Part shown: in pieces, positions 1 to 64,000 of the stretch | Position numbering within the stretch: position 1 is the stretch's first letter | Layout of the letters: the number at the start of each line of letters is the position of its first letter | NCBI GenBank assembly: GCA_947491545.1 | Contig: CANLJX010000002.1 | Span: forward strand, 9,147-73,146 | From: Deltaproteobacteria bacterium | GTDB lineage: Bacteria; Bdellovibrionota_C; UBA2361; OMII01 | Direction: 5' to 3' | Length of the DNA stretch: 64,000 nucleotides | Position numbers and translations under genes: made by a program | Notes under the pieces: model-generated | The model's database searches: none | Told to the model about the DNA's origin: nothing | What the model saw: the letters and a program-made list of their open reading frames with translations, nothing else

Positions 1-690
1 CTTCAGCTCTGTTCGTCGGCGCTCAAGGTACTCGCGCAGGGCGGGGCGCATCGTTGAGGTGATGTAGATCGTGCGGAAGCGCCGGCCCTTGGTTCGAACC
101 TTCTCGATCTGCTCAAGCTTCGGGTCGAGCTGGCTCATCTTGATTGAGCGCACCTCGTCGGCGCGCAGCCCGGTGTCGAGCAGCAGGTTGAGCAGGGTTT
201 CGTTGCGCGCCTGCTTGAAGGTTGGCTTGTCGGCGCGCAGCCGCTTGGCGCGCTCGCGGATCTCGTCGACCTCTGAGGCCCGGATCGACTTGGGGCGAGC
301 CGACTGCATCTTTGGTGACTTCACGTCGCGCGCCGGATTGACGAACCCGGGGATCTTTTCGGCGAGCATCCGTCCCATGTGCTTGAGAGTGGCGAGCCGG
401 CGACAGACCGTGGCAGGGGCCTCGCCGATGCGCAAGCACTCGTCTACGAAGCGCTGCGTTGCAGAGAAGTCCCAGTGCTTGACCTGCAGGTTGTCGACTT
501 CGCGGTTACCCTTCCAGCGCGCCAGGAAGTCGAGAAACTTGTCTGCGTCGAGCTGCTTGGCGCGCGCCGTGTGGCTCACCCCTTCGGCGTAGAAGCGCAG
601 GTACTCACGGAACACCTCGCCTAGCCGCATCGAGGCGACCTGCTTTGAGGGCTCAGCTTCGCCAAAGAGCGAGTGGGAGATCTGCCGCAT
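1..690 (-). CDS. Tyrosine recombinase / phage-type integrase (first 230 codons; C-terminus lies beyond left edge)
   Basis: Absent from ORF track because it is open to the window edge. Manual minus-strand translation from ATG 690-688 is stop-free to nt 1: MRQISHSLFGEAEPSKQVASMRLGEVFREYLRFYAEGVSHTARAKQLDADKFLDFLARWKGNREV...RLATLKHMGRMLAEK...ETLLNLLLDTGLRADEVRSIKMSQL...RTIYITSTMRPALREYLERRR. Core-binding-domain layout followed by the TGxRxxE box-I arginine motif of Xer/Int recombinases. Confidence 0.75.
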   Translation of the reverse strand, partial: MRQISHSLFGEAEPSKQVASMRLGEVFREYLRFYAEGVSHTARAKQLDADKFLDFLARWKGNREVDNLQVKHWDFSATQRFVDECLRIGEAPATVCRRLATLKHMGRMLAEKIPGFVNPARDVKSPKMQSARPKSIRASEVDEIRERAKRLRADKPTFKQARNETLLNLLLDTGLRADEVRSIKMSQLDPKLEQIEKVRTKGRRFRTIYITSTMRPALREYLERRRTELK

Positions 691-786
691 CCGCTTAGTG
701 TAGGTCACACAAGGCGCAAACGGTACCCCTTTTGGGGCTCCAGCGTCGCTTCCCTCGTAGGGCGGTGTCAGGCTAGACTCCCCGCC

Positions 787-1677
787 ATGACTGCACATTT
801 TCCCTTCAGTGGTGCGCTAGCGCCCGTCATGACACAGCTTGAGGCTGCGGTGCTCGACGCGGCTGGCTACCTCGTTTCAAGCCTTGAGTCGGGCGAAGCG
901 ATCAACGTCACCCTCAAGGCCGACCACACCCAGGTGCTAAACCTAGACCTTGAGAGCCAGCGCCGGATTCTGGCGAAGCTCGCCGGCACGTATCCGATAC
1001 TGGCTGAGGAAGATGAGAGCTCCCATTCGCTGATCGATGCTGGCGGAACGTACCTCTTGGTCGACCCGCTCGATGGCACGACCTCGTGCAAGCGCTTCCG
1101 CGGCATGCTCGGCGGACAGGTTGGCTACGGGCCACTCGTTGGTTTCGTGCAGAACAATCGCCTCTCGGCGGCAAGCTTCTACAACATCCCGCAGCGTCGG
1201 CTCTTCTCAGCGGTAGCGGGGCAGGGCACCTGGTGTGTCGAGACGAAGGGCGGGGCGCTCCCTGACGGGCTACCGCGAACGAGGCTTCAGCCTGCTTCGT
1301 GTTCCAAGCTCAATGAAGCCGGCGTGCTGTTCTTTATCGGGAAGCAGGGCGAGTCCGAGGTGGTCCAGCACCTGCGCAACGAGAATGCGCTTGAGAACCT
1401 GTACCGCTTCGGGGGCTTCGCAAACGACTGCTCAAGGCTGGCTCAGGGGCTAGAGCAGCTCTCGGTCCAGTTTACCGTAAAGCCTTGGGATCTCTCGGCT
1501 GCGCTGCTGGCTGAGGAGGCTGGGCTCGAGGTTATCCTGGACCCGCTCAAGAGAAAGATCCCCTTGCACTCCTGGCGCATCGAAAGAGAGAACCCTCTTA
1601 TCGCGGTTACCAAGCCTCTCAGAGACGAGCTCTTCACTGTGCTCAGCCGCTTTAAACGGCACGAGAGTGTTCGATGA
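787..1677 (+). CDS. Inositol monophosphatase family protein (SuhB/CysQ-like)
   Basis: ORF 673..1677. Start moved to ATG 787 (MTAHFPF). IMPase motifs AEEDE...LVDPLDGT and PWDLSAALLAEEAG. Confidence 0.75.
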   Translation: MTAHFPFSGALAPVMTQLEAAVLDAAGYLVSSLESGEAINVTLKADHTQVLNLDLESQRRILAKLAGTYPILAEEDESSHSLIDAGGTYLLVDPLDGTTSCKRFRGMLGGQVGYGPLVGFVQNNRLSAASFYNIPQRRLFSAVAGQGTWCVETKGGALPDGLPRTRLQPASCSKLNEAGVLFFIGKQGESEVVQHLRNENALENLYRFGGFANDCSRLAQGLEQLSVQFTVKPWDLSAALLAEEAGLEVILDPLKRKIPLHSWRIERENPLIAVTKPLRDELFTVLSRFKRHESVR

Positions 1678-2423
1678 CTAACGTTCGCTTCGACCCGCAC
1701 GCGCACCTGTACGAGAGCTACTCGCTCAAGAAGTGGGTCGACGCGGCGATCGGAAACCTTACCAAAGACCTAAAAGAGATCCTCCCGGTTGTCTTCATCG
1801 TTGACCGCGAGGGGCAAGACTCCTTTGCGCGGCTGCGCAAGGAGGTCCCGCTCTTTGGCGACTGGGAGGAGAACCCGGACGGGCGCTCGGGGTTGATTAC
1901 GGTCTTTGCGGGGAAGCTGCTGGTAGTTCGCGGTGTGCAGTACGTCGCTAAAGAGAAGATCGAGGTGCTCGGGCTCGGTGTTTCGCGCCGCGTTGCAGAC
2001 GGCGCTCCCGCGTCGGACCTCATCGAGCTGATCAGCGAGGAGGGCGGTGTGCCGTGCCTGCCGTGGTCGCCAGGAAAGTGGCTCGGCCGCCGCGGTCGGC
2101 TCGTGCGGCAGCTCCTTGAGTCGCATACCCCGAAGACGCTCACCGTTGGAGACATCTCGATGCGCACCTTCTTCGGGCCGCCATCGCCGCTGCTGCGCTT
2201 CGCGCGCGGGCAGGGATACTCGATGCTGTACGGCACCGACCCGCTGCCGCGCAAAGGAGACGAGCAGCTCGTCGGAAGCTTCGGCCGCGCAATCAAGAAG
2301 CTGCCCGAAGGCGACCTCGTTTCCGCGATCCTTGAGAGCCTGTACGGCGGAGCTGAAACGCTCAAGACCTGCGGGCGGCGCAACTCGGCGCTGCGCGCGG
2401 CGCTGCGGTATTTCTGGAAGTAG
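1674..2423 (+). CDS. Hypothetical protein, possibly PHP-like metal-dependent phosphoesterase
   Basis: ATGA stop/start overlap with the upstream IMPase-family gene. N-terminus FDPHAHLY resembles the HxH start of PHP/amidohydrolase folds; otherwise unrecognised. Confidence 0.5.
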   Translation: MTNVRFDPHAHLYESYSLKKWVDAAIGNLTKDLKEILPVVFIVDREGQDSFARLRKEVPLFGDWEENPDGRSGLITVFAGKLLVVRGVQYVAKEKIEVLGLGVSRRVADGAPASDLIELISEEGGVPCLPWSPGKWLGRRGRLVRQLLESHTPKTLTVGDISMRTFFGPPSPLLRFARGQGYSMLYGTDPLPRKGDEQLVGSFGRAIKKLPEGDLVSAILESLYGGAETLKTCGRRNSALRAALRYFWK

Positions 2424-2424
2424 C

Positions 2425-2535
2425 GCGGAGAAGGGGACGCTACGATATTCGTGCCGAGCCACCTGGATGAGGACTAGGAATCCAGTGCAAGTGCAGGAGA
2501 AGGAGGAAGAGTAGGAGGATTTGTTTCGCGGGGGA
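2425..2535 (-). repeat. Family A nested-palindrome element, copy A-1 (internally deleted half copy)
   Basis: GCTACGATATTCGTGCCGAGCCACCTGGATGAGGACTAGGAATCCAGTGCAAGTGCAGGAGAAGGAGGAAGAG aligns to one arm plus the centre of copy A-6. Confidence 0.7.
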
Positions 2536-2613
2536 GAAGAGTGAGGGTGTGAATACCAGTGTCGTAACGACGCTGACCACGAACGACCCTCAGACGTTCG
2601 CGGAGCGTTGAAC

Positions 2614-3123
2614 CTATTCCTCCGGGGGAAGGCCAAACATCACCTCCATGGACAGGAAAAAGGAGTCGAGATCGACCATTGGACCAAGATCTCCACCTTT
2701 CTCTGGCCCTTCTCTGTAGGTGGCCATGGCGAAGAACACGTTATTAGTTCCCGAGAGCGAGATGCGAGCGAATCCACACGCACCCTCCCCAGGGATCTCG
2801 ATAAACAGGTGCACAACGGGCATCTCGTAGCCTGGCACGATGACGTCATCAAGATCAGGCGCGGGCTTCCCGCCCATGAGTCCCGAAAATCCGCGGTGCT
2901 CCGCCAGACGCCGCGCCGGGGTACGCATTACTCCGGTGGCCACTCCGATCCGGTACTGCTCGAAAGAGCACACCGCTCGCTTTGGCGACTCCTTTAGGAC
3001 ATCCCCTCGGGCGAGCGTTTGGTGCTCGTTTCCGAGCCTCCAAACCCCCGTCTTTGGGTGCATAAAGAAAGCCAGGTCGAGCTCGGCTTCTTTCGTTAGG
3101 TAACACAGTTCAAATCGACGCAT
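2614..3123 (-). CDS. Hypothetical protein
   Basis: ORF 2614..3222. Start moved to ATG 3123 (MRRFELCYL) because AAGGAGG lies 7 nt upstream. No recognisable domain. Confidence 0.5.
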   Translation of the reverse strand: MRRFELCYLTKEAELDLAFFMHPKTGVWRLGNEHQTLARGDVLKESPKRAVCSFEQYRIGVATGVMRTPARRLAEHRGFSGLMGGKPAPDLDDVIVPGYEMPVVHLFIEIPGEGACGFARISLSGTNNVFFAMATYREGPEKGGDLGPMVDLDSFFLSMEVMFGLPPEE

Positions 3124-3317
3124 TGCAAAACCTCCTTGTGGAACCAACATGGGTCCCTCGTGCGCGCTGCAGCGTGCGTACGAGGGACCCACATGGCGTC
3201 CAGGAGGCAGGACAATGCCCAAAAAACCTTGCAGGTATTCACACCCTATAAAAGGGCACCTAGACAGTCTACGAGGTGGCGGGGATTAAGCAAATTTTGG
3301 CCGCTGGGAGAAGGTAG

Positions 3318-3332
3318 AGTAGCCCGGCTACT
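3318..3332. promoter_or_regulatory. 15-bp palindrome AGTAGCC-C-GGCTACT (candidate operator), copy 1
   Basis: Perfect 7+1+7 dyad inside each unit of the 164-bp tandem duplication. Confidence 0.3.
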
Positions 3333-3481
3333 GGCAAAAAAAGAGGAGGCTAGCCCCCCTACAGAGAAACAAACTGTAAAGTTTAGAGCATGAGCTGCCG
3401 TAAGCTATAAGCAATTCGCGGGGGTAAAGTTATGGGGCTAAAGAGAACTTTAAGCAAATTTTGGCCGCTGGGAGAAGGTAG

Positions 3482-3496
3482 AGTAGCCCGGCTACT
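3482..3496. promoter_or_regulatory. 15-bp palindrome AGTAGCC-C-GGCTACT (candidate operator), copy 2
   Basis: Same dyad, 164 bp downstream, ~100 nt upstream of the ATG at 3596. Confidence 0.3.
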
Positions 3497-3595
3497 GGCA
3501 AAAAAAGAGGAGGCTAGCCCCCCTACAGAGAGACAAACTGTAAAGTTTAGAGCATGAGCTGCCGTAAGCTGTAAGTAATTTGCGGGGGGAAAGTT

Positions 3596-4090
3596 ATGGG
3601 GCTAAAGAGAACTTTAATTGCGCTGCTTGCCTTGAGTGTAGCCTTTCAGGGTGCTCAGCCGTGGAGCGTCGCTACGCGGGAGGTGTCCGCCGAGAGCAAA
3701 GCGGCTGCTCCGAAGCGCAAAGCGCCGCCACGGAGGGTTTTCTCCACCCGGGCATCGGTTGACCCGCTGACACCCGAGGCGGTGGCATTTTCTGGAGCTC
3801 TGGCGAAGTCTATCCCAAGTCGGTTGACGAGGGAGTCTCTTCGTAAGTTTACGTTTAAGCGAGCGAAGTCCAACTCGTTCGTCTCGGCGGAGACTAAATT
3901 CTCGCTTAGTGCATTGGCATCAGACCGCCGATCTTGGGCACGTGGAGTTGCGACCGTTACAGCGGGCGATATGTTCGTGGCGTTCATTCCATCGGGAAAT
4001 GGATTGGTTGGCATCGTTGAGGCGGTCCAGCGACGTGTCGGCAATAAAAAGGTTGATCTTAAGAGAGAGGCGCAGCTTCGAGCGGCTTGA
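3596..4090 (+). CDS. Secreted hypothetical protein
   Basis: Sec-type signal peptide MGLKRTLIALLALSVAFQGA. G-rich RBS 7 nt upstream. Sits in a visibly lower-GC stretch. Confidence 0.5.
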   Translation: MGLKRTLIALLALSVAFQGAQPWSVATREVSAESKAAAPKRKAPPRRVFSTRASVDPLTPEAVAFSGALAKSIPSRLTRESLRKFTFKRAKSNSFVSAETKFSLSALASDRRSWARGVATVTAGDMFVAFIPSGNGLVGIVEAVQRRVGNKKVDLKREAQLRAA

Positions 4091-4258
4091 TTTAAGGTTC
4101 ATCTACTAGTCGATCGGTTCCAGGTAGTCTTGTGGGATTCGCTCGACCCCAAAGGTATTGAGCTAACGGTAGCTAAGGCGCCGACCCTGATCACGAGGCC
4201 TCTCTCACCACAAGAATTTGCGAGTGTCTTGATCCCCCCAAAGGGTTCGGCTTCGAGC

Positions 4259-4987
4259 ATGAGGGTTGCTGGTATGGTGCCTCCTGCGATGCTCGCCGTA
4301 ATGTCGGCTTCCACCGTTTGTTACGAAGAAAAGGAGCCCGCACTAAAGAGGTATCTAAGGCCGGAAAGGAAGTCTATCTGCATTTTTGGCCCGTCAGTTA
4401 ACGTGCCAGATGACAAGAAGGCGTGCCCGAAACCTCGCGATGACATAAAATGCGACTACAGCAAAACGAAAAGGGAATTGACTCTCAAAAGCGAAAACGT
4501 CTTTGCTAAATCGCAGGAGGACTGCAGGAAAGCTGCCGTAGAATTAGAGGAACAAAATTGTGCTGGGCAAACTTTTGACCCCTTAGTGCTGAACTGTCCG
4601 GTGGTTCCCACCTACTCTCCAGGGGGTGCACCTTCTTTTAAACCTTGGGTTTGCCCTATAGAACTGCAGGAGGTGGGAGTTTCCGGGGCCACGTGTATCC
4701 CAATTACCGGGCTTGACTGTAAAGACAGGAAGCCTGATCGCGTCACCGCTACCCTCGACTATGACAAAAAATTGGTGACCTGCCAGTGCTTTTGGGCGGC
4801 CAAGGACGATCCAACTTGCCCGGGGAATCCAGACAGGGCGTGTCACTATGACGAGAAATCTTTAGAGACGACTATGCCGATCATACGAGGTGAGACCAAC
4901 AAAACGCGGGTCGAGAAATGCCATGCGTCATGTGAGACGCAAGAAGCGGAGACCTCCCGGATCGAATGTGCCGGGGTAGAGGCGTAG
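4259..4987 (+). CDS. Cysteine-rich secreted/lipoprotein-like hypothetical protein
   Basis: ORF 4130..4987. A plausible start is MRVAGMVPPAMLAVMSASTVC (hydrophobic leader ending in Cys). About 18 Cys spread over the mature part (CPKPRDDIKC, NCAG, NCPV, CPIEL, CIPITGLDC, CQC, CPGNPDRAC, CHASC). Confidence 0.45.
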   Translation: MRVAGMVPPAMLAVMSASTVCYEEKEPALKRYLRPERKSICIFGPSVNVPDDKKACPKPRDDIKCDYSKTKRELTLKSENVFAKSQEDCRKAAVELEEQNCAGQTFDPLVLNCPVVPTYSPGGAPSFKPWVCPIELQEVGVSGATCIPITGLDCKDRKPDRVTATLDYDKKLVTCQCFWAAKDDPTCPGNPDRACHYDEKSLETTMPIIRGETNKTRVEKCHASCETQEAETSRIECAGVEA

Positions 4988-4994
4988 ATTGGTA

Positions 4995-5320
4995 GCGCAG
5001 AGAAGGTGTTCGTCCGGCTCTCAAAAAAAACATTCGGAGGCTCAAAGCAGAATCTAGCGAGGCATAGCATTCCTCATCTTCATCCTAATCCTGCTCTTAC
5101 GCCTGCACCTGCACCGGAATCCTCTTCAAGTTCAAGAAATTGCAGATGGTTGCCCACGCCATGCCGATCGAGATGCCCGGATGAGAATGAGAAATCCGAT
5201 GCAAGTCTAGGATTCGGAGACGGAGGAAGTTCAGGGGCAGCATAGCCACCTTTCCCCGCCCCAAAGCCAGGCTAGAGAAGCCTCTAACAGCCAGCTTTAG
5301 ACAGCATGTGCCGGCCCCTC
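4995..5320 (-). repeat. Family A element, copy A-2 (full length, one arm degenerate)
   Basis: CATTCCTCATCTTCATCCTAATCCTGCTC..CCTGCACCTGCACCGG arm. The flanks align to A-3 (TAGCGAGGCAT.., GCCAGGCTAGAGAAGCC, AGCCAGCTTTAGACAGCATGTGCCGGCCCCT). Confidence 0.7.
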
Positions 5321-5433
5321 CTGCCGAATCAGAACCGCCAATCGTTGCTTTCCACCCCTCGCTGAATGACACTCCCGGGCTGGGTTTAAAAGGTTTTTTC
5401 TCTAACGGGAGTTCTACTCCCAAGGAGTCGGAT

Positions 5434-6174
5434 ATGTTGTACGAGCACTTTTCTGAGTGCCCGAAAGTTGAGGGCTACAGCCGGACGGTTGCAGTCTTCG
5501 GTATTATTGGCAAAGAGAGCGATCTCTCGGCAAACGTTGGCCAGCCAGTCCTGCTGCTAAAGCAGCGTGACGGGATTGGCGGCTTTCCATGGTGTTGGGA
5601 TCTTCCGGGAGGCTCTGCCGAGCCGGGGGATGCCATCTCGGATGATGACCCCTTGATACGAGGGTCGCACGACAGGTCTGTTCGAAGGACGCTGCAGCGC
5701 GAGCTTCTCGAGGAAGTTAACATCCGTTCGGATTACCACGTCAGAATCGGCAACCCGCTCTACGAAGTGCGTGGGGTCGAGAAGAGGATCGTGGAGCATC
5801 ACCTCTTCCTTGTTGTGTCCCACGGCCCTCCGAAGGAGAGCGACGAGGCGATCAACTTGGCGTGGGTCAACCCGCAATCGGCCCTCGGGCTGAAAATTGC
5901 AAGGTTTGAGCCAGCGCAGCGCTCGATGGGGCCTGTGGCTATCCTGATGCACGATGGCTTCTCGGTGCTCAGCAAGCCGCTGTACGAGGGGCCCCTGACG
6001 GAAGAGATCAAGTCTGTCGCTGGTTCAGAGCTCTGCTCTAACCGATTCAGCTTGATCGATCGAGATTGCTACTTTGCAAGGCTGTCCCCGGATGGCTCTG
6101 TGAAGGTATACCGACGGCTCAATCCTTTTACTCCGAGCGGCCACTTTGTTGGCAGCCTAGAGCACTTCGCGTAA
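5434..6174 (+). CDS. NUDIX-family hydrolase (atypical insertion in Nudix box)
   Basis: ORF 5308..6174. Start moved to ATG 5434 (AAGGAG 6 nt upstream), because the 5' part of the ORF lies inside repeat A-2. Nudix-like GGSAEPGD...RRTLQRELLEEVNI. Confidence 0.6.
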   Translation: MLYEHFSECPKVEGYSRTVAVFGIIGKESDLSANVGQPVLLLKQRDGIGGFPWCWDLPGGSAEPGDAISDDDPLIRGSHDRSVRRTLQRELLEEVNIRSDYHVRIGNPLYEVRGVEKRIVEHHLFLVVSHGPPKESDEAINLAWVNPQSALGLKIARFEPAQRSMGPVAILMHDGFSVLSKPLYEGPLTEEIKSVAGSELCSNRFSLIDRDCYFARLSPDGSVKVYRRLNPFTPSGHFVGSLEHFA

Positions 6175-6247
6175 GCCTCTGAGTTTTATCAACCCGTCCC
6201 GCACCGAGAGGGAACACAATATCTCGGCAACTTTTTCGTTCTCCTGA

Positions 6248-6449
6248 AACTCGTGTCAGTCATGACTTTCCGAGTGTTCTCAACCGCAATACTTGCGAGC
6301 CTCTCTTTGGAATAATTCGATTCTGGCGATGATCGGTGCATAACTCGACGGAATCGGTGCGCCCCATGCGAAAACAGGAAAGGGAGCTGCGCCGTGCAAA
6401 CAACGCGACGCCGAGAAAGGAAGAAAGTCATGACTGACAGGAGTTTGCC
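6248..6449 (+). mobile_element. Family E MITE-like element, copy E-1
   Basis: Terminal IRs AAACTCGTGTCAGTCATGACTTTC / GAAAGTCATGACTGACAGGAGTTT (23 of 24). ~200 bp with no coding capacity for a transposase. Confidence 0.75.
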
Positions 6450-6510
6450 AGCGGGTGCGGCTGCCGTCCAAATTTCAGGCGCAAGCGACCGGCGTCTATA
6501 CATTGCAATG

Positions 6511-7644
6511 TCAATATGTTAGCGCCTCATCCGCCGCCCCTTCGGCCTTCTTGCCGTCTGGCGGCACGCGCACGAATGCGGTTCGGCGCGCCATGCGTTC
6601 GATAACGGTCACAAACACAAACTGGGGGCGCTCCCGCTCAACCAGCCCAACCAAGTTGCGGGGACTGGCAAGAGCCTTATCCCAGTGAAGAATCGCGAGA
6701 TCCGCAAACGTACGCTCCATGAACGGCTTTAGCGAATCACCGAAAGAATCGGTGAGCCACAGTACCTTTGCGGCGTTGAGCGCTCCAGGGGTGTGGCGTC
6801 GCAACAGTCTCGCTGGCTCGCCTTGCTCCAAGATGTCCGGCAGCTCTTCTGCCCGTCCGACCGTAGAGAGCTCATCGGCGGGGGCTGGCTTCAACACCGG
6901 CACCTCCTCCCGATCCCATGCTTGGAGCCGAAGGAACAGCGACATGTCTCCGCCCCGCCGTTCTGTAGTGCCATCCACCGTAAAAAATTCGGCAGGAAGC
7001 CAGGCAACCTCAGGCGCATGCTCCCTGACAGATTCCGCAAATGCTCGGTACCCAAGCCATGCCCCAAGCTCGTTCCAGTGCGAGTCGTGCATGTAGTACA
7101 GCCGCTCGGTCCGTGAGCGCGCAGCCGAGAGGAGCGCCGGCGCGAGAAAGACGTGGACTCCTTTCTCTGGCAGGGACTTGAGCCGCTCTATCGGCGCATC
7201 TGGCGAAGTCTTCGCCCAGTTCGGCGCATACTCCCCATACACAGACTGCTTGTCTGGGACCACCATGATTCGAAAAACCCGCACGCCTTTCTCGCGCAAC
7301 CAAAGATCCCATGCTATTCCGGCGCTGATAATCCTGCTGTTTCGCTCTTCGTCAGCCGGTGTGGCGGAACGCCTGTGGGAAGAGATCGAATCTTGGTGCG
7401 TGTCCCCAAGAAAGTCCCACCCCCCGTAGCCAATCACGACGTCTCCGGGGCTCACGCTCACGCCATACGCCGCAAGCGGCCGAGACACCCAGCTAAAGAA
7501 CCGGTCGAAGTTGAACATCTCTCGGCTAATCCAGGGCGGCCGCTGCTCCTTGGATGCTGCAAAGCGCTCCGCCACAGGTATGGCGCACAAGCACGCAGCG
7601 ACGCAGCTGAGAAAAATGTGAACTTTGCTTTTTGCTCTCATCAC
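6511..7644 (-). CDS. AlgJ/AlgX-like SGNH O-acetyltransferase partner of MBOAT
   Basis: N-terminal membrane anchor. DSHW motif (YYMHDSHWNELG) typical of AlgJ/AlgX/DltD-type proteins. Starts directly after the MBOAT stop (TAG-GTG-ATG). Confidence 0.65.
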   Translation of the reverse strand: MMRAKSKVHIFLSCVAACLCAIPVAERFAASKEQRPPWISREMFNFDRFFSWVSRPLAAYGVSVSPGDVVIGYGGWDFLGDTHQDSISSHRRSATPADEERNSRIISAGIAWDLWLREKGVRVFRIMVVPDKQSVYGEYAPNWAKTSPDAPIERLKSLPEKGVHVFLAPALLSAARSRTERLYYMHDSHWNELGAWLGYRAFAESVREHAPEVAWLPAEFFTVDGTTERRGGDMSLFLRLQAWDREEVPVLKPAPADELSTVGRAEELPDILEQGEPARLLRRHTPGALNAAKVLWLTDSFGDSLKPFMERTFADLAILHWDKALASPRNLVGLVERERPQFVFVTVIERMARRTAFVRVPPDGKKAEGAADEALTY

Positions 7645-9120
7645 CTAGAAATTAAAGTACAGAAACACCCGGCTCATCGACGCAACCGCAAAGAGAATGC
7701 CGATCCCCAGGAGGGGGATTGCGCCGACGACTCGCCGAACTGTCATCTCGCTCCGCGCCATCTCTATCGTGTTCGGCGCGGTGAGCACCATCGCCGATGC
7801 AGCTATCACTCCAAGAATTGGCAGGTTGATCGCCACGCCTGCTGGCAAGCTCGAAAGCAGCCCGTCCATGGCAAAACCTCCCCACGCAAGCTGCGCTGTA
7901 GGGATTGCCTGTGTCGGCAGTGACAGGGCGCTCTCAAGATCGAGCATCCCGGAAAACACTTTCTGCGCATCCCCCCACGACTTGGCACGAAAGAGCACCC
8001 ACCCCGCATTCACGAAGAGGAAGGTAGCTCCCCACGCCCAGGGCTTCGGCAACCGACACCCAACGCCAGACCAAACACGGTGCGTCACCATACCAACGCC
8101 GTGCAACGCTCCCCACGCCACAAAGAGCCAACTCGCTCCGTGCCACAGCCCACCGAGAGTAAATGTGACCAACACGTTGGCGGCGGCTTGCGCCACGCCG
8201 ACACGGTTTCCGCCCAGCGGGATGTAGACGTATTCTCTCAGAAAGCGGCTTAGTGTCATGTGCCATCGCCGCCAGAAGTCCTGAATGTCGAGCGCCTTGT
8301 AGGGCGAATTGAAGTTCATCGGCAGCCAGATGTTAAACAGCAACGCGCAGCCAATCGCCATGTCGCTGTAGCCGCTAAAGTCGAAGTAAAGCTGAAACGT
8401 GTAGGCAAGGCTCGTTCCCCACGCACTGAAGAAATCAAGCGACTGCGCTTGGTCGAATCCCCAGTTAGCCCAAAGCGCAAGCGTGTCAGCGATCACTACT
8501 TTCTTGAACAATCCAAGGCTAAAGGCGAACAGCCCTCGCATCACGTATGAGTACCGAACGGTCCAGCGCCACCGGGAGGTGAGCTGCCCCATAACATCAT
8601 CGTGATGAACTATCGGTCCTGCGATGAGGTGGGGGAAGAATGTCACGAAGAGGGCGTAGTTCAGGAGCCGGTACTCGTGCGTCTTCCCACGGTAGCTGTC
8701 GACCAGGTAGTCAATCTGCTGGAACGTGAAGAAGCTAATTCCCAACGGGAGCGCTACTCGCAGGAGCGCGAGGTCGGTGCCAAGCCGGGAGTTAACGTTG
8801 CTAATAAAAAAGTCCGCGTACTTAAAGTAGCCAAGAAGGAGGAGATTTGCCGTCACGCCAACCGCAAGCCGCGCCCGGCGAGATGCGCCCCAACGGCTTC
8901 CAGCCTCCGGCCCTAACTCCCTTCCGATTCCAAAGTTAAAGAGGATAGACCCAGCGATAAGCGGAAGGTAGCGCCAGTCCCAGTAGCCGTAGAAGAAAAG
9001 ATTCGCTGCAACGAGCCACACCTTCGCCGAGACAACACGGCGGAAGCGATTGAGCAGGAAGTACCCTGAAAAAACCGCCGGCAAGAAAAGAAGGATGAAC
9101 TGCCAGGATGAAAAAAGCAT
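7645..9120 (-). CDS. algI: MBOAT family O-acyltransferase (AlgI/DltB-like)
   Basis: 491-aa polytopic membrane protein. MLFSSWQFILLFLP N-terminus, WRRWHMTLSRFLREYVYIPLGGNR and GLWHGASW motifs characteristic of AlgI/DltB. Confidence 0.88.
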   Translation of the reverse strand: MLFSSWQFILLFLPAVFSGYFLLNRFRRVVSAKVWLVAANLFFYGYWDWRYLPLIAGSILFNFGIGRELGPEAGSRWGASRRARLAVGVTANLLLLGYFKYADFFISNVNSRLGTDLALLRVALPLGISFFTFQQIDYLVDSYRGKTHEYRLLNYALFVTFFPHLIAGPIVHHDDVMGQLTSRWRWTVRYSYVMRGLFAFSLGLFKKVVIADTLALWANWGFDQAQSLDFFSAWGTSLAYTFQLYFDFSGYSDMAIGCALLFNIWLPMNFNSPYKALDIQDFWRRWHMTLSRFLREYVYIPLGGNRVGVAQAAANVLVTFTLGGLWHGASWLFVAWGALHGVGMVTHRVWSGVGCRLPKPWAWGATFLFVNAGWVLFRAKSWGDAQKVFSGMLDLESALSLPTQAIPTAQLAWGGFAMDGLLSSLPAGVAINLPILGVIAASAMVLTAPNTIEMARSEMTVRRVVGAIPLLGIGILFAVASMSRVFLYFNF

Positions 9121-9364
9121 GCTCTCTTACCAGCGGACCGCCGGGAACAGCCGTTAGTGCATCGTCTCATGTGTTCAGTGGCTCGCAACCACCAGCCGCC
9201 GCACTGAAGCCATTCGTTTCCGGCGCATATTGCCCCTAAAACACTATAGGAACCGCTAGCGTCCGTCGCAACCAAGATTCAGCGGCGGGTGTCGAAATTT
9301 TGTGGACGGAGAACTAGCAGCCCATTCCCGGCTGATCGCCGCAAGAGCTTGTGCTCGCTTGGGG

Positions 9365-9567
9365 AACTCGTGTCAGTCATGACTTTCCGAGTTTTTTCAA
9401 CCGCAATACTTGCGAGCGTCTCTTTGGAATAATTCGATTCTGGCGACGAGCGGTGCATAACTCGACAGAATCGGTGCGCCCCATGCGAAAACAGGAAAGG
9501 GAGCTGCGCCGTGCAAACAACGCGACGCCGAGAAAGGAAGAAAGTCATGACTGACAGGAGCTTAGCC
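9365..9567 (+). mobile_element. Family E MITE-like element, copy E-2
   Basis: Same orientation as E-1, with 6 mismatches counted over ~200 bp. Confidence 0.75.
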
Positions 9568-9891
9568 AATGCCAAGTCACGAAGACGCTCTCCCTCGGAA
9601 TAACCCTTAAGACGCAGTCTTTGGCCAGACATATGAGTAGAAGGAATTCGTGCGTATCCGACCGTCCCTGAAACTCTGGGAGGCTCGGAGGCGCAGAAAG
9701 TGAGGAGAGGTTTCTACCGCTTTGGTGTTCACTCTATAGGAACTCAAGCGATAGCTCACCCTCGAAACAGTGACTACAGACATCCGGCGCTCCCTAAGCT
9801 CACAAGGCATCGCAGAGGCGGTCCCTTGTGAGTTTAGGTGAGATGGCACGCGCTGTCTCTAAGCTCGGTTTCGATTAGAAGGGAGTCTACT

Positions 9892-10002
9892 GTGTACGCA
9901 GCACTTAAGTTGACTGGAGAGTTGTTGGCTTTTATTGCTCAGGCAATCGCTATCTTATTCTCCGTAGGATTCATGGCACTCATTGCCTGGATCGTGACAT
10001 AG
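9892..10002 (+). CDS. Candidate 36-aa hydrophobic membrane peptide
   Basis: Not in ORF track (too short). GTG start 7 nt after AAGGGAG. Translation: VYAALKLTGELLAFIAQAIAILFSVGFMALIAWIVT*, one predicted TM helix. Lies in a low-GC gene-free stretch. Confidence 0.3.
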   Translation: MYAALKLTGELLAFIAQAIAILFSVGFMALIAWIVT

Positions 10003-10072
10003 AGCGGCAGGGCACAGATTTTGATGGTTACAACCCTCACTTTCTTGCCCTCCACCTCTCTAGGAGAGCGAT

Positions 10073-10392
10073 GCGAAAAAGGGGGCGGACATGCTCTGTA
10101 GAAAAGCTGTGCAGTCTCAATTCCAGTCGTAGCGGGGCATCTCATTCCTCGTCCTGATCTTAATCCTCCTCCTGCACCTGCACCGGCTCCTGCTCATAAT
10201 CAAGAAATGTCCGGGAATTGCCCAGTATATGCCCGCAATAAGGGGACGGACGAGAACGAGGAATCTGGTGCAGGTGCAGGAGAATGAGAAAGAGGAAGAC
10301 TGGGACAAGGAGGAGGAGGAGAACGGCCGGCTAGTAACTCCTTCGCGAGCCAGCGCTTTTTCTACAGAGCATCTCCGACCCCTTTTTCGTGC
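10073..10392 (-). repeat. Family A element, copy A-3 (most complete, ~320 bp)
   Basis: Outer IR: GCGAAAAAGGGGGCGGACATGCTCTGTAGAAAAGC / GCTTTTTCTACAGAGCATCTCCGACCCCTTTTTCG. Inner IR: CTCCTGCACCTGCACCGG / CTGGTGCAGGTGCAGGAG. Pyrimidine and purine tracts mirror each other. Confidence 0.9.
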
Positions 10393-10409
10393 AGTGAAAT
10401 GCTGAAGTC

Positions 10410-11441
10410 TTACCCCCAGCACGGCTCCTGCTGCGTCGAGCAGTGCAGCGTGCCGCCTCCGAGAATCCAGTCGGTGCAGTTTATCCCGACTACCTTGCGG
10501 CCTGGCATCAGCTCTGCCAGGAGGCCTAGCACGTGCCTATCACGTTCGTCGTTCCAGGTCGGGACGAGGCACAGCCCGTTGGCGAAGTAAAAATTAGCGT
10601 AGCCGGCCGGCCAGCGCACACCGTCGCAGAAGCGCGGGGTAGGGAACGGGATCTCGACCACTGTGAGCTTCTCGCCCTGTGGGGTGCGGAAGCTCTGCAG
10701 CACATCGACGTTCTGTTGCAGCCGCTCGTACTGCTCGCTGTCGCTCTTCTCAGCGCTCGCAACGACCACGGTGCGTGAGTCAACAAAGCGCGCCACGTTG
10801 TCGATGTGGCCGTGGGTGTCGTCGCCCGACACGCCGTTGGGAAGCCAGATCGTGCTGGAGCACCCGAACTGCGAGCGGAAGATCTCCTCGTAGTCGGCCT
10901 TCGAGAAGCCGGCGTTACGCTGTTGGTCTTCCGAGAGCAGGCACTCCTCGGTGACGAGTATCAGGCCGTCGCCGCTTACGTCGAGCATGCCGCCCTCGAG
11001 CACGGGCTGCTTGCCGCCCTTTAAGCCCTTCTGGAGGGGGACCTTGGTCGTGGCCGAGAAGAACTCTGGCACTGTGCGGTCTAGCTCGACCTCTGGCAGG
11101 GCGCCCCAGCCGGTAAAGAGGAACGAGAGCCATGTTGGGCTGTCACCAACAATCCCGATCGGCCCAGAGTCGCGCAGCCAGGCGCGGTTGTACTGCGCAC
11201 GGTGGAAGACGATGTCGCCGCGAATCTCCTGGCGTGAGAGCCGATCGCGCGCGTCGTGCTCGGTCTCCTCGTCGAGGCACAGCAGCTCAATGCGCTCGTT
11301 CTGGGAGACGTGTCGGATAAACTCACAGTACGCCCAGCGCACGGCGTCGACCTTGCCCGGGTAGTCTGACTCAAGGTAGGGCCACGCGATCCACGTTGCG
11401 CGGTGCTCTTCCCACTCTGCTGGCATTCGATTCATCTGCAT
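10410..11441 (-). CDS. aguA: Agmatine deiminase
   Basis: MPAEWEEH N-terminus, DDTHGHIDN, and C-terminal GGGTLHCSTQQ active-site Cys motif of agmatine deiminase / PAD_porph family. Confidence 0.85.
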   Translation of the reverse strand: MQMNRMPAEWEEHRATWIAWPYLESDYPGKVDAVRWAYCEFIRHVSQNERIELLCLDEETEHDARDRLSRQEIRGDIVFHRAQYNRAWLRDSGPIGIVGDSPTWLSFLFTGWGALPEVELDRTVPEFFSATTKVPLQKGLKGGKQPVLEGGMLDVSGDGLILVTEECLLSEDQQRNAGFSKADYEEIFRSQFGCSSTIWLPNGVSGDDTHGHIDNVARFVDSRTVVVASAEKSDSEQYERLQQNVDVLQSFRTPQGEKLTVVEIPFPTPRFCDGVRWPAGYANFYFANGLCLVPTWNDERDRHVLGLLAELMPGRKVVGINCTDWILGGGTLHCSTQQEPCWG

Positions 11442-11444
11442 ACG

Positions 11445-12506
11445 CTACTCCTGTGGTGCCTTTTCGCCGTCACGGGTCCAGGAGCGCTGCCCCTTGATGC
11501 CGAGACGGGTGGCGAACTTCTCCTGAATCAAAAAGTCAGATGGCAAGAGCTTCTGCTCTTCGAGCCAGAGGTAGATCTCTTCGGCTGCCATGCGGTGCGC
11601 GATCTCGTTTGGGTGGCGGTCAACTCCAGGGATCACTTGCAGCCGCTCAAGCGGAATCCCCTTGTAGGCATCGGAGACGTCGAGCACTGGCACTCCGAGC
11701 CCCTGCATGACCTTCGCCACCTTCTCGTGCAGCGGGTAGAACGGGTAGCGCTCGTCCATCGGGAGGCCGAAGAGCGGGAAAACGACTGCCACCACAGGCG
11801 TCTTCGACTCGCGCGCCAGCGAGACAATTGTCTTCATCGAGTCGGTGAACTGCTTCCACGAGCGTGGGTTGTTGAACAGGTCGTTAAAGTAGTCAATGTA
11901 CGCCTGGTGGGTGCGGGAGTTGTGGATCCGTGTCGCGACGAAGCCGTAGGTGCGCCAGTTGGCTGCGAGCCACGCCTTCTTGCCGGTCATGTTGAGCGCG
12001 CCGAAGCTGTCTTGCATGTTCTCGGTGATGCCGGAGGGGTTGTGGTGCTTGATCTCCGGGTCGTTCAAGGTGATCTGGAGCATGATCATGTCTGCTCCTT
12101 CCTTAATGGCAGTTTTTACGACTGGTATCTCGTGCGAGGTGGAGTAGGCAGGCACCCCGTAGTTGATCACCTCGGCGCGACGTTGGCTGCCGCTCACGTT
12201 TAGCATCTGCTCTAGTTTCTTGGGGAAGGCGTCGGTGAACTGCATGTAGGGGGCGAAGGTGAACGAGTCGCCGATAGTTGCGATGCGGAAGACGTTTGCG
12301 GGCTTCACTGCTTCGTGCGGAAAGTCCTGCATCGAGGGCACGAGTGGCGAACGGAAGTAGAAGCGCGGGCGGTCGCTCCAGCCGGGACCAGCCGCAGAGC
12401 GGACAGGCACCGTCAATCGCACGACAACCTCAAGCAGCACGAGCGCAACGGCTAGCCCAAAGGTGCCAGCGAGCAGGGGGCCGAAGCGGGACTTTTGCGC
12501 GCTCAT
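11445..12506 (-). CDS. SGNH/GDSL hydrolase-type esterase, membrane anchored
   Basis: N-terminal TM segment. Block I IATIGDSFTF, block III ITLNDP, block V GVDRHPN. 4-nt overlap with the upstream GT gene. Confidence 0.72.
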   Translation of the reverse strand: MSAQKSRFGPLLAGTFGLAVALVLLEVVVRLTVPVRSAAGPGWSDRPRFYFRSPLVPSMQDFPHEAVKPANVFRIATIGDSFTFAPYMQFTDAFPKKLEQMLNVSGSQRRAEVINYGVPAYSTSHEIPVVKTAIKEGADMIMLQITLNDPEIKHHNPSGITENMQDSFGALNMTGKKAWLAANWRTYGFVATRIHNSRTHQAYIDYFNDLFNNPRSWKQFTDSMKTIVSLARESKTPVVAVVFPLFGLPMDERYPFYPLHEKVAKVMQGLGVPVLDVSDAYKGIPLERLQVIPGVDRHPNEIAHRMAAEEIYLWLEEQKLLPSDFLIQEKFATRLGIKGQRSWTRDGEKAPQE

Positions 12507-13744
12507 TGTGGCGCCTCCGACTGGAGCAGAGCCTCTGCCCCTGGCTCGCGCTCCTGTCCGCCGAGGCGGGTGTAGAGGGCAAGGAGCTGCGTTTCAAAGG
12601 CCGGAACGGTGTAGAGAGTTTCAGCGCGCTCCCGCGCACGGGATCCGATCGCGGCGCGCAGCTCAGGGCTATCGAGCAGCGTTCGTATCCCGGCAGCAAA
12701 CTCGTTAGGGCCTGCCGCGGCTAGCACGGCGATCTCTCCGTCTAGGACCTGTGAGTGGGTGGGGAGGTCGGTTGCAACGAGCGCCGTGCCTGAGTGCAGG
12801 TACGAGTACACCTTCATCGGAGTGTTGTTCCCCTTGATGCGCGGCGAGACGAGGATCTCGGCGTGCTGCAGAAACGACTTTAAGTTCGCGACCGGCCGGG
12901 GTCCGAGGAACGCCACGCTCTCTCGGCAGCCCAGTGCTGACGCCTTGCGGGCGTAGGCTTCAATCGAGGCATCAGTGCCGCCGATGACGACGAGCTGCGG
13001 ATTCGTTGGGTGCTGGGCGATGAGGGCGAACGACTCTAGCAGGAGGTCGATCCCCTGGTAGCGCTCGAGATTTCCGACGTACAGAACAACTGGGCGCCCG
13101 TCCTGAACGGGGCTCCCGAAGATCTGCGAGGCGCTGACGCGTGGGCTATCTCCCTCCGGCAGGAGCGAAACGTCACGCAGCATGACGGTGTGCGGGGAGC
13201 CGTGGCGCTCAGCGATGAGCTGCAGGGCATCGCACACAGGGGCAACGGCAGAGCTTCCGCGCACGGCGACACCTTCCAGGAAGCTCAGGAGCGGCAAGAG
13301 CGGCCTGAAAATGCGCCACTTCTCAGTCAGCTGCATCGAGAGAGAGGAGTCCATGTCGTACAGGTACGGTGTGCCGAAGAGCTTCTTGGCGAGCCAGGCG
13401 ATGAACACAGCTTCTTCGACCGCGTGCACGACGGCGTACTGCTCCTTGCGCGCCCTCCACAGCAGCGAGAACGCCGAGAGGGTGAAAAACATGTCGCACA
13501 AGAGCTTCTTGAGCGAGATTCCAGGCCGAATGCCCCTCAGGAAGCTCGGTGTGCGAGTGCGCACGATGCGCACCCCGGGGATCGAAATGTCTGAGCCCTC
13601 GTCGTACGCGAGGAGATCTATCAGTGGGCGCTCGCCGGAGCGGGAGGCGAGCTTCGCCGAGAGCGTCTCAAGCACCAGCCGCACCGCAATCGGCGTGCCG
13701 CGCTCTTGGTAGAAGGGTTGGGGGGCGAGCACCAGAATCTTCAC
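12503..13744 (-). CDS. Glycosyltransferase family 4 (GT-B, group 1)
   Basis: MKILVLAPQPFYQERGTPIAV N-terminus and the C-terminal GT1 region (LYVGNLERYQGIDLL...SPRIKGNNTPMKVYSYLHSGTALVATD). Confidence 0.85.
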   Translation of the reverse strand: MKILVLAPQPFYQERGTPIAVRLVLETLSAKLASRSGERPLIDLLAYDEGSDISIPGVRIVRTRTPSFLRGIRPGISLKKLLCDMFFTLSAFSLLWRARKEQYAVVHAVEEAVFIAWLAKKLFGTPYLYDMDSSLSMQLTEKWRIFRPLLPLLSFLEGVAVRGSSAVAPVCDALQLIAERHGSPHTVMLRDVSLLPEGDSPRVSASQIFGSPVQDGRPVVLYVGNLERYQGIDLLLESFALIAQHPTNPQLVVIGGTDASIEAYARKASALGCRESVAFLGPRPVANLKSFLQHAEILVSPRIKGNNTPMKVYSYLHSGTALVATDLPTHSQVLDGEIAVLAAAGPNEFAAGIRTLLDSPELRAAIGSRARERAETLYTVPAFETQLLALYTRLGGQEREPGAEALLQSEAPQ

Positions 13745-13745
13745 G

Positions 13746-15293
13746 CTACGTCCTCCCGAAGAGCTTGCGTCGGATGAGGGCCTTAGTGTCGCGCAGGAAG
13801 AATCGCAGGGAGCGGCGCTGGCAGTTGAGCCAGAGCAGGATGTAGCCTCCGGTGGAGAGGGTGAACTTGAGCACCGCCGGGCGCAGCTTCGGCAGGTGGC
13901 AGAACATGTGGGTGAACATGTGGATCTCGGTCTTCACGAACTGCTTCCCAGTCTGGCGCGGGAAGCGGAATCCGTGATCGCCGTAAGCCGGAACGGGCTT
14001 TCCTTGGCGGCGCAGGGTCTCGGTCACACGGAAGGCGCGCCAGCGCTTCTCGGTCGCCATCATGCGGTTGCACGCGAGCGCCTCGCGCTCGGTAACAGGG
14101 TCAACGACGGCGTCGCCGTCGTCGGCGATGCGGCGAACGGCAGCCTGTCCGCGCGCGGTGCGAGCCAGGCCGAAGCTCCAGCCCTTGTAGAAGTCCACGC
14201 CCTCGTGAGGCGGAGCCATCCACGGGTCGCCGACCGCAACGTCCGCGAACTCAGCTAGCGCATCGAAGCAGGTCAGGCAGCGTGACGGTGTGTAGAGCCG
14301 GTAGACGATGTTGATGATCTCCATCGAGGAGGGGCGGTAGCCCTTCCTCTCGCCGAAGTACACTGGGTAGAGCGAGCCGTCGTTCATCTCAAGGTGCGGC
14401 GTTCCGGGGTGCTTGCCGACGCGCGAGATGTAGCGCTTGGCGTTCTTGGTCTTCTCCCCTAGGCTCTCCCAAATTATCCTGAGCGCGTCGTGCTCGACGG
14501 CGGCGTGGCAGAAGAGCCCAATCGTGAGCACGATGCGCTCGCGCAGCCGCTGGTCGAGCTCTGCAGCCTTGACGTAGCCGTGGATCTGGCAGGGGAGCCC
14601 GACGAGCGCGTACCGGCCTGGGACGTTTCGGATCTCGCTGAAGACCGAGTTGGTCGGGCAGATGGCATACTTTGACTTCATCGCGGCGAGGATCTCCTCG
14701 CGTGAGCGGGCAACGATCGCTTTTCCCTTCCAGAGCTGGTCAGGGTCTGAGGTTATTACCACTGCGCCGTCGATCTCGCCGCGCCGCATCATGTTGAGCA
14801 GGATCGCCGTCACGAGCCCGCCGCTCGTTGAGCGCTCGCGGATATCTGGATCTGTCGAGTAGGAGAGGAACGCGTCGATGAACGAGCCGTGAGTTGAGGT
14901 CAGGTCGGCTTCCTTCCCGAACTGCTTCTTGTACGCGTCGATTACGTTGAACTCATCGCCTGGGCACACTTTGACGCACAAGTCGCAGTCGGTGCAGGCC
15001 GAGAGGTTGTGCACTGCTGGGTAGTCGTCGTTGTCGAGGCCGAGCACGCCAGTCGGGCAGATGCCGACACACGAGCCGCAGCGGTGGCAGAGGCCGCCGT
15101 CGATGATCTTCCCGAGGCTTCGAAGCGCGCGCGGCGTTGTGTCGCTCTTGTCGTGCTCCCAGGTGAGAGGAGATGTTATCGGGCTTGAGCCGCGCAGGGT
15201 CGTGTACGGCGCCGGGGCTGGCTGGCCGACGATCGAGAGCGAGGCCGGCTTGCTTCGCCGCTCGGGAGCGGTTGCCTCGCTGCCGCTAGCCAT
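13746..15293 (-). CDS. FrhB/FdhB-like (coenzyme F420 hydrogenase beta-like) protein with 2x[4Fe-4S] ferredoxin domain
   Basis: CHRCGSCVGICP and CTDCDLCVKVCP cluster motifs followed by the FrhB_FdhB-type region. This family commonly sits in polysaccharide clusters. Confidence 0.72.
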   Translation of the reverse strand: MASGSEATAPERRSKPASLSIVGQPAPAPYTTLRGSSPITSPLTWEHDKSDTTPRALRSLGKIIDGGLCHRCGSCVGICPTGVLGLDNDDYPAVHNLSACTDCDLCVKVCPGDEFNVIDAYKKQFGKEADLTSTHGSFIDAFLSYSTDPDIRERSTSGGLVTAILLNMMRRGEIDGAVVITSDPDQLWKGKAIVARSREEILAAMKSKYAICPTNSVFSEIRNVPGRYALVGLPCQIHGYVKAAELDQRLRERIVLTIGLFCHAAVEHDALRIIWESLGEKTKNAKRYISRVGKHPGTPHLEMNDGSLYPVYFGERKGYRPSSMEIINIVYRLYTPSRCLTCFDALAEFADVAVGDPWMAPPHEGVDFYKGWSFGLARTARGQAAVRRIADDGDAVVDPVTEREALACNRMMATEKRWRAFRVTETLRRQGKPVPAYGDHGFRFPRQTGKQFVKTEIHMFTHMFCHLPKLRPAVLKFTLSTGGYILLWLNCQRRSLRFFLRDTKALIRRKLFGRT

Positions 15294-16059
15294 GCTGCTC
15301 CTCCCGCACGAACTTCGCCACTACTGGGGAGCCGAAGAGCCACGTTAATCCGACCGCGCGCGCTATACGCTCAAGGCGGCGCGAGAGCTCCGGGCGACCC
15401 AGAGCACGGTGCAGCCCCATCGGAAAGAAGAACTGCGCTGTTGAAGACTCAAGCCGGAAGCCGTGGCGCTTAAACTCGCGCCGCACCTGCCACGTGGTAA
15501 AGATGCGGAACGTTCGGGTGTTCCCCTCAATTCGGCGCTTTATTCCGAAGAGGAGCGGCGAGAGAAAGTTAGAGCTTAGCCAGACAGGGTAGTCCACGAT
15601 CACCGCATGGCTCGATGTGCGGCACATCTCGGCGATCAGCGTGCGCCACGCGGTACAGTGGCTCATCAGCCGAAAGCTCACCACGAGGTTAAACGATCTC
15701 TCTGGGAAGGGAAGCTCAACCAGGTTGCCGGCGCGAAACGAGATGGCACCAGACTCAATGAAGTCCCTCAGCCGCTCTGCGCAGATGTGCGCGCTGCCGA
15801 GCACGGTGACGTCACGGTCTGCGCGCGCGAGCGGAATAGCGATCTGGCCGTGCCCGCCGCCCACGTCGAGCACTGAGGTGCAGTCGTGGTCTAGCGCAGC
15901 GATGACGGCGCGCTCCTGCACTGCCAGCATCCAGGCGCCAACCGGCCCGCCGAAGCGTGCCGCGTACTCCTCAGACGAGGAGTGGATGTCAGCCGTCTCG
16001 TCCCCGTAGCGGACGATCTCTTGGCTGCTGTGTGGAGCGTCGATCACTGCGTTCGACAT
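15286..16059 (-). CDS. Class I SAM-dependent methyltransferase
   Basis: Motif I VLDVGGGHGQIAIPLA. First gene of the minus-strand operon. 8-nt overlap with the next gene. Confidence 0.8.
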   Translation of the reverse strand: MSNAVIDAPHSSQEIVRYGDETADIHSSSEEYAARFGGPVGAWMLAVQERAVIAALDHDCTSVLDVGGGHGQIAIPLARADRDVTVLGSAHICAERLRDFIESGAISFRAGNLVELPFPERSFNLVVSFRLMSHCTAWRTLIAEMCRTSSHAVIVDYPVWLSSNFLSPLLFGIKRRIEGNTRTFRIFTTWQVRREFKRHGFRLESSTAQFFFPMGLHRALGRPELSRRLERIARAVGLTWLFGSPVVAKFVREEQHG

Positions 16060-16339
16060 GCGAGTCCTGGCGAAGGAGCGGGGGCAGCGCGCAGAGAACC
16101 CCCGCTCTAGGCGCCAGCCAACCGTATCAAGGGGGCGGAGTATATAGGGTAAGTGCCTAAAAAATCAAGGAATCCTCCCCCTCTAGAGGGCTCGGTTAGC
16201 CTCCGCCGTGAGGCCCTAAGGTGCTGAAAATTGGCAGGTTATGGCGACCAGGAGTGGAGGGGGTGCACCCAGCCTCAAGAAAAACCGCAACTCCGCCGAC
16301 TAGTCTTGTAAGGGCAGCTACTTTAGCGAGGGAAGAGCT

Positions 16340-16654
16340 ATGGATTTTCCGACAGAGATCGTTGGTGACAAGGCGTACATCAGGGTGACCAGTGATCTCG
16401 ACACAGAGGTCGCGGGAGAAGCTCTCCGGGCTGCGTTCAACGATGTGTACGACAAGGGGACACGCACAATCGTGCTCGACCTCTCAAGCACACAGATCAT
16501 TAACAGCTACGGAATCGGCAAGGTGCTCATGTGCTACAAGCGCCTCAAGGCCGAGAATGGAGTGCTGATGGTGAAGCCCCTCAGTGGATTTGTGAAAGAG
16601 ACCTTCGAGCTGCTGATGCTCGACAAGCTGCTGCCGGAAGACAAGGATCGGTAG
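16340..16654 (+). CDS. STAS-domain anti-sigma-factor antagonist (SpoIIAA/RsbV-like)
   Basis: 104 aa. TIVLDLSSTQIINSYGIGKVL with the conserved phosphorylatable Ser context. Confidence 0.8.
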   Translation: MDFPTEIVGDKAYIRVTSDLDTEVAGEALRAAFNDVYDKGTRTIVLDLSSTQIINSYGIGKVLMCYKRLKAENGVLMVKPLSGFVKETFELLMLDKLLPEDKDR

Positions 16655-16724
16655 CGGCGAGAAGGAGAGAGCAAGGAGCGAAGTTGCAGTGAGCTGAATG
16701 GAGGAGAAGCGGAGCAGATAGCCC

Positions 16725-17654
16725 ATGAGCGTTGCGTCGACACCCCCGAGCATTTTGCTAGCTGACGGAGATGACCGCAGCCGCGAGGTGTTTGGAAGCT
16801 TCTTCCAGCGCAGAGGCTGGCAGTACGACGTCCTCCAAGACTCCCGCATGCTCGGCTCGGTGCTCGATCGTACACCGTACGACATCGTGATCGCCGATGT
16901 AGAGATGCCGGGCGTCGATGCGCTGCAAGTGCTCACGGATGTGCTCAGGAAGCATCCGACACAAGCCATCATCGCCGTGAGCAACGAGGCCTCGTACGAC
17001 GATGCCCTGACGTTCTTCCGCAGCGGCGCCACCGACCTTTTGGCTCGCCCAGTTGATTTTATGTGGCTTGAGCGAGTCGTCCAGCAGGTCGTCTGCTCGC
17101 GGCGCAACGACGAGCGGGAGCGGCTCTCGTACGCGTTCGTGACGAGCGAGCGCACCGAAATGCGATTCTCCTGCAAGGATGTGATCGAGCTCGACACCGT
17201 GCCCCTTCCTATAGTCGGCCGGCTGCAAGCCGTTGGCGCGCTCGACCAAAACGAGGCGATCAAAGTGCGGCTTGCCGTGCAGGAAGCAGTGCTCAACGCT
17301 CTAGAACACGGCAACTTGGGGCTTGAATCGGCGTGGAAGGAGGAGTTTCAGGCAAACGGCGAGGACCGCTTCGCAGCGGTGCGCCGCGAGAGGCTGCTCG
17401 ATCCAGCATACTCCGAGCGCTCGATCTTTGTGGGTGTTTCGTACGACGGTGGAGTGCTCGAAATCCGAATTAAGGATGAAGGGCAAGGATTTCTCAATCT
17501 GCAGGGCGCGCAGGCTCGTCGCGGCCCTCAGGACGTCTCGTGCTCTGGGCGCGGATTGGCGCTCATGTCGAGCGCGGTGGATGAAGTTTTATTTGACAGG
17601 AACGGATCTGAAGTAACGCTTCGAAAGGCTACCAAGCGCGCAAGGAGAGCGTAG
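16725..17654 (+). CDS. Response-regulator receiver domain fused to RsbW/SpoIIAB-type serine kinase (HATPase_c_2)
   Basis: REC domain: ILLADGDD...DIVIADVEMPGVDA...IIAVS. Kinase domain: N-box QEAVLNALEHGN, G1 IKDEGQGF, G2 GRGLALM. Confidence 0.75.
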   Translation: MSVASTPPSILLADGDDRSREVFGSFFQRRGWQYDVLQDSRMLGSVLDRTPYDIVIADVEMPGVDALQVLTDVLRKHPTQAIIAVSNEASYDDALTFFRSGATDLLARPVDFMWLERVVQQVVCSRRNDERERLSYAFVTSERTEMRFSCKDVIELDTVPLPIVGRLQAVGALDQNEAIKVRLAVQEAVLNALEHGNLGLESAWKEEFQANGEDRFAAVRRERLLDPAYSERSIFVGVSYDGGVLEIRIKDEGQGFLNLQGAQARRGPQDVSCSGRGLALMSSAVDEVLFDRNGSEVTLRKATKRARRA

Positions 17655-17658
17655 AGAG

Positions 17659-17994
17659 ATGGCACTTAAATTTAGGCTGAAAGGGCTGGCAGAGACCTTC
17701 GTCGACACAATCACCTGCCCGTGTTGCGGCACTATCGGGTCGGATGACCAGAATTTCTCGACAGAGTTCACCAAGGTGACCTACGAAGGAATTGTGGTGG
17801 TGGTACAATGCCGCTCGTGCAGCGAGATCTTTGTCCCCTGCACACAGCGCTTGGGGATCCTCGATTACAAAGCACTCCGTGTCGCTGTCGAGAAGGACAG
17901 TGTCGACAGCGGACAGGCGATCCTGACAGGGTGGGAAGCCGTGAGGCTCTCAGCCGAGAAGCTCAACGCCCAGCGGAAAGGAGCGATGCATTAG
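17659..17994 (+). CDS. Zinc-ribbon hypothetical protein
   Basis: CPCCG...CRSCS pair of CxxC motifs. Starts 4 nt after the REC-kinase stop, so it is likely co-transcribed. Confidence 0.5.
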   Translation: MALKFRLKGLAETFVDTITCPCCGTIGSDDQNFSTEFTKVTYEGIVVVVQCRSCSEIFVPCTQRLGILDYKALRVAVEKDSVDSGQAILTGWEAVRLSAEKLNAQRKGAMH

Positions 17995-18040
17995 CCCCCG
18001 CGGCTGTGCTGTTTCACTCGCACCCCGCATCCCGCACCCT

Positions 18041-18072
18041 GGCAACGGGAACGGCACCGGCTCCGGTTCCGA
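18041..18072. repeat. Family C CCGG-rich GC repeat
   Basis: GGCAACGGGAACGGCACCGGCTCCGGTTCCGA. Confidence 0.6.
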
Positions 18073-18125
18073 AAGCCCCGCGAAGAATTAAATCTAGACC
18101 AGCTTGAGCGAGTCTGCGTTGTATC

Positions 18126-18250
18126 GGGTATTTATCTACAAAGAGAGCGGCGAGATCAGAGAGGGGTAAGGGAAGTAGTATTCCCCGTAGTTGTTCTTGC
18201 TGTTCTGTTTGTTTTTATTCCGCGTTCTCGCGCCTCTTCTTGGCAGCTGC
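18126..18250. repeat. Family B palindromic element, copy B-1
   Basis: ACAAAGAGAGCGGCGAGA...GAGGGG...TTCCCCG...GTTCTTGCTGTTCTGTTTGT, then ATTCCGCGTTCTCGCGCCTCTTCTTGGCAGCTGC. Confidence 0.8.
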
Positions 18251-18297
18251 GACCTTTGTGTCGCGCACGTGCACGTAAGGGTAACCGTTGTTGCTGA

Positions 18298-18420
18298 GGG
18301 ATTTATTTACAAAGAGGGCGGCGAGGGTACAGAGGGGGAGATATAGGGCTATTCCCCTCGTCGTTCTCGCCGCTCTCTTTGTTTTAATTCCCCGTTCTCG
18401 CGCCTGTTCTTGGAAGCTGC
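18298..18420. repeat. Family B palindromic element, copy B-2 (172 bp after B-1)
   Basis: ACAAAGAGGGCGGCGAGGGTACAGAGGGGGAG..CTATTCCCCTCGTCGTTCTCGCCGCTCTCTTTGT; tail ATTCCCCGTTCTCGCGCCTGTTCTTGGAAGCTGC. Confidence 0.85.
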
Positions 18421-18442
18421 AATAGAAAGAGGGAAGGAATCG

Positions 18443-18685
18443 TTACTTAGTAACGTCAGCCAACGTCAGGCCAGCCTTCTTGAGGGCGCCTGCGAAACCG
18501 ATCTTGTCGATGGTACGAAGAACGCGGGTCGAAACACGAACGCGGACGTACTTGCCGAGCTCCGGCACGAAGAGGCGCTTCGACTGCAGGTTCGACTCGA
18601 ACTTGTGGTTGGTCTTGTTGTTAGCGTGGCTAACGCGGTGACCGTTTTGGTGTGAAACCCCTGAAATTGCGCAACGACGAGCCAT
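18443..18685 (-). CDS. rpmB: 50S ribosomal protein L28
   Basis: MARRCAISGVSHQNGHRVSHANNKTNHKFESNLQSKRLFVPELGKYVRVRVSTRVLRTIDK matches the L28 pattern (C..TGK....GN.VSHA...T.R.F.PNLQ). Confidence 0.9.
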   Translation of the reverse strand: MARRCAISGVSHQNGHRVSHANNKTNHKFESNLQSKRLFVPELGKYVRVRVSTRVLRTIDKIGFAGALKKAGLTLADVTK

Positions 18686-18714
18686 AGAAACTTCCTCTCA
18701 GAAATGCCGGACGA

Positions 18715-18742
18715 GCTTATATGTCTCTGAGATGATTGTCAA
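18715..18742 (-). promoter_or_regulatory. Candidate sigma70-type promoter of rpmB
   Basis: Minus strand TTGACA-15/17 nt-TATAAG(CT), ~30 nt upstream of the rpmB RBS GAGAGGAAG. Confidence 0.4.
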
Positions 18743-18870
18743 AGTAGGGGACATTATCCCCATCACCAAGTAACCACCTGATTTCCATGCTTTTTATCGC
18801 TTTACCATAAACTTACGGCCCCGTGAACGTGCGCGTGCACGTAAACGGCGAAGATTTCTTCCAGTCGCCT

Positions 18871-18921
18871 CGCAGCCGCAGCCGCACCCGGAGCTGGTGC
18901 CGTTCCTGGTGCCGTGCCCGG
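18871..18921. repeat. Family C CCGG-rich GC repeat
   Basis: GCAGCCGCAGCCGCACCCGGAGCTGGTGCCGTTCCTGGTGCCGTGCCCGGG. Confidence 0.6.
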
Positions 18922-18997
18922 GCAAGGCGAGGACTGGCTCGGCGCCATTTAGAACATGAATCCGCGCCTCCGCGTTATTAAACCAGAAGCTGCCGGT

Positions 18998-19260
18998 ATC
19001 GACTGAAGCTGGGAGGTTACGCTCACGGTCGATTGTGAAGAGCGAGCTCTCTCGGTGTTTAAAGCCTTTTAGTTAAGTAACGCGGAGGCGCGGAACTCGC
19101 GGAGGTCACGGAAAGTGATTCACCGAGGCGCCAGCAGCGACATATTCTCTGATAAGAAAGCACCATGGCGGCAGACTCCGCGTCTTCCGCGCCTCCGCGT
19201 TACCTAACCAAAAAGCTCCGAAGCTCATTGGTGAACGGGTGATTTGCAGAGCCCTCCTCT
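18998..19260 (+). repeat. Family D ~260-bp repeat, copy D-1
   Basis: ATCGACTGAAGCTG...GTTAAGTAACGCGGAGGCGCGGAACTCGCGGAGGTCACGGAA...TCTCTGATAAGAAAGC...TCCGCGCCTCCGCGTTACCTAACC...GATTTGCAGAGCCC. The internal 24-bp IR is GTTAAGTAACGCGGAGGCGCGGA / TCCGCGCCTCCGCGTTACCTAAC. Confidence 0.85.
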
Positions 19261-19275
19261 CGCAGCCGCAGCCGC

Positions 19276-20352
19276 TCAGTAAATCAACAACGACTCAATC
19301 TTCGGCCCGCCACCTCCTCCAGCGCGGCCGCCTGACTTGTTGAGCGTCGCGCTCGCCATAAAGGTCGCGTTTCCGTAGTCGACCTTTGCGATGACCTCGA
19401 AGATGTTTCCGGAATGGGTGACCTTGTTTCCGCCTGAGCCTGAGGCACTCGTAAGGTTGCCAGCGATGGAGCCTCCGACGATAGCGGTCAGCTCTGACAC
19501 CAGCCCAGTGGTGAACGGCTGCTGCTCGCGCTGCTGAATAATCTGCGCGGCAAGCTGCTGCGTCATTGAGGCATCCAGCGCCATCAGGACCTGCTCAGGG
19601 GCAGCGTTTATGTTTACCGCTGCAAAGTTTGAGATCGAGACGTACGGGAGGATCTTCTGGATCACGTCGGGGGTAAACCCAGGTACAGCCGAGAGCTCAC
19701 TGGCGACCGACTCGATTTTTCCTTCGTTTCGCAGCTCTTCTTCTTCCGAAAGAGTGTTCTCGGTGCCCTGAAAGCTCTCTCCTGACGGGCTCTGGTACGA
19801 GAAGGCATCCTTGTTGGTATCGAGGTAGTCGACGAGGTTTGCCACAAGCTGCTCAGGCACAACCGGAGGCCCATCCGCAGTAGAGTTGCCGACCCCTAAG
19901 TTCTTCATCAGCCGCAAGAGAACCGGAGCCCACTTCTGCACGTTGGTCGAGGGATTTCCCTGGGCGCCAGTGTCCTTAAGTTGGAGGAGGGGAATCTTCC
20001 CCTGCTCAGAAGCGATCAAGAGCGACACTCGCACGTTCGGTTCGTCGATGCCGAGCATGGCGCCTGGAGCCTCAAGACCCTGCTGAAACTTCATCCAGTC
20101 ATCGGTGAGCGGGTCTTCCTGCGAATTCTTGTCGTTCTCGATCAGCACGGCTGCAACATTCACGGCTGATTTGAGGATGTACTCAGCCTTCACTCGCCGC
20201 TCGGCAGCGCTGTTGAGCCGCATAGCGATGTACGTTGAGTCTCCGAGCGCGACCAGGATCGTCAAGCCGATAGCGATCATCAGGATCACCATTAGGATTG
20301 CAACGCCGCGCTCGCTCGCGCCGGACCGGGATGTTTTCAGAACCTCATGCAC
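19276..20352 (-). CDS. gspK: Type II secretion system minor pseudopilin GspK-like
   Basis: ERGVAILMVILMIAIGL N-terminus, plus the helix-hairpin-helix region VNINAAPEQVLMAL typical of GspK. No other gsp genes are adjacent. Confidence 0.78.
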   Translation of the reverse strand: MHEVLKTSRSGASERGVAILMVILMIAIGLTILVALGDSTYIAMRLNSAAERRVKAEYILKSAVNVAAVLIENDKNSQEDPLTDDWMKFQQGLEAPGAMLGIDEPNVRVSLLIASEQGKIPLLQLKDTGAQGNPSTNVQKWAPVLLRLMKNLGVGNSTADGPPVVPEQLVANLVDYLDTNKDAFSYQSPSGESFQGTENTLSEEEELRNEGKIESVASELSAVPGFTPDVIQKILPYVSISNFAAVNINAAPEQVLMALDASMTQQLAAQIIQQREQQPFTTGLVSELTAIVGGSIAGNLTSASGSGGNKVTHSGNIFEVIAKVDYGNATFMASATLNKSGGRAGGGGGPKIESLLIY

Positions 20353-20684
20353 TGTAGAACAAGGTTGTAGGGTTGTGGCTGAGAGTGCAAGCCCTAAAGT
20401 GGAACGGGCTGCGAGTATCTTCGCAGATCAGTACGATGAGCCTTGTCAGGAGCTTAGAGTGAGTTCAGTTGATTCGCAAGAAGCTTCACCACCTGGGGAG
20501 TTTCATGTCCGGCCAGTAAAACGCCAGAAGCTGTTCGCTCTCTTGTTGTGTGGTGTGGTACCAAGGATGGGTCGCATGACCCATATCAGTGGAGGCTCGT
20601 CCCGAGGCTGCTAGATGCGAGAAGGGCTTCGATGGTTTTGTCATCGGGCCTTCGTAGTAGCTCTTGGCGAGGTAAAATTCCAGA

Positions 20685-21086
20685 ATGATACGCGCTCTAA
20701 TTCTTGAAGACGATGCCTGCTCCGCGCTCGCAATGAGCTCGCTGCTTGATCAGCAGGGGATATCCTCAATAACCGTTGCTGACACTGCGGATGCAGTCGA
20801 AGAGGTCCGAAAATCGAAGCCCGATGTGCTGCTGGCCGACTGGAATGCTCTCGGAGAGCGCTCTTCGCTCGATTTAGCGCGAGAGCTAAGGCGAGTGCGG
20901 CCTGACTCGAAAGTGCTCTTCATCTCTGGCTTCTCGCGCGACTACATAGAGAAGCAGATCGGCGATTTCGCCCCGTGCACGGTGTTCACCAAGCCGATTA
21001 ACTTCGAAGAGCTGGTGGATGAGATCAGCAGTTTTCATCCTGGCGCTGGCCAAAGCATCGTGACCGAGATCGCGGCAAACTCCTAG
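20685..21086 (+). CDS. Single-domain response regulator (CheY-like receiver)
   Basis: ILEDD...DVLLADWN...FISGF...KPINFEEL receiver-domain pattern. Confidence 0.8.
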   Translation: MIRALILEDDACSALAMSSLLDQQGISSITVADTADAVEEVRKSKPDVLLADWNALGERSSLDLARELRRVRPDSKVLFISGFSRDYIEKQIGDFAPCTVFTKPINFEELVDEISSFHPGAGQSIVTEIAANS

Positions 21087-21205
21087 GCACGGCTAATTCC
21101 GTGATGACTGTCATGCACAGGCGAAGCGGACTGCTGTATGACATCGTGGGTGGTCTCTCTTAATCTGAGAGATGCACCATTGGCGTATGCACATCTGAGG
21201 AGTCC

Positions 21206-21748
21206 ATGGCTTTCTTAACACTGTATTCACTCCTTCTTGAACAGCTCCGTGTCCTGTACGGTGCCGAGACTCACCTCACAAAGGCGCTGCCTAGGCTGAT
21301 AGAGGGCGTGGCGAGCTCTGAGCTGAAGTCCCTCCTGACGCAGCACCTCGAAGAGACGGAGAACCACATCGAGCGCTTAGATATTGTGGCGACCCAGCTT
21401 CACGAGAAGCTCGCCGGGCAGCGATGCCGTATGGTCGAGGGATTGATGCGCGAGGCGGCGGAGCTAACAGAACGCAGGGGAGATGAGAGTGTCTTAGATG
21501 CGGCGGTTATCGGAGTGATGCGGATTGTGGAGAGCTACGAGCGCTCTTCGTACGAGGTCGTGCGCGGGCTCCTTGAGGTGCTCGGGGAAGCCGAGGCGCT
21601 CAAGGCGATCGATCGCAACTTGCTCGACGAGAATCGCTGCGAACAGTCGATGACGGTCCTGTTCGAGGATATTATCGACTCTATTCATGAGTCAGCCCAC
21701 CACGCGCCGTCGCCGGCTGCTTCTGAAGAGAGCCCGAGCGTTGGGTAG
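21206..21748 (+). CDS. Ferritin-like DUF892 protein (YciE/YciF family)
   Basis: LLEQLRVLYGAETHLTKALPRLIEGVASSELKSLLTQHLEETENHIERL matches the YciF/YciE signature. Confidence 0.75.
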   Translation: MAFLTLYSLLLEQLRVLYGAETHLTKALPRLIEGVASSELKSLLTQHLEETENHIERLDIVATQLHEKLAGQRCRMVEGLMREAAELTERRGDESVLDAAVIGVMRIVESYERSSYEVVRGLLEVLGEAEALKAIDRNLLDENRCEQSMTVLFEDIIDSIHESAHHAPSPAASEESPSVG

Positions 21749-21755
21749 CGCCTAG

Positions 21756-22000
21756 GCGGAAAAAAGGGGACGGACATGCTTTGTATAAAAGGTGCTATGT
21801 CCCGAAGGAGTTGCTAGCCGGCCGTGCTCCTCCTCCTCCTCCTTGTCCTAGTCTTTCTCCTTCTCCTGCACTTGCACTCAATTCCTCGTCATCATCCGGG
21901 TATCGCGACACCAGCATCGTCGGCGTTCCAGCGAGGCTTCCTGGGTATGAGCAGGAGTCGGTGCAGGTGCAGGAGGAAGAGGAGGATTAGGATGAAGATG
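21756..22000 (+). repeat. Family A element, copy A-4 (tandem with A-5)
   Basis: GCGGAAAAAAGGGGACGGACATGCTTTGTATAAAAGG outer end, then CTCCTGCACTTGCACTCAATTCCTCGTCATCATCC ... GAGCAGGAGTCGGTGCAGGTGCAGGAGGAAGAGGAGGA. Confidence 0.85.
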
Positions 22001-22241
22001 GGAGAAAGGGGACAGACACTTTGTCCAGCGGGGTGCTCTTCTTCTAATGCGTTTCCTGGTCTTCGTCCTTCTCCTTCTCCTGCACTTGCAATGAATTCCC
22101 CGTCCTCATCCAGGTATCGCGATACCAAAATCGTCGGCGAACCAGTGACTTGCTGATTGGGAGCAGGAGTCAGTGCAGGTGCAGGAGGAAGAGGAAGATT
22201 AGGATAAAGATGGGAAAAGTGTCCGTCCCCTTTTTCCTGCG
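22001..22241 (+). repeat. Family A element, copy A-5
   Basis: GGAGAAAGGGGACAGACACTTTGTCC..., CTCCTGCACTTGCAATGAATTCCCCGTCCTCATCC ... GTCAGTGCAGGTGCAGGAGGAAGAGGAAGA ... GGGAAAAGTGTCCGTCCCCTTTTTCCTGCG. Confidence 0.85.
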
Positions 22242-22244
22242 ACC

Positions 22245-22407
22245 CTAGCAGCTCTTGGACTTCTTCGGAGTAAACGGCGAACGCGCTGGTGGTGACTTCT
22301 CCTTTGGCGATGGCATGCTTGGCGATGGCGCTATCTTCTGTGCGGGTTTCTTCTTGCTTGGCATAATTCCTCTCCTGTAGCTCTTGAATGAGCACTTTTT
22401 GCAGCAT
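22245..22407 (-). pseudogene. Small ORF whose 3' end reads into tandem family-A repeats (track ORF 21892..22407)
   Basis: The first ~54 codons (MLQKVLIQELQERNYAKQEETRTEDSAIAKHAIAKGEVTTSAFAVYSEEVQELL) are unique sequence. From ~22241 downward the frame continues through repeats A-5 and A-4 with no stop for a further ~115 codons. Confidence 0.3.
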
Positions 22408-22460
22408 CTTCGGTTTGCGATAGCCGATCGTCTATGAGCCGGCACAGCGTAAGATCGATT

Positions 22461-22628
22461 TTATCCGTGCGGCCTAAAGCGCGGAGCGGTAAGTGATCCC
22501 AGGAAAAGGACGAGCAGGATCGGAAAGAGGATGCGCGCCACCTTGCACGCCGGACCCGGCGCGCCCCCGAAGGCGACGAGCGCCGCGAACAGTGTTGCAA
22601 CGGAGAGGATGACAGGGGCAATGCGCAT
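22461..22628 (-). CDS. Small two-TM membrane protein (hypothetical)
   Basis: ORF 22461..22649. Start at MRIAPVILSVATLFAALVAFGG...ILFPILLVLFLGSL gives two hydrophobic helices. Confidence 0.3.
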   Translation of the reverse strand: MRIAPVILSVATLFAALVAFGGAPGPACKVARILFPILLVLFLGSLTAPRFRPHG

Positions 22629-22798
22629 GCGGGCACCGTAGTGCCTCACGCGAGTAGATGTAATGACGCAAGTCTCGCCCTCGATGTGGTGCTGTGGGTC
22701 AAGACGTGATCAGTATCAGGAGGGATTAATAAAATGAGGCGTGGCTGTAGAGTTTAGGCGGTGAGGCTGCTACTCTTCGCACCGTTCGACGGAGGCTC

Positions 22799-23020
22799 AT
22801 GAACAGCCGAGAGTACATTCACGGGATCTTTCTTGAGATTGTGTCAGCTCCCAACTACGGGCTGACTGAGTGGCAAGACGCATTCGTTCGCGCAGCACTT
22901 GAGGTGTCGCGAGAAGTTGAGTCGCCGCTTAAAGAAGAGGCAATCGTTAGGCTTGTGGCGATGCAAGTGCAGGCCGAGAGGCGTTACAGCCGCCCGCAGC
23001 GAATCTGTTGGGCTCAGTAA
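22799..23020 (+). CDS. Hypothetical small protein
   Basis: 73-aa ORF with GGAGG shortly upstream. Converges on and overlaps the hbd 3' end by 7 nt. Confidence 0.35.
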   Translation: MNSREYIHGIFLEIVSAPNYGLTEWQDAFVRAALEVSREVESPLKEEAIVRLVAMQVQAERRYSRPQRICWAQ

Positions 23021-23862
23021 GAGTAAAAGCCTCTTCCGGACTTCTTTCCGTGCCAGCCGGCCTCAACGTACTTCACCAGCAGCGGACACGGCCGGTACTT
23101 GTCCTCGCCCAGTTCCCTGTGAAGGAGCTGCAAGATGTAGAGCAGGGTGTCTAGCCCGACGAAGTCTGCCAGCGTGAGCGGTCCCATCGGGTGGTTCGTT
23201 CCGAGCTTCATGGCGTTGTCGATGTCGGTCGGCGCCACACCCTCCTGAACCAAGAAGATAGCCTCGTTGATCATCGGACAGAGGATCCGGTTCACGATGA
23301 AGCCTGGGCCATCGAGCGCGAGCACGGTGGTCTTCTTGATGGAGGCGCACAGGGCCAGGATGGCCTTGTAGGTGTCGTCACTTGTCTGAAGCCCCCGAAT
23401 AAGCTCTACGAGCTGCATCACGGGAACTGGATTCATGAAGTGAACTCCCAGGAACTTGTCGGGGCGCGAGGTCACTGCGGCCATCCGAGTGATTGAGATC
23501 GAGGATGTGTTGCTCGCCAGAATTGCGTCCGGCCTGAGGATCTTGTCCACCTCGCGGAAGAGCGCGGCCTTTGGCTCAAACTGCTCGATGATAGCTTCAA
23601 TGATGAGGTCGCATGAGGCGAAGTCCCTAAGAGAGCCTGCGGCCGAGAGGTGCTGCTTTGCTCGCTCGCTCGTCGCCGCATCCATCTTTCCCTTCTCAAC
23701 CGCCTGACCGAGGCGGGAGTGGATTCCTGCCAAGCCTTTCTCGAGGGCTGGCGCTGATGCGTCGAAGAGCAGCGTGCGGTGTCCCGCCGTTGCGAGCACC
23801 TGAGCGATCCCTGCGCCCATCTGTCCAGCACCAACAACACCGACTGATTTAATCTCTGCCAT
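23014..23862 (-). CDS. hbd: 3-hydroxybutyryl-CoA dehydrogenase
   Basis: Start moved to MAEIKSVGVVGAGQMGAGIAQV (GGAGGG RBS), because the longer ORF start lies inside repeat A-6. NAD-binding GxGxxG, NTSSISIT, and the C-terminal GKKSGRGFYSY. Confidence 0.9.
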   Translation of the reverse strand: MAEIKSVGVVGAGQMGAGIAQVLATAGHRTLLFDASAPALEKGLAGIHSRLGQAVEKGKMDAATSERAKQHLSAAGSLRDFASCDLIIEAIIEQFEPKAALFREVDKILRPDAILASNTSSISITRMAAVTSRPDKFLGVHFMNPVPVMQLVELIRGLQTSDDTYKAILALCASIKKTTVLALDGPGFIVNRILCPMINEAIFLVQEGVAPTDIDNAMKLGTNHPMGPLTLADFVGLDTLLYILQLLHRELGEDKYRPCPLLVKYVEAGWHGKKSGRGFYSY

Positions 23863-23920
23863 AAACCCTCCAAGCGGATTACGGGCTAAAAATCCCGTGA
23901 ACGAGGGGAATGCGCAAGGC

Positions 23921-24211
23921 GCGAAAAAGGGACGGATACCTTTTCGCGCCTTCCCTACTGACGAGTTCATAGCCGACCGCTCTTTTCCTCAACCTTCTCC
24001 TCGTCTTCCTCCTTCTCATTCTCCGGCACTTGCACTGGATTCCTCGTCCTCATCCGGGTCTTCCGACGCGAATATCGTAGCCAATCCGCGGAATTGTTCT
24101 GATTATGAGCAGGAACCGGTGCAGGTGCAGGAGGAAGAGGAGGATTGGGATAAAGATGAGGAATGTTATCTCGGCAGATTTTTTACGGACCGGGAGGGGC
24201 ACCTTTTTCGC
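23921..24211 (+). repeat. Family A element, copy A-6
   Basis: GCGAAAAAGGGACGGATACCTTTTCGC ... GGCACTTGCACTGGATTCCTCGTCCTCATCC ... GATTATGAGCAGGAACCGGTGCAGGTGCAGGAGGAAGAGGAGGA ... GGGGCACCTTTTTCGC. Confidence 0.88.
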
Positions 24212-25206
24212 TAATTAGCCTGGACAGCCCGAGCCATCGACTGGTCAGGCGTTGAAGGAGTCGCGTCGAGCGAACCCGACCGCTTGAGCGACGAGAGGTC
24301 TCCTGAGACGAAGGCTACAATCCCGCCGATTGCACTGGTGATCATGACAGCCAGGAGCCATAGCGCCCCGAAGGCAATCGCCTGCTCTGATGTCATCAGG
24401 GCAGGGGCGGAAGTTACGAAGAAGCTCTTGTACGACCCCTCCCGCACGCCGAGGCCGTTCCAGCTAATTGGAAGGCTGCTGGCGATATTCACAAAAGGCA
24501 CGACAACGAAGAGGGTTGTAAGCGGGATTGAGACCCCTAAGCCGCTCGCCATAACGGCGTGAAGCGAGATCTGGAGCGAGTGAAAGACAACCGAGATAGC
24601 TGTGATGATAGCGAGGGTCTTCGGGTCACGCGGGAAAATAGCGGCGACCTGGCGCAGCTTGTTTGCGACCCTAGTGCTGCGGATTCCTGGCAGGTGGGTC
24701 AAGACCCACGGACCTATGATCCAAGCCGCGATGAATCCGATCACGAGCGTGAAGAGCCCCGAGATGAGCTGCCACTGAACCCGGTCGTTGCCGAGCGTCA
24801 TCGAGGTGATAAGAGCGATAATTCCAAGAACGGTTAGGCCATGAATCCGGTCTGCAACTACCGAGGCAACGCCCTCAGTCTTCTTCGGCTGCCCCTGGGC
24901 GATCAGGAGTCCTCGCACCGCGTCACCACCGACCATGCCGAGACCGAAGCAGTTGACGAACATGCCGATGAAGTAGGCCTTGAGGGCAGCAGGGTAAGAG
25001 ACGTCGATGCCGCCTGAGCGAGCGATCGTCCACCACTTAACCGAGCTCATGAGCTGGCCCACGGTGTATCCGACCACCACTACGAGAACTGTGCTGAGGC
25101 TGATTGTCTTGAAGGTTTCGAGCAGGTTGCGCTTCTCTGCGGAGTAGAACACCAGCCCGAGCATCACAGCGCTAAGCAGAATTTTAATTAGGCTCTTGGG
25201 CTTCAT
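24211..25206 (-). CDS. UPF0104 / lysylphosphatidylglycerol-synthase-TM-region family membrane protein (flippase-like)
   Basis: 331-aa polytopic protein. KILLSAVMLGLVFY...GQLMSSVKWWTIAR...ALKAYFIGMFVNCFGLGMVGGDAVR pattern of the LPG_synthase_TM family. Confidence 0.7.
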   Translation of the reverse strand: MKPKSLIKILLSAVMLGLVFYSAEKRNLLETFKTISLSTVLVVVVGYTVGQLMSSVKWWTIARSGGIDVSYPAALKAYFIGMFVNCFGLGMVGGDAVRGLLIAQGQPKKTEGVASVVADRIHGLTVLGIIALITSMTLGNDRVQWQLISGLFTLVIGFIAAWIIGPWVLTHLPGIRSTRVANKLRQVAAIFPRDPKTLAIITAISVVFHSLQISLHAVMASGLGVSIPLTTLFVVVPFVNIASSLPISWNGLGVREGSYKSFFVTSAPALMTSEQAIAFGALWLLAVMITSAIGGIVAFVSGDLSSLKRSGSLDATPSTPDQSMARAVQAN

Positions 25207-25293
25207 GAAGGGTGCTCTCGCGAGCCAAGTATTCCAGATTCCGGACCTTTTTACAAACCACCTGACCTCCTAGGTTCCCGTAAAGATTTACCC

Positions 25294-25330
25294 AGCACCG
25301 GCACCGGGAGCGGTCCCGGCGCCGGCCCCG
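25294..25330. repeat. Family C CCGG-rich GC repeat
   Basis: AGCACCGGCACCGGGAGCGGTCCCGGCGCCGGCCCCG. Confidence 0.6.
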
Positions 25331-25462
25331 ATCCCCCTGAGATCCGCCCGAATACACGCACTTTTGGTACGTGGTCCGATAGGGTCAAGCAGCGTTTGCC
25401 ACGGACCACGTTGCGGTCCGGAGTGCCTTCGGGCTATTGCTGTCTCGTCAAATCAATCCCTC

Positions 25463-25954
25463 ATGACGAAGCAAGACCGACCATCACGCGGAGCCCCTGG
25501 GCGAGATCCTCTCTCGGTGGGGCTTGGTCGCCACAAACGCAACACGGGCTTGAGCCTTCCGCCCTGGCTTGAAGAGCACGGCGCCTGGCTTGCCGTGCTG
25601 CTGGTGATCGTTCTCTTCTTGATTCCGGTGCAGATGCTAGGGGTCTTTGACCGCCCAGTTGAGCAGAAGCCGAGTGCGGTGATTAGGGTTTCCGGCGCAC
25701 CCGCCAAGACCTGGGCAGAGGGCTCAAGCACCCGCATTGAGTCCGTCGCAGTAGACGTAGAGAACGTAGGACCGGAGGCCGCGCGCCTCGTTGTAGTTGA
25801 AGGAGTGGTGCGTGGCAGCACGTTTCCGCTCTCTGGTCCAAAAACGATTGAGCCGGGACAGCGCGCGCGTTTCTCGGGAAGAACTACCCTCAATATCATG
25901 TCAGAGGATCTGCTCTCGTTTCGGCTCTCGTGTGAGAACTGCCCCGCAGCGTAG
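25463..25954 (+). CDS. Membrane-anchored hypothetical protein
   Basis: ORF 25364..25954. Start at MTKQDRP. Single TM AWLAVLLVIVLFLIPVQMLGVF followed by a beta-rich extracytoplasmic domain. Confidence 0.4.
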   Translation: MTKQDRPSRGAPGRDPLSVGLGRHKRNTGLSLPPWLEEHGAWLAVLLVIVLFLIPVQMLGVFDRPVEQKPSAVIRVSGAPAKTWAEGSSTRIESVAVDVENVGPEAARLVVVEGVVRGSTFPLSGPKTIEPGQRARFSGRTTLNIMSEDLLSFRLSCENCPAA

Positions 25955-26169
25955 GCATGAATGCCTGACGCGCAGCGCGGGGGAGCTCCGCTGGGGGAAT
26001 CGGCGCACCCCGTTGTTTCCATAGGCTATGAGCCAGCCAACGCTTGGTGGTTAGACAATTCCCCGGCAGGGTGCCACTATCTTCTCCGACAGCTAACACG
26101 TTGCCTATGCTTCGCCCGCCCGAGCTTCCAAACTCTCAGCCCGGCTCTCCTCGCAGCGCCCTTCCGCCG

Positions 26170-26655
26170 ATGGTGTTCCTCTTCGGTCTTGCGGGGTCAG
26201 GAAAGAGCTACTGCGGCGCACTCCTCGCCGCGCGGCTCGGATACGAGTGTTGTAATCTGGACGAACATCTTACTCCGGCGATGCGACAGGCCATCGCCGA
26301 GAGGCGATCCTTTACGGAAGAGATGCGCGACGAGTTTTTCGAGGTTGTGCGTGATCTTATTTCGCAGCGAATCAGCGCAGGAAAGCCGACGATCTTCATC
26401 CAAGCAGCCTACAAGGAGCGCCACCGGAAGATGCTCAAAGCCGCTCACCCAACGATTGAGTTCGTGTGCGTCACAGCGCCTGACGGGGTCATCGAGGAGC
26501 GTCTTAAGACGCGTAGCGACTGGGTTGGTCCCGAGTATGCGGCAACGATAGCGCGCAACTTTGAGCCCAGTGCGGCTTGCCGGGTGCTCCTCAACGACGG
26601 AGCTTCAGATGACACCCTGGTAGAGCGGTTTGTCGGGCTTTTCGGTGGTGTATAG
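26170..26655 (+). CDS. P-loop kinase (gluconokinase / AAA_33-like)
   Basis: ORF 26044..26655. Walker A MVFLFGLAGSGKSYCG at the proposed start. An alternative start is ATG 26107. Confidence 0.6.
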   Translation: MVFLFGLAGSGKSYCGALLAARLGYECCNLDEHLTPAMRQAIAERRSFTEEMRDEFFEVVRDLISQRISAGKPTIFIQAAYKERHRKMLKAAHPTIEFVCVTAPDGVIEERLKTRSDWVGPEYAATIARNFEPSAACRVLLNDGASDDTLVERFVGLFGGV

Positions 26656-26674
26656 GCTGCCACGCGGGCTGCAG

Positions 26675-26703
26675 ATGACATCCTGTCCAGTTTTACCTAT
26701 ACT
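26675..26703 (+). promoter_or_regulatory. Candidate promoter of tRNA-Lys
   Basis: ATGACA-17 nt-TATACT, ~60 nt upstream of the mature tRNA 5' end. Confidence 0.3.
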
Positions 26704-26762
26704 AGGAGTGCTCTTTTGATGAGCCCGTTTTTGGGGCATCTTCAGGGCGCAAAGTCCCGTGA

Positions 26763-26835
<73 letters not shown>

Positions 26836-26916
26836 CGTTCGCTCCCTCTGCAACCCTGCCTTCGGCAGGATTTGCAAGACGGGCAGGGGAGGACGCCCCT
26901 GCACCCCGGGGGATTC

Positions 26917-26946
26917 GGCACCGGGAACGGGAACGGCTCCGGGAAC
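26917..26946. repeat. Family C CCGG-rich GC repeat
   Basis: GGCACCGGGAACGGGAACGGCTCCGGGAAC, directly abutting repeat A-7. Confidence 0.6.
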
Positions 26947-27225
26947 GCAAAAAGGTAAGGGAACCTTTTTTGCTGCTCCCTTCTTTATCTTTATCCTAAT
27001 CCTGCTCTTCCTCCTGCACTTTCACTGACTCCTGCTCGTAATCGAGCAATGTCTCCGCCTTGCCTAGGAGATTGGCATCGAGGTAGCCGGATTAAGAATG
27101 AGGAATTTGGTGCAGGTGCAGGAGAAGGATAAAGAGAAAGAGTAGGGGGGAGCCCACCGGGTGGACCTTGAGCTATGATGGGACAAAACGTGTCCTCTAA
27201 CGAGCAGAGCCGTTCGCTTCTCGCC
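26947..27225 (-). repeat. Family A element, copy A-7
   Basis: GCAAAAAGGTAAGGGAACCTTTTTTGC, CCTAATCCTGCTCTTCCTCCTGCACTTTCACTGACTCCTGCTCGTAATC ... GAATGAGGAATTTGGTGCAGGTGCAGGAGAAGG. The right boundary is approximate. Confidence 0.75.
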
Positions 27226-27229
27226 CCGC

Positions 27230-28354
27230 CTAAACGTTAAAGCGGAAGTGCACGATATCCCCATCGCGCATCAGGTACTCCTTGCCCTCCGTGCGCATCT
27301 TCCCGGCTTCCTTCGCCTTCACTTCGCTTCCGGCTGAGACGTAGTCGTCGTAGCCGATCACCTCTGCACGGATGAAGCCGCGCTCGAAGTCGGAGTGGAT
27401 CTTTCCGGCGCACTGCGGAGCGGTGCTTCCTTTCTGCGCGGTCCAGGCGTGGCACTCCTTCGGGCCGACGGTGAAGAACGTGATCAGATCGAGCAGTAGG
27501 TAGCCTGCTACCGTAAGCCGATCCAGGCCTGACTGCTCAACTCCGAGGGAGGCGAGGAACTCGCGGCGCTCTTCAGGGTTTAGCTCGGCGATCTCTGACT
27601 CAACTTTCCCTGATATCGTGACGAGCGATGAGCTTGTTTCCTTGGCGTAGGCGGCAAGCAGATCAACTGGAAGAGAGCCACTTGGGTCGGGGATGTGCAG
27701 CAGCTCGCTCTCCGGCACGTTCGCCACGAAGAGAACGGGCTTTGAGGTGAGCAGGCTGTTCGTCACTTCGTGCAGGTCCTCTGGCGTGCCAGTTGCCTGG
27801 CCCGACGAGATAAACGTGCGCGCAGGCTTACCCTGCGCGAGCCAGCTCTCAAGCGGCTCGATGATAGCGAGCTTAGCCTTGGCAGCTTTGTCGCCGGTCT
27901 TGGCTGGTTTCTCTACCTTCACGCGCAGCTTCTGGATTGCGTCGTAGTCAGAGAGGATCAGCTCTGTGTCGATCGTCTCAACGTCGCGGCGTGGGTTCAC
28001 TGAGCCATCAACGTGCACGATGTTCTCATCGTCAAAGCAGCGCACCACGTGAGCGATGGCGTCCACGCTGCGGATGTGGCCGAGAAACTGGTTGCCAAGA
28101 CCTTCACCTTTCGATGCGCCGCGAATCAGGCCCGCGATGTCGACGAAGGTAATCTGGGCAGGGATGATCTTGGCTGAGCCTGCTATCTTGGTCAGTACAT
28201 CGAGGCGTGGGTCTGGAACGGGAACTGCACCCGTGTTCGGCTCGATGGTGCAGAAAGGGAAGTTCGCCGCGGCTGCTTTAGCCGAGGTGAGGGCGTTGAA
28301 AATAGTGGACTTGCCGACGTTTGGCAGCCCGACGATGCCGCAGGTGAATCCCAT
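27230..28354 (-). CDS. ychF: Ribosome-binding ATPase YchF
   Basis: Start moved to MGFTCGIVGLPNVGKSTIFNALT. C-terminal TGS region ...RDGDIVHFRFNV. Confidence 0.92.
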   Translation of the reverse strand: MGFTCGIVGLPNVGKSTIFNALTSAKAAAANFPFCTIEPNTGAVPVPDPRLDVLTKIAGSAKIIPAQITFVDIAGLIRGASKGEGLGNQFLGHIRSVDAIAHVVRCFDDENIVHVDGSVNPRRDVETIDTELILSDYDAIQKLRVKVEKPAKTGDKAAKAKLAIIEPLESWLAQGKPARTFISSGQATGTPEDLHEVTNSLLTSKPVLFVANVPESELLHIPDPSGSLPVDLLAAYAKETSSSLVTISGKVESEIAELNPEERREFLASLGVEQSGLDRLTVAGYLLLDLITFFTVGPKECHAWTAQKGSTAPQCAGKIHSDFERGFIRAEVIGYDDYVSAGSEVKAKEAGKMRTEGKEYLMRDGDIVHFRFNV

Positions 28355-28481
28355 GGAGGACCTTGCAAAAAGCCCCTCTTTCCGGGGCGGTTGGATGCAT
28401 ACAGGTACCACGCGGCTGGGGGCAATTCAACGTGCCCCGGGTGGATAGACCACAAGCCCGTGCTGGGCTAGGCTCGCCCGC

Positions 28482-29261
28482 ATGTTTACACGAATAACTA
28501 CACCCTTCTTCTCGTGTCTTGCAGCGGTTGTTCTCGTTTCATGTGGAGGTGGGGGAGATGGCGGTGGCGGGAACAACGACACTGGCCCCTGCTCGGCGCT
28601 CAAGATCGCAGGCGGAGAAGGTTGCAGCTCGCCGCCGAGTGCGCTCGTGGCGGTGGTGCGCGGGCAGTTCAACTGCACCGGCAGTTTTATTACAACTCGG
28701 CACGTCATTACTGCCGCGCACTGCGTCGATGCTCCCGGTCAGGTGAATGTCGAAACGCCGACCTTTATCGCGGCCGTTCAACGTGTTCAGATCCATCCGC
28801 AGTACGACCCATTCTCTCTGGACAGCATGTACGATCTCGCTGTGCTGACGCTCGGCTCGGCGGCGCCGGTCTCGACGGTTCCAATCATTCAGTCGGTGCC
28901 AGTTGAGGAGGGGAATCAGGTGGTGGCGTACGGCTTTGGGCTCGATCAAGACGGGCTCCTCTGGGAGGACCGATTCATCGAAGGTGAGGATGCTCTCAAG
29001 GCGACGTACCTTGACGTGACTTCGGTGTCGGACTTCTCGATCTCAACCATTAGCGACGGAAGCGGGGACACCTGCGGCGGTGATTCGGGCGGGCCAATTC
29101 TGCTTCAGGCTGGTGGCAGCTACGGTCTCGTGGCGCTCGTTCGCTCGGGTCCAGTTGATTGCGTCGAGTACCAGCCCTTCGCAAGCCAGAACACAAACCT
29201 GCAGGTGCCGAGCATCCTCAACTTCGTGCTCTCGGCTGCGCCAGGAACGCAGGTGAGGTAG
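28482..29261 (+). CDS. Trypsin-like (S1) serine protease, lipoprotein
   Basis: Lipobox LVSC. Catalytic His TAAHC and Ser GDSGGP motifs. Confidence 0.85.
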   Translation: MFTRITTPFFSCLAAVVLVSCGGGGDGGGGNNDTGPCSALKIAGGEGCSSPPSALVAVVRGQFNCTGSFITTRHVITAAHCVDAPGQVNVETPTFIAAVQRVQIHPQYDPFSLDSMYDLAVLTLGSAAPVSTVPIIQSVPVEEGNQVVAYGFGLDQDGLLWEDRFIEGEDALKATYLDVTSVSDFSISTISDGSGDTCGGDSGGPILLQAGGSYGLVALVRSGPVDCVEYQPFASQNTNLQVPSILNFVLSAAPGTQVR

Positions 29262-29263
29262 CA

Positions 29264-29459
29264 GCGCAAAAAAGGGGACGGACACCTTTTTGCGAGTCGT
29301 CTCCTAATCTTTCTCCTCCTCCTGCACTTGCACCAGATTCCTGGTCTTAATCCTGCTACCTCGGCGCTAAAGGGTCCCGGAAATTTTGGGATTATGAGCA
29401 GGAGGCAGTGCAGGTGCAGGAGAAAGAGGAGGATTAGGACGAAGAAGAGGAGTGCCGTG
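29264..29459 (+). repeat. Family A element, copy A-8 (tandem with A-9, period 196 bp)
   Basis: GCGCAAAAAAGGGGACGGACACCTTTTTGCG ... CTCCTGCACTTGCACCAGATTCC ... GATTATGAGCAGGAGGCAGTGCAGGTGCAGGAGAAAGAGGAGGA. Confidence 0.85.
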
Positions 29460-29677
29460 CCCCGCTTCGATGAGAACGCTCGCTAGCATAAGTTTTCTCT
29501 TCATCCGTCTCCTCCTCCTGCACTTGCACCCGATTCCTGGTCTTAATCCTGCTAGCTCAGCGCTAAAGGGCCCCGGAAATCCTCGGGATTATGAGCAGGA
29601 GGCAGTGCAGGTGCAGGAGAAAGAGGAGGATAAGGACGAAGAAGAGGAGTGCCGTGCCCCGCTTCGATGAGAACGCT
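29460..29677 (+). repeat. Family A element, copy A-9 (truncated at the junction with tRNA-derived sequence)
   Basis: CTCCTGCACTTGCACCCGATTCC ... GATTATGAGCAGGAGGCAGTGCAGGTGCAGGAGAAAGAGGAGGA ... GAGTGCCGTGCCCCGCTTCGATGAGAACGCT, then an abrupt switch to CCCTGGTTCAAGTCC. Confidence 0.8.
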
Positions 29678-29884
29678 CCCTGGTTCAAGTCCAGAAGCGG
29701 CATTATGGGGGATTACTTGGAGTGGCCCCACCTGGACTTGAACCCGGATCTTGTGTTCGCTCCAAGCTCCGGACGCTGTGGCGTCCTTCGCGTCGCTCAC
29801 TCGCAGAACGCTCGCTAGCTCGCGTTCTGAGCGGAAGCTCCCTGGTTCAAGTCCAGAAGCGGCATTATGGGGGATTACTTGGAG

Positions 29885-29906
<22 letters not shown>
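29675..29906 (-). repeat. 70-bp direct repeat (x2, 162-bp spacing) containing the tRNA(CAT) 3' end
   Basis: GCTCCCTGGTTCAAGTCCAGAAGCGGCATTATGGGGGATTACTTGGAGTGGCCCCACCTGGACTTGAACC occurs at 29675-29744 and 29837-29906. Confidence 0.9.

Positions 29907-29910
<4 letters not shown>
29840..29910. repeat. 17-bp perfect inverted repeat of the tRNA T arm
   Basis: CCCTGGTTCAAGTCCAG (29840-29856) and CTGGACTTGAACCAGGG (29894-29910, part of the intact tRNA), with a 37-bp spacer. Confidence 0.85.
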
Positions 29911-30212
<302 letters not shown>

Positions 30213-30230
30213 ATCGCAGGATGCGGGAGG

Positions 30231-30259
30231 TATTTACCCCTCCCTTGCTGCGGGTGCAA
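30231..30259 (-). promoter_or_regulatory. Candidate promoter of the tRNA(CAT) locus
   Basis: Minus strand TTGCAC-17 nt-TAAATA, 18 nt upstream of the most distal truncated tRNA 5'-half copy. No comparable hexamers precede the intact tRNA. Confidence 0.4.
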
Positions 30260-30370
30260 CAGTTATGACCCGTGCGGCCCGCCTCCAACTCGATTCAGGG
30301 TTGTGGTAGCGCAGCGTAGTGGTAGAACATGGTGAACTAATTAGATGAAATCCCCAGAAAAAGAGGCCCC

Positions 30371-31096
30371 ATGACCGAAGCCCCGAAACCCTCCGCACTC
30401 GCTTCCCTTATTGAGCTCGGCAGGGTCGATGTCCAGATAGCGTTGCTGAATGCCCACAAGAAGAGCCTCGAAGCCGAGCGAGTGAAGCGCAAGCAGGCGC
30501 TTGATGCTCAGGCCATGAAGCGTGGCGCGCGCGCCAAGCTGCTCGATGAGAAGAAACTTCTCAACACGCGCGAGGAGAAAGCGATCAAGGTTGAGCGCGA
30601 CAGGATTAATGATCGCCGCAGAGCGCTTAGCACACTCAACAACTACAAGCTGCAGCAGGCGGCAGAGCGGGAGCTCGATTTCGTTTCGAAGCAGGTTGGT
30701 CAGCGTGAGGAGCTACTGCTCCAGCTCATGCGAGAGATTGAGATCCTTGAGAAGGATATGGCTGAGATCGATGCGGTCACCAAAGGGCTGCACGAAGAGG
30801 GGGCTGCGTTCGAGCGTGATGCGGTGGAGACCCTGCAGGGAATTGAGGCCAAGCTCCAGGAGTACACAGCCGAGCGCACGACACACGCGCAGGCTATTGG
30901 AGCAGGAACAGTTCTTACGACCTACAACCGTATTAAGGACCGCTTCCCTTCGAACCCAGTCGTGGATGTGCTCAACCGTGATAGCTGTGCGGGATGTCAC
31001 ATGAAATTGGGGCCACAGGTGGTGGTGCAGATTTCTCGTGGAGATGTGGTAAAGTGCCCGGGCTGCAGCCGGTTTCTTAAGCTTCCGGCAGAGTAG
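30371..31096 (+). CDS. Coiled-coil protein with C-terminal C4 zinc ribbon (COG1579-like)
   Basis: Long heptad-rich region followed by CAGCHMKL...KCPGCSRFL. Confidence 0.75.
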   Translation: MTEAPKPSALASLIELGRVDVQIALLNAHKKSLEAERVKRKQALDAQAMKRGARAKLLDEKKLLNTREEKAIKVERDRINDRRRALSTLNNYKLQQAAERELDFVSKQVGQREELLLQLMREIEILEKDMAEIDAVTKGLHEEGAAFERDAVETLQGIEAKLQEYTAERTTHAQAIGAGTVLTTYNRIKDRFPSNPVVDVLNRDSCAGCHMKLGPQVVVQISRGDVVKCPGCSRFLKLPAE

Positions 31097-31109
31097 CGCC
31101 CTCCCAGCA

Positions 31110-31478
31110 GGGAGGAGTTGAGCGGATGGTCGCTTGGGGGCAACCCTGAGAGGAAAGTCGGGACTTCATAGGGCGGGTTGGCCGCTAACGGCGGCGCCGG
31201 GTGACCGGCGGAAAGTGCCACAGAAAAGAAGACGGCCTGCTCCTGAAAAGGGGCGGGAATCGGTGAAACGGTGAGGTAAAAGCTCACCAGCACGGGGGTG
31301 ACTCCGTGGCTTGGTAAACCCCAGCTGAAGCAAGACCGAATAGGAAGGCTCCCTGCGGCAACGCAGGCGGCGCGGCTCGCGCCGGGCCTTCGGGTAGCGT
31401 CGCTTGAGCCAGTCGGCAACGGCTGGCCCAGATGAATGGCCATCGAAACAGAATCCCGCTTACTGCTCGACTCTTCCC
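31110..31478 (+). ncRNA. rnpB: RNase P RNA, bacterial type A
   Basis: Conserved blocks GAGGAAAGTCGGGAC, GTGCCACAGAAAAG, GGTGAAACGGTGAGGTAAAAGCTCACC, GGTAAACCCC and ACAGAATCCCGCTTAC. P1 pairing is GGGAGGAGTTGAGC with GCTCGACTCTTCCC. Confidence 0.9.
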
Positions 31479-31529
31479 TGGTGTGATGGCATGCCGCTGC
31501 CAGAACTCGGCCGCACCATTCATCGCCGC

Positions 31530-31573
31530 GCACCGGGTGCCGGGAACGGATCCGGCACCGGTCCCGGCTCCGA
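31530..31573. repeat. Family C CCGG-rich GC repeat
   Basis: GCACCGGGTGCCGGGAACGGATCCGGCACCGGTCCCGGCTCCGA, ~50 nt after rnpB. Confidence 0.6.
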
Positions 31574-31697
31574 AGAGAAAGCCGACAACGCTCAAAGTAA
31601 TTAGTCCACTTGAATCAGCGTCGGGTTGATCGACTGCTCGAAAGCAATGGGAGTAGGTCTGTCGTTGCTTTCCAGAGCTGGTCCTGAAAAGCCGCCG

Positions 31698-33128
31698 CTA
31701 CTGAGGCTTGAAGAACTTGTACACATCCATCGGCGCAGCAACGTAGGGCTCGCTCTGGAACTTCTCAATTTCTGAGAGGGCGCTCATGAGCTTGCTGTAG
31801 TCGGTCAGTGGCTTCTCTGTTCCGTCGCCCAATACGACCTTGAAGGCTTTGTTCAGGTCCTCACGCAGCTTCACTTCTGAGCCACGCATCTGCACAAAGA
31901 AGTAGTCTGGGTCCAGGCCCGATGTCTCGACGAGCCTACGCAGAATGGCGTCCGAGGTGGCCTCCGGTTCGTAGTGCTTGAATGGCTGACGCACCAGTAT
32001 TCTCTTTGATAATTCGCTAAGGGTCAGGTCGTCTGACTTTGCCCATTGGCTCACGTGACTGGACCACCAGTACTCAACCATGTCGAGCATCGTTGCCAAG
32101 GGAAGCTCAGAGGAGCTCTTCGCTGAAAGAACTGCCTGCATCGTCTCGTCGGCATAGATTGGCTTGTTCGCGGCGAAGAGCTCGCGCGCACGCCGCCCGA
32201 GAGCAACGTGCATCATCTCGCCGATCTTGGCGACCTTGTGCCCGTACACGTTGCGGTACATGCTTGCGCGGGCCGTAAAGAAGCTCTCGAGCGCAGTGAC
32301 GCCGGGCTCTCTAATTCCAAGCTCGCCGTTGTCGGTGATGGTCAAGTTCTTGGTTATGATTGGAAGGTCATACATGCCGTAATTGACGCCGCAGAAATGG
32401 CCATCGCGCGACACCCAATCGCCCCGGTCAGTGTTCCAGCCGCCGGAGGTGATGAGCTGCCATGTCCACTTTGGCACGAGGGGAGATTCAGCGACGATGA
32501 GGTCAAGCTTGCGAGCGCCCTCAGGAGAGATAGCCATCTCAAGCTCTAGGCGGAATCCTGGGTCCTCGCGGAGCAGCCGGTGGGAGATCTCCTCGTGCAT
32601 ATCTTTCTCTTGAGGAAACCACACGCGCTGGGCGATGTGTGAGCCTGGGGCGATGTGCCCCAGATCGTGCGTCAGCCCGAAAGCGACGACCGCAGGACCG
32701 TACTCTTCAAGCTGCTTTTTGACGGGCTCTGATGCATGGCGGCCCATGTAGTTGAGGATTTTCGCTGTGAGGTCTGCAACGCCAAGCACGTGACCGAAGC
32801 GTGAATGGGTCGCGTCATGGTACGCCCATGAGCCTGTTGAGAGCTGATTTACAAACTTAAGCCTCTGCATCAAAGAGGAGTCACGCAGGTCGATGATGAC
32901 CTTCTCAAGCTTGTTGTGGGGATTTAGGTCGATGCCGTTCTGGGGGTCCATGATGTCCCGCATCAGCCGCGAGCGGTTATCAGACTTTCCGGCAAATTCG
33001 TGGTACAGCGTGCGGGCTTCAGCTAATTCCGCAACCTCCTGAGGGCTTCTCTGAAACACACTTCTGCGTGTCTCGCTCGGACCAGTTGAAAAATGGCGCT
33101 GCTGCTGTTGGTTTGGCTGCATGGACAC
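31698..33128 (-). CDS. HD-domain phosphohydrolase, SAMHD1/EF1143-like dNTP triphosphohydrolase family (COG1078)
   Basis: HSRFGHVLGV, HDLGHIAPGSH and SGGWNTDRGDWVSRD correspond to the HSRxxHSLGV / HDxGHxPFSH / DxDRxDYxxRD blocks of this family. Confidence 0.78.
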   Translation of the reverse strand: MSMQPNQQQQRHFSTGPSETRRSVFQRSPQEVAELAEARTLYHEFAGKSDNRSRLMRDIMDPQNGIDLNPHNKLEKVIIDLRDSSLMQRLKFVNQLSTGSWAYHDATHSRFGHVLGVADLTAKILNYMGRHASEPVKKQLEEYGPAVVAFGLTHDLGHIAPGSHIAQRVWFPQEKDMHEEISHRLLREDPGFRLELEMAISPEGARKLDLIVAESPLVPKWTWQLITSGGWNTDRGDWVSRDGHFCGVNYGMYDLPIITKNLTITDNGELGIREPGVTALESFFTARASMYRNVYGHKVAKIGEMMHVALGRRARELFAANKPIYADETMQAVLSAKSSSELPLATMLDMVEYWWSSHVSQWAKSDDLTLSELSKRILVRQPFKHYEPEATSDAILRRLVETSGLDPDYFFVQMRGSEVKLREDLNKAFKVVLGDGTEKPLTDYSKLMSALSEIEKFQSEPYVAAPMDVYKFFKPQ

Positions 33129-33261
33129 CCCCCCACAAAATGATGCCCCAGACTAAATGGCAGCCACGAGCTAGTCAAAAAAAGCAGCATATTGCTAGCT
33201 TGGCAGATCCCGTGTTCGCCAATATTTGCAGATTGTTGCAGGACGGGAGGTCTCGACAGTG

Positions 33262-34173
33262 CTAGCGCTCAAACGCTACGCCCCTGGCCTGTCCCGTGCG
33301 GTAGTTCCTTAAGAACCACACCTCAAAGTTCGCGAGGGTGCCGTCAACCTCGCACTCGACGGTGAATCCGGGCGTCAAACTCGTTCCAACCCGGTCGATT
33401 TTGCGAATTCCGACTGATATCTCGTTCATCTCAGCGGACATGCCCAGCAGCTTCTCCTGCGCTGAGAGGTCGAGCCGCGGCTCAGAGTGATGCAGGGGGG
33501 CTTGTCCGCCGCGAGAACCCATATCTCCGGAGCTCCGGGGCGACGAGTATACCCTGTCGTAAATCGCCTCGCACAGCAGCATGTAGCCAAAGCTTGGGCA
33601 GGGTAGCTTCTTGAGGTCGGGCAGGGGGGTGGCCACAACTGTTCGAGCCATCTCCCTGAAAGACATCGCAGTAAAGATCGGGGTTGAGACGGCTAAGTCG
33701 TCATCTGGCCGGGAGTAGAGCACAGTTGCTACCGGACCCGTCCCGAACGTTTCAATAAGCCCCGGGCCAAGCAGCGTGGGTTTTAGGGAGCTGTCTAGCA
33801 CCTCCGCTAGCATGAAGAACTCACGACCGGCAGAACTTTGAACGGAGGTGCGGTTGTTAATACATACCGATGTTGAGTGCGCGACGATGCCGGCCACGTG
33901 AGCGGCAACGGCGTGCTCCACCTCAAAATCGGCCTGGAGAATGTTTAAGACATTGCGGCCGTACGGATCTAAAGGGTTCTGCTCAAGGTGAACGGTCTCG
34001 GAGCGCCGGCCGCCGAGGCATATGGCGCGGTATATCTTCTGGAGCTCAGCGTATCCTCGCATCGTCTTCGGCAGCTCAAGGGCGGTCGGAAAGTAAGTGT
34101 CAGGAACCGACGCGGTCCTCTTAAGGAGTGAATCGAAATCCTCCGGGCGAAATGGCTTGAAGGTGCCTCTCAT
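33262..34173 (-). CDS. Hypothetical protein translationally coupled to aroC
   Basis: ORF 33262..34227. The ATG at 34173 overlaps the aroC TGA (ATGA). No recognisable domain. Confidence 0.55.
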
Positions 34174-35309
34174 GTGCTGCTTCCCAGATGTCCGTTCTGT
34201 GCGCGGTGTCGGAGGAAATGATCGCAAATGACGAGCGCTGCCATTGCGTCAACGATCGGCACGGCTCGCGGCAGGACGCATGGATCGTGTCGCCCGGCGG
34301 CAGCAAGCTTTGTTGGCGAGCCCTGTACCGTCACGGTGTCCTGCTCCTTTGAGATTGTGGCAACTGGCTTAAAGGCGACTCGGCACGTGATCGTCTCGCC
34401 TGAGGCGATGCCCCCTAGCACTCCGCCTGCGTTGTTAGAGCGAACGCAGACCTCTCCAGCTTCATCGATGATGAAAGGGTCGTTGTGTTGGCTGCCCCTA
34501 AGGTGGACCGCACCGAATCCAAGACCGATCTCGAAGCCCTTAACGGCGTTAATGCTCAGCATCGCTTTCCCGAGGTCGGCGTGGAGCTTGTCGAAGACCG
34601 GCTCGCCGAGCCCGCGCGGGCAGCCTTTGACAACACAGCGGATGATGCCGCCGATTGAGTCGCCGTCAGCCTGGACCTCCCGGATCAGCGCAATCATGCG
34701 GGCAGCAGCCGCTTGGTCGGGGCAGCGCACGATGTTGGACTCAATATCCTTGATGGTCACTTGCGCGGGCTCAACTTGCGCCTGTACTGAGCCGACCTGC
34801 TCGACGTAGCTTACGATCTCTACACCTGCCTGCTCCTTGAGGAGCTTCTTCGCGACTGCACCAGCAGCTACGCGCGCCAGCGTCTCGCGTGCTGATGCTC
34901 GCCCGCTGCCGCGCCAGTCACGGCGCCCGTACTTCGCTTGGTAGGTGAAGTCAGCGTGCGAAGGGCGGTAGAGCTCTTTCAGGTGATGGTAGTCCTCAGA
35001 ACGCACATCTTTGTTGTGCGCGAGCATCAATATCGGCGTTCCGGTGGTTTCGCCCTCGAACACGCCACTGAGGATCTGAATCGTATCCTCTTCCTTGCGC
35101 GGGGTGGTGATGTCGCTCTGGCCCGGCTTGCGGCGGTCGAGCTCCGCCTGGACCTCGGCTTGTGAGATGGCCAGTCCCGGAGGGCAGCCGTCAATCACTA
35201 CGCCGACGGCGCCGCCGTGCGACTCGCCAAATGTGCTGATCCTGAAAAGTTCGCCAAAGATATTGCCGGCCACTGGGGTCCTCCGTATTTCGGGGAGCCT
35301 ATCACCCAA
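34170..35309 (-). CDS. aroC: Chorismate synthase
   Basis: [32 protein letters not shown]. The likely true start is GTG 35273 ([16 protein letters not shown] 5 nt upstream). Confidence 0.92.
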
Positions 35310-35994
35310 GCGCCTGCATAATCGAGTCTAGTTTGTCGACAGTGAGCTGCCCTGGGGCTGAGCGGCTCGCAAGCTCGACCGGTGCGAAAGCCATCTCGTT
35401 GCCCCACATGGCGCCGAAAACCCTGGTGATCACGCCATGTTTCCCCATGCCGAGGACGATGCTGCGGTGCCCGCCTTCACGCAGGTCAATCAGCAACGAG
35501 AGGAGCCGCAGGGCATCGCGCTGGATACTGCAGTGGGTCGCGATTTTAAGGATGTGGGCACCCCAGTCTTTCATCCGCTCGGTAATCGAGCGGAGCTCGG
35601 TGTCGGAGGGGGTCAGCGAGTAGTTGTGGTACGAGAGGATGGTCTTAATTGCCAGCCGCTCAGCCTGCGCTTCTGCTATCTCCTCCGCCTGGACGGAGAT
35701 ATCGAAGTCAACGAAGACCGGCTTCTTGGCGAGCGTTGAGAGCATCGCCTTGCGCTGGCTTGCCGGCATCTGCATCGGCTCAAGGTTCTGACGGCGGAAC
35801 ACCATCACGAGCTGGTGCGGGTAGAGACCAACGAGCGACGCTGCAAATCCAGGATCGATATCTTCGATGTAGTCGAGCCACACCTCGAAGAAGCGGAAGC
35901 GGCCGGCGTTTGCTTCGATCGCCTGCTGAACTTCGGCTCGGGTTGGCTTTATGATCGGGAGACAGTACTTGTTGTTAACGCGCGAAGAACTCAT
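35302..35994 (-). CDS. aroD: 3-dehydroquinate dehydratase, type I
   Basis: [25 protein letters not shown] (Schiff-base Lys context), IVLGMGKHG. Confidence 0.85.
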
Positions 35995-36084
35995 ACACCT
36001 TCAAGGCTCGACGCAATGAGTGGCAGCGCCACTCTGCTACGCTCAAATGTGAAGATGAAAGTATAGCCGAAAGGGGAAGGGAGG

Positions 36085-37413
36085 TCACGAGGCTGAGGCG
36101 GAATTTAGAGCATCTTCCATGGCGCTTCGAGCGCCCTTGACAGCGGTGTGAATCTCAAATTGCGCGAGTCCCTGTTCGATAAACATCTCAAGTCCGCGAA
36201 TCACCCGGGCGCCCCGCAGCTCTGCATCCTTGACAAGTTGCGTCGTGCGTGGGTGGTAGATCGTTTCAAAGACGGTGTGGTGAGGCGCGATCGAGCTGGC
36301 TGGGATAGGGGACTCGCCGCTCTGCGCACCCATGCCAACTGGCGTGGTGTTGATTATGATCTCGAACGCCGACAGGTCCGGGGAAGAGCCAAGTTCGCTG
36401 ACTGTGCCGCCGCATGCTGAAGCAAGCGCCCGAGCTTTCTCTGGCGAGCGATTGAAGATCGTGACGGCAGCGCCGCGCGACGCGCAGCCGTGCGCTGCTG
36501 CTTGAGCGGCTCCGCCGGCACCCAGGAGCGCCACACGTTTCCCGGTTAGTGGCCCAGAGCGCTCAAGCGGAGTGACGATCCCCAGGACGTCGGTGTTGAA
36601 GCCTGTCAGCACTCCGTTGTCGTTCCTGACAGTATTGACTGCGCCGACAGCGCGGGCGAGGGGCTCAATCGCGTCGAGCATCGGGAGGATCTCAACCTTG
36701 TGCGGCATCGTGACAGCAAGTCCGCGAATCCCGAGGGCCCGCACGGAGCGCATCGTTTGCTGAAGCTCCGCTGCTTTCACCTGCGCGGCAGCCATCAGGA
36801 AGGGCAGCCCGAGGGCTGCGTACGCCGCGTTGTGCATTCGGGGAGAAAGGCTGTGGGCGATCGGGTCTCCGATGACGAGGCACAGATTGTCAGAGCTATC
36901 GATCTTCGGCGAGGGGGAGAGCCGAAGCAGGATCTCGGCGCACACTTGGTCCGGCGCTTTGCCGTCGGTGTCAATTGTGATGTCAGCGCTCTGCTCGTAC
37001 ACCGGCGCTCTCGCCTCAAAGAGCTGCTTCGCCTTGGTGCCATCCCGAAAGAGTGGGCGCGTCTCGAGCCCGGCGTTCCTGCCCTGGACCGTCTCAAACG
37101 AGGAGCGTAGGAACACGACAACACCTCCTCCAGAGCGGAGGTGCTGCAGGTTCTCGGGCCGTCCGATCACTCCACCACCAGACGAGATGACCGCGTCGCG
37201 CTCTCCAGCCAGCGAGCGCGCAACCTCTGACTCAAGGTCACGGAAGAATGGCTCACCGCGCTTCTCAAAGATCTGCGGAATCGACTCAAGCCCCGAGCGA
37301 GCGACTGTCAGATCGTCCATCTCAATTTGTGGGGCTCCGAGCAGGGTCGCAAGCCCCTTCGCAACGGTGCTTTTCCCGGTTCCCATAAAGCCAATGAGCA
37401 CAACTTTCGGCAT
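36085..37413 (-). CDS. aroKE: Bifunctional shikimate kinase / shikimate 5-dehydrogenase (AroK-AroE fusion)
   Basis: N-terminal part VVLIGFMGTGKSTVAKGLA (AroK). C-terminal part LVIGDPIAHSLSPRMHNAAY...GFNTD...LLGAGGAAQA (AroE). Alternative starts at 37449 and 37533. Confidence 0.88.
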   Translation of the reverse strand: MPKVVLIGFMGTGKSTVAKGLATLLGAPQIEMDDLTVARSGLESIPQIFEKRGEPFFRDLESEVARSLAGERDAVISSGGGVIGRPENLQHLRSGGGVVVFLRSSFETVQGRNAGLETRPLFRDGTKAKQLFEARAPVYEQSADITIDTDGKAPDQVCAEILLRLSPSPKIDSSDNLCLVIGDPIAHSLSPRMHNAAYAALGLPFLMAAAQVKAAELQQTMRSVRALGIRGLAVTMPHKVEILPMLDAIEPLARAVGAVNTVRNDNGVLTGFNTDVLGIVTPLERSGPLTGKRVALLGAGGAAQAAAHGCASRGAAVTIFNRSPEKARALASACGGTVSELGSSPDLSAFEIIINTTPVGMGAQSGESPIPASSIAPHHTVFETIYHPRTTQLVKDAELRGARVIRGLEMFIEQGLAQFEIHTAVKGARSAMEDALNSASAS

Positions 37414-37502
37414 GAGGCGGATTGTACCCTTTTTGGCGTGGGGGCGCATAGCCCGGACGGTCCAGGAGAGGCGAGTCCCGTTCAACGCATGACAGTAAAG
37501 CG

Positions 37503-38330
37503 CTAGAGGGATGCAGGCTTCCACGAGAGCCACTGCCGCTCGATGGTGCCGAAGAAGCGGTTAAAGCCGAGCTTTACCTTGTGAACCTCCTGCTTGATTC
37601 CTCGGACAAACGAGCTGTCGGGACTTATGTCCGCCAGCGACACCGTCGCGTCGTACACCCCCTGACTATCGCTTTGCAGGTCGTCAACTCGGATTGGAAT
37701 CCAGGTCAGGCTCTCCGGGTTCATGCCGGCTTCGATCGTCCGATTGCGAACGGCCGAAGCGACCTCGCGAAGCACGAAGTTTACGAGGATGCTGGGCTGG
37801 CTGACAGGATATCCTGAGCTCTCATCTTTAGAGCGAGCAGCCTTAAGGCGGGTAACTGCGACCGCACGGTGCAGGTCCAGCTCCTCAAACGCCTTGTCGC
37901 ACAGGATCGGAACGAAGCGAGCGTGCTGCGGGTTTCCGTCTGGCGCTACCAGGGTCACCTGAAGCGGGTGCGAGAGGATCTCAAGGATGATGCCGGGTCG
38001 TGAAGGGTTCAGCTTGTAGTCCGAGAGCACTTCGACCCGACGGTCGGGAAGCAGGTCGAGCCCCTCCTCGTCGCGCACCGTCATTAGCGCGATAACGGAC
38101 TTTCTCCCGCACCGCAGCATCTCTGCCACCCGCACCTCGACATCTCCGAAGGTCCAGAGATCCAGGCCGTAAATCGAGCGAAGGCGCTCCTCGAAACCAG
38201 CCGCTAGATGCTTGTCGCGCACACGCTCGTAGCCGTGATGCTGCTTCGTTAGCCAGTCATCGACCCGAGTATTTACCTGTTGGAGTTGCTCTTGGGAGTC
38301 GGAAGGTTCAGGAGAAGGATTAGCGAACAT
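37503..38330 (-). CDS. Hypothetical protein (first ORF of the aroKE-aroD-aroC operon)
   Basis: 275-aa ORF, same strand, immediately upstream of aroKE. No recognisable domain and a weak RBS. Confidence 0.45.
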   Translation of the reverse strand: MFANPSPEPSDSQEQLQQVNTRVDDWLTKQHHGYERVRDKHLAAGFEERLRSIYGLDLWTFGDVEVRVAEMLRCGRKSVIALMTVRDEEGLDLLPDRRVEVLSDYKLNPSRPGIILEILSHPLQVTLVAPDGNPQHARFVPILCDKAFEELDLHRAVAVTRLKAARSKDESSGYPVSQPSILVNFVLREVASAVRNRTIEAGMNPESLTWIPIRVDDLQSDSQGVYDATVSLADISPDSSFVRGIKQEVHKVKLGFNRFFGTIERQWLSWKPASL

Positions 38331-38434
38331 GCAGACCGGATGGTAATTTTATTTTTTGTATCTACCAAGAGGAAAATAGCGCTGAAAAGTTTTTTGACTG
38401 CGGTGCTCGGTGCCGTCGGCGCAGCCCAACCCAG

Positions 38435-38468
38435 AACGGGAACGGCCACGGCTCCGGTTCCGGCTCCG
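38435..38468. repeat. Family C CCGG-rich GC repeat
   Basis: AACGGGAACGGCCACGGCTCCGGTTCCGGCTCCG. Confidence 0.6.
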
Positions 38469-38536
38469 AAAAAAACTCGACAACTCGTGATGGAACCGCC
38501 CAGAGTGGATCATCAGTGGTTTCTGCTGGTGTTGTG

Positions 38537-38585
38537 AACCGGAACCGGAACGGGAACCGTTGCCGGCGCCGTGCCCGGGCGCGGG
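38537..38585. repeat. Family C CCGG-rich GC repeat
   Basis: AACCGGAACCGGAACGGGAACCGTTGCCGGCGCCGTGCCCGGGCGCGGG. Confidence 0.6.
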
Positions 38586-38674
38586 TTCGTGATTCGAGCC
38601 TTGTGAAAGATGCAGATGCGGACAGGATCCGACATATGATGTCAACGGTATCGGATTTTGCTACGGTCTAGATC

Positions 38675-39337
38675 ATGAAGCTTATCCTCTGGGACTGGAA
38701 CGGGACCCTCATTAACGACACGCCGTCGAACGTTGAGCTGTTCAATCGAGTCATGGGAGAGCTTGGGTATGAGACGGTGACGGTTGAGCGGTACCGCGAG
38801 ATATACCAACATCCTATCCAGAAGCTGTACGAAGAGGCTGGTTTTGATCCCTCCAGGCACTCATTCCACGAGCTCGCTAAAAGGTGGAACGACCTCTACC
38901 ACACCGATCCAGCGCCTCCGCCTCTGCACGATGATGCGCGCTGGGTGCTGGAAAGCTTTCATGGCAGTGGGACGCGGCAGGCGCTCCTATCTGCCCTGGC
39001 ACACGAGATCCTTGAGCCAGCCGTAGCACGGCACGGGCTAAACCCCTTCTTTGAAGTTGTGCAAGGAGCAACCGACATGTTTGGGCACGGCAAGGTGGAG
39101 CAGGGGAGAGCCCTCGCGGCGCAGCTCGGAGCCTATGGCCCCGAGATCGCTGTCGTTGGGGACTCCTCTCACGATGCTGAGGTTGCGCAGGAGCTCGGAG
39201 CTATCTGCTGTCTCGTCTCGCACGGAGCAGAGTCCGAATCACGGCTCCTGCAGACGGGCTTCCCGGTTTGTGGGTCGCTCAGAGAAGCGCACGCGCGGCT
39301 ATCACGACGAGTCCCGGCTCTTAGCGGCGAAGCCTGA
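38675..39337 (+). CDS. HAD-superfamily hydrolase (phosphoglycolate-phosphatase-like)
   Basis: Motif I LILWDWNGTLINDT (DxN variant) and the C-terminal VGDSSHD motif. Confidence 0.75.
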   Translation: MKLILWDWNGTLINDTPSNVELFNRVMGELGYETVTVERYREIYQHPIQKLYEEAGFDPSRHSFHELAKRWNDLYHTDPAPPPLHDDARWVLESFHGSGTRQALLSALAHEILEPAVARHGLNPFFEVVQGATDMFGHGKVEQGRALAAQLGAYGPEIAVVGDSSHDAEVAQELGAICCLVSHGAESESRLLQTGFPVCGSLREAHARLSRRVPALSGEA

Positions 39338-39644
39338 AGATCGCGTCGAACTCTCGCTCGATGGCGAGCAGCTCTGCATCCATCCGGCTTTTGATTTGGT
39401 CGGCGATTCTCGACCAGGTCTCCATCCACACCTCTTTGGCTTTGCCGTAGCGTACCTCCTGGAAGAGCAGCCGAGAGAGGTCAAGCAAGATAGCTTCTGC
39501 CTGCTGGCAGTCTATGGAATGAACCGAGTTTATCAGCGCCTCTTGGTAGGAGACAGGAATTGGGCTCTGCAGCAGAAGGTCGAGGATCTCGGCGATCTGC
39601 TTCTCGCTGGCCTGCTCCGGGTACCGAATCGCTGTTGCTGTCAT
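39321..39644 (-). CDS. Small acidic hypothetical protein (candidate chaperone/immunity partner of the upstream 509-aa protein)
   Basis: 107 aa. The upstream gene's TAG is followed directly by GGAGGGAG-CC-ATG, indicating tight coupling. Confidence 0.55.
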   Translation of the reverse strand: MTATAIRYPEQASEKQIAEILDLLLQSPIPVSYQEALINSVHSIDCQQAEAILLDLSRLLFQEVRYGKAKEVWMETWSRIADQIKSRMDAELLAIEREFDAIFRLRR

Positions 39645-39653
39645 GGCTCCCTC

Positions 39654-41183
39654 CTACTTTCCCGTAACTCGACGCATGATGAAGTCAGTGGCGCTCTCGC
39701 CGCCCACCGGGTGCGCCGGGCCCGTAGGTGGCGTTGTAAAGTACTGCGCTATTCCCTCTGGGTTCCCGATCAACGTTTCACCACGTGGAGTGAAGGGGAA
39801 TCCGGAGGTGCAGCTCTCTCCGAAAAGAGGATTAAAATGTTCGTCGACCCCAGTCATCACGCGGCTTGAGCCAGTCCAGTATGGATGCGAGAGGTCGGGT
39901 GGCGAAGCTGGCATGAGCGACTCTGCGAGCTGCTGTGCTCCATCGGACACGGCTGTCGCGGCATCGACTCCGGCCGAAACAATCGCAGATCCAGCTCTCG
40001 TTAACGGGTTGTCAGTGGCTGCGTGCACGATAGAGCCTTTTGCCCACTCGTACAGCTCGGTTGCCCGAGTAGTGACCTGTTCGCCGACCCAGCCGGTGAA
40101 TGAGCTCACCGTGGATACCAGGTTGTCGCCGACCCACGATGCAGCACCGGCGGTGATGTAGGATGCGCCGTCCCACGCTGCTTGGAGAGCGCCGCGTAAG
40201 CCGCCTGTCACGAATAGCACACCGAGTGCAGTGCCCACTGCCCCCCGGAAAGCCGAGCGGTAGCAATCGAACCCCTCGTGCAGGTCATGAGTCACCTTCG
40301 AGAGGGCAGCCTTGGTCTCTTCACTCGATAGCTCAGATTCAAAGACTTTTAGCAGCCGTGCGGCGATTTGGTCGCGCAGCTTCGTCCGGGCAGCGCGGCG
40401 CTCCTCCTCGGTTTCAAGACGGGTCCAGCCACCCTCTACCTCTCCCGCAAGCGACCCAACGTGCTCTTGGTAGAAGTGCGAAACCCGCTCGATGAGCTCG
40501 TCAGCCTTGGCGGTGGCCAGCGAATTGATTCGCTTGGACTGCTCCTCCACAAACTTTGGTCCCGCTTCGAGTGCCGCTTTGAGGTCGCGGAACTCCTGGA
40601 AGTCTCGCAGCTTCACCTCAAACGATGCGAGGGATTGAGCGAGCTGTGAGATCTTGCCTCTGTCAGGCGATTCCTCGGCTCGCAGCTCTGCTAGTTGTGA
40701 ACGCAGCGCGAGGTACGAGAGAAGCGACTCTTTAACGGCTGGTTTCTCAGCGCTCTCAGCGATGCAGCGAGCGAGGAAGTCCTTGCTTGCGCTGGTCTTC
40801 TCAAGATCCTCCGTTGCGCCGTTTACTGCAACGCTGTGACGCAGGGCCCGTGTCCACGCAGTAGCGCCGAAGGCAGCACCCTGGAGCGACTCTTTCGCGG
40901 TGGCGGTGAGCACTCGAGTTCCAAATCCAAGAGAGCTTGTGACAGCAGAGTTGACAACTTCAGGCACCGGCAGAAACGAGCAGACCGTGTGCGCCGCAGC
41001 AGGGACTGCGTAGTTTATCGCCTGAGCAGTCGTGTCGAGCGCTTTCTCTATCCCAGAGACAACTCGGCCAGTTGTGTCTAACGCTGCGAGCGACGTTACA
41101 GTTGCAATCTCGCCCCCGGTGGGAGGGGTAGGAACTTTAAGAGAGCTGCCACCTGTAGTGAGTGCTAATTGAGCGACAGCCAT
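39654..41183 (-). CDS. Large hypothetical protein (Ala/Thr/Ser-rich N-terminus, coiled-coil middle, hydrophobic segment, unique C-terminal domain)
   Basis: 509-aa ORF with no signal peptide. Coiled-coil-like region SQLAELRAEES...KLRDFQEFRDLKAALEAG, hydrophobic stretch AVGTALGVLFVTGGLRGALQAAW. Confidence 0.6.
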   Translation of the reverse strand: MAVAQLALTTGGSSLKVPTPPTGGEIATVTSLAALDTTGRVVSGIEKALDTTAQAINYAVPAAAHTVCSFLPVPEVVNSAVTSSLGFGTRVLTATAKESLQGAAFGATAWTRALRHSVAVNGATEDLEKTSASKDFLARCIAESAEKPAVKESLLSYLALRSQLAELRAEESPDRGKISQLAQSLASFEVKLRDFQEFRDLKAALEAGPKFVEEQSKRINSLATAKADELIERVSHFYQEHVGSLAGEVEGGWTRLETEEERRAARTKLRDQIAARLLKVFESELSSEETKAALSKVTHDLHEGFDCYRSAFRGAVGTALGVLFVTGGLRGALQAAWDGASYITAGAASWVGDNLVSTVSSFTGWVGEQVTTRATELYEWAKGSIVHAATDNPLTRAGSAIVSAGVDAATAVSDGAQQLAESLMPASPPDLSHPYWTGSSRVMTGVDEHFNPLFGESCTSGFPFTPRGETLIGNPEGIAQYFTTPPTGPAHPVGGESATDFIMRRVTGK

Positions 41184-41285
41184 ACAGTTCCTCCCTAGTT
41201 TTTCGAGCGAGCTCCGCTGTTCCTTCTGTCATCTTAGGCGGCGGATGGGGGGCAACGAAGCGAAAATCTACAAGCCCATCGAAAA

Positions 41286-41540
41286 ATCGACTGAAGCTGC
41301 GAGAATAGGCCAACGCTCGATTGTAAAAAGCTAGCTCTTTCGGTGTTCAGGCCCTTTGGTTAAGTAACGCGGAGGCGCGGAGCTCGCGGAGGTCACGGAA
41401 GGTGATGCACTGAGGCACCAGCAGCGACGTACTCTCTGATAAGAAAGCCACATCGCCGCGGACTCGGTGTACTCCGCGCTACCTAACCAAAAGGCTTCCG
41501 AAGCTGATTGGTGAGAGGGCGATTTGCAGAGCCCCCCTCC
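41286..41540 (+). repeat. Family D ~260-bp repeat, copy D-2
   Basis: Collinear with D-1 in the same orientation, with scattered substitutions and a ~8-bp deletion in the right IR arm. Confidence 0.85.
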
Positions 41541-41586
41541 TGGAGCCGCACCTTGCCCACGGAGACACAGCTGAGCAACCGCTAAC

Positions 41587-41606
41587 GGCCGCCGCTCCGG
41601 TTCCGA
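41587..41606. repeat. Family C CCGG-rich GC repeat (short)
   Basis: GGCCGCCGCTCCGGTTCCGA. Confidence 0.4.
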
Positions 41607-41619
41607 CGCAGGCCGAAAT

Positions 41620-42051
41620 CTACCGCCCAGCCCCTTGCCGCCTTACCCACGCAGCAAAGCGGGCTAACACCGCCACACTCACGAGGGTGCAGATCGCGGC
41701 GGATGCTATTGCAAAGCTCTCCTGGGAGCCGTTAACAGCCAGGGCGGCCTTGGCTGCTAAAGGTAACCCCTCTGCGGGAACGCAGCTACCGCACTCAGGA
41801 AACTGCTCGAAGATATTTGCGGAGAGGACCTGCGGGTTAGATCCAGTGGGGCAAGGCGTCTCGCGGCTGACGCAGCGCGCGGTGAGGCGCATCATGAGAA
41901 AGCCCATGCTGAGAATCGACATCGCAGCGGTCAGAAGAACGCTTCCGACCCAGCTTCCAATTTTTGAGGGGGGGCGCAGAAGCGGCAGCAGCGACAGGAA
42001 AGCAGGGAGCGCCGTGACCAGCAACCCGAGGATCTCTGGAGCTAATTTCAT
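41620..42051 (-). CDS. Hypothetical membrane protein
   Basis: 143 aa with 3 hydrophobic segments and a Cys-containing loop (CVSRETPCPTG...CGSC). Confidence 0.45.
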   Translation of the reverse strand: MKLAPEILGLLVTALPAFLSLLPLLRPPSKIGSWVGSVLLTAAMSILSMGFLMMRLTARCVSRETPCPTGSNPQVLSANIFEQFPECGSCVPAEGLPLAAKAALAVNGSQESFAIASAAICTLVSVAVLARFAAWVRRQGAGR

Positions 42052-42171
42052 TTCGGTCCTCCACTCGCAAGGCCACGAATTGCCGCATTGCGGCTCTTTG
42101 AAAAGCGGCCAGCGGGATGCTACCCCATGTGAACAGCGAGGTGTACAGGGTTTCGCAGAAAGAGCAGCGGG

Positions 42172-43731
42172 CTAGCTATCATCCTGGACCCCCCGGTGCC
42201 GCGCGTCTCCACGTACCATCGGCCAGGGGAGGTAGTCTGTGCTGCTGCCAGGTGAGCTTGCGATAAGCTGGTTGAGGTCGGAGTAGATCTTGACGATTCC
42301 GCCATTGCTTGATGGGCCGGCGGCGACGAGTTCGAAGTCTCCGTCTCCGTCGAGGTCACCGACGGCAGCTGCGTTTCGGGCTGAGGAGAACGCTGTGAGC
42401 TTCTCTCGGCCGTCGAGGCAGTCTGACTCATCACAGGTCAGGTGCGCGCCTGTTGCCCCGGCGAGGATTGAGATGCCCGTGGAGACCATCACAACAACCT
42501 CACGTGAGCCGTTCTTGTCGAGGTCTGCAACCACAAGCCCGCTGAACAGTGCAAGCTCACGCAGGTTGCCGGTGCCTACTTTCGGCACAGTGGTCCAGAG
42601 CGTGGTGCTCGTCTCAGGATTGTATGCGACTACCTTGCTCTGTCCGGTTCCGCCGTAGTGGCTGAGAGTTTGCACTGGAATAATGACGTCGTTTTTCCCG
42701 TCCAGATCCACATCTGCAATCGCTGCTTCGGAGTTCGTGCAGGTGGGGAGTGTTACGGTTTGAAGAAGCTTCCCTGTTCGCAAGCTGAAGATCTTCATGT
42801 AACGACCGCGCTTGTCTGTCGAATCCTCTGGGAAGTAGCAGCCTGTGGCGGAAACGACCTCAAGGCCGGGATTCGTGGAGATTAGCTCGCCCACGGTTGG
42901 AGACGACTGCACCACTTGGTCAAACTTCGCGCGCCACACCGCGGAGCCGGGGAGGCGGAAGGGGATCGCTTTCGCGTCCTTGAAGTAGCTGCCCTTGAGC
43001 GCGTAGAGGTAGCCGCCATTAGGCGTCGGTGGGCGAAGCAGAAGGTTTTGGGAGATGTCGGTGCCGATAATTATCTCGGCCGAGCCTGTGCCATCGGCCT
43101 GCACAATAGCAGGGGAGGAGAAGACCGTGTCTGCTGCCTGGTAGTACCCCTTCAAGCGCCCGCGTGGCGTGAGCATGTAAATGTTGCGGTCCAGGGCGCC
43201 GAAGACGATCTCAAGCTTCCCGTCTCCGGTGAAGTCGTGGAGAGACGGGGAGGAGATCGCTGCGTGCGATACCGAGAAAATAGGGCGCCGCGTGGCGAGC
43301 TTTTTTAAGTCGAAGTTCCACTGCAGCGTTCCATCGGAGCCTTTGAGCGCAACGGCTCCTCCGGGGCACGTTTTTCCTCCCACGCCGCCGTACGACACGA
43401 CGACAGAGATAGTGCCGTTGTTGAGCAGATCGCCGACAGCCGGCGTTGAGAGGACCTTGTTGTTGCCGCCGAGAGCAGTGCACTCGGTAATCGGAAGCGA
43501 GGTCTCCCACAGGATGTTGCCACTCGCTGAGATAGCCGAAACGATCCCGTTTGCAGACGCAACAACGATCTCCTTGCCGTTGCCCGTGTTCCCATCGACC
43601 TCGGCGATGACGGGGCTGCCGTACTTCGGACCGTTACCCAGCAAGGGAACGGTTATGACTTGACCCCAGGCCGAGGAGCCGAACAGGACGGTGAGTGCGC
43701 AGAGGGCTGACAATTTTGCGAGGTGTTTCAT
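42172..43731 (-). CDS. Secreted FG-GAP/VCBS-repeat beta-propeller protein
   Basis: Signal peptide MKHLAKLSALCALTVLFGSSAWG. Repeated xxDxDGDGxxE motifs (VGDLDGDGDFELV, ADVDLDGKNDVII, DFTGDGKLEIVF). Confidence 0.8.
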   Translation of the reverse strand: MKHLAKLSALCALTVLFGSSAWGQVITVPLLGNGPKYGSPVIAEVDGNTGNGKEIVVASANGIVSAISASGNILWETSLPITECTALGGNNKVLSTPAVGDLLNNGTISVVVSYGGVGGKTCPGGAVALKGSDGTLQWNFDLKKLATRRPIFSVSHAAISSPSLHDFTGDGKLEIVFGALDRNIYMLTPRGRLKGYYQAADTVFSSPAIVQADGTGSAEIIIGTDISQNLLLRPPTPNGGYLYALKGSYFKDAKAIPFRLPGSAVWRAKFDQVVQSSPTVGELISTNPGLEVVSATGCYFPEDSTDKRGRYMKIFSLRTGKLLQTVTLPTCTNSEAAIADVDLDGKNDVIIPVQTLSHYGGTGQSKVVAYNPETSTTLWTTVPKVGTGNLRELALFSGLVVADLDKNGSREVVVMVSTGISILAGATGAHLTCDESDCLDGREKLTAFSSARNAAAVGDLDGDGDFELVAAGPSSNGGIVKIYSDLNQLIASSPGSSTDYLPWPMVRGDARHRGVQDDS

Positions 43732-43860
43732 GGTGCGTCAGGGGTTTGAATAGCGTGCACAGCTGCAGAGCCGAGTTGCTCATCTCATTCAACTTGTATG
43801 CCATGAATCATACCGGTGCGCACGGGATGGGGTGAGATTTTTGTTGCAATCCAGCCGACA

Positions 43861-44445
43861 TCAAGGTGCGCGCATTGAGGCGAGCTTAGAGTAGCGTGAG
43901 CCGCCCTCCGTTGGCTCCGAGCTGAACAGATCAACGGCACATACTGTAAGCTGTTCTGGGGGGATAGCGACTGCGGACAGCAGCTCCCGAGCGCCTCGAA
44001 GAGCCTCTGCGTCTCGAGCTCGGCCGAGTGTGATGTGTATCACCAGATCTTCCTGGGATGGTGTTATGCCGAAGGGGGCAAGGGTCGCGTCGACATGCTC
44101 TTCAAGGGTGCGCCATGAGCCGGAGGCGACCTCCGCCCCAGCCCACAAGATCCGCTCAGGGCCTTGATTGGGGAAGCAGCCGCAGCGCGTTAGCTGCAAC
44201 GTTGGCAGCGAGCCCGTGAGTGGTCGCGAGCCCCAGGAGCGGACTAGCTCGCCTACGCTCTCCTGCTTAAAGCTGCCGATAAAGCGCACGGTAGCGTGCA
44301 GGTTCTCTGGCAGCATCCACCGAACGCCGCTTGGAAAGCGTCGCATGAGCTTGCGTTGCAGCGCACTCAGCGCAGAGATCCAGCTTTCTGGCAGGGAGAC
44401 CGCAGCGAAGAGGCGCACCGTTTTTGGTTCGCTCGACCGCTGCAT
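43861..44445 (-). CDS. thpR: RNA 2',3'-cyclic phosphodiesterase (2H family, ThpR/LigT)
   Basis: Two HxT/Sx motifs: HATVRF and HITLGR. Confidence 0.8.
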   Translation of the reverse strand: MQRSSEPKTVRLFAAVSLPESWISALSALQRKLMRRFPSGVRWMLPENLHATVRFIGSFKQESVGELVRSWGSRPLTGSLPTLQLTRCGCFPNQGPERILWAGAEVASGSWRTLEEHVDATLAPFGITPSQEDLVIHITLGRARDAEALRGARELLSAVAIPPEQLTVCAVDLFSSEPTEGGSRYSKLASMRAP

Positions 44446-44453
44446 AGAAGGCT

Positions 44454-45782
44454 CTACTGGGGACCAGGCGACTCTACGACTGCGAGACCAGCCTCACGCA
44501 GTACTCGCCAGAAGGTTGGGAAAGACTTCTCAACGACGTGCGGCTCCTGAATCACGAGGTTCGCGATACGCGCACCCAGGATCGCAAACGACATCGCCAT
44601 GCGGTGGTCGTCGTAGGTGGCGATAGAGGCAGCGTGCGGCTCTCCGCCGTGCACCACGATGTAGTCTGGGCCAGGCTCGCTCGTTATCCCAAGCTTCGAG
44701 AGCTCGGTGTGCAGGGCAGCGATTCGGTCGGTCTCCTTCACGCGCAGCGTGCTTAGTCCTGTAATTCTAGTCTTACCCTTCGCAACGGCGGCGATTACAG
44801 CCAGCGTTTGCGCAGTGTCGGGCATGTTTGACATGTCGGCGTCGATGCCGAGCAGGGCAGGGGTGCCGGTGACCGTGACAGATCGCTCGCCTAGCGAGAC
44901 AGCACACCCCATCTGGGCTAGAAGCTGCGGGAACTGCACGTCGCCCTGAGCGGAGTGTGGGTTGATGTTGTGCACTGTGACCGTGCCTCCAGACACAGCC
45001 GCTAGGCCCCAGAGGTACGAAGCTCCAGAAGCGTCGCCCTCCACGTGATACTCCCGCGCCTGGAAACGTCCGCCATCGGTGCTGTAGGAACGATAGCCGT
45101 TGTTCCTGAACACAACTCCGAAATCAGCCACGCTCTGCAAGGTCATGTCTATGTACGACTTGGAGATCTGCTCGCCCTTGACCTGTACAGAGAGGGGCTG
45201 AGCATGCATCGGCGCTGTGAGGAGCAGGGCCGAGATAAACTGGCTGCTGACTGAGCCGTCGACTGTGACGGTGCCGCCCCGAAGCGGCTGCGGCGAGTGA
45301 ATTCGAAGTGGCGGGCAGCCAGGTGAGCCGAGGTAGTCGATCTCTGCTCCGAGCGAGCGCAGCGCTTCCACTAGCTCTCGGATCGGCCGAGCGTGCATCC
45401 GCTCCGTGCCGCGCAGGGTAATGTCAGCGCCTCGTATGCCGGCGCACAGGGCTGTCAGGAAGCGCATCGTCGTGCCGGCTGGCCCGACGTCGATCTCTCC
45501 CTTGAGAGGGGTGAAGCCGCCGCCTTGGCCCTCCACAACGAACACGTCGCTCCCTCCTTCTTTCTCCTCTCGCACCGTTACGCCAAGTTTCCGTAGCGCT
45601 GCAGCCATCGCCTCGCTGTCTGTGCTTGCAGAGGCCTGGTAAAGCCGGGAAACGCCCTCAGCCTGGGCTGCCATCAGCAGTGCTCGGTTCGTGTAGCTCT
45701 TTGAGCCAGGGATTGTTACTTCAGCGTGCAGTCGCGCCGAGGAAGAGGGAGATACGGAGAGATCACGCATGACGGCCTGCAC
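44454..45782 (-). CDS. aroA: 3-phosphoshikimate 1-carboxyvinyltransferase (EPSP synthase)
   Basis: IPGSKSYTNRALLMAAQAEG, LRVKETDRI, DDHRMAMSFAILG. Confidence 0.92.
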   Translation of the reverse strand: MQAVMRDLSVSPSSSARLHAEVTIPGSKSYTNRALLMAAQAEGVSRLYQASASTDSEAMAAALRKLGVTVREEKEGGSDVFVVEGQGGGFTPLKGEIDVGPAGTTMRFLTALCAGIRGADITLRGTERMHARPIRELVEALRSLGAEIDYLGSPGCPPLRIHSPQPLRGGTVTVDGSVSSQFISALLLTAPMHAQPLSVQVKGEQISKSYIDMTLQSVADFGVVFRNNGYRSYSTDGGRFQAREYHVEGDASGASYLWGLAAVSGGTVTVHNINPHSAQGDVQFPQLLAQMGCAVSLGERSVTVTGTPALLGIDADMSNMPDTAQTLAVIAAVAKGKTRITGLSTLRVKETDRIAALHTELSKLGITSEPGPDYIVVHGGEPHAASIATYDDHRMAMSFAILGARIANLVIQEPHVVEKSFPTFWRVLREAGLAVVESPGPQ

Positions 45783-46863
45783 CGGGTTGAATTAGCTCTA
45801 GCGCCTCTGAGAGGAGGGGTTCGCTGACGGTTCTGTCAAAGACCGACCGGCCAACCGCCTCAAGCAGGGCTAGCCGTAGCTCAGAGCCGACGTTCTTCTT
45901 GTCGCGGGTCATAAGGGAGCGCAACGCTGCGGGCGGCATTGCTGTGGGGAGAGAGACCGGCAGCCCTGCACGAGCGATTCCGTCTCTGGCACGCAGGAAG
46001 CACTGCTCTGAGATGAGCCCCGATCTCCACGAGAGGAACGATTCCCCGGCCATGCCAACGGCGACTGCCTCACCGTGGGTAAGAGAGATGCCGTGGTTGA
46101 GCGCATAGCTCTCGGCTGCGTGGCCGATTGAGTGCCCGAAGTTGAGGGTTTTGCGAAGCCCCTGCTCAGTCTCGTCTGCTTCAACAACCGCTTTCTTTAT
46201 CTCGCACGAGCGAAAGATGATCTCCGCAAGCTCATCGGCGCTCCACTCGGAGCAGTCACGCGAGGAGACGCGCTCAAAGTACGCGGCGTCAGCGATCAGT
46301 CCGTGCTTCAGAATCTCGGCGAAACCGGAGCGAATCTCGCGTGCTGGCAGGGTAGAGAGAGTGTCGACATCGACCACGATCCCAACCGGCTGCATTATCG
46401 AGCCGAGCAGGTTCTTCACCCCCATGAAGTTAATCCCAGTCTTACCGCCGATGCTGGCGTCCACCTGCGCAAGCAGGGTCGTCGGGACGTGCACGAACGG
46501 GATGCCCCGCATGTACGTTGCAGCAGCGAAGCCTGCCAGGTCGCTCAGCGCCCCGCCACCTGCTGTCACAACTAACGAGCGGCGGTCGAGCTTCTGCTCA
46601 ACGAAGAAGCGCCAGAGCGCCTCTAGCCCAGCTGTGTCCTTCATGCGCTCGCCGCCAGGGAGCAGGAGGGACCGGCTCTCTGGGAGCTTGAGCGCCGAGA
46701 GGATACGCGACACGGCGGACTTTGCCCCGTCGTCAGCCACAACCACGATCGAGGAGTAGCGAGTCGGCTCCACGAGGGTAGGGAGCTGCTCAAGGAGCCG
46801 CCTCCCTACCCAAAGTGGGGAGCAGCGCTCTACTCGCGCAACCTGGACTGTGAGCTGCTTCAT
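45763..46863 (-). CDS. aroB: 3-dehydroquinate synthase
   Basis: [54 protein letters not shown]. Confidence 0.92.
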
Positions 46864-48989
46864 GCCGATACCTGAATCTTTCGCAGGTCATCCATGAGCT
46901 TCTCAAACTGCGGGAAGAGCAGCGCCTGAGGCCCGTCACTGAGCGCCTTCTCCGGCTCCGGATGGAACTCCACGATGATGCCATCAGCACCAACCGCCTT
47001 GGCTGCCAGTGCGAGCGGGATGACGAGATCCCTAACGCCGGCGGCGTGCGACGGGTCGATGAACACCGGAAGGTGGGTGCGCTTCTTGAGCACCGGCACC
47101 GCACTGATGTCGAGTGTGCCACGGGTAGCAGTCTCGAAGGTTCGGATGCCGCGCTCACACAGGAACACCTGCTGGTTTCCGCCCGCGAGGATGTACTCAG
47201 TCGCCTGCAGCACCTCCTCAATCGATGAGCTCATGCCACGCTTTAGCATTACTGGGCGCCGGATCTGTCCAACCGCCTTGAGCAAGCTAAAGTTCTGCAT
47301 GTTGCGCGCGCCGATCTGGATGATGTCAGCCTTCTCAGCCACGCGCTCAACATCCTCAGTCGTCATGACCTCGGTTATGACCGGCATTCCGACCGAGCGT
47401 CCTGCCTCAACCAGCAGGTCGAGCCCCTCGTATCCCATGCCCTGGAAACTGTACGGCGAGGTGCGCGGCTTGAACACGCCACCACGCAGGATCTTCGCCC
47501 CATGGTTGCGGGCCTGCCTGGCGCACGACATGATCTGATCGCGCGACTCAACCGAGCAGGGACCGGCGATGACAAGGAAGTTTCCGTCGCCTATCTTTAC
47601 GCCACCCACGTCAATGACGGTGTTAGTTGGCTTGTGCTCGCGAGTCACGAGCCTGTATCCCTTGTCTTTTCCTCCGGCAGGCTTCGGAGCAGTAGGCTCC
47701 TTGACCTCGACCGGGCAGGCTGCCGGCTCTGGCTGGCTCGCCGCAGCGGCTTCGGCTGAATCAACCAGGGTCGGCTGGACATCACAGGCAGGGAAGCACC
47801 CGAGCACCTTGATGAAGCGCACGAGCTTGGTCAGCTCGGCGATGGCCGCCTTGGAAGCTTCCGAGTCTAGGTTTCCGGCGAAATCGATGTAGAACATCTC
47901 TTCCCAGGAGTTTCCTGGCACCGGACGGCTCTCAAGCTTTGTGAGGTTGATGCCGTGGCTCTTGAACACGCTCAACGCCTCGACGAGCGCCCCGGGCTTG
48001 TCGAGCGTGTGCACCACGATCGCAGTCTTGCTCGGTATGCGCTGGTCAACCTTGCGCGGCTGCTTCGCAATCACGATGAAGCGCGTGAAGTTCTCCTCCT
48101 GGCTTGCGATCTGTCGCTTCAAGACAGTCAGCCCAAACATCTCAGCCGCTTCCGAGCTAGCGATCGCAGCCTCGGTCGCGCCGCCCTGGCGAGCGCGCTT
48201 TGCGCCGATTGCGGAGTCAACCGCAAACTCAACGCGGCACTCAGGCAGCGAAGCAAGGAACGATGCGCATTCTGATACTGCGAGCGGAGTAGCGTAGATG
48301 CGCTCAAGGTGAGATATCGACGCGCCCGCCGTGCCGACTAGGCAGGGGCTCGTGCTTACCTTCTCTTCTCCCACGATAGAGACGCGCGAGTTGAGCAGCA
48401 GGTCGTACACCTCGTTTATCCCGCCAGAGGTCGTATTCTCAATCGGCAGCACGGCGTAGTCGCAGCTGCCCGACTCAACCGCGCGCACGGCCTCTAGGTG
48501 AGTTGGGAAGCCGACGAACGTCGGCTCCGAGCCGCGAGCTGAGGACTGAGAGCCAGGGGAGGAGAGAAAGCTCCTGCCTGCAAGGTGGCAGAAGGACCCC
48601 TCGATCCCGCGGAAGGCGACCTTGGTAGAGCTGCTTAGCAGCGCAGAGCCGTTCAGGCGCGCCTGCAGGTAGTCTTGCTGAGTGCGAACTCCTTCGGCGA
48701 TTACCTCGTGAAAAACGCTCGTCACAAACTGCGGGTCGAGGCCCAAGGTGCGGCCCTCCGAGATGCGCTGCCGCAGCAGCTGCTCCTCGCGCGAGATGTC
48801 GCGCACGGCGCTCCTCTGCTCGTCTTTTGCTTCTGCCACCTGCACAGTCAGCGACTTGCGCTGCGCCAGGAGCGAGAGGATCTCGTTGTCTAGCTTGTCG
48901 ATCTCTGAGCGAATGCCTGAAATCTCTGGGGATGTTTTCTCGTTTGTTGCCATAACTTCTGTGCTCCTAAAATTCTGTGCCTCTGCCAT
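46860..48989 (-). CDS. Multidomain fusion: chorismate mutase (AroQ) - prephenate dehydratase - ACT - type Ibeta DAHP synthase
   Basis: CM domain: [25 protein letters not shown] domain: [14 protein letters not shown]...[21 protein letters not shown] domain: [36 protein letters not shown] Pro/Ala linker follows. DAHPS domain: [15 protein letters not shown]...[19 protein letters not shown]...[10 protein letters not shown]. Confidence 0.88.
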
Positions 48990-49900
48990 TACTGCCGATT
49001 CTCAACGAAGGTGAGGAACCTTCGATACGCCGCAGTGCGGCCACGCACCGCATCGAGGTACGCTGACTTAATCTCAAGCGACACCGGGCCCGGCTTGCCG
49101 TTGCCGAGCATCTGGTCGTTGATGATTCCGATAGGCGTGATCTCGCACGCCGTTCCGGAGAAGAACGCCTCGTCTGCTGTTACCGCTTCGGCAAGAGAGA
49201 GCGGGCGCTCGGTAACCGCAAAGCCGCGCTCGCTGGCGATCTCAAGCACCGTGGCGCGCGTTATGCCAGCCAGGATCGCCCCGAGTGGGGGAGTGAGGAT
49301 CTCGCGGTTCTTCACCATGAAGAAGTTCTCGCCCGGCCCCTCGGCGATATTGCCGTTTGAGTCGAGGAAGAGCGCCTCGTCGTACTTCGTGCCGCGCAGC
49401 TCCAGGATCGCCATGATGCTGTTGACGTAGTGACCACAGATCTTGGCATCCGCGACGGTCGAGTCTGGGTGTATGCGGATAAACCTGCTGACCTTGATGT
49501 TGGCAGCTTCCACCGGCAGGTACGCGCCCCACGGCCAGCAAGCGATGATGAGCTGCACCGGTGAGTTGCGCGGGTTAACCCCCATCACGCCGTAGCCGTG
49601 AATTGCGAGAGGGCGAACGTACCCTTCTTCGAGCTTGTTGGCGCGCAACGTGTCGCAGATGGCGGTGCATACCTGCGCTGGAGCGTAGGGCAGCTCCATG
49701 CCGAGAGCCTGAGCAGAGTAGAAGAGGCGGTCGACGTGCTCGGTCAAGCGGAAGACGGCCGGCCCCTGGTCAGTCTTGTAGGCGCGGATGCCTTCGAAGG
49801 CCCCATCTCCGTAGTGGAGCGAGTGCGCCAGGACGTGCACCTTCGCGTCAGCCCATGGCACGAGCTTTCCGTCCATCCAGATACTTTCAGTCTCTTGCAT
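48989..49900 (-). CDS. ilvE: Branched-chain-amino-acid aminotransferase (class IV)
   Basis: [35 protein letters not shown]...; GAGENFFMV-type motif [14 protein letters not shown] stop/start overlap with the next gene. Confidence 0.9.
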
Positions 49901-49933
49901 CTTCGAAACTCCTCAGTCGTGTCTTCAAAGCAC

Positions 49934-49964
49934 AAAAAAAAAGGCCCCGCGAAACCGCAGAGCC
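49934..49964 (-). terminator. Intrinsic terminator in the ilvE leader (attenuator)
   Basis: Minus strand GGCTCTGC-GGTTTC-GCGGGGCC (8-bp stem including 2 G:U) followed by T9. It ends ~33 nt before the ilvE ATG. Confidence 0.6.
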
Positions 49965-49996
49965 TCCTAATCCAGTAAACACCGGCGCTCTGCCCC

Positions 49997-50041
49997 CTAT
50001 GAGCCTCTAAAGTAGAAAAGCGGGAACGCGCGGTTGTTCAT
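49997..50041 (-). CDS. Candidate attenuator leader peptide MNNRAFPLFYFRGS (3 Phe + 1 Tyr in 14 aa)
   Basis: Not in ORF track (too short). ATG 50041, TAG 49999-49997. It lies between a candidate promoter and an intrinsic terminator, directly upstream of the ilvE-Phe/shikimate operon. Confidence 0.5.
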   Translation of the reverse strand: MNNRAFPLFYFRGS

Positions 50042-50047
50042 ACAGGC

Positions 50048-50076
50048 AACTTAGCGGGGCAGGGACCTAAAAGCAA
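50048..50076 (-). promoter_or_regulatory. Candidate sigma70-type promoter for the leader/ilvE operon
   Basis: Minus strand TTGCTT-17 nt-TAAGTT, ending 6 nt before the leader ATG. This implies a leaderless or near-leaderless leader-peptide mRNA, consistent with the absent SD. Confidence 0.3.
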
Positions 50077-50108
50077 GAGAGGGAGCGCTTAGGCTCCCTC
50101 TCTTGCTT
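50071..50108 (-). terminator. Intrinsic terminator of the upstream secreted-protein gene
   Basis: Perfect 16-bp stem AAGCAAGAGAGGGAGC / GCTCCCTCTCTTGCTT with a 6-nt loop, followed on the minus strand by TT(A). Confidence 0.6.
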
Positions 50109-50130
50109 TACAGGGAATTTCCTCGCGGAG

Positions 50131-50673
50131 TTACAGCGCGTTGCCAGTACGACCGAGTGGGCGGACCTTGTAGCAGGCCGTGTTGCCGGCAGTCTTTCTT
50201 GTCTGCAAGTAGACGAAGCCGTCGCGGCCACCGCGCCTCGAGGTCCTATAGATCTGGTTTATGAAGCACTGCGGTGCGCCACCCGCTGCACAGTATGCAC
50301 GAGCCTTTCCGGTCACGTTCCAGGCGCCGTAGTAACCAACCAGACCGGCGAGGGTTCCATCGGAGTAGTAGAATGCCATTGGGAACTTCGGGCATATCTG
50401 GTTGCAGATGAAGGTTGGGCCCGTGGCACGCGGGTCGCCCGGATTGATGTGGTTCGAGATCTCTGACTTCCACAGGAACTCGCGGCCGGTTACCTGCCGG
50501 ATCGTGCCGCAAACATTGGACAGGTTGGCAACGCCAGCAGTCGGGTCTCCGGCACGGGACATCCTTTGCAGTGAGCGAGTGCTCAAACCGTCCTGAGCCT
50601 GAGACGATACCGGCGCGAAAGCGATTGCCGCGAGAACGAGGACTGAGCAGATACGAGCAGCCTTGGTGAGCAT
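50131..50673 (-). CDS. Secreted hypothetical protein
   Basis: ORF 50131..50763. Start at MLTKAARICSVLVLAAIAFAPVSSQAQ (signal peptide). 8 Cys in the mature part. Confidence 0.5.
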   Translation of the reverse strand: MLTKAARICSVLVLAAIAFAPVSSQAQDGLSTRSLQRMSRAGDPTAGVANLSNVCGTIRQVTGREFLWKSEISNHINPGDPRATGPTFICNQICPKFPMAFYYSDGTLAGLVGYYGAWNVTGKARAYCAAGGAPQCFINQIYRTSRRGGRDGFVYLQTRKTAGNTACYKVRPLGRTGNAL

Positions 50674-51146
50674 TGTGACACCCTTTGTTTTAACCACGTT
50701 TACGTTGAGCGGGTAGCGCCTCGTGAGCGTGCTACCCTGCGGAGCGTCCGGTTCGTTTGCCACTTCGTCCAGTAACCCGACACCCAGGTGACCGGCGAAT
50801 TCCCCTGTGGGAAACGGATGCGCCCTATCTCTCTAATGTACTGGCACCGGTACAGCCCTGCAAGGCTAAGATCCTGCGACCCTTAGGAGCGTATTAAACG
50901 AAGAATTATTGCTGGAGACAAATCGCGCCCACCGGCTCCGGCAATGTGCCGTACGAACTAGCGAAATTTGAGATGACGCGCCGTATCCTCGAATGAGTAT
51001 TAGGAGGCTGCAAAACGGTTTTAGCCTGCTGTTTTCGCCTGAGAGGGGAGATGAAGGGGCAAGTTCCTGTCCTGAAACAAAAAGAGGTCCCAGCTCGCTT
51101 ATCCGTTGTCCTTAGACAACAGACCGGGCCTCAAGCCCTGCGAGGC

Positions 51147-52163
51147 CTAATTCGTTGCAGCGTAATCTCGCACCGCAATGCTCCGAGCGAGTTTCGCGGC
51201 GCTCTTGAGGATTGATGCGCGCTCCTCCCGAAAGAGGGAGGCCCACAACTCCCTGGCCACGGGAGAGGCTTGCTTCGCCTCTTGCAGCGCTTCGCGCAGC
51301 GCCGGCTTGAACATCACCAGCGGCGGCTGAGAAAGCGGTGACTTTGCGAGAAGCGCAGATATGCTCGGCAGGGCATTCTGGGCGGTTTTTATGCCGAGGG
51401 TGTTGATGAGCTCGCCGATCGGTCCCTCGGTTTTGTACAGCTCGAACTGGAAGTGGGCCGTGTGCATGCGGGTATCGCGGAAGGTGGCGAGCGTTGTGGC
51501 GAGAGCCAGTCGCAGGAAATCCTCTGCCGCGTGCTGCAATGGAAGCAGCGAGCCCAAATGAGCGATCCCTTCCACGCTCCGCGCGATGCTCTCTACTCCA
51601 TCGCGAAGCTCCACTAGAGCTGGGCTAGCATGTGACTGCACCGTCCCTGAAACGACCGGCCGATCGGCGGCATCGATAGTGCCTCGTGGCGCAAGGTTGA
51701 CCCGATCCGGAAAGCGATGCAGCAGGGACACCGCGGCGTTGTGTCCGGCGGTCTTCGCTGCAGAGCAGAGCGTGTCTCGTAGCGGCAGCAGGTAGGTTAC
51801 AGAGTCGGCGCCATACGTGCGCCAATCGACAACCTCGACGGTGCCCTTTGGGGTGAGACCAGGCTGTTGCGCCAGTGCCTCCGCCATACGGATGAAGCCC
51901 GGCTTCGCTTGGTTGGCGCTTACGAGCGTAGCCGTCGAGAAGACTCCACGAGCGAGCCAGCGGCCGGTGATAATCACGCGCTCGCTTGAACTGTTTGTCG
52001 GGCGCGGCATAGCGATCGGTTCTGGCAGCGACTCGTACAGCCATGCGCCCCGCGAACTCATCAGATGGCTCTGGGCTCGGGCGCAAGCAGAGGCGAGTTC
52101 TCGCTCGGCACCATTGAGCGGAGGTGGGACAGCCGGAGTTGTTTTTTGATTTTTTGAGAACAT
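51147..52163 (-). CDS. Hypothetical protein
   Basis: 338-aa ORF with no recognisable domain. Confidence 0.45.
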   Translation of the reverse strand: MFSKNQKTTPAVPPPLNGAERELASACARAQSHLMSSRGAWLYESLPEPIAMPRPTNSSSERVIITGRWLARGVFSTATLVSANQAKPGFIRMAEALAQQPGLTPKGTVEVVDWRTYGADSVTYLLPLRDTLCSAAKTAGHNAAVSLLHRFPDRVNLAPRGTIDAADRPVVSGTVQSHASPALVELRDGVESIARSVEGIAHLGSLLPLQHAAEDFLRLALATTLATFRDTRMHTAHFQFELYKTEGPIGELINTLGIKTAQNALPSISALLAKSPLSQPPLVMFKPALREALQEAKQASPVARELWASLFREERASILKSAAKLARSIAVRDYAATN

Positions 52164-52319
52164 GCTGATTAGCGGACGCTACCACAACGACTAAGCCTGC
52201 AACAGCGTTTGAGGCCATCCCGTTTAGTTGGATCGGGGGTAAGCGACCTCATACGCGGCAAAGATGAACTAGGGAAGGATGCGCGCCACACGACAACCAA
52301 TTCAGTGGAGGAGCGCGAG

Positions 52320-53474
52320 ATGATAGGGGATGCAAAGAGGCAGCGAGCAACGGCAGCGTTGTGTCTGGTGGCGAGTTTCTGGAGCCTCTCTGCGCATGCA
52401 GATGGAAAGGCAACCGAGTTCTACTACCAAGAGAACCAGCAACGGTTCGTGATTCAGCCACAGGACGCGCGCATGGTGGGACTCGCCGGCAGTACGGCTC
52501 TCACAACTTCGGGCAGCATCAGCACGGTGACTAACCCGGCTGGTCTCGGCCTCATGAAGCAAGCAGACGCTTCACTCAGCTACGGGCACAACGAAATCAG
52601 TGGCAACACTTACCCTGGTGGTGAGGGGATAAAAGATAGCCAGAACTCTGGACAGGTGTACGGCGCGGTGCCGCTCGGTCCGGTCAAAGATGCGCTGCCT
52701 GATTACGGAAACCTCGGATTCGGCTGGTACGGCCGGGGCGGGGATTGGTCGGGAGATCCTGACAACACCGACACTGGCACCTACCAGGTCTCTGCCGCGT
52801 ACGCAAAGGCGATCGGCGACAAGATGGCACTCGGCTACGGGCTCACCTACCAGAACGACTCAGTCGATGGCGACACTGTAGAGTACGACTCAACTAACAG
52901 CTTTCTTCAGACGCTCGGGCTTCAGGTGCAAGACTCAGAGGACCTGACGTTCGGCGGATTGGTGAGCTTCGGGTTCGGTGATCATACGGTCAAGAACCGC
53001 CTCACCCCCGAGCGCGATCAGAGTGTCGATCAGTTTTCGTTCGGTGTTGGGGGAGGGGTGGAGTACGCCAGCGGGTCCACATCTCTCGCAGGAGGCGTCG
53101 ATTACACCTACTACCAAAACAGCGGCAACAACGAGATCGTCGACACGTCAGTGTGGGGCGGGGATTCCACAGCGAACGCGATGAACGTTCGGTTCGGAAT
53201 CGAGGAGCGGGTGCTCGATTGGCTCGCACTGCGAGTTGGATACCTGTACGCAGCCAACTTTAAGTGGGACTACGATCGCGAGTATCTAAACGACTTGAGC
53301 GGCTCGGCTACGTACAATTCAGTAACGATGGGAGCAGGGCTCAACTACACCTTCGACCAAGACTCGATGATCCAGGCGATCAAGGCTGACTACGGAGCGC
53401 AGTACCGAGATATCGGTGATGGCGACTGGCTACACATGGTTACCCTAGGCACTCCTTTCGATATCTGTTTGTAA
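52320..53474 (+). CDS. Putative outer-membrane beta-barrel protein
   Basis: ORF 52209..53474. Start at MIGDAKRQ (GGAGGA RBS). Signal peptide ...SLSAHA, alternating beta-strand pattern, aromatic-rich C-terminus. Confidence 0.55.
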   Translation: MIGDAKRQRATAALCLVASFWSLSAHADGKATEFYYQENQQRFVIQPQDARMVGLAGSTALTTSGSISTVTNPAGLGLMKQADASLSYGHNEISGNTYPGGEGIKDSQNSGQVYGAVPLGPVKDALPDYGNLGFGWYGRGGDWSGDPDNTDTGTYQVSAAYAKAIGDKMALGYGLTYQNDSVDGDTVEYDSTNSFLQTLGLQVQDSEDLTFGGLVSFGFGDHTVKNRLTPERDQSVDQFSFGVGGGVEYASGSTSLAGGVDYTYYQNSGNNEIVDTSVWGGDSTANAMNVRFGIEERVLDWLALRVGYLYAANFKWDYDREYLNDLSGSATYNSVTMGAGLNYTFDQDSMIQAIKADYGAQYRDIGDGDWLHMVTLGTPFDICL

Positions 53475-53479
53475 TACTA

Positions 53480-53545
53480 GTTCCCGGTGCCGGAACCCGA
53501 GCAGTCTCGTAGCCGGCACCGGGAACGGCCCCGGTTCCGGCTCCG
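53480..53545. repeat. Family C CCGG-rich GC repeat with perfect 14-bp hairpin
   Basis: GTTCCCGGTGCCGG-19 nt-CCGGCACCGGGAAC, then GGCCCCGGTTCCGGCTCCG. It lies between convergent genes, 6 nt after the OMP stop. Confidence 0.7.
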
Positions 53546-53567
53546 TGCGCAGCGCTCATCCGCAAAA

Positions 53568-54458
53568 TTACTCCCCCAACGCCTCCGCCATCTTTCCCAC
53601 CTCCGGCAACTCGCGCCTCTCCTTGATCCCATTCACCCAAGCCGCCGCGGTAGCTGAATCAAGTTGCCCGCTCTTTGTGGCTGAGACGATCGTCTTGAAG
53701 AGCGCCTCATCCGAAACTCCGAACTGCTTCATAATCGCGTTCACGTTGTCGCGCACATCCGCCAGGCTCTTGGCGTTGCTCAGTGCGGCATTCGCGAAGT
53801 AGCCGACGAAGTCCACGTGCACCTTCTGGTTCCCCTGGCTCATGAGAGCAATGACGGGGTTGAGCCACGAAACCGCGTATTTCGCGAAGGGATGATTGAA
53901 GTCGATCTCGAACGGGCGCCTCCCCCCGAATTCAGCCTTAGGACCGCCGTCGATTCCGACGTCGTACTTCGAGCCGTCGGCGAGCGCGATCTTGAAGCTT
54001 GAATCCAAGATTCCCCGTTCAACCAGGGCGCCGCGCACCTGGTCGCGCACAACTTGGTCCTTGTGTTTGCCGGTCTTGATGCTGCCGAGTAGGCCGCCGA
54101 CGAGTGAGCCGAGCGCTGCGCCGATTGCGGTGCCAACACCCGGCGCTATCATTGTCCCGATCGCAGCGCCGGCGGCAGCTCCGCTCGTCGCTCCGGCGGC
54201 GGGAGTGGACCTCCCCCACGACATCGCGATGTTTGCGATTCCAAGCACTCCGCCGACTATGGACATAGGAGCTGCCGCCGCTGAGACCGCTCCTGCCGAA
54301 GCCGAGACAGATGTGGTCGAAAGCGCCTGGGCCCCTAATCCGAGGGACGCCGGCAGTACCTGACCGACGAATTGGCGAGTTTTATCCTCTTTTGAAGCTC
54401 CAGCAGTGATGTCGGAGGCGGTGTTCTGTGGCGTAGCGATGGTGCTTGGAATGTTCAT
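53568..54458 (-). CDS. Hypothetical protein with glycine-zipper membrane segment
   Basis: GAAIGTMIAPGVGTAIGAALGSLVGGLLGS glycine-zipper run. No signal peptide. The C-terminal ~170 aa are unrecognised. Confidence 0.5.
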   Translation of the reverse strand: MNIPSTIATPQNTASDITAGASKEDKTRQFVGQVLPASLGLGAQALSTTSVSASAGAVSAAAAPMSIVGGVLGIANIAMSWGRSTPAAGATSGAAAGAAIGTMIAPGVGTAIGAALGSLVGGLLGSIKTGKHKDQVVRDQVRGALVERGILDSSFKIALADGSKYDVGIDGGPKAEFGGRRPFEIDFNHPFAKYAVSWLNPVIALMSQGNQKVHVDFVGYFANAALSNAKSLADVRDNVNAIMKQFGVSDEALFKTIVSATKSGQLDSATAAAWVNGIKERRELPEVGKMAEALGE

Positions 54459-54641
54459 GGGGGCTCCTTAAATACGTTGTGATTGTCGTGGGTTGTGCGC
54501 GGTTCGGCGATCTTCGATGGCGTTCCGGACCGCACAGAAAAGCTATTCGGAGGGGCGCTCCCTTTAGTTGTCTGGTGCCTCGATCTCCCTTAAGCCGGGG
54601 AATGGGGGTATCCTCCCGCCGTGTCGATCGTGGGGGTAGTT

Positions 54642-55178
54642 ATGCGACGATTCTCGGTAAGTGTGTTGAGCGTGGTCCTGTTTGCTGTTGGCGGGTGCAC
54701 TGACTCTTCTTATTACGATGGGAGCAGCACAACGGAGGTGGTCGAAATCTACTCCTCAGAGACCACCCTCAAGGTCAGCGAGGAAGATGTCTTCTACTTC
54801 GATTTCAACTTCGATGAGAACGACGTCTTCTTTGATAGTGGAATCGTCAACCTTGTGGTGGTGCTCCCACCGCAGCTTGGATACTTGCTCGATTCGGCGG
54901 AGATCAATGGACTCGGGGGAGATGATGTTTCGGTCATCCCGTACGTTACGCGCTGCCCGACAGGATTTACCTTTTTGCAGTTTAACCTCGATGACGAAGA
55001 TCTGGAGAGCGCGTACTCACCATCAACCGGAGTCGAGGCGCAGTTGACCATGACGCTGGTGGGCCGGCAGCGCAGCGACTACGTGTTGGTGGAAGCAGCT
55101 GCATCGATGGACTACATAGCGTTTGGATGCAACCAGGATTTCGACGCGGATACTGCTGAAGTTGTGATGGTCTATTAA
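54642..55178 (+). CDS. Acidic lipoprotein (hypothetical)
   Basis: ORF 54621..55178. MRRFSVSVLSVVLFAVGGC lipobox. Asp/Glu-rich mature protein. Confidence 0.55.
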   Translation: MRRFSVSVLSVVLFAVGGCTDSSYYDGSSTTEVVEIYSSETTLKVSEEDVFYFDFNFDENDVFFDSGIVNLVVVLPPQLGYLLDSAEINGLGGDDVSVIPYVTRCPTGFTFLQFNLDDEDLESAYSPSTGVEAQLTMTLVGRQRSDYVLVEAAASMDYIAFGCNQDFDADTAEVVMVY

Positions 55179-55191
55179 CCGAAAGGTCTCG

Positions 55192-56175
55192 ATGCGCTCC
55201 CTGATTCGCTCCGCCTCTTTGACGTTGCTGTCGGTCCTCTGGGGAGCGACGGTTGTGGCGGCCCAGGAGTTAATTCCGGGGGCGCCGTCAGACGGCGGAA
55301 ACCAGCAGCAGTTCGCCAACGAAGTGATTAACGAGTCAGTTAACACATCAACGCTCTTCGCCTCACAGGATATATTTTCAACTGGCAGGTTCTCCAAGCA
55401 CCGCATCGACCAGCCTGATACGCACTACGACACGTTGCGGATGCCTTTTGAAGTTGCGCTCGCCGAGAAGGGCGATCGTTGGCAGCCCTTTGTCTACGGC
55501 AGTGGCGCGCTGCTTAAAGTGACGTCGGGGCTCACCAAGCCGCCAGAAGCGATCGGAGAGGATGATTTTTCTACAACTCGGCTCTTTGCGCTCGCAGGAG
55601 GCTTAGGCTCGTACCTAAAAGTAAGTGATGACTTTAAGCTCGCTCTATCGTGTGCGGTGACGTTCTCTCACATGCGCAACAACTACGACTTCAACAACAG
55701 CTACAGCCAGGCGGTGCTGGAGCCAGACAACAACCTCTACTACAACTGGAACATGAACCTCTTCACCTATGCGCCCACGGGACGCGCGATCTACGAGTCG
55801 AAGTGGGGCGAGGGGACGGCGTACGCCATGCTTGCCTACAGCCAGCTCTTCAACAATTCAGTAAGCTCGTCGAGTCCGGCGATCGATATCGACTCTGCGA
55901 CCGGCATTTTGTGGAGCCGATTCTCGTACCAGCAGCCCACAGGAACAGAGGTTCTCAACACAGCCCTCGGGGTTCGCCCATTCTTTCAGTGGAGCAACAT
56001 CAGCGGGAAAGCCGCCAGCGGGCTCGACCTCGTGAACCTGTATGAGATGGGCGCTGACCTCGTGTTCGACTTTAAGGAGAAGTTCCTGCTCTTCTCGCAG
56101 ATGAACTGGGGAGGGAGCTACGTCACGGGGGACAGCTTCGAGGGATATCACTTGGGGTTTGGCGGGAAGTTCTAG
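55192..56175 (+). CDS. Putative outer-membrane beta-barrel protein
   Basis: Signal peptide MRSLIRSASLTLLSVLWGATVVAAQE. C-terminal ...GYHLGFGGKF with terminal Phe, an OMP sorting signature. 13 nt downstream of the lipoprotein gene. Confidence 0.6.
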   Translation: MRSLIRSASLTLLSVLWGATVVAAQELIPGAPSDGGNQQQFANEVINESVNTSTLFASQDIFSTGRFSKHRIDQPDTHYDTLRMPFEVALAEKGDRWQPFVYGSGALLKVTSGLTKPPEAIGEDDFSTTRLFALAGGLGSYLKVSDDFKLALSCAVTFSHMRNNYDFNNSYSQAVLEPDNNLYYNWNMNLFTYAPTGRAIYESKWGEGTAYAMLAYSQLFNNSVSSSSPAIDIDSATGILWSRFSYQQPTGTEVLNTALGVRPFFQWSNISGKAASGLDLVNLYEMGADLVFDFKEKFLLFSQMNWGGSYVTGDSFEGYHLGFGGKF

Positions 56176-56352
56176 TTCTCGCGACCTGGTGTTTTCTCGC
56201 GTTCGTTTCCCCTCGATCGTCTTTGAGATGGCAATTGCCTGGGGTGGGTGCAGCGGTGACGCTCTATCCCGTTCCCGTGGCGTTTCGGGGCTTCGAAGGT
56301 TAGAGGGGGTAATGGTGTTGCATCCGGGTCGGACGCCGCTTAACGTAGAGAG

Positions 56353-57060
56353 ATGAAAACTCTGCTCGTCACGGCGACAACTCTTGAGGTAGCGCCAGCC
56401 CTGCGAGAGCTCTTCCCAGGGATCGAGGTCTCGCCTGGCCCAGGAGTGCCGGGTACCCTGATCGAGTCAGGGGAGCTCGACTGCCTGGTGACGGGAGTAG
56501 GGCAGCTTCAGTGTGCTGCGCGGCTGGCAAAGCTTCTCGCGGAGCGACGGTACGGCGCTGCTATTCAGGCCGGGATAGCCGGCAGCTTCACGGACTCGCT
56601 TCCGAAACGGTCCGTTGTCGTCGTTGCTGAGGAGGCTCTCGCCGATCTCGGAGCTGAGAGCCAGGAAGGGTTCCTTGATCTCTTTGAGATGGGGCTCCTG
56701 GCTCCGGACGACCATCCCTTTAGCGCAGGGCGGCTGGTCGCTCCGCAACTTAATCTGCCTTCGATTGAGGGATTGCCACGCGCAAAGTCTGTCACCGTCA
56801 ACCGCGTGCTGAGCCAGCGGGAATCGATCGATTGGGTAGTGCAGCGCTTTCAGCCGCAGGTCGTAAATATGGAAGGGGGAGCGTTCTTCCTCTGTTGCGG
56901 ACAGGCAGGGTTGCCGTGCCTTGCGCTCCGCTCGATATCAGATTTCGTTGGCCCCCGAGACAAGAGCTCGTGGGATATTCCTGGCGCCGTTGCTGCGCTG
57001 AATGAAGTGCTGCTCCGCAGCATCCCTGAGCTTCGGGCGTCGGCTGGCGGCCTCGTCTAA
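56353..57060 (+). CDS. mqnB: Futalosine hydrolase / MTA-SAH-nucleosidase-family protein (MqnB-like)
   Basis: PNP_UDP_1-type pattern MKTLLVTATTLEV...VTGVGQLQCA...AGIAGSF...VNMEGGAFF. Confidence 0.55.
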   Translation: MKTLLVTATTLEVAPALRELFPGIEVSPGPGVPGTLIESGELDCLVTGVGQLQCAARLAKLLAERRYGAAIQAGIAGSFTDSLPKRSVVVVAEEALADLGAESQEGFLDLFEMGLLAPDDHPFSAGRLVAPQLNLPSIEGLPRAKSVTVNRVLSQRESIDWVVQRFQPQVVNMEGGAFFLCCGQAGLPCLALRSISDFVGPRDKSSWDIPGAVAALNEVLLRSIPELRASAGGLV

Positions 57061-57119
57061 AAAGTTCGTTCGCCTAACGACGTAGCAGCCTCCGACGAGG
57101 CACTAGCCATATCTATAGT

Positions 57120-57146
57120 GTTTTCGGCGCGAAAGCCGCCGAAAAC
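57120..57146. terminator. Hairpin between convergent mqnB-like and coaE genes (candidate bidirectional terminator)
   Basis: GTTTTCGGCG-cgaaagc-CGCCGAAAAC, a perfect 10-bp stem whose A/T ends give U-runs on either strand. Confidence 0.4.
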
Positions 57147-57205
57147 GAACAGCCCTAGCGCTGCCCTAAACGGCATCACGGTGAAGAAGCTTTTTTGGGG
57201 CAGCA

Positions 57206-57847
57206 CTAAGAGCGCCGGGCGAGCTGGCTAAAGAGCAGTCGCACGCGCGCCTCAAGCTCGCCAAACGTAGAGTCATTCTCGATCACGTAATCGCTGCGGC
57301 GTTTCTTCTCGTCGTCCGAGAGCTGCGCCTTCATCCGGGCGCGCACTGCCTCTGGTGACAAGCCGTCCCGTTCAGTTACGCGCTGCATTCGCGCCTCCTC
57401 CGGGGAGGTGACAAGCAGCACTTTTTTTACCTCTGGGTACTTCATCCCTGATTCAAAGAAGAGCGGCACCACGTACACGATCAAGTCGAGCATCGGGTTA
57501 CGCTTTAGGAGCTCAAGCTTTTCAAGCCACATCGTCCGCACAACCGGGTGTATGACGGACTCAACAAACTTGCGGCTAGCAGGATCGGTGAATACGATCG
57601 TGCCGAGCTTCTCGCGATCGAGCTGTCCGTCTTCCTCAAGGATCTGCTGTCCGAATTTCTCCGTGAGCGCCTGTAGCCCCGCTGTGCCAGGGGCCACGGC
57701 GGCCCGGGCGAGCTGGTCAGCATCAACTACGGAAGCACCCCACTTTTCGAAGAGCCGGGCCACACAAGATTTGCCTGAACCGATGCCGCCGGTTAGGGCG
57801 ACCACGTTCGGGGATTTGCGGGCTGGGGAGGCTGTCTTGCTCTTCAT
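57206..57847 (-). CDS. coaE: Dephospho-CoA kinase
   Basis: VVALTGGIGSGKSCVARLFEKWGASVVDADQLAR. Confidence 0.88.
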   Translation of the reverse strand: MKSKTASPARKSPNVVALTGGIGSGKSCVARLFEKWGASVVDADQLARAAVAPGTAGLQALTEKFGQQILEEDGQLDREKLGTIVFTDPASRKFVESVIHPVVRTMWLEKLELLKRNPMLDLIVYVVPLFFESGMKYPEVKKVLLVTSPEEARMQRVTERDGLSPEAVRARMKAQLSDDEKKRRSDYVIENDSTFGELEARVRLLFSQLARRS

Positions 57848-57984
57848 GCAGGGCTAAGAAGTACAACGATTGCGAGATGGGCGTAAGTCCCGTCGAGGTC
57901 CTGGGGCCCTCGGAAACCTCCTACTGTTGGGGCGCCTGGCCAGCTATCGAGGGAGGCTGCTGACTGTGAAGACTCAATTTTGGC

Positions 57985-58102
57985 ACAAAGAGTGCGGCGA
58001 GGGCGGTGAGGGGGAGTCGTCGCTCGGGGTGTTTGACCTCTGCGGAGCCTCCTAAAAACCTACCTAATCATTCCCCCTCGCCGTTCTCGCTGCTCTCTTT
58101 GT
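57985..58102. repeat. Family B palindromic element, copy B-3
   Basis: ACAAAGAGTGCGGCGAGGGCGGTGAGGGGGAG ... CATTCCCCCTCGCCGTTCTCGCTGCTCTCTTTGT. Confidence 0.8.
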
Positions 58103-58128
58103 TCACCCCAATTTTGCGAGGGTTCGCG

Positions 58129-58167
58129 GCCGGAACCCGGAGCCGGTGCCGTTCCCGGTGCCGGGGC
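58129..58167. repeat. Family C CCGG-rich GC repeat
   Basis: GCCGGAACCCGGAGCCGGTGCCGTTCCCGGTGCCGGGGC, next to repeat B-3. Confidence 0.6.
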
Positions 58168-58322
58168 ACGATTGCAGCCGTGGACAGCTTGATCGTTGCT
58201 CTCCCTGTGAATACGCACTCCCCTGACCCGTGCTTCGCCCCCCGGACCCCTGTTTTGTAAGGTGGTTGAGTTGCTGCCCCGTCAGGGCTAGAGTAGGAGC
58301 TCTCAACCTAAGGAATTCAGAC

Positions 58323-58931
58323 ATGCCAGAGAAGAAAGACGAAGAGCAGCAGCACGAGCAGAACGAGCCAGTAGCGGCCCACGAGCAGCTCCTTGAAGAG
58401 GAGCACGCTGCGCCTCAGCCACGTCGCAACGGTGATCACGACCAAGAGACATGGACCAACCAGCCGGCCGGAGCCAACGGTGCGCGCGAGGAGGAGCCGC
58501 TTGATGATATCGAGGACGAGGAAGAGGAGCATCAGCCAGCACCTCGCAAAGTGATCCAAAACGGCCGGGATGTGCTGTGCGAGGAGCTTCCGGAGAGGGC
58601 CCAGCGCGCGAAGCTGCGGCTTAAGCCCTATCTTTCTGGGGCGGTAGCGGTTGAGCTGACCAACTCTGGCGAGAGGTTCCTCTTTGACTGGCGCAGCGAT
58701 GACCCGAAGGTTACCCCGCTCACGAAGGAGTCGGCGGTGACGGTTGGAGAGGGGAGCGACCCCTCGCTGGTAGACTGCATCATCTCGCTAAGTGAGCAGA
58801 ACCTCATGGCCATTCGTTCCGGTGACCTTAACCCACAGGTGGCGATGCTTGCAGACAAGATCAAGGTCTCGGGCAAGGTTGGTCCGGCGGTGTACCTGTT
58901 CAACCTGGTTGCGCCCCGGGTCAGGACGTAA
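58323..58931 (+). CDS. SCP2 sterol-binding-domain protein with acidic disordered N-terminus
   Basis: ORF 58230..58931. Start at ATG 58323 (MPEKKDEEQQHEQ). C-terminal MAIRSGDLNPQVAMLADKIKVSGK SCP2 signature. Confidence 0.7.
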   Translation: MPEKKDEEQQHEQNEPVAAHEQLLEEEHAAPQPRRNGDHDQETWTNQPAGANGAREEEPLDDIEDEEEEHQPAPRKVIQNGRDVLCEELPERAQRAKLRLKPYLSGAVAVELTNSGERFLFDWRSDDPKVTPLTKESAVTVGEGSDPSLVDCIISLSEQNLMAIRSGDLNPQVAMLADKIKVSGKVGPAVYLFNLVAPRVRT

Positions 58932-59124
58932 GCTGGGTTAAAAGGGATGGCGCCAAGCGCCCCTGTATCCTGGCAGAGAGCCAGTTCAAGTCATTGAATA
59001 AAACGCCAGCGCATTGTATCTCTTTACCGGGCCGGAAGTGACCGTTTCTCTTTCCGTATTTTTCCCCCGGCACCGAGAGAGGCCCGTGAAGTCCCCGTTC
59101 AATGTAGCTTTTACCGCGTCCCTG

Positions 59125-60339
59125 ATGGTTTCTCCGGATGCCGAGCAGTCGAGCGTTGACCAGCTCCTAAGCCATGACTACCTCCGCCCTCTCAAGGAGC
59201 TGCAGCACCGTAGGCTGCTCGAGGGGAAGCCAGTTCTCGATCTCTCGATGGTCAACCCAGACCTTGCGCCGCCTCGAGCGGTGATCGATCGGCTTCTTGA
59301 GTCGGTAGGCAAGCCAAGTGCTCACCGATACTCCGTGTCGCGAGGTGTTCGGCGGCTGCGAGAGGCCTTCGCTGACAAGTACCTATCGAAGTTCGGTGTC
59401 TCGCTCGATCCTGAATCAGAAGTGTGCGTGTGTCTCGGCAGTAAAGATGCAACGTTCCACGCGCTGAGGGTTCTGACGCACCCTGGCGAGTCAGTAGTGG
59501 TTTCGGCTCCTGCCTACCCGGCGCACCTATCGGCAGTTGCGCTCGTTGGCGGGGTTGTGCGCGAGTGGCGCCCACTCTCTGATCCGCTGCTTGCTGCCAA
59601 GAGCCTAGCGCGCATGCTCGATGAGTCTCAGGCGCGGGTGGCGTTGCTTAACTTCCCGAGCAATCCTGCCGGAGCGGTCGTGTCAGCCGAGTGGTGGACA
59701 GAGGTCGGGCGGGTGTGTGCGCAGCGCGGGGTGGCGATCATCAATGACTTTGTGTACGGCGAGATGTGCTTCGACAGGAAGCCTGCTGCGAGTGCGCTGG
59801 CTGCGCGCGAGCAGGGCGCTCGCTGCGTGGAGGTGTACTCTCTCTCGAAAGCGTACAACGTCCCAGGCTGGCGCGTCGGTGCCCTGGTTGGGGATGACCG
59901 AATCGTGAAAGCGATATCGAGGCTCAAGTCGCATGCCGATTACGGCCTCTTCCTGCCGCTTCAGTACGCAGCCTCGGTTGCGCTCACTTCTAAGCAGGAT
60001 CTGGTGGAGCCGACTACGGTAGCCTACGAGCGTCGCCTGAGGGTGTTAGTGAGCGGGCTCTCGCGCTTGGGTTGGGAGGTCTCTGAGCCTAAAGCCGGTG
60101 CATGCGTTTGGGCGAGGTTTCCAGCGGCGCTAGCCGCCGCAGCGAAGGGTGACAGCTCGTTTGTGTCGGTACGTGTCGCTGAGCATCTCCTCGATCGCGC
60201 GGGTGTTGTTGTTGCTCCGGGCTGTGTCTTCGGAGAGAGCTTTGATGAGCATGTGCGATTCGCGGCCGTTTCAAGCGAAGAGCGGATGCGTGAAGTGGTG
60301 TCTTCCCTGGCTGCTCTGAGCAGCGCTAATTCCCAGTAA
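59125..60339 (+). CDS. Class I/II pyridoxal-phosphate-dependent aminotransferase
   Basis: ORF 59014..60339. Start at MVSPDAEQ. LSMVNPDLAPP, NFPSNPAG, and the PLP-Lys context YSLSKAYNVPGWRVG. Confidence 0.85.
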   Translation: MVSPDAEQSSVDQLLSHDYLRPLKELQHRRLLEGKPVLDLSMVNPDLAPPRAVIDRLLESVGKPSAHRYSVSRGVRRLREAFADKYLSKFGVSLDPESEVCVCLGSKDATFHALRVLTHPGESVVVSAPAYPAHLSAVALVGGVVREWRPLSDPLLAAKSLARMLDESQARVALLNFPSNPAGAVVSAEWWTEVGRVCAQRGVAIINDFVYGEMCFDRKPAASALAAREQGARCVEVYSLSKAYNVPGWRVGALVGDDRIVKAISRLKSHADYGLFLPLQYAASVALTSKQDLVEPTTVAYERRLRVLVSGLSRLGWEVSEPKAGACVWARFPAALAAAAKGDSSFVSVRVAEHLLDRAGVVVAPGCVFGESFDEHVRFAAVSSEERMREVVSSLAALSSANSQ

Positions 60340-60351
60340 GGAGAAGGTTGC

Positions 60352-61509
60352 ATGAAGGTCGCAAGTGGCGTGAGGGTGCGGGTGTGCGGAACGCTCCTCT
60401 CTGCATCGCTGCTCGTAGCCGTTCAGCAAGCCATCGCTGCAGAGCAGCCATGCGCCGAGGCTGCGCAGCTTGTAAAACGTGGAGTGGCGCTCGGTGATGG
60501 TTCACAGCAAGAGATAGAACTGTACCGCAGGGCCGAGGCGCTCTGTCCTCGCATGGCAGAGAGCCACTTCAACATAGGAGTTGCTTTTCAGCGTAAGGGG
60601 CAGCTAGGCGAGGCCGAGAGTGAGCTGCGTAGGGCGATAGCGCTCAAGGATGAGGATAATTTCCGAATTGGGTTGGCGGCAGTATTGCTGCAGAAGGGAG
60701 AGGTGTCCTCATCGCGTGAACAGTACGATCGGGTTCTTGAGCGCTCTCCGAAAAATGTAACGGCTCTTCAGGGGCTCGCCGTCATACTTGAGAAGCAGCA
60801 AAAGCTACACGAAGCCCTTGAGGCGTTGCAGAGAGCCGAGGCCGTGGAGCCAGCGAATCCTACTACTGTATTCAACGTAGGGGTGTTGCAAGAGAAGTTG
60901 AAGAGGGACGATGCCGCCGTAGCTGCGTACCGTCGGGCGGCGGATCTTCAGCCGAAGCACTTTCTAGCTAACTACCACCTGGGACTGCTGCTGCTAAAAA
61001 CCGGTTCACTCGCCGAAGCGCGACGGGTGCTCGAGCACGCTGCAGAGCTGAAGCCTGATGACAGCAGGGTTCAGCTCGCTTTGGCGGAGGCGTACGAACG
61101 CTCAGGTGACGTGGAGCGAGCCGGAAGTGCTCTGCGCCGAGTCGCGGTGCTTGCGCCATCCAATTTCTTCGCGCAGGCGAATCTCGGACTCTTCCTTCTT
61201 AGCCGCGGAGAATACCAGGAAGCGATCTCTCGCCTCACCGTCGCTTCTTCGCTCGACCCGAAGAGCTCCCGGGTGTGGAGTGCTCTCGGCCATGCGCAGC
61301 TCGAGGCTGGGAATGCTGCCGAGGCTGAGCGTAGCCTGCGTCAGGCCCTTGGCCTCGACCCGTCCAATGCGAGTGCACACAACAACTTAGGCGTGCTGCT
61401 AGATCGCACGGGCAAGACCGACGAGGCACGTCGGGAGTTTGCGCAGGCTCTGCAGTTGAATCCGCAGCTCGAAATAGCCCGCAAGAACCTAGAGACGGTT
61501 GGCGAGTAG
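60352..61509 (+). CDS. Secreted TPR-repeat protein
   Basis: Signal peptide plus about 9 consecutive 34-aa TPR units (AxxNLGxxLxxxGxxxEAxxxxxxALxLxP). Confidence 0.8.
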   Translation: MKVASGVRVRVCGTLLSASLLVAVQQAIAAEQPCAEAAQLVKRGVALGDGSQQEIELYRRAEALCPRMAESHFNIGVAFQRKGQLGEAESELRRAIALKDEDNFRIGLAAVLLQKGEVSSSREQYDRVLERSPKNVTALQGLAVILEKQQKLHEALEALQRAEAVEPANPTTVFNVGVLQEKLKRDDAAVAAYRRAADLQPKHFLANYHLGLLLLKTGSLAEARRVLEHAAELKPDDSRVQLALAEAYERSGDVERAGSALRRVAVLAPSNFFAQANLGLFLLSRGEYQEAISRLTVASSLDPKSSRVWSALGHAQLEAGNAAEAERSLRQALGLDPSNASAHNNLGVLLDRTGKTDEARREFAQALQLNPQLEIARKNLETVGE

Positions 61510-61896
61510 GGGTATTTAACGGGCCTCACGGGTTTGTTGTTGCTCCGAACTGCCCCGGAATCCCGCAGCCGTTACAATGTTTAGAAAATAGTAGTGCCAA
61601 CAGGTCGCGGCTCGAATCCCCTCGTTACCTGAGTAAAATGAGCTGGTTGGTGATTTTAACTTGCTTGTACTAGCAACCCCGTTTGTAACTCTCTCGGTAG
61701 TGCAGGGTCTGACACGTCCCTATACTCCCCCCTACCTCAAGGGACGTGTTTCGGATCACAGGTCGGAAGCTCGCTCCTGTAAGCCACGCCAGTAGGCGAA
61801 GGTTTGTGTGGCTTAGGGCGGGGAAAGTGTGGTGAACTTCAGTTCGGTCACCCGCAGTTCCAAAAGCCCCGAGGCTTGAAGTGTAGTGTGGGTTAG

Positions 61897-63036
61897 GTGC
61901 AGGTCATGTCAGCGGTACTAAAGTTAGTTCAACAGGCTCAGTTTGCGGAGCAAGTAGAGGTCAGCCTCGATAGCTCGTCAGCGAGCGGGCACTCTCTACA
62001 GTCCGCTCTCGCGTACCTGTCGCTTTGGCAGCCGTCGGTGCTGCGGTTGGTGATTGACCGGTTCTCCGCCAAGGGTGGGACAGTTCTCGACATGCACTGC
62101 TCAGCGGGCTCGACAGGTGTCGATGCGCTGTCTCTCGGGCGTCACTTCATCGGGTGCTCTAACGATCCAGCTCTGGTTAAGCTTGCTCGGGCTCGTGTTA
62201 ACCCAGCCGACCTCGCAGAGGTCGTTCTCCGGCTCCAGTTCATCAACTTGAAGCGTCCTGTAGACGTGCGCAGTTTTCAAGCTCCTTGGCCGCTTTACTT
62301 CGATGTCGATACGTACTGCGAGCTTATGAACCTCAAGCTCGCGCTGCGCGGCTCCAACGATAGGGTAGATGATTTCATGTCCTTTGTGGTGTCCGGTATA
62401 TTGCACGGACATACGGCTGCACACCTCACCGGCTATACATCTCCGCAGGCGGCTCTGACGCCAGAGGCGCAAGCCGCGTTGAACCGGAAGCGTTCGGAGG
62501 TTCCGTCGTATCGCGCGGTCAGCCCGCGCGTCATAAAGAAGGCTGCTTCGATTCTCAGAGATGGTATTCCTTCTCCGCTTCTTGACCGTGCGCTTGAACG
62601 TTCGGTCATATTCGCCGAGCCTAACAACCTCGAAGGGGTGAAGACGGCTTCGGTTGACCTTGCGCTTCTCTGCCCGGAGCAGCCGGGTGGCATTGGGCAC
62701 GGCCTCCGGTCCTGGCTCCGGTCTTGGTGGCTCGGCCTTTCGTTGCCAGCCGAGCGTGAGATGCCCTCGAGCGTTGAGGCCTGGCAGGACGGGATGAGTG
62801 AACAGCTTCTCGAAGCGGCTCGCGTTGTTCGCCGTGGTGGAAGGGCAGTGGTTAGAGTTGCCGGCGGCCGCCTCGGCACGAAGCCGGTCAACTACCGTGA
62901 GCAAGTTTCTGCAGTTCTTCAGTCCTGCATGCCTACCTACTGGCAGGTAGAGGGCACCATCGTAGAACGATACGCCAAGGGCGCTGGCTCAGGCCGAGAC
63001 ACGGCGGCAGAGCTGATTGTTCTCCGGCGTAAGTAG
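61897..63036 (+). CDS. Methyltransferase-like protein with degenerate catalytic motif
   Basis: Motif-I-like VLDMHCSAGSTGVDALSLGRHFIGCSNDP (compare VLDPFxGSGTT..A..LGR..IG.E). At the expected (D/N)PP(Y/F) position it reads DLALLCPEQPGG. The ATG at 61906 is an alternative start. Confidence 0.5.
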   Translation: MQVMSAVLKLVQQAQFAEQVEVSLDSSSASGHSLQSALAYLSLWQPSVLRLVIDRFSAKGGTVLDMHCSAGSTGVDALSLGRHFIGCSNDPALVKLARARVNPADLAEVVLRLQFINLKRPVDVRSFQAPWPLYFDVDTYCELMNLKLALRGSNDRVDDFMSFVVSGILHGHTAAHLTGYTSPQAALTPEAQAALNRKRSEVPSYRAVSPRVIKKAASILRDGIPSPLLDRALERSVIFAEPNNLEGVKTASVDLALLCPEQPGGIGHGLRSWLRSWWLGLSLPAEREMPSSVEAWQDGMSEQLLEAARVVRRGGRAVVRVAGGRLGTKPVNYREQVSAVLQSCMPTYWQVEGTIVERYAKGAGSGRDTAAELIVLRRK

Positions 63037-63132
63037 TAGCTTTTACGAAGCTATTGTAGTTCTCAATAAAGTGCCGCAGACCGAGAGGTTTCTGGTTCTT
63101 TGTGCCGATGCACCTCTAGGGGCAGGGCTTGC

Positions 63133-64000
63133 ATGGTTCCCAGATCAGTTCCACGTATCTTGATTGGTGGTGTGTCCGCAGGAACGGGCAAATCGCTCGT
63201 CTTCTTGGCGATTGTCGTTGCGTTACAGAAGAAGGGATTGAGTGTCTCCTGCTGTGTGACTGGCGAAGCGCTGCACCTGGCTCTCCTCTACAGCCACATT
63301 ACGCGACGCTACGCGCGGGTGCTCGACACGAGGTTGCTCGACTTTGACCAGATCCGCGCCGCGCTGTTTCAAGCTTCGCTGGGCGCAGATGTTGTATTGA
63401 TCGATGGGCATGGCGGGTGGCTCGAAGGGGTCGAGCCGGGCGAGCTGCTTGGAAGTGATGCTGAGCTTGCTGAGATAACGGGCACGCCAGTAGTGCTGGT
63501 TCAGGACGGTCGTGGTTCGTCACAGAGCGTGGTGGACTCAGTTCGCAGTGTGCTCGTCAGAGCTGATGCTCCGGTCGTGGCCGGCATTGTTGCCAATCGG
63601 CTTGCCCCCGGGTTGAGCGGGGGAGGCGTGCCGTCACATCCGACGGTGGTCGAACTTAATCGTGCCGCCGCGTCAGCGGGACTTCCACCATGTCTCGGGG
63701 GGCTTCCGGAGATTCCCCTAGCGGCTTCTTTACCTTCGGGTGCCGCAACTCAAGAAGTGAACCCAGTCACTCTTCCTCGGCAGCTCTTCATCGATGCTGC
63801 GAACGCGGCAAGTGGTGGTGTTGATCTCGACTTTTTACTTAACATCGCTGCAAGTGCTCGTGCACCCCGAGCTGAGGAGGTAACGCCACAGCTTGGAGGC
63901 CGTTTGTGTCGCTTCGCTGTCACGGACGACACCTGCTTCAGCCTTACGTATCCAGACAACCTCGATATCTTGCGGCACGCTGGGGCTGAGCTTGTGACGT
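63133..64000 (+). CDS. CbiA/CobB-family (cobyrinic acid a,c-diamide synthase-like) protein, 3' end beyond right edge
   Basis: Absent from ORF track (open to the edge). Manual translation: MVPRSVPRILIGGVSAGTGKSLVFLAIVVALQKKGL...PVVLVQDG...VAGIVANR...RFAVTDDTCFSLTYPDNLDILRHAGAELVT. It has the P-loop and the AxDxAFxFxYxDNLxxLxxxGAELV block, but the usual GPDYID motif is not evident. Confidence 0.6.
   Translation, partial: MVPRSVPRILIGGVSAGTGKSLVFLAIVVALQKKGLSVSCCVTGEALHLALLYSHITRRYARVLDTRLLDFDQIRAALFQASLGADVVLIDGHGGWLEGVEPGELLGSDAELAEITGTPVVLVQDGRGSSQSVVDSVRSVLVRADAPVVAGIVANRLAPGLSGGGVPSHPTVVELNRAAASAGLPPCLGGLPEIPLAASLPSGAATQEVNPVTLPRQLFIDAANAASGGVDLDFLLNIAASARAPRAEEVTPQLGGRLCRFAVTDDTCFSLTYPDNLDILRHAGAELVT

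Follow-up and report, generated by a model that had tools for sequence, protein, structure and literature searches.

The window analysed here is a 64,000-nt stretch of the genome G000, from an uncultured freshwater Bdellovibrionota bacterium, and it was compared with a set of congeners (n=35) that includes G001, G007, G016 and G046. It contains two genes for a predicted polysaccharide O-acetylation pair, situated between two copies of a short repeat, E1 and E2. The features of the locus are the following:

5308–6174, plus strand: NUDIX hydrolase gene (PF00293), the left flank; its orthologues in G007 and G046 (93–94% aa identity) are followed by a single E
6248–6449, plus strand: E1, REPIN/MITE-like element with inverted termini at 6247–6270 and 6423–6446; apparently the derived local duplicate of E2
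6450–9364, minus strand: X, a 2915-bp segment without counterpart in the sister species, comprising two genes, an upstream region and a gene relic
6511–7644, minus strand: gene for an AlgX/AlgJ-like SGNH O-acetyltransferase partner (PF16822, E = 3.1e-14)
7645–9120, minus strand: gene for an MBOAT (AlgI/DltB-like) membrane O-acyltransferase (PF03062, E = 1.6e-33)
9243–9271, minus strand: sigma-70-like promoter match upstream of the MBOAT gene, within X (TTGCGA-17-TATAGT, 9/12; a consensus match only)
9314–9364, minus strand: 51-nt relic of a bestrophin-like gene, its last ~16 codons (...SCGDQPGMGC) plus stop, ending exactly at the left terminus of E2
9365–9566, plus strand: E2, REPIN/MITE-like element; apparently the resident copy, orthologous to the lone E of G007 and of G046
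10410–11441, minus strand: agmatine-deiminase-type gene (PAD_porph; PF04371, E = 1e-96), the right flank

The MBOAT and AlgX-type genes abut on the same strand, as expected of the AlgI/AlgJ-type O-acetylation pair that they are predicted to form, and the Pfam matches bear out an earlier sequence-only reading that had placed exactly these two genes between the copies. The MBOAT protein scores 162 bits against TIGR04091, under the cut-off of that model. The PAD_porph gene is the last gene of a glycan-modification operon, and it keeps its place to the right of the lone E in both G007 and G046.

A repeat search of the window returned the two elements as a 199-nt direct repeat (6248–6446 and 9365–9563) with 96–97% identity and a spacing of 3117 nt, each copy having inverted arms (24 nt in E1, 6247–6270/6423–6446, 96%; 9367–9387/9540–9560 in E2, 95%). 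The sequence-only reading was right about the direct orientation, the near identity and the bounding inverted termini. Its count of six differences falls one short of the seven found in 199 nt (6276, 6279, 6301, 6330, 6333, 6350 and 6444), and the termini, which it put at about 24 bp, extend to ~27 nt, (G)GAAA-CYCNTGTCAGTCATGACTTTCC, in an alignment of 31 family members. Six of the differences fall in the left 103 nt and none in the next 93 (6351–6443), the seventh being 6444; this uneven spread hints at conversion or a mosaic origin. When folded as single-stranded DNA, E1 pairs terminus with terminus (-44.2 kcal/mol, z = -4.9). No direct repeat was found in the flanks of the 31 family copies; as in the first reading, there was thus no target-site duplication, a lack that is expected for HUH/Y1 elements. 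No Rfam family reached the gathering threshold across the window, nor E ≤ 1 over 6150–6550, and E thus fits none of the known structured RNAs that had been named as an alternative identity; the ORFs spanning the elements (6189–6503 and 9279–9632) have no Pfam match.

The 21-nt terminal core has four matches within the window, versus 0.01 expected by chance. In the whole of G000 the terminal core gives 11 matches and occurs at eight loci, among them 120-bp doublets on contigs C13 and C53. Another of these loci, a 766-bp unit on contig C47 (1233–1998), carries the family termini and has as its sole ORF a RAYT-like Y1/HUH gene (Y1_Tnp, PF01797, 2e-10), which supports the first reading's presumption of a mobile-element-type repeat and supplies the transposase with matching termini that it had suggested looking for. 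The 120-bp doublets share with this unit its left end, matching it over their leftmost 40 nt. The encoded protein contains the HUH (NHVHH) and Y (YIYRNP) motifs and scores 53–57 bits on REP_Tyr_transpos (NCBIfam NF047646) versus 16 bits on IS200, a score under the 80-bit cut-off that defines the curated RAYT family; a PDB sequence search with the intact RAYT gave no match. The 741-nt spacing between terminal cores around the gene recurs in G046 (C102) and G009 (C7), and in G001 (C17) one terminus lies beside it. The gene is single-copy, with one match of the type per genome, and its locus is orthologous, C47 aligning to G046 C102 at 93.7% over the whole 1.8 kb. It is intact in G046 and G009, interrupted by a premature TAG in G000 and by a TGA in G001, and to judge from this reading frame the enzyme of G000 may now be inactive.

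A 17-mer core occurs in 20 of the 35 congeners, while the reversed control gave 0 matches. Searched over 185,579 species, it was multi-copy only in Bdellovibrionota-type MAGs; some of the core-bearing MAGs of this type are filed only as Proteobacteria, Pseudomonadota or Bacterium. Copy number is low, with about 5–15 elements per genome and at most 30 core matches in any congener, and no RAYT of this type was found in some REP-rich congeners (G038, G040 and G045). The complementary termini measure 24–29 nt, and the single-stranded fold of a 120-bp doublet has z = -7.6; a single REP hairpin is weak (-4.6 kcal/mol), and the E class has a 152-nt spacer. Like MITEs in general, the elements are short, non-coding, multi-copy, bounded by inverted termini and related to an autonomous element, and they differ from them in having no target-site duplication. 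Because the same termini enclose the RAYT-like gene and bound hairpin doublets of 110–230 bp in 20 of the 35 congeners, we assign E, by sequence criteria, to a REPIN-like family (REP doublets, REPIN-like MITEs) rather than to orphan MITEs, a family limited, as far as these genomes indicate, to one freshwater Bdellovibrionota genus.

The arrangement of paired elements around genes recurs across the genus. Adjacent element pairs in six genomes were direct in 11 of 11 cases (P = 5e-4), and their partners were mostly nearest neighbours with 85–100% identity, that is, locally duplicated sister copies, the exception being the pair Eb/E of G046 (64%). The genes that they bracket are accessory, including Fic, AbiE-like, MFS, NTase-like and secreted-protein genes. 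A second multi-kb indel lies exactly at an element terminus, between C67 of G000 and C15 of G007, with one element only.

After IntI (TIGR02249, above 430 bits) was found in 21 of the 35 congeners, we weighed whether the doublets could be attC sites of CALIN arrays, recombined as folded single strands by IntI, since hairpin repeats in direct orientation that alternate with single accessory genes, some of them toxin-antitoxin-like pairs, resemble integron arrays. However, no IntI was present at E ≤ 1e-20 in G000, G001 or G046, and only a fragment in G007, whereas repeat-richness ranks G001 first, G007 second, the IntI-positive G038 third, G046 fourth and G000 fifth; where a genome does have IntI, its listed repeats are on contigs other than those with IntI. 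Moreover, the termini GGAAAC.../...GTTTCC do not by inspection fit the RYYYAAC/GTTRRRY boxes, the same termini enclose the Y1 transposase as one unit, and gene orientation between repeats is mixed. This explanation was set aside as very improbable.

At the orthologous site, G007 and G046 have a single E between the same flanks, at 91–95% nucleotide identity and without the cassette. G007:C57 aligns contiguously to window positions 3450–6449 plus 9365–16000, and G046:C75 to 5286–6449 plus 9365–16000; no MBOAT orthologue was found in either genome. The comparison of relatives proposed in the sequence-only reading thus recovered the junction that it had predicted, a single E joining 6247 to 9568. 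Since two sister species have one repeat and no cassette there, the repeat marks a site of gene gain or loss.

The same site weighs against the classical composite transposon that had first been proposed, in which E1-X-E2 would have entered an E-free site as one unit, moved by a transposase that works on the outer ends of the two elements. The cargo is indeed bracketed by two like elements, each with inverted termini, and MITE-bracketed composite units such as IMU and MITE-flanked integrons are known. Nevertheless, the empty site in both sister species already has one E, there is no target-site duplication, E1 and E2 are direct rather than inverted and are each other's closest relatives, and G000 holds no other E-class copy as a source. 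The partner enzyme is also likely to be an HUH Y1 (RAYT-like) protein, not a DDE one, with its gene interrupted in G000. We regard this explanation as hardly credible.

Within the species, two independent metagenome contigs (26 and 69 kb, 99.3–99.4% identity) show the order NUDIX-E1-AlgX-MBOAT-E2-PAD, and a third crosses the NUDIX/E1/AlgX junction; because independent contigs show the same order, the E1-X-E2 arrangement is not an assembly artefact. Exact look-ups of the MBOAT, NUDIX and PAD proteins place the species in at least 10 samples. Among the contigs listed by the NUDIX and PAD look-ups there was no solo-E contig of the same species: the two full-length ones carry the cassette, and the others stop before or within the repeats and are therefore uninformative. 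Some Logan contigs (L161, L162, L164 and L165) end at 9366 or 9394, before any 31-mer shared by E1 and E2; such ends could reflect a second predecessor of E2, for example a solo-E variant or a co-occurring species like G007 or G046. The same kind of look-up revealed no empty site for the Fic gene of G001, which is bracketed by a 99%-identical pair.

E1 holds six of the seven E1/E2 differences as private states, two of which vary among strains, and E2 is without variation across three strains. At the six differences of the left half, E2 has the sister state at five (G007) or four (G046), E1 matches neither sister's E at any of them, and at the remaining sites the sisters have a third base of their own. 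Overall, the sisters' E is 93–94% identical to E2 and 90–91% to E1. These alignments show E1 and E2 to be each other's closest relatives, local sister copies and not independent insertions. Gene conversion between them could mimic a recent duplication, which counts against reading the difference as a gain.

Polarity at the NUDIX/PAD site is read from one comparison without an outgroup, G000 versus G007 plus G046. The latter are a sister pair (96.3%) with G000 outside it; in G001, taken as outgroup, the NUDIX homology stops 12 nt short of the E site and synteny is broken there. The main competing account places E-X-E in the common ancestor of the three genomes, with an E x E deletion, homologous or RAYT-mediated, in the ancestor of G007 and G046 leaving a solo E, much like a solo LTR, and conversion keeping E1 and E2 of G000 alike. 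The solo-E junction is the exact product of such recombination, a single loss costs no more than a single gain on a three-taxon tree in which G007 and G046 are sisters, and both the identical right halves of E1 and E2 and the strain variation at E1-private sites fit conversion. On the other hand, the sisters' E is never E1-like at the six left-half sites, which would confine the crossover to the first ~28 of 200 nt; 33 of the 35 congeners lack the MBOAT orthologue, next relative G001 included; and X bears the relic of another locus and must have been inserted at some point anyway. An ancestral loss is therefore rather unlikely, though it is the strongest of the competitors, and the direction of change was probably gain.

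The cargo itself points to another locus. The MBOAT gene is carried by only 2 of the 35 congeners, and its orthologue (81% aa identity) was found only in G016, where the neighbouring gene encodes a protein with 55% aa identity to the AlgX-type protein; relatives of the cassette on JGI metagenome contigs match at best at 56% aa and have no bearing on context. Directly upstream of the orthologous MBOAT gene, G016 has a bestrophin-like gene (L040:6749–7642, PF14023), at a different locus from that of the window. The 51-nt relic matches the 3' end of this gene over 38 nt at 87% identity, with a local alignment score of 51 versus a maximum of 25 in 500 shuffles, and no other part of that gene was found to the right of E2. 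The G016 cassette sits in the ccm locus; G000 has a macro-domain gene there instead, with neither an E nor a relic as a donor scar; the bestrophin paralogues of G000 on C132 and C105 have C-termini that differ from the relic. Thus, the relic abutting E2 and the location of the cassette elsewhere in G016 suggest that X is of foreign origin. Composition gave no decisive signal of foreignness: X has a GC content of 57–60% and a GC3 of 0.68–0.70, near the genome (58.6%) and the NUDIX gene, its GC3 being below that of the adjoining glycan operon (0.79–0.83).

The edges of X also bear on the idea that X came by an unrelated route and an E copy then hopped to its other side. Enzymes of the IS200/IS605 type insert with a strand bias that would yield direct orientation, and the similarity of nearest-neighbour copies fits local hopping. 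Yet both edges of X are E termini, the X/E2 edge lies inside a truncated relic with nothing further of it beyond E2, an exact deletion by E x E recombination would still be required in the sisters, and the same geometry occurs at C67 with one element only. Such a coincidence appears improbable.

We favour, with some reserve, the explanation that the ~2.9-kb X was gained at a resident E of a REPIN-like, RAYT-linked family and that the element was duplicated in the process. It draws on what the sequences themselves show: that the family exists and is linked to a transposase, that the empty site has one E, that E1 and E2 are sister copies, that a gene relic sits at the X/E2 edge and that the pattern recurs across the genus. 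E2 would be the resident copy at the NUDIX/PAD intergenic site. X would have come out of a bestrophin-MBOAT-AlgX arrangement of the kind found in G016 and would have entered at the end of E2 in the lineage of the G000 species, the element being duplicated to both sides with E1 as the new copy. The mechanism is inferred in either version. In the preferred one, each inverted REP would be nicked on its 5' side, the two nicks falling on opposite strands and leaving a ~200-nt stagger. Filling this in would copy the entire element to both sides of the insert, much as the acquisition of a new spacer doubles a CRISPR repeat. Nearly as likely, an [E+X] circle would have been integrated by homologous recombination. 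A broader conjecture, which we consider doubtful, is that REPIN-like elements serve as docking sites for gene capture: RAYT-type nicks on both REPs would allow foreign DNA to be joined and a stagger of ~120–200 nt to be filled, building integron-like arrays without an integrase, from which cassettes could be re-excised between direct repeats. Whatever their origin, E1 and E2 as direct repeats now offer a ready substrate on which recombination could delete or amplify the predicted O-acetylation cassette.

The usual view of REPINs and RAYTs is of self-contained intragenomic replicators that are passed on vertically and play no part in gene movement. In the present genomes, a REPIN-like family borders gene-content differences between sister species exactly: an O-acetylation cassette by a glycan operon, a 4.4-kb two-gene block, and individual accessory genes, Fic and AbiE-like pairs among them. 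If an HUH enzyme or the hairpin itself drives gain, this would be a route of cassette capture apart from integrons and DDE composite transposons; if only homologous recombination between dispersed repeats is at work, the locus would still be a clean natural case of repeat-mediated cassette gain or loss. It also offers a testable reason for varying surface-polysaccharide acetylation, of relevance to phage and predator-prey interactions, among close freshwater Bdellovibrionota.

MITE-bracketed units, such as IMU and MITE-flanked class 1 integrons, move whole via a DDE transposase, with a short target-site duplication, into an element-free target. The E locus resembles them in that two non-autonomous inverted-repeat copies flank cargo without mobility genes of its own, and differs in that one element stays in the empty site, no duplication of the target is present and the copies are local duplicates. 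To CRISPR spacer acquisition, with its staggered attack by Cas1-Cas2, and to integron attC cassettes the likeness is a functional analogy only: new DNA lies between two direct copies of a once-single palindromic repeat, and repeat-gene-repeat arrays occur, but neither Cas1 nor IntI is involved at the E loci, their inserts are kilobases long with whole genes and promoters, and their mechanism is inferred. REP/BIME sequences are hot spots for insertion and rearrangement (Tobes & Pareja 2006, PMC1525189), and there too foreign DNA has entered exactly at or within REP-type palindromes; the insert in those cases is an IS with its own transposase, whereas here it is cargo DNA with the relic of a former neighbour gene.

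The closest parallel is the REPIN-RAYT system, in which REP doublets are mobilised by REP-associated tyrosine transposases (Nunvar 2010, PMC2817692; Bertels & Rainey 2011, PMC3116915, PMC3337134). As in that system, two inverted short repeats form a long single-stranded hairpin, the E elements are intergenic, and the same repeats flank a short single-copy HUH/Y1 gene that is repeat-type-specific and inherited at an orthologous locus. Unlike REPINs, which number tens to hundreds, the E family has ~5–15 elements per genome; its tag reads (G)GAAA/TTTC(C), where theirs is GTAG or CGTC (classes as in PMC3733652); and it combines a weak single REP hairpin and a 152-nt spacer with a protein under the NCBIfam RAYT cut-off. 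Finally, co-localised REPINs are no commoner than chance in P. fluorescens SBW25 (PMC3337134), whereas E elements are strongly clustered, direct and bracket genes.

A repeat search of the window returned a single direct family of 199 nt, at 6248-6446 and 9365-9563, with 96% identity and starts 3117 nt apart. Each of the two copies, E1 and E2, carries complementary 24-nt termini, as a sequence-only reading had described at about 24 bp, and the window contains four matches to the 21-nt terminal core, where chance would give 0.01. The near-identity asserted in that reading held but its count of six differences did not, the copies differing within the element at seven positions (6276, 6279, 6301, 6330, 6333, 6350 and 6444). 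The claim that exactly two genes lie between them, for an MBOAT acyltransferase and an AlgX-type SGNH partner, was borne out by Pfam matches on the minus strand. The features of the locus are as follows.

5308-6174, plus strand: NUDIX gene, outer left neighbour
6248-6446, direct: E1, 199-nt repeat span (repeat search)
6511-7644, minus strand: AlgX-type SGNH gene (PF16822)
7645-9120, minus strand: MBOAT gene (PF03062)
9365-9563, direct: E2, 199-nt repeat span (repeat search)
10410-11441, minus strand: agmatine-deiminase-type gene, outer right neighbour

Two independent metagenome contigs (26 and 69 kb, 99.3-99.4% identical) have the same arrangement, which is therefore not a misassembly; a third metagenome contig spans the NUDIX/E1/AlgX junction. 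Samples in which the species occurs include ERR14949480, ERR5863104, SRR15198265, SRR7054681 and ERZ27280291. Among the contigs listed in exact-protein look-ups, no solo-E variant of this species was seen. The window also holds a different, far more abundant nested-palindrome element of about 316 bp with 32-nt inverted ends (10074-10389), which has relatives on at least 20 contigs of the genome and where the Logan contigs carrying the PAD gene are broken, as well as a 164-bp tandem duplication of 97% identity (3286-3613) in a region where strain contig L169 differs.

In the congener G007, window 3450-6449 and 9365-16000 align back-to-back on one contig (C57) at 91-94% identity with one E in common, and in G046 (C75) the window flanks are likewise contiguous around a single E. 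The predicted junction, in which a single E joins 6247 to 9568, is thus present at the orthologous site of both species, and instead of an invariant locus these relatives carry one E without the cassette. Neither has an MBOAT orthologue, which within the whole genus occurs only in the genome under study (G000) and in G016. Since G007 and G046 are 96.3% identical over this locus and each is 91-95% identical to G000, they are sisters with G000 outside. In G001, the next relative, homology and synteny both stop 12 nt short of the E site, and E is absent. With polarity taken from the three-taxon comparison of G000 with the two sisters, the 2915-bp segment between the copies (X, 6450-9364) was probably gained in the G000 lineage. 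Elsewhere at this locus, the place of window 2431-5285 (2.85 kb of low-GC genes in G000 and G007) is taken in G046 (C75; L056 10492-10693) by a diverged E-like copy that shares 75% identity with E; the NUDIX gene of G046 is therefore bracketed by two direct, dissimilar copies of the E class.

E1 and E2 are mutually closest relatives (97%), and E2 is closer to the sisters' E (93-94%) than E1 is (90-91%). At the six differences in the left half, the E1 state matches neither sister at any site, and E2 has the sister base at five of six in G007 and four of six in G046, with G007 having its own base at 6301 and G046 at 6333. At the seventh (6444) the roles are reversed, with E1 like the sisters and E2 alone in its base. 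Across three strains E2 does not vary, and two of the sites private to E1 are polymorphic. On the basis of these identities, shared states and strain variation, E2 would be the resident copy and E1 a duplicate formed after the species split; alternatively, the likeness of the two may come from gene conversion that homogenised both copies.

X closes on the right with a 51-nt relic of a bestrophin-like gene, namely its final 16 codons with the stop (...SCGDQPGMGC*). G016 has the gene intact (PF14023, ending ...SCGDQPGMVC*) immediately upstream of its orthologous MBOAT gene, and the relic alignment scored 51, where none of 500 shuffles scored above 25. No other parts of the bestrophin-like gene were found beyond E2. 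The cassette of G016 sits between ccmC and ccmB, where G000 has a macro-domain gene. Because its nucleotide identity to G016 (71%) is about equal to that of neighbouring core genes (70-79%) and its base composition is unremarkable, the cassette is best regarded as of intra-genus type, with no recent import from far away. Judged from its sequence, X comes from another locus, was cut within a gene and was set exactly at the terminus of the resident E. Similar short motifs, CACTATAGGAAC and CACTCTATAGGAAC, occur upstream of MBOAT inside X (9243-9254) and to the right of E2 (9729-9742), respectively, the former overlapping a promoter-like match upstream of MBOAT.

The proposed check for further family copies and a transposase with matching termini succeeded on both counts in G000, a metagenome-assembled genome (3.03 Mb, 206 contigs, 84% complete, 58.6% GC) of which the window represents contig C2. 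The terminal core forms both ends of 120-bp elements (C13:38981-39100 and C53:2967-3086), occurs as solo copies on C23, C50 and C67, and bounds a 766-bp unit (C47:1233-1998) whose sole long reading frame is that of a transposase of the Y1/HUH type (Y1_Tnp in Pfam, E 2e-10). This type of protein has an HUH motif (NHVHH) as well as a tyrosine motif (YIYRNP), and scores 53-57 bits on the NCBIfam model of REP-associated tyrosine transposases (RAYTs), under the cut-off of 80, and only 16 bits on IS200. The RAYT-like gene is present in one copy, and G046 has it at the orthologous locus. Its frame is undamaged in G046 and G009 but interrupted in G000 by a TAG in place of a conserved Gln (GHLW*AKFF) and in G001 by a TGA at a different codon; the two stops look like independent inactivations.

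An alignment of 31 elements defined the terminus as (G)GAAA-CYCNTGTCAGTCATGACTTTCC and contained no target-site duplication, in agreement with the earlier failure to identify any. As single-stranded DNA the elements fold terminus on terminus (z -4.9 for E1, z -7.6 for a 120-bp member). The 17-nt core is present in 20 of 35 congeners, with 0 matches for the reversed control. In a search of 185,579 species genomes it was multi-copy only in uncultured freshwater MAGs, mostly named Bdellovibrionota or Bdellovibrionales and in a few cases filed merely as Proteobacteria, Pseudomonadota or Bacterium; single matches outside those MAGs are consistent with a rough chance expectation of about 70. Rfam held no family matching E, so that it did not prove to be a known structured RNA. 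Since the termini enclose a Y1 gene and pair as single strands, and the core recurs across congeners, E is classified here from sequence as a long-spacer member of a REPIN-like (REP-doublet) family that is linked to a RAYT-like enzyme. At many loci the terminal 8-10 nt recur once just outside the element, beyond the GAAA/TTTC tag, for example as CTGACATGAG-TTT-CTGACATGAG (loci include L062 2822, L061 1078, L071 and L041 9486); these repeats may have been left by successive nicking events or by former neighbours.

The doublets, each two inverted terminal cores bounding one element, might instead be integron-type sites used by an integron integrase (IntI), which was detected (TIGR02249, 405-451 bits, cut-off 265) in 21 of 35 congeners. 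However, IntI is absent from the repeat-rich genomes G000, G001 and G046, the doublets listed are not on IntI contigs, their termini do not fit the boxes of attC cassette sites, and the same termini enclose the Y1 gene; this reading was set aside. G016 also lacks IntI, and no homogeneous attC arrays were obvious beside intI in G035 or G040. At the edge of the window (1-798 plus upstream sequence, C2:8778-9944) lies a gene for an Xer-like tyrosine recombinase; its scores of 146 bits (XerC) and 72 bits (integron integrase) fall far short of both cut-offs, and it is not an IntI.

The REPIN-like elements recur in pairs at other loci of the genus. With orientation judged from the asymmetric interiors, adjacent pairs were direct in 11 of 11 cases across six genomes (P = 5e-4). 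Partners were nearest neighbours at 100, 99, 94-95, 90, 85 and 97% identity, the next best match being 3-18 points lower. Pairs on G007:C3 and G046:C34 (93-94%) were not strictly nearest, the sister genome's copies at that shared locus being equally close, and the G046 Eb/E pair (64%) is a clear exception to the sister-pair pattern. The pairs enclose single accessory genes, whose products are a Fic protein, an AbiEi/AbiEii-like pair, an MFS-like transporter, an NTase-like protein and secreted proteins. For G001, where some 14 elements are spread over 3.3 Mb, a rough estimate gives 0.2 pairs within 3 kb by chance; the genome has at least 7.

On C67 of G000 (3635-8228) the border of another indel coincides exactly with the terminus of an element: here 4363 bp separate the flank 'gattgg' from a 229-bp element whose outer ~10 nt are damaged. 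The block contains ORFs of 1119 and 341 aa, the latter Lrp-like by eye; in G007 (C15; L188 6399-6636) flank and element are directly adjacent without it. At a third locus (G000 C46:9264), different doublet-bracketed genes stand beside the same conserved flank in G007 (C3, L186: doublet, 218-aa ORF, doublet) and G046 (C34, L187: 730 bp, then doublet, MFS-like gene, doublet), and G000 has unrelated sequence and no doublet, making the locus hypervariable among the three. Separately, one pair of inverted terminal cores surrounds 2.7 kb in G010 (C56:424-3130), possibly a cargo-carrying element, and four solo cores in the same orientation stand 1-2 kb apart in G038 (C127:23928-28852).

The original suggestion of a composite mobile unit is contradicted in its classical form, the composite transposon, because one E remains at the sisters' empty site, no target-site duplication exists and the two copies are local duplicates in direct orientation. 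The borders, single-E empty site, sister-copy relation, relic and recurrence are shown, and two routes fit them. In the first, a Y1 enzyme or hairpin processing would nick opposite strands, in each case on the 5' side of one of the inverted REPs, leaving a stagger of element length; foreign DNA would be joined, and fill-in would duplicate the element around the insert, much as CRISPR repeats are copied when a spacer is acquired. A one-nick version of this route would produce the C67 configuration, with insertion at one damaged terminus and no duplication. In the second, a circle of X plus an E copy would recombine homologously with the resident E, and the reverse reaction would leave a solo E. 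Under either route, the direct repeats now present would allow recombinational loss or amplification. Given that the RAYT-like gene is broken in G000, any enzyme-driven step there is probably historical.

In summary, the repeat-bracketed cassette is real, more specific than the sequence-only reading had seen, and partly confirmed by the test proposed with it. The family is REPIN/RAYT-like, and its members stand on both sides of gene cassettes as direct repeats that were duplicated locally. Compared with classical REPIN/RAYT systems (PMC3337134, PMC3733652), its copy number is low and its tag is GAAA instead of GTAG or CGTC; its Y1 enzyme, moreover, has a sub-threshold protein score. Furthermore, whereas co-localised REPINs of P. 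fluorescens SBW25 were reported at no more than chance frequency (PMC3337134), the pairs described here are clustered above chance expectation.

Follow-up and report, generated by a model that had tools for sequence, protein, structure and literature searches.

The palindromic intergenic repeat of ~280-320 bp that occurs at nine loci in the analysed stretch of 64,000 nucleotides (hereafter the window) probably represents an old, non-coding MITE family, inserted at gene ends of an uncultured freshwater bacterium. Terminal inverted repeats combined with 9-bp direct repeats, as read in the DNA of the copies, are the signature of a MITE moved by a DDE transposase, and these two features place the family among ordinary MITEs. 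The family itself is new; the kind of element is well known and brings no new biology.

Structure and distribution of the family

A profile search (nhmmer) of the window recovered all nine loci claimed by the initial annotation at, or within a few bases of, the coordinates given there (Table 1). Its description of an abundant intergenic family of nested palindromes with tandem GTGCAG hexamers was borne out: GTGCAGGTGCAGGAG with no more than two mismatches was matched 21 times versus 0.26 expected, and all nine copies, located between 2.4 and 29.7 kb, sit between called genes. The outer repeats, the pyrimidine and purine tracts and the CTGCAC/GTGCAG arms read as they had been quoted. The complete unit comprises about 280 bp and is bounded by terminal inverted repeats TGCTCTGTAGAAAAC...GTTTTCTACAGAGCA, which are conserved in 11 complete copies from four sources aligned over ~280 bp, with 80% of the cells of the end helix paired in this alignment. 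The centre, previously described as variable and ~50-60 bp long, is instead conserved across genomes, asymmetric and 75-85 nt long, and it orients each copy. Profile scores were 110-190 bits in the forward versus 35-79 bits in the reverse orientation (nhmmer); the copies starting at 21777, 22025, 23960, 29279 and 29468 read forward on the + strand and those starting at 2440, 5019, 10092 and 26979 on the - strand.

Folding, proposed earlier as a check, gave one long hairpin for 10073-10392 on either strand (z = -8.6 and -9.7). In the long-form alignment 81% of the cells were paired versus 39-47% in slid controls, and both halves were equally conserved (0.82 and 0.83). About half of all copies are short forms without ends, and the number of hexamers differs between the copies L118 and L127, with three GTGCAG units present in L123.

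The outer flank at 10372-10392 begins 18 nt from the stop of an agmatine-deiminase-family gene (10410-11441, - strand), and copy 2440-2519 immediately adjoins a CGTCCCCTTCTCC flank beside the stop of the gene at 1674-2423. At copy 5019-5248 the right flank GGACGAACACCTTCTCT is still visible, and AAAAAAGGGGACGGACA at 21760-21776 precedes copy 21777-22002. Copies are also found at both edges of an 8-kb island of the window (2424-10409).

Table 1. Repeat copies, their parts and adjacent small hairpins in the window. Coordinates are window positions.
Feature	Coordinates	Strand	Details
Complete copy, model positions 1-279	10092..10371	- (forward orientation)	nhmmer long-form profile 250 bits, full model; single long hairpin fold
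Terminal inverted repeat TGCTCTGTAGAAAAG, right end of the element (forward orientation)	10092..10106	+	Read, pattern match, aligned with ten other complete copies
Terminal inverted repeat TGCTCTGTAGAAAAA, left end of the element (forward orientation)	10357..10371	-	Read, pattern match
Outer flank GCGAAAAAGGGGGCGGACA, A-tract and G+C stem half, beyond the transposon ends	10073..10091	+	Inverted relative to 10372-10392
Outer flank TCTCCGACCCCTTTTTCGTGC, partner of 10073-10091	10372..10392	+	
Arm of degenerate hexamers with CTGCACCTGCAC at its end; pyrimidine-rich on the + strand	10143..10183	+	Family D1, register shifts of 12
Opposite arm, purine-rich on the + strand; GTGCAGGTGCAG, then GAG/GAA-type hexamers	10268..10323	+	
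Internally deleted copy, model 64-143 (left arm and left half of centre)	2440..2519	-	
Degenerate long-form copy, model 43-276	5019..5248	-	Eroded end repeats and flanks reach ~4995-5320
Copy with intact left end TGCTTTGTATAAAAG (21777-21791); first unit of tandem pair	21777..22002	+	
Second unit of tandem pair	22025..22220	+	Followed by TGTCCGTCCCCTTTTT at 22220-22235
Short-form copy, model 29-233, between two - strand genes	23960..24170	+	
Small hairpin GCGCG-AAAAAGG-GACGGATA-CCTTTT-CGCGC, truncated left edge of copy 23960-24170	23919..23949		
Copy with left end present (model 1-228) and right end truncated, downstream of ychF-like gene	26979..27206	-	
Small hairpin GC-AAAAAGG-TAAGGGAA-CCTTTTTT-GC, truncated edge of copy 26979-27206	26947..26973		
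Short-form copy, first unit of 197-bp tandem duplication	29279..29461	+	
Second unit of 197-bp tandem duplication	29468..29658	+	
Small hairpin GCGC-AAAAAAGG-GGACGGACA-CCTTTTT-GCG, abutting copy 29279	29264..29294		3 nt past the stop of a trypsin-like gene

The search beyond the window that had been recommended located the family in four JGI metagenomes and in two other MAGs, both of which bear the label "uncultured Bdellovibrionales". These MAGs and freshwater metagenomes supplied at least 20 more copies, and the family now counts at least 30 loci in three or more genomes. A first genome-wide pattern scan had returned ~110 matches, of which 9 were real, matches to coding-sequence repeats of the QE.VQVQ type being predominant. 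One copy (L092) is 80% identical to window positions 10084-10371 over 296 nt and lies between unrelated flanking genes, hence the unit spread as a whole. Copies are ~72% identical both within and between genomes, and such a value within one genome gives no sign of recent transposition. Judging from these identities, the copies are old, and tandem duplication and hexamer slippage are the only recent changes. Near-identical strains (97-99.8% identity) vary in tandem copy number alone and have a single copy at each tandem-pair site (at the 22025 site in L114 and L144, at the 29279 site in L120); the two tandem pairs of the window are evidently recent local duplications. Relatives with an agmatine-deiminase-family gene (Pfam PAD_porph) of 73-82% amino-acid identity have no element downstream of this gene, and the downstream neighbourhood is also rearranged in them; among the relatives compared, no clean filled-versus-empty pair was obtained at one orthologous site.

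Ends, target sites and a putative mobilising enzyme

Both end motifs were located in ten complete copies, and the flush 9-mers were compared with shifted registers. Flush 9-bp direct repeats were present in five of the ten (9/9 in L118, 8/9 in L021, L092 and L129, 7/9 in L113); since 0.1% of the shifted registers reach 7/9, five of ten corresponds to P ~3e-13. A recognisable duplication is missing in the other five, and two of these, window copy 10092-10371 and L115, have inverted flanks matching at 7/9 positions, which simple insertion does not predict; the direct-repeat match of the window copy is 4/9. Three insertions (L113, L118 and L021) are exact loop insertions, with the 9-bp duplication corresponding to the N9 loop of an A-tract-GG-N9-CC-T-tract hairpin. 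Hairpins of the form A5GG-N9-CCT5 number 7 in 156 kb versus 0.44 expected and were observed there solely beside element copies, and short forms without ends often abut such a small hairpin.

The statement of the initial annotation that no transposase is encoded in the window agrees with our data, as neither the gene calls of ~9-64 kb nor ten additional ORFs, six of which lie at 71-4987, yielded a transposase domain. No autonomous element sharing the ends was found in the window or in viral contigs; the end repeat itself was not found in the viral contigs, where the pattern scan gave two chance matches that are not copies. The ends were compared with IS end sequences taken from PMC10569121 and PMC6382973. 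Of 18 positions, 11-12 agree with the IS903B inverted repeat GGCTTTGTTGAATAAATC (binomial P ~1e-3 for 11 or more), a modest likeness that was noticed after the fact, and just 5-8 agree with IS5-group and IS1-type ends. The pattern GCTnTGTnG-A-rich is common to the ends of IS903B (GGCTTTGTTGAATAAATC), ISAba12 (GGCTTTGTTGCACAAA) and the family (TGCTCTGTAGAAAACGTG), although the family ends begin with TG and not with GG as the IS903-group ends do. Duplications of 9 bp are also produced by IS903B, ISAba12 and MITEAba12 (PMC10569121, PMC6382973). In both end sequence and duplication length the family appears to resemble the IS903-group IS5 elements.

We propose that a DDE-type transposase acting in trans mobilised the element, and that the 9-bp staggered target cuts of this enzyme left the 9-bp direct repeats. 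This transposase would most likely be an IS5-family enzyme of the IS903 group, encoded elsewhere in the genome or since lost. The master copy was probably already a long quasi-palindrome, in which end repeats, subterminal segments and two arms of ~45 nt each, built of degenerate hexamers that terminate in (GTGCAG)2, surrounded an asymmetric ~83-nt centre, and from such a palindromic master every copy would fold as a long hairpin. Spacers at gene ends would have served as insertion targets, in several cases exactly in the 9-nt loop of A-tract-GG-N9-CC-T-tract hairpins. The old amplification would then have been followed by roughly neutral decay, loss of ends, local tandem duplication and slippage in hexamer number. 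At gene 3' ends, the giant hairpin with its A5/U5 clamp could conceivably act on transcripts.

Alternative readings of the palindrome

Irrespective of its origin, the core could also be retained by the host as a hairpin of ~130 bp that is transcribed from the upstream gene and has an A5...U5 clamp, acting as a bidirectional terminator, a 3'-exonuclease block or an RNase III substrate, which we consider unlikely. The element is co-directional with the upstream gene, ~10-80 nt past its stop, in 12 of 17 loci, whereas five of the 17 are antisense to flanking transcription. Cores remain where the transposon ends are gone, the outer flanks contain A- and T-tracts, and two MAG species keep orthologous copies at 88-92% identity; however, the orthologous copy is less conserved than the adjacent genes (88% versus 94.8%) and thus evolves faster than they do. 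When the arms alone were folded as RNA, the forward strand gave the more stable structure in 18 of 27 copies (mean -3 kcal/mol, Wilcoxon p = 0.019), with 111 G:U pairs versus 77, but copy-specific transitions are symmetric (29 versus 31), implying that the strand bias was inherited from the consensus and did not arise through independent events. CACTTGCAC, noted earlier in one arm of five copies, is the family consensus and does not reflect five separate events, and the suggested hint of single-strand pairing from G:T versus C:A mismatches is gone among independent copy-specific substitutions. Covariation does not exceed that of shuffles (0.140 versus 0.138; in 63 of 500 shuffles, pairs with changes in both partners were at least as numerous as observed), and the 81% pairing with shuffle-level covariation and equal halves is consistent with a palindrome that the copies inherited from their master and that has since decayed neutrally.

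Canonical terminator-like sites are not enriched (18 versus 15.8 expected). In the small hairpins the A-tract pairs with the T-tract, with no trailing U-run, and at copies 10073-10392 and 21756-22241 the outer flanks have the form A5-G+C stem...stem-T5, with the stem halves 280-450 nt apart. The Rfam comparison, another check proposed at the outset, yielded no matching family: at the gathering threshold tRNAs and RNase P alone passed and no copies, and at E up to 10 the copies matched generic microRNA hairpin models alone, far below threshold. Two candidate signals were rejected. RNA structure under selection had been considered on account of early co-varying arms and a better-conserved purine arm, both of which vanished in the long-form alignment; strand asymmetry as an independent signal, with its forward-favouring fold energies and a cruder arm-versus-arm count of 121 versus 96, did not withstand the transition counts given above. 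It is rather improbable, in our judgement, that the transposon homed in a structure-guided manner to the 9-nt loops of A-tract-GG/CC-T-tract gene-end hairpins and that the host then retained its ~130-bp hairpin, clamped by A5/U5, to terminate transcription in both directions or to stabilise RNA. If true, this would explain why cores outlive the transposon ends, why orthologous copies persist across species, how some flanks were converted from direct to inverted repeats, and how two copies can flank, and may even transport, a gene island like the one at 2424-10409.

We regard it as very improbable that the copies form a small-protein gene family, for example of a type I toxin-like hydrophobic or acidic-tailed peptide, in which the palindrome would arise as Leu/Ile/Phe codons reverse-complement Glu/Asp/Lys codons. 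The arms do show three- and six-base periodicity, one forward frame reads ...SG(Y/H)xDTNI(V/L)GNP...LDYEQE(S/P)VQVQEEEED before a mostly conserved stop (TAG/TAA), with some synonymous changes (TAT/TAC, GGC/GGA/GGG, ATC/ATT/ATA), and a hydrophobic LLFLLHLH tract lies on the opposite strand. Yet a conserved start codon exists in no frame, with ATG absent in 6 of 19 copies, several copies contain stops or frameshifts, and centre lengths of 83, 84, 89, 95, 74, 80 and 58 nt set the arms out of frame. Moreover, codon-position entropy (0.54, 0.72, 0.76) has no wobble pattern, and the longest ORF has neither a homologue among 5.8 billion proteins nor a Pfam match. A frame ending in DYEQEPVQVQEEEED and a stop was tried as a relic of a transposase C-terminus and rejected, as no protein in the protein collection has such a tail. 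The intergenic location, the palindromic sequence and the mosaic of short and long forms, together with a GTAG tetranucleotide within the end repeat (CTGTAGAAAAC) and the small hairpins beside many copies, recall REP/BIME- or REPIN-type elements, whose single-stranded hairpins are spread by RAYT, an IS200/IS605-like tyrosine transposase. Such an origin is highly doubtful for a unit of ~280 bp, not 20-40 nt or a ~100-nt doublet, with flush 9-bp direct repeats at half of the complete copies; Y1/HUH transposition is not known to leave a target duplication, and among the gene calls of the window and those available for related loci no RAYT/Y1 domain was present. Finally, many short-read contigs end within copies, as is expected of dispersed repeats, and this could raise the suspicion of an assembly artefact or chimeric repeat collapse, which is scarcely credible given that these loci recur with their flanks unchanged in ENA, Logan, JGI and GenBank MAG records, which are independent assemblies of different samples.

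Relation to known repeats and significance

As a putative MITE family, the repeat is comparable to MITEAba12/ISAba12 and IS903B in being non-coding, multi-copy and mostly intergenic, with 9-bp target-site duplications. Just a fraction of its copies keep a recognisable duplication, as in MITEAba12, where 36 of 90 copies do so (PMC6382973). The family nevertheless differs from MITEAba12 in size and composition (~280 bp and G+C-rich versus 113 bp and 78% A+T), in its interior, a long quasi-palindrome with hexamer-array arms, and in age, its copies being old (~72% identity) whereas those of MITEAba12 are nearly identical; several of its insertions fall within short-palindrome loops, versus A+T-rich DNA for IS903-group MITEs.

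The imperfect palindromes Correia/NEMIS of Neisseria and ERIC/IRU of enterobacteria, 100-150 bp in length, are found at gene ends and are co-transcribed with their neighbours, and their long RNA hairpins can alter mRNA processing and stability. They have no sequence similarity to the family; Correia duplicates TA instead of 9 bp, and Correia and ERIC lack the hexamer-repeat arms and the conserved asymmetric ~83-nt centre. REP, BIME and REPIN elements are likewise abundant extragenic palindromes after genes that form mosaics of short and long forms, but REPs measure 20-40 nt, leave no target duplication and have a RAYT gene, in contrast to the ~280-bp unit with flush 9-bp duplications. The earlier conclusion that the repeat is not REP/BIME, ERIC, Correia or RUP is upheld. 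Its broader claim of an unrecognised family stands as far as Rfam is concerned, although by its inverted-repeat ends and 9-bp duplications the element is of an ordinary MITE kind; the literature on Bdellovibrio repeats contained nothing relevant that we could find. Precise insertion within the loop of a short palindrome is shared with IS1397 and ISKpn1, autonomous elements with 3-4 bp duplications that insert in the loops of an abundant host REP family, but unlike those REP targets the loop hairpins observed here were seen solely beside copies of the element and may be either host sites or remnants. Eukaryotic foldback (FB) transposons also possess long inverted arms made of short tandem repeats that differ in number from copy to copy; they belong to another domain of life and use another transposase, and the likeness is architectural only.

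Current understanding of bacterial repeats is unchallenged by the family. Its recognition can aid annotation, where copies give rise to spurious ORF calls of 100-170 aa, assembly, where copies break contigs, and strain typing, since tandem copy and hexamer numbers differ between otherwise near-identical strains. An undescribed freshwater lineage, represented by MAGs labelled Bdellovibrionales, gains a repeat family with consensus, ends, duplication length and orientation. The apparent preference for loops of short palindromes and the bracketed 8-kb island offer modest hints as to how targets are chosen and how MITEs may assist the movement of genes.

Copies and anatomy of Family A

A repeat search of the window recovered Family A, and re-reading confirmed the sequence that the initial annotation had quoted for its most complete copy (10073-10392). 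With up to two mismatches the 15-mer GTGCAGGTGCAGGAG has 21 matches in the window, against 0.26 expected, all within 2.4-29.7 kb. Copy coordinates were set by a profile made from the Family A copies themselves; at the same loci, the forward strand, as defined by the asymmetric centre, scores 110-190 bits and the reverse strand 35-79 bits. By forward strand, five window copies lie on + and four on -. Every window copy is flanked on either side by housekeeping genes, according to gene calls obtained for these contigs.

Family A copies and G+C-rich motif sites in the window
Feature	Position	Strand	Basis
Family A copy, truncated	2440-2519	-	profile search
Family A copy	5019-5248	-	profile search
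Family A copy	10092-10371	-	profile search
Family A copy	21777-22002	+	profile search
Family A copy	22025-22220	+	profile search
Family A copy	23960-24170	+	profile search
Family A copy	26979-27206	-	profile search
Family A copy	29279-29461	+	profile search
Family A copy	29468-29658	+	profile search
G+C-rich motif	18870-18923		
G+C-rich motif	26930-26947		
G+C-rich motif	31543-31560		
G+C-rich motif	38539-38580		
G+C-rich motif	58131-58172		

Alignment of eleven complete copies over ~280 bp revealed five layers. Outermost is the end repeat TGCTCTGTAGAAAAC(G/A)TG, followed inwards by ~30 nt (GCTCTGTCCCGAAGGAGTTAnTAGCCGGCC at left, its counterpart at right being complementary in part), by ~45 nt of degenerate hexamers (left CTCCTT/ATCCTA..., right GAGGAA/GATTAG...), by (CTGCAC)2 (left) and (GTGCAG)2 (right), and by the asymmetric centre. 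Read forward, all copies have a pyrimidine-rich arm with CTGCACTTGCAC at its end, the centre tgGATTCCTCGTCCTCATCCGGGTAT..CGACACGAATATCGT.GGCAAT...GAAATTTCTTGATTATGAGCAGGAGnCr, and then GTGCAGGTGCAG and a purine-rich arm. The ~83-nt centre, earlier described as variable, is neither variable nor symmetric in these alignments, and the arm mismatch singled out in five copies, CACTTGCAC opposite GTGCAGGTG, is the plain family consensus. Hexamer number varies at one locus between samples (~4 vs ~12 CTCCTG units; L118 and L127, outside the window), and L123 has three GTGCAG units. On both strands 10073-10392 folds into a single long hairpin (dG ~-153 kcal/mol; z = -8.6 and -9.7).

The window also holds a second dispersed repeat of ~270 bp, unrelated to Family A (18998-19270 and 41286-41550; 79-85% identity, three blocks in the same order), and a pyrimidine-rich local repeat of 67 nt, 84% identical (18184-18250 and 18354-18420, 170 bp apart). 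Recurrent short G+C-rich motifs (GGAACGGCTCCGGGAACG / CCGGnnCCGGnnCCG type) are also present, one 18-mer having 4 matches against 0.11 expected; the L092 and L031 copies have them in their flanks too, and several adjoin Family A copies. Either an additional small repeat family or a favoured spacer sequence could account for them.

Probable transposon ends, target sites and candidate transposase

The base directly outside GCTCTG is T in nine of ten tested copies; at the opposite end the partner base is A in seven of the ten, so the ends read TGCTCTG... and ...CAGAGCA. For the ten copies with both end motifs located, we compared the 9 nt flush outside each end. Half of them carry direct repeats: L118 (GGCGCGCTC on both sides, 9/9), L129 (left GCGTGAAGA, right GCATGAAGA, 8/9), L092 (GCTCCACCG, GCTCCGCCG, 8/9), L021 (TGTCCGCCC, TGTCGGCCC, 8/9) and L113 (TATCCGCCC, TGTCCGTCC, 7/9). 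In a shifted-register null on the same flanks 0.1% of comparisons reach at least 7/9, which gives P ~3e-13 for five of ten copies. Given the terminal inverted repeats, the flush duplication of fixed length, the short unit, its numerous dispersed copies and its lack of coding capacity, we consider Family A likely to be a MITE.

The duplicated 9-mer coincides exactly, in L113, L118 and L021, with the spacer of a short A-tract-GG-N9-CC-T-tract palindrome, as in GAAAAGG-GGCGCGCTC-element-GGCGCGCTC-CCTTTAT. Uninterrupted hairpins of this form number 7 in 156 kb against 0.44 expected, for instance at window 29268 (AAAAAAGG-GGACGGACA-CCTTTTT). All seven adjoin a Family A copy, mostly at the truncation point of short-form copies (cores without transposon ends), and they may be sites of the host, products of excision or what is left of older copies. 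The flanks of window copy 10092-10371 and of L115 are inverted (7/9) and not direct, which explains the outer inverted layer A5-GGGGnCGGAnA...TnTCCGnCCCC-T5 that had been reported for 10073-10392 and is indeed present. Inverted flanks are outside the prediction of simple insertion; a putative palindrome-templated conversion of one flank could have produced them.

The Family A end has 11-12 of 18 positions in common with the IS903B inverted repeat GGCTTTGTTGAATAAATC, compared with only 5-8 of 18 for IS5-group and IS1-type ends (sequences from PMC10569121). IS903B, ISAba12 and the 113-bp MITEAba12 make 9-bp duplications (PMC10569121, PMC6382973), the same length as in Family A. Movement by an IS903-group transposase, to which these end sequences point, is possible though on balance doubtful, a lead and not a demonstration. 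No autonomous partner element was found. The gene calls covering ~9-64 kb of the window show no transposase domain, and neither does a Pfam scan of ten ORFs, of which six lie at 71-4987 and four overlap copies.

Probable inheritance and decay of the palindrome

Selection on the hairpin was assessed by a pairing and covariation test of the eleven complete copies against the full palindromic structure. Paired cells amount to 81%, against 39-47% with partners slid by 1-3 columns, with no covariation above chance in these copies (score 0.140 vs 0.138 for shuffles); 63 of 500 shuffles contained at least as many pairs with changes in both partners. Conservation of the left and right halves is 0.82 and 0.83. 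The initial annotation took G:T mismatches as a weak hint of single-strand pairing, which did not hold up: G:U-keeping copy-specific transitions number 29 forward and 31 reverse. Of 19 whole cores, 15 fold with lower energy on the forward strand, as do 18 of 27 arms folded alone (p = 0.019), a bias that is not independent evidence because it is carried by consensus-fixed positions. Copies are co-directional with the upstream gene at 12 loci and not at 5. An orthologous copy in two MAG species is 88% identical, compared with 94.8% for the adjacent genes. The lack of excess covariation, equal halves, symmetric transitions and faster ortholog change thus fit a palindromic master sequence that was inherited and afterwards decayed near-neutrally. 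A transcript-level role of the hairpin is possible, and nothing in the results requires one.

One forward frame offers a tempting ...LDYEQE(S/P)VQVQEEEED followed by a stop, and the arms have a three-base periodicity, since codons for Glu/Asp/Lys, read on the opposite strand, become codons for Leu/Ile/Phe. A coding function was rejected: the start is not conserved in any frame, 6 of 19 copies lack ATG, the centre measures 83, 84, 89, 95, 74, 80 and 58 nt, and entropy per codon position is 0.54, 0.72 and 0.76. A homologue search with the longest ORF of the ...VQVQEEEED type found none, and Pfam gave no match to Family A ORFs.

The tandem pair at 21756-22241 is one copy in L114 (97.5% identical contig) and L144 (99.8%), and that at 29264-29677 is one copy in L120; recent change has therefore come from slippage and local duplication rather than from transposition. 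Numerous short-read contigs terminate inside Family A copies. Partial tRNA duplications adjoin tRNA-Met (29884-29958, - strand) within 29675-30221, namely a 127-bp unit x2.3 beginning with the tRNA 5' part and a repeated 73-nt segment with T-arm-like GGTTCAAGTCC, 162 bp apart; such units are fewer in the related strain L120.

An 8-kb island and the spread of the family

The inositol-monophosphatase/249-aa operon (window 673-2423) and the convergent agmatine-deiminase-family gene (Pfam PAD_porph; window 10410-11441) are direct neighbours in the relatives L159 and L160, which defines window 2424-10409 as an 8-kb island. It contains a 202-aa ORF, a tandem repeat of 164 bp, a gene with a called length of 365 aa, and NUDIX, ALGX and MBOAT genes, and is bracketed by copies 2440-2519 and 10092-10371 with a third inside (5019-5248), all three in one orientation. 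Relatives with a 73-82% identical agmatine-deiminase-family gene keep the operon upstream of it and have no Family A copy after it. Directly after its stop, L155 (4042-4075) carries TACAGAGCA-AGCCCCTCTTCG, which matches the final 9 nt of the Family A right end together with a GCCCCCTTTTTCG-like flank; judged by this short match, it may be a solo right end left by copy deletion at the orthologous site, or chance. The junction downstream of the gene appears to be a rearrangement hot spot.

Several further features lie here. A 199-bp direct repeat (6248-6446 and 9365-9563, 96% identical), unrelated to Family A, flanks the ALGX-MBOAT pair. The 164-bp unit (3286-3617, two tandem copies, 97% identical) contains CCCCCCTACAGAGAAAC and TTTAGAGCATG, with a faint likeness to the Family A end repeat, and assembly k141_1381044 of the same organism ends a few hundred bases away, near 3.9 kb. 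At the junction, L159 (4116-4557 and 6605-7041) and L160 (5985-7001) have a ParE/RelB toxin-antitoxin pair with a phage-integrase-family gene nearby. Window ORF 71-592, without a match in Pfam, has 66-72% amino-acid identity to sequence overlapping those integrase calls on the opposite strand.

Most matches in a genome-collection scan were coding sequence; true copies were found in the MAGs CAYPUA (isolate SRP193358_co1_85) and CAZZJR (isolate SRP124364_co1_356), both titled "uncultured Bdellovibrionales bacterium", with 11 copies in 56 kb. A more specific metagenome scan gave 17 contigs with ~19 copies; these contigs belong to four JGI metagenome projects and bear the prefixes Ga0007787, Ga0209358, Ga0129333 and Ga0209033. 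The viral contigs scanned held no copy, and an Rfam search returned no matching family. Pairwise identity is ~72% within a genome and ~72-74% between genomes, and flanking genes are unrelated between genomes except in one same-species contig pair. Over 296 nt the L092 copy shares 80% identity with window 10084-10371 and, with the unrelated flanking genes, indicates that the unit spread whole, long ago. Family A is a real, previously undescribed repeat family of an already known kind: a probable MITE with 15-nt ends and 9-bp duplications, old and in decay, whose internal quasi-palindrome is unusually long.

Follow-up and report, generated by a model that had tools for sequence, protein, structure and literature searches.

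The window analysed here (the whole stretch of 64,000 nucleotides) carries on its minus strand an aromatic operon preceded by a short region in which a mini-ORF is followed by a hairpin and a run of T, and the question raised by this locus is whether that region decides, according to the supply of phenylalanine and tyrosine, if RNA polymerase enters the operon. The original prediction read it as pheA-type ribosome-mediated attenuation, a reading that gained support from the comparison with related genomes and from modelled ribosome positions. We consider that the element is probably (about 0.85) a classical ribosome-mediated, leader-peptide transcription attenuator of the aromatic operon, based on its anatomy, its conservation, a codon bias that tracks the operon type, and feasible alternative pairings of the RNA.

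Inspection of the sequence recovered all the predicted elements base for base at their coordinates on the minus strand. The order from upstream to downstream is TTGCTT-17-TAAGTT, 6 nt, a 14-codon ORF, GCAGAGC, a 13-bp terminator followed by nine T, and the ilvE ribosome binding site. The hairpin initially described as GGCTCTGC-GGTTTC-GCGGGGCC is present, and the terminator scan lengthened its stem to 13 bp (49939-49968). Likewise, the assignment of the controlled genes as ilvE, CM-PDT-DAHPS, aroB and aroA was confirmed by NCBIfam. The features are the following:

50069..50108, minus strand: terminator of the upstream 210-aa gene (hairpin 50073-50106 plus Ts), the 5' boundary of the proposed regulatory unit; the stop codon of this gene is at 50131-50133, minus strand
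50071..50076, minus strand: -35-like hexamer TTGCTT, located within the upstream terminator, in its 3' arm and T-run
50048..50053, minus strand: -10-like hexamer TAAGTT, after a 17-nt spacer from the -35 and 6 nt 5' of the leader ATG
49997..50041, minus strand: leader peptide ORF MNNRAFPLFYFRGS, 14 codons plus TAG, with its ATG at 50041
50009..50026, minus strand: candidate regulatory codon cluster TTC-CCG-CTT-TTC-TAC-TTT (F-P-L-F-Y-F), the proposed stalling site when Phe-tRNA/Tyr-tRNA is scarce
49987..49993, minus strand: region 2, GCAGAGC, the putative 5' strand of the antiterminator, beginning 4 nt past the leader stop codon
49972..49985, minus strand: inner hairpin CCGGT-GTTT-ACTGG, enclosed by the predicted antiterminator helix
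49957..49963, minus strand: region 3, GCTCTGC, which can pair with region 2, forming the predicted antiterminator, or with region 4, forming the terminator
49934..49968, minus strand: intrinsic terminator with a 13-bp stem, AGGAGGCTCTGCG / CGCGGGGCCTTTT, and loop GTTT (terminator scan and minimum-energy fold)
49934-49942, minus strand: the nine T of the terminator (sequence inspection)
49909..49914, minus strand: ilvE Shine-Dalgarno sequence GAGGAG, 3' of the terminator and free of sequestration by it; the ilvE ATG is at 49900
43861..49900, minus strand: operon of ilvE, the CM-PDT-ACT-DAHPS fusion, aroB, aroA and thpR (gene calls and NCBIfam)
48989-49900, minus strand: ilvE, class IV aminotransferase (NCBIfam)
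46860-48989, minus strand: CM-PDT-ACT-DAHPS fusion, a 709-aa chorismate mutase / prephenate dehydratase / DAHP synthase (NCBIfam)
45763-46863, minus strand: aroB (NCBIfam)
44454-45782, minus strand: aroA (NCBIfam)
43861-44445, minus strand: thpR (NCBIfam)

The leader codons read ATG AAC AAC CGC GCG TTC CCG CTT TTC TAC TTT AGA GGC TCA TAG, and an in-frame TAA lies 4 codons 5' of the leader ATG, so the ATG at 50041 is the earliest possible start. In the window, 33 nt separate the T-run of the terminator from the ilvE ATG. An AGGAGG motif in the 5' arm of the terminator was considered as a hidden Shine-Dalgarno sequence and rejected, since no start codon follows it and it is not conserved beyond the loci L001-L003.

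Both hexamers of the possible promoter are present, and their geometry, TTGnnn-17/18-TAnnnT-6 to 9 nt-ATG, is kept in 24/24 unique aromatic leaders. A simple sigma-70 scan of the window did not call TTGCTT/TAAGTT as a promoter, because the two hexamers are weak matches to the consensus. The absence of a Shine-Dalgarno sequence before the leader, pointed out in the original prediction, was borne out; moreover, the -10 ends 6-9 nt before the ATG in all aromatic leaders, and this conserved spacing implies a leaderless leader mRNA, whose first nucleotide would be the A of the leader ATG or one adjoining it. In leaderless attenuators of the Deinococcus, Mycobacterium and Corynebacterium type, transcription begins on the A or G of the leader start codon. 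Leaderless leader peptides have been described in Deinococcus deserti (PMC4007540), and leaderless poly-Cys sORF attenuators in mycobacteria (bioRxiv 10.1101/834739). These systems share with the window a mini-ORF at the 5' end of the transcript, a -10 a few nt before the AUG and no Shine-Dalgarno sequence, but they differ in amino acids, operons and phyla, and their starts were mapped, whereas that of the window is deduced from promoter geometry.

According to the mechanism that we propose, a 70S ribosome would translate the 14-codon leader on this leaderless mRNA. With plentiful charged Phe- and Tyr-tRNA, the ribosome would reach the TAG codon and its footprint would mask the GCAGAGC box, leaving region 3 (GCUCUGC) to pair with region 4, so that the 13-bp hairpin with its U9 tract would terminate transcription ~35 nt before ilvE. 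With scarce Phe- or Tyr-tRNA, the ribosome would stall in the F-P-L-F-Y-F cluster, whose last aromatic codon precedes GCAGAGC by 18 nt or more; region 2 would then pair with the emerging region 3 through 7 bp over the inner hairpin (about -14 kcal/mol), the terminator would be blocked, and polymerase would read into ilvE, the CM-PDT-DAHPS fusion, aroB, aroA and thpR. We infer from the sequence that the leader ORF is translated, and also that ribosome and polymerase are coupled and that the operon responds in vivo to Phe/Tyr.

The pairings on which this mechanism depends were assessed by folding. The complementarity described between GCAGAGC (49987-49993) and GCTCTGC (49957-49963) is present in the window, and over 25 sequences regions 2 and 3 are 95.4% pairable, compared with 26-53% when the partner is slid. 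The terminator stem is 94.7% pairable across 25 sequences, with an energy of -19.6 kcal/mol in the window, and an inner hairpin of 3-7 bp and differing sequence occurs in nearly all subfamilies (mean -5.4 vs -2.8 kcal/mol for shuffles). Nascent transcripts were folded with a modelled ribosome, assumed to cover 13 nt counted from the first A-site base. When it was placed on the last aromatic codon, 25/26 leaders formed the 2:3 helix, with energies of -11.6 to -21.5 kcal/mol (-13.8 in the window), and when it was placed on the stop codon this helix had 0 pairs in 23/26. The full-length minimum-energy fold of the window's subfamily retains the terminator even with a stalled ribosome, and, apart from families B and D and a few others, full-length equilibrium folds with a stalled ribosome do not yield the antiterminator, the window's family being one of those without it. 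For the attenuator model to work, therefore, the 7-bp antiterminator has to form kinetically, during transcription, and the nascent-transcript folds were the ones relied upon.

Covariation speaks neither for nor against helices 2:3 and 3:4, because both are nearly invariant and display no compensatory change; none of the shuffle controls on covariation was significant, and for the MKVL/MKAL group, 55/500 shuffles matched the 5-helix model. In that group, RNAalifold predicts the inner hairpin, the terminator and a 1:2 helix, the last of these with a single compensatory pair (UA/CG/UG). A 1:2 hairpin is predicted in free-RNA folds as well, and in the window's subfamily 1:2 pairing is no better than in dinucleotide-shuffled ORFs (P = 0.36-0.79). 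Among the 1:2, 2:3 and 3:4 pairings whose enumeration the original prediction suggested, the modelled ribosome positions shift the RNA between the predicted antiterminator (2:3) and the terminator (3:4), and the 1:2 pairing of the window's subfamily did not stand out from shuffles. Modelling showed the alternative pairings to be energetically feasible.

The element is not confined to the window. A search with covariance model R1 located the RNA scaffold in about 31/35 genomes (30-31) of one genus of freshwater Bdellovibrionota; all the genomes compared are MAGs, and the host bacterium is uncultured. Most of the weak matches to this model were discarded, since they proved to be ordinary terminators located behind genes such as atpE. 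Furthermore, a search of 596 Gb of genomes for the pattern GGCAG-N18-34-GGCTCTGC-N6-GCRGGGCC-T5 hit 24 contigs, every one of them from a freshwater Bdellovibrionota MAG. Nearly all 75 scaffold loci contain a short ATG ORF, mostly of 14-17 codons, that ends at the GGCAG box, to within about 1 nt; measured over the copies, almost all have 0-4 nt between the stop codon and the box. Both the mini-ORF and the terminator, whose presence upstream of orthologous operons had been proposed as a check, proved to be conserved there. The window's own genome has one scaffold copy; a loose pattern scan of this genome found no second one, and a crude scan for other modules of leader ORF plus terminator convincingly recovered only the aromatic element. 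The gene order ilvE-fusion-aroB-aroA is kept in relatives. An in-frame ilvE-CM-PDT fusion, suggested by open-frame lengths in genomes G008 and G022, was rejected, as stop codons are present. The window's genome seems to be without leuABCD.

Taken alone, the leader of the window has 4 F/Y/W per 13 residues against a proteome background of 7.6%, a modest enrichment (binomial P = 0.013). Across the 23 unique leaders upstream of ilvE/CM-PDT-DAHPS, a count that overstates independence since the sequences are related, F/Y/W amount to 33% (background 7.6%) and L/I/V to 12%. The aromatic-rich composition is found in all 23 despite the drift of the peptide sequence, and the F/Y/W enrichment is limited to the leader reading frame. 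The comparison supports the Phe/Tyr-rich character attributed to the leader: the amino-acid bias is kept while the sequence changes, synonymous changes included (Pro CCG/CCC/CCT, Phe TTC/TTT, Arg AGA/CGA); the stop codons also vary among copies (TAG/TAA/TGA).

The strongest support for attenuation, as judged from sequence comparison, was not foreseen by the original prediction and comes from Leu/Ile/Val-rich leaders on the same scaffold before leu genes. In the same Bdellovibrionota class, the scaffold GGCAGAG/ACAGAG ... GGCTCTG ... CAGGGCC-T9 also precedes leuA or leuC, and these putative leuL-type attenuators differ from that of the window in having Leu/Ile/Val, not Phe/Tyr, as regulatory codons. 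Their leaders (n=15) contain 11% F/Y/W and 36% L/I/V, with Leu runs such as SLLLSLL, ALLLLLG and LALLLLD. F/Y/W exceed L/I/V in 20/23 aromatic-operon leaders vs 0/15 leu-operon leaders; the unique leaders correspond to about 7 peptide families of aromatic type and about 6 of BCAA type, and at this level leader type and operon type agree without exception. Three genomes (G070, G003 and G013) hold both the aromatic and the leu types on the same scaffold, and single leuACDB-ilvE-CM-PDT operons carry mixed leaders (L/V plus Y/F).

These observations bear on other explanations of the locus. The switch might be real but set by a trans-acting factor or ligand, such as a TRAP- or PyrR-kind protein, a T-box-like uncharged tRNA or a small molecule, the ORF being incidental. 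The core GGCAG...AGGCTCTGC...GCRGGGCC is unusually invariant between species sharing only about 58-67% ilvE identity, which would suit such a factor, but this is equally well explained by the double pairing of region 3, and the invariance of GCTCTGC across all copies is what one expects if a single strand has to serve in two alternative helices. T-box leaders, for their part, have a specifier loop and a conserved antiterminator bulge, and are about 200 nt or more in length. In the window only ~30 nt lie between the leader stop codon and the terminator, mostly taken up by a hairpin of variable sequence, which leaves too little room for an aptamer. A cmscan of 49700-50400 with E up to 10 matched no T-box, riboswitch or leader family of Rfam; only spurious sub-threshold matches such as mir-627, ctRNA_p42d and suhB were obtained, the microRNA-like ones having picked up the terminator hairpin of the upstream gene, and at the Rfam gathering threshold the window yielded only RNase P RNA and two tRNAs. 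Moreover, a trans-acting factor leaves unexplained an ATG ORF of fixed length that ends at the box, a frame-specific bias with synonymous changes, and the fact that this bias, on an unchanged RNA core, follows the downstream operon in passing from F/Y/W to L/I/V. We give this explanation a slim chance.

Alternatively, the promoter, mini-ORF and terminator could make up a small gene in its own right, whose product, a small hydrophobic peptide or an sRNA, would act in trans with no cis amino-acid sensing, ilvE being expressed from its own promoter or by constitutive leak-through. The promoter-like site and the strong terminator agree with this idea, and attenuator-derived trans sRNAs and peptides are known, e.g., rnTrpL/peTrpL in Sinorhizobium (PMC7298713). 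However, the peptide is conserved only in its aromatic content, over at least 7 unrelated sequence families; the T-run is only 21-70 nt from the first structural gene across copies, and no separate ilvE promoter was found in the 33-nt spacer of the window. In addition, the element accompanies CM-PDT-DAHPS with or without ilvE, and the antiterminator complementarity would be purposeless. A stand-alone gene is, in our view, improbable, although a trans role could coexist with attenuation, as the two are not exclusive.

Finally, on the comparative data it appears very unlikely that the hairpin is an ordinary terminator or insulator alongside that of the upstream gene, with the short ORF and the GCAGAGC complementarity arising by chance in a U-rich spacer: model R1 does also detect GGCTCC...GGGGCC-T6 stems after atpE and other genes, and the enrichment of the window's leader alone reaches only P = 0.013, but the upstream gene is already served by a strong terminator at a distance of about 100 nt, the ORF-box-terminator arrangement is kept in about 31 genomes with differing upstream neighbours, the GGCAG box is kept in 25/25 unique sequences, and operon and leader types match perfectly at the peptide-family level.

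As a leader-peptide attenuator, the element would have its closest analogues in E. coli pheL-pheA and Corynebacterium aroR-aroF. As in the pheL-pheA attenuator of E. coli and other gamma-proteobacteria, to which the pheST leader is related, a short Phe-clustered leader ORF precedes a chorismate mutase / prephenate dehydratase gene, the stop codon adjoins the antiterminator strand, and antiterminator and terminator hairpins predicted to exclude each other are followed by a U-run. In pheL, a Pro codon close to the Phe run or the leader end supplies Cs that pair with Gs farther downstream (PMC3082878); a similar Pro feature occurs among the leaders studied here, in F-P-F-F-Y-F and in family C (GGCCC-UAA-GGGC). 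Conversely, and unlike pheL-pheA, the window element has no Rfam leader-family match with E up to 10, its host belongs to Bdellovibrionota, the leaders mix Phe with Tyr and sometimes Trp, the operon adds DAHP synthase, aroB, aroA and a class IV aminotransferase, and the leader is apparently leaderless where gamma-proteobacterial leaders have a Shine-Dalgarno sequence. For C. glutamicum, the account of Neshat 2014 contained in PMC11802643 describes a Phe-Tyr-Phe leader, aroR, before the DAHPS gene aroF, in which stalling at Phe/Tyr codons raises read-through and Phe limitation, not Tyr limitation, is reported to act. As far as that description goes, the element in the window resembles aroR-aroF in the Phe-Tyr-Phe motif (L-F-Y-F in the window) and in an operon that includes a DAHP synthase gene, and differs in phylum and operon content. 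The mechanism itself is already known, and the RNA family is absent from Rfam. A literature search found no report of leader-peptide attenuators in Bdellovibrionota, and the comparative evidence indicates that attenuation of this type operates in this group.

The two leader types on one scaffold raise the matter of its origin. Outside the genus, the leu-type leaders are longer (about 35 codons), and the search with model R1 confined the aromatic-specific element to the one genus. The scaffold therein seems to be a derivative, peculiar to this genus, of a leu-operon attenuator that occurs across the class, and to have been re-aimed via its leader codons. In this scenario, the leu-operon attenuator, widespread in the class with leaders ending in LLLL(L), would be the ancestral form, and within one genus a copy would have arisen by duplication, or by carry-over upon splitting of a leuACDB-ilvE-CM-PDT super-operon. 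Such a copy would have retained the core GGCAGAG / GGCUCUGC / GCRGGGCC-U9 while its Leu/Val codons were swapped for Phe/Tyr(/Trp), and in species with merged operons the mixed leaders, L/V plus Y/F, would integrate both signals. That a single RNA switch has been re-aimed at different amino acids by rewriting the leader codons, with the GGCUCUGC core kept, is a proposal to which we assign even odds.

With regard to the biology of these bacteria, the attenuator supports reading the class IV aminotransferase annotated as ilvE as a Phe-forming transaminase, and the covariance model together with about 38 unique leader sequences can be used for annotating these MAGs. A single scaffold that exists in an aromatic and a Leu/Val version, at times within one genome, constitutes a clean natural system for the study of attenuator specificity, allowing one to ask whether specificity resides solely in the leader codons and how the fusion and fission of operons reshape regulation. 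If the proposed re-aiming is true, it would show, from a natural case, that the specificity of attenuators is a modular property and evolves through nothing more than the substitution of codons.

The elements upstream of ilvE were read from the minus strand of window 49800-50300, where every component of the original prediction (promoter hexamers, 14-codon ORF, GCAGAGC, hairpin, T-run and GAGGAG) was present; for the hairpin, a terminator scan lengthens the stem to 13 bp.

50133-50131, minus: stop codon of the upstream 210-aa gene (sequence reading)
50069-50108, minus: strong terminator of that gene, hairpin 50106-50073 (sequence reading)
50076-50071, minus: TTGCTT, inside the 3' arm of the upstream terminator hairpin
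50053-50048, minus: TAAGTT, 17 nt beyond TTGCTT
50041, minus: leader ATG, 6 nt past TAAGTT
50041-49997, minus: leader ORF, ATG AAC AAC CGC GCG TTC CCG CTT TTC TAC TTT AGA GGC TCA TAG, peptide MNNRAFPLFYFRGS
49993-49987, minus: GCAGAGC box (region 2), 4 nt past the leader stop
49985-49972, minus: inner hairpin CCGGT-GTTT-ACTGG (sequence reading)
49968-49939, minus: terminator stem AGGAGGCTCTGCG-GTTT-CGCGGGGCCTTTT, 13 bp, ending within the nine-T run (terminator scan); its arms contain regions 3 and 4
49914-49909, minus: GAGGAG, between terminator and ilvE
49900, minus: ilvE ATG (sequence reading)

The weak hexamers TTGCTT/TAAGTT were not called by a consensus promoter scan, and with E values up to 10 admitted the attenuator region still matched no Rfam family; gathering-threshold Rfam matches in the window comprised only class A RNase P RNA (276 bits; 31114-31478, plus) and two tRNA genes (26763-26835, plus; 29885-29958, minus). 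The leader promoter takes its -35 hexamer from the 3' arm of the upstream gene's terminator; the 210-aa ORF itself (50131-50763, minus) has no NCBIfam match and is kept, with its strong terminator, in the closest relatives (L001-L006). Downstream, NCBIfam confirmed the predicted gene identities: ilvE encodes a branched-chain (class IV) aminotransferase and is followed by a 709-aa chorismate mutase / prephenate dehydratase / DAHP synthase fusion (CM-PDT-DAHPS), aroB, aroA and a ThpR-type RNA 2',3'-cyclic phosphodiesterase. This last operon gene (43861-44445, minus; start 8 nt past aroA) is not obviously connected with aromatic biosynthesis, and relative L048 likewise carries a ThpR-type gene downstream of aroA.

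After ilvE orthologues from 40 relatives were retrieved and re-oriented, a mini-ORF and terminator were found immediately upstream of ilvE in 14 of 24, ilvE following leuB in the rest. Across 596 Gb of genomes, an exact-pattern search for GGCAG-N18-34-GGCTCTGC-N6-GCRGGGCC-T5 returned 24 contigs, all of them uncultured freshwater Bdellovibrionota MAGs. A covariance model of this RNA scaffold (R1), built on 25 unique sequences, located it in 30-31/35 genomes of the window's genus, with one copy in the window's own genome; elsewhere in the order matches were marginal only, and those from the class's other families scored 36-48 bits. Mini-ORF and terminator are both kept before orthologous operons, the check originally suggested. 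In several genus genomes (L086, L090, L091, L093, L095, L097), the ATP synthase c-subunit gene is followed by a terminator (GGCTCCACC-GCAA-GGTGGGGCC-T6) that resembles that of the attenuator and scores 29-35 bits with R1, a false positive for annotation.

In nearly all scaffold copies an ATG ORF, mostly of 14-17 codons, runs up to the GGCAG box, with its stop codon (TAG, TAA or TGA) no more than about 1 nt away. The leader peptides form at least seven unrelated sequence families (e.g., MNxRAFPFFYFRGS, MNRSFAYFFSYVAQPF, MKVLRNTFYFVFTYRP, MKALSYFFYFFSGMP, MLPAFSYFYSYFFAPPT), all of them rich in aromatic residues, a richness confined to the ORF's own frame. Changes within the window's family are synonymous or aromatic-keeping (Pro CCG/CCC/CCT, Phe TTC/TTT, Arg AGA/CGA; Leu-to-Phe CTT-to-TTT). 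By itself, the window's leader shows modest aromatic enrichment (P = 0.013); pooled, 23 unique leaders before ilvE/CM-PDT-DAHPS contain 33% F/Y/W, compared with 7.6% across long ORFs of the genome. These sequence comparisons make the mini-ORF look like a translated sensor. The aromatic leaders would be translated from a leaderless transcript, as originally proposed, with TTGnnn-17/18-TAnnnT followed after 6-9 nt by the ATG, and a Shine-Dalgarno sequence absent, in 24/24 unique ones. In the main MQL-type Leu/Val leaders of the genus, the -10 element precedes the ATG by 16-22 nt, and the interval is rich in purines. Two aromatic leaders, L083/L103 (G077) and L087 (G011), with peptides MNPQAFPYFYTYFFMPPVRGRG and MTNASLSYFFSYYFFEPPCKAEAR, cross the GGCAGAGGC box and stop 12-16 nt beyond, which would be explained by a variant geometry or by a homopolymer indel in the assembled MAGs.

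The strongest evidence for an attenuator is that codon choice tracks operon type. Several species have an aromatic leader directly before CM-PDT-DAHPS even without ilvE, so it is the aromatic genes that the leader accompanies. Copies of the same RNA core are also located before leuA or leuC, with Leu/Ile/Val-rich leaders (MQLxRLxYLFxLVVRPS, MTVSAVGYIFILVVGP, MTHHALHTLEGLLRATS, MYGIKMNSVTTSLLLSLLTTSY). F/Y/W exceed L/I/V in 20/23 aromatic-operon leaders vs 0/15 leu-operon leaders (Mann-Whitney P about 1e-6, which overstates independence because the leaders are related), and at the peptide-family level the association is perfect. Three genomes (G070, G003, G013) hold both types, and leaders of merged leuACDB-ilvE-CM-PDT operons combine L/V with Y and F.

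When the free RNA was folded, region 2 paired with the ORF's 5' portion (1:2) and the terminator (3:4) formed. With a stalled ribosome, equilibrium folds gave a long antiterminator in some families but not in the window's, and the nascent transcript was therefore folded to the end of region 3, assuming a ribosome footprint extending 13 nt past the first A-site base. The 2:3 antiterminator helix formed in 25/26 leaders (-13.8 kcal/mol in the window) when the ribosome was placed on the cluster's final aromatic codon; placed on the stop codon, it left 23/26 leaders with zero 2:3 pairs. Terminator energies were -15 to -20 kcal/mol; the E. coli trp attenuator has fold energies close to these. By pair counts, 2:3 and 3:4 are about 95% pairable vs 26-61% when slid, and covariation is uninformative because both are nearly invariant. 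The inner hairpin persists across families despite differing sequence. RNAalifold predicted 1:2, inner hairpin and terminator unguided in the MKVL/MKAL group of leaders, with one compensatory pair within 1:2. In the window's family, 1:2 pairing did not exceed shuffled controls.

Orthologues of leuA, leuB, leuC and leuD were not found in the window's genome (G000, 84% complete), which gave paralogue-level matches only (24-25% identity) and retains the shikimate and Phe pathway; either leucine auxotrophy or a location of the leu genes in the missing 16% may explain this. Given this absence, the window's ilvE is best read as the transaminase completing Phe synthesis; E. coli IlvE has Phe-forming transaminase activity. 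Comparison of window 48989-49900 with L049 (945-6545), L051, L034, L041 and L033 revealed that ilvE switches operon among species of one genus: it may end leuA-leuC-leuD-leuB-ilvE, at times running on into CM-PDT-DAHPS, open the aromatic operon (as in the window), or be missing from the latter.

Taken together, conservation, frame-specific aromatic codons, codons following the operon and the modelled switch uphold the Phe/Tyr reading, and a ribosome-mediated attenuator is supported by sequence and folding models. Its mechanism matches E. coli pheL-pheA (PMC3082878) and, most closely, C. glutamicum aroR-aroF, in which the leader aroR, with its Phe-Tyr-Phe motif, lies upstream of the DAHPS gene aroF (Neshat 2014, as cited in PMC11802643). 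Deinococcus (PMC4007540) and mycobacteria (bioRxiv 10.1101/834739) provide documented cases of leaderless leader peptides. At the sequence level the element belongs to no curated family, and our literature search returned no report of such attenuators in Bdellovibrionota; the mechanism is already known, and the element is a further example.

In other families of the class, weaker scaffold relatives (L105-L110; genomes G123, G122, G121, G120, G101, G099) precede leuA-leuC-leuD with leaders of about 35 codons, whose C-termini carry Leu runs of 4-5 (ALLLLLGVPI, LALLLLDSIV, LSLLLLIIKI). They have a terminator akin to the window's scaffold, and in several of them just 6-10 nt separate the -10 element from the ATG downstream; they look like the ancestral form of the scaffold. 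What stands out most in this system is that one scaffold would serve both Leu/Val and Phe/Tyr sensing.
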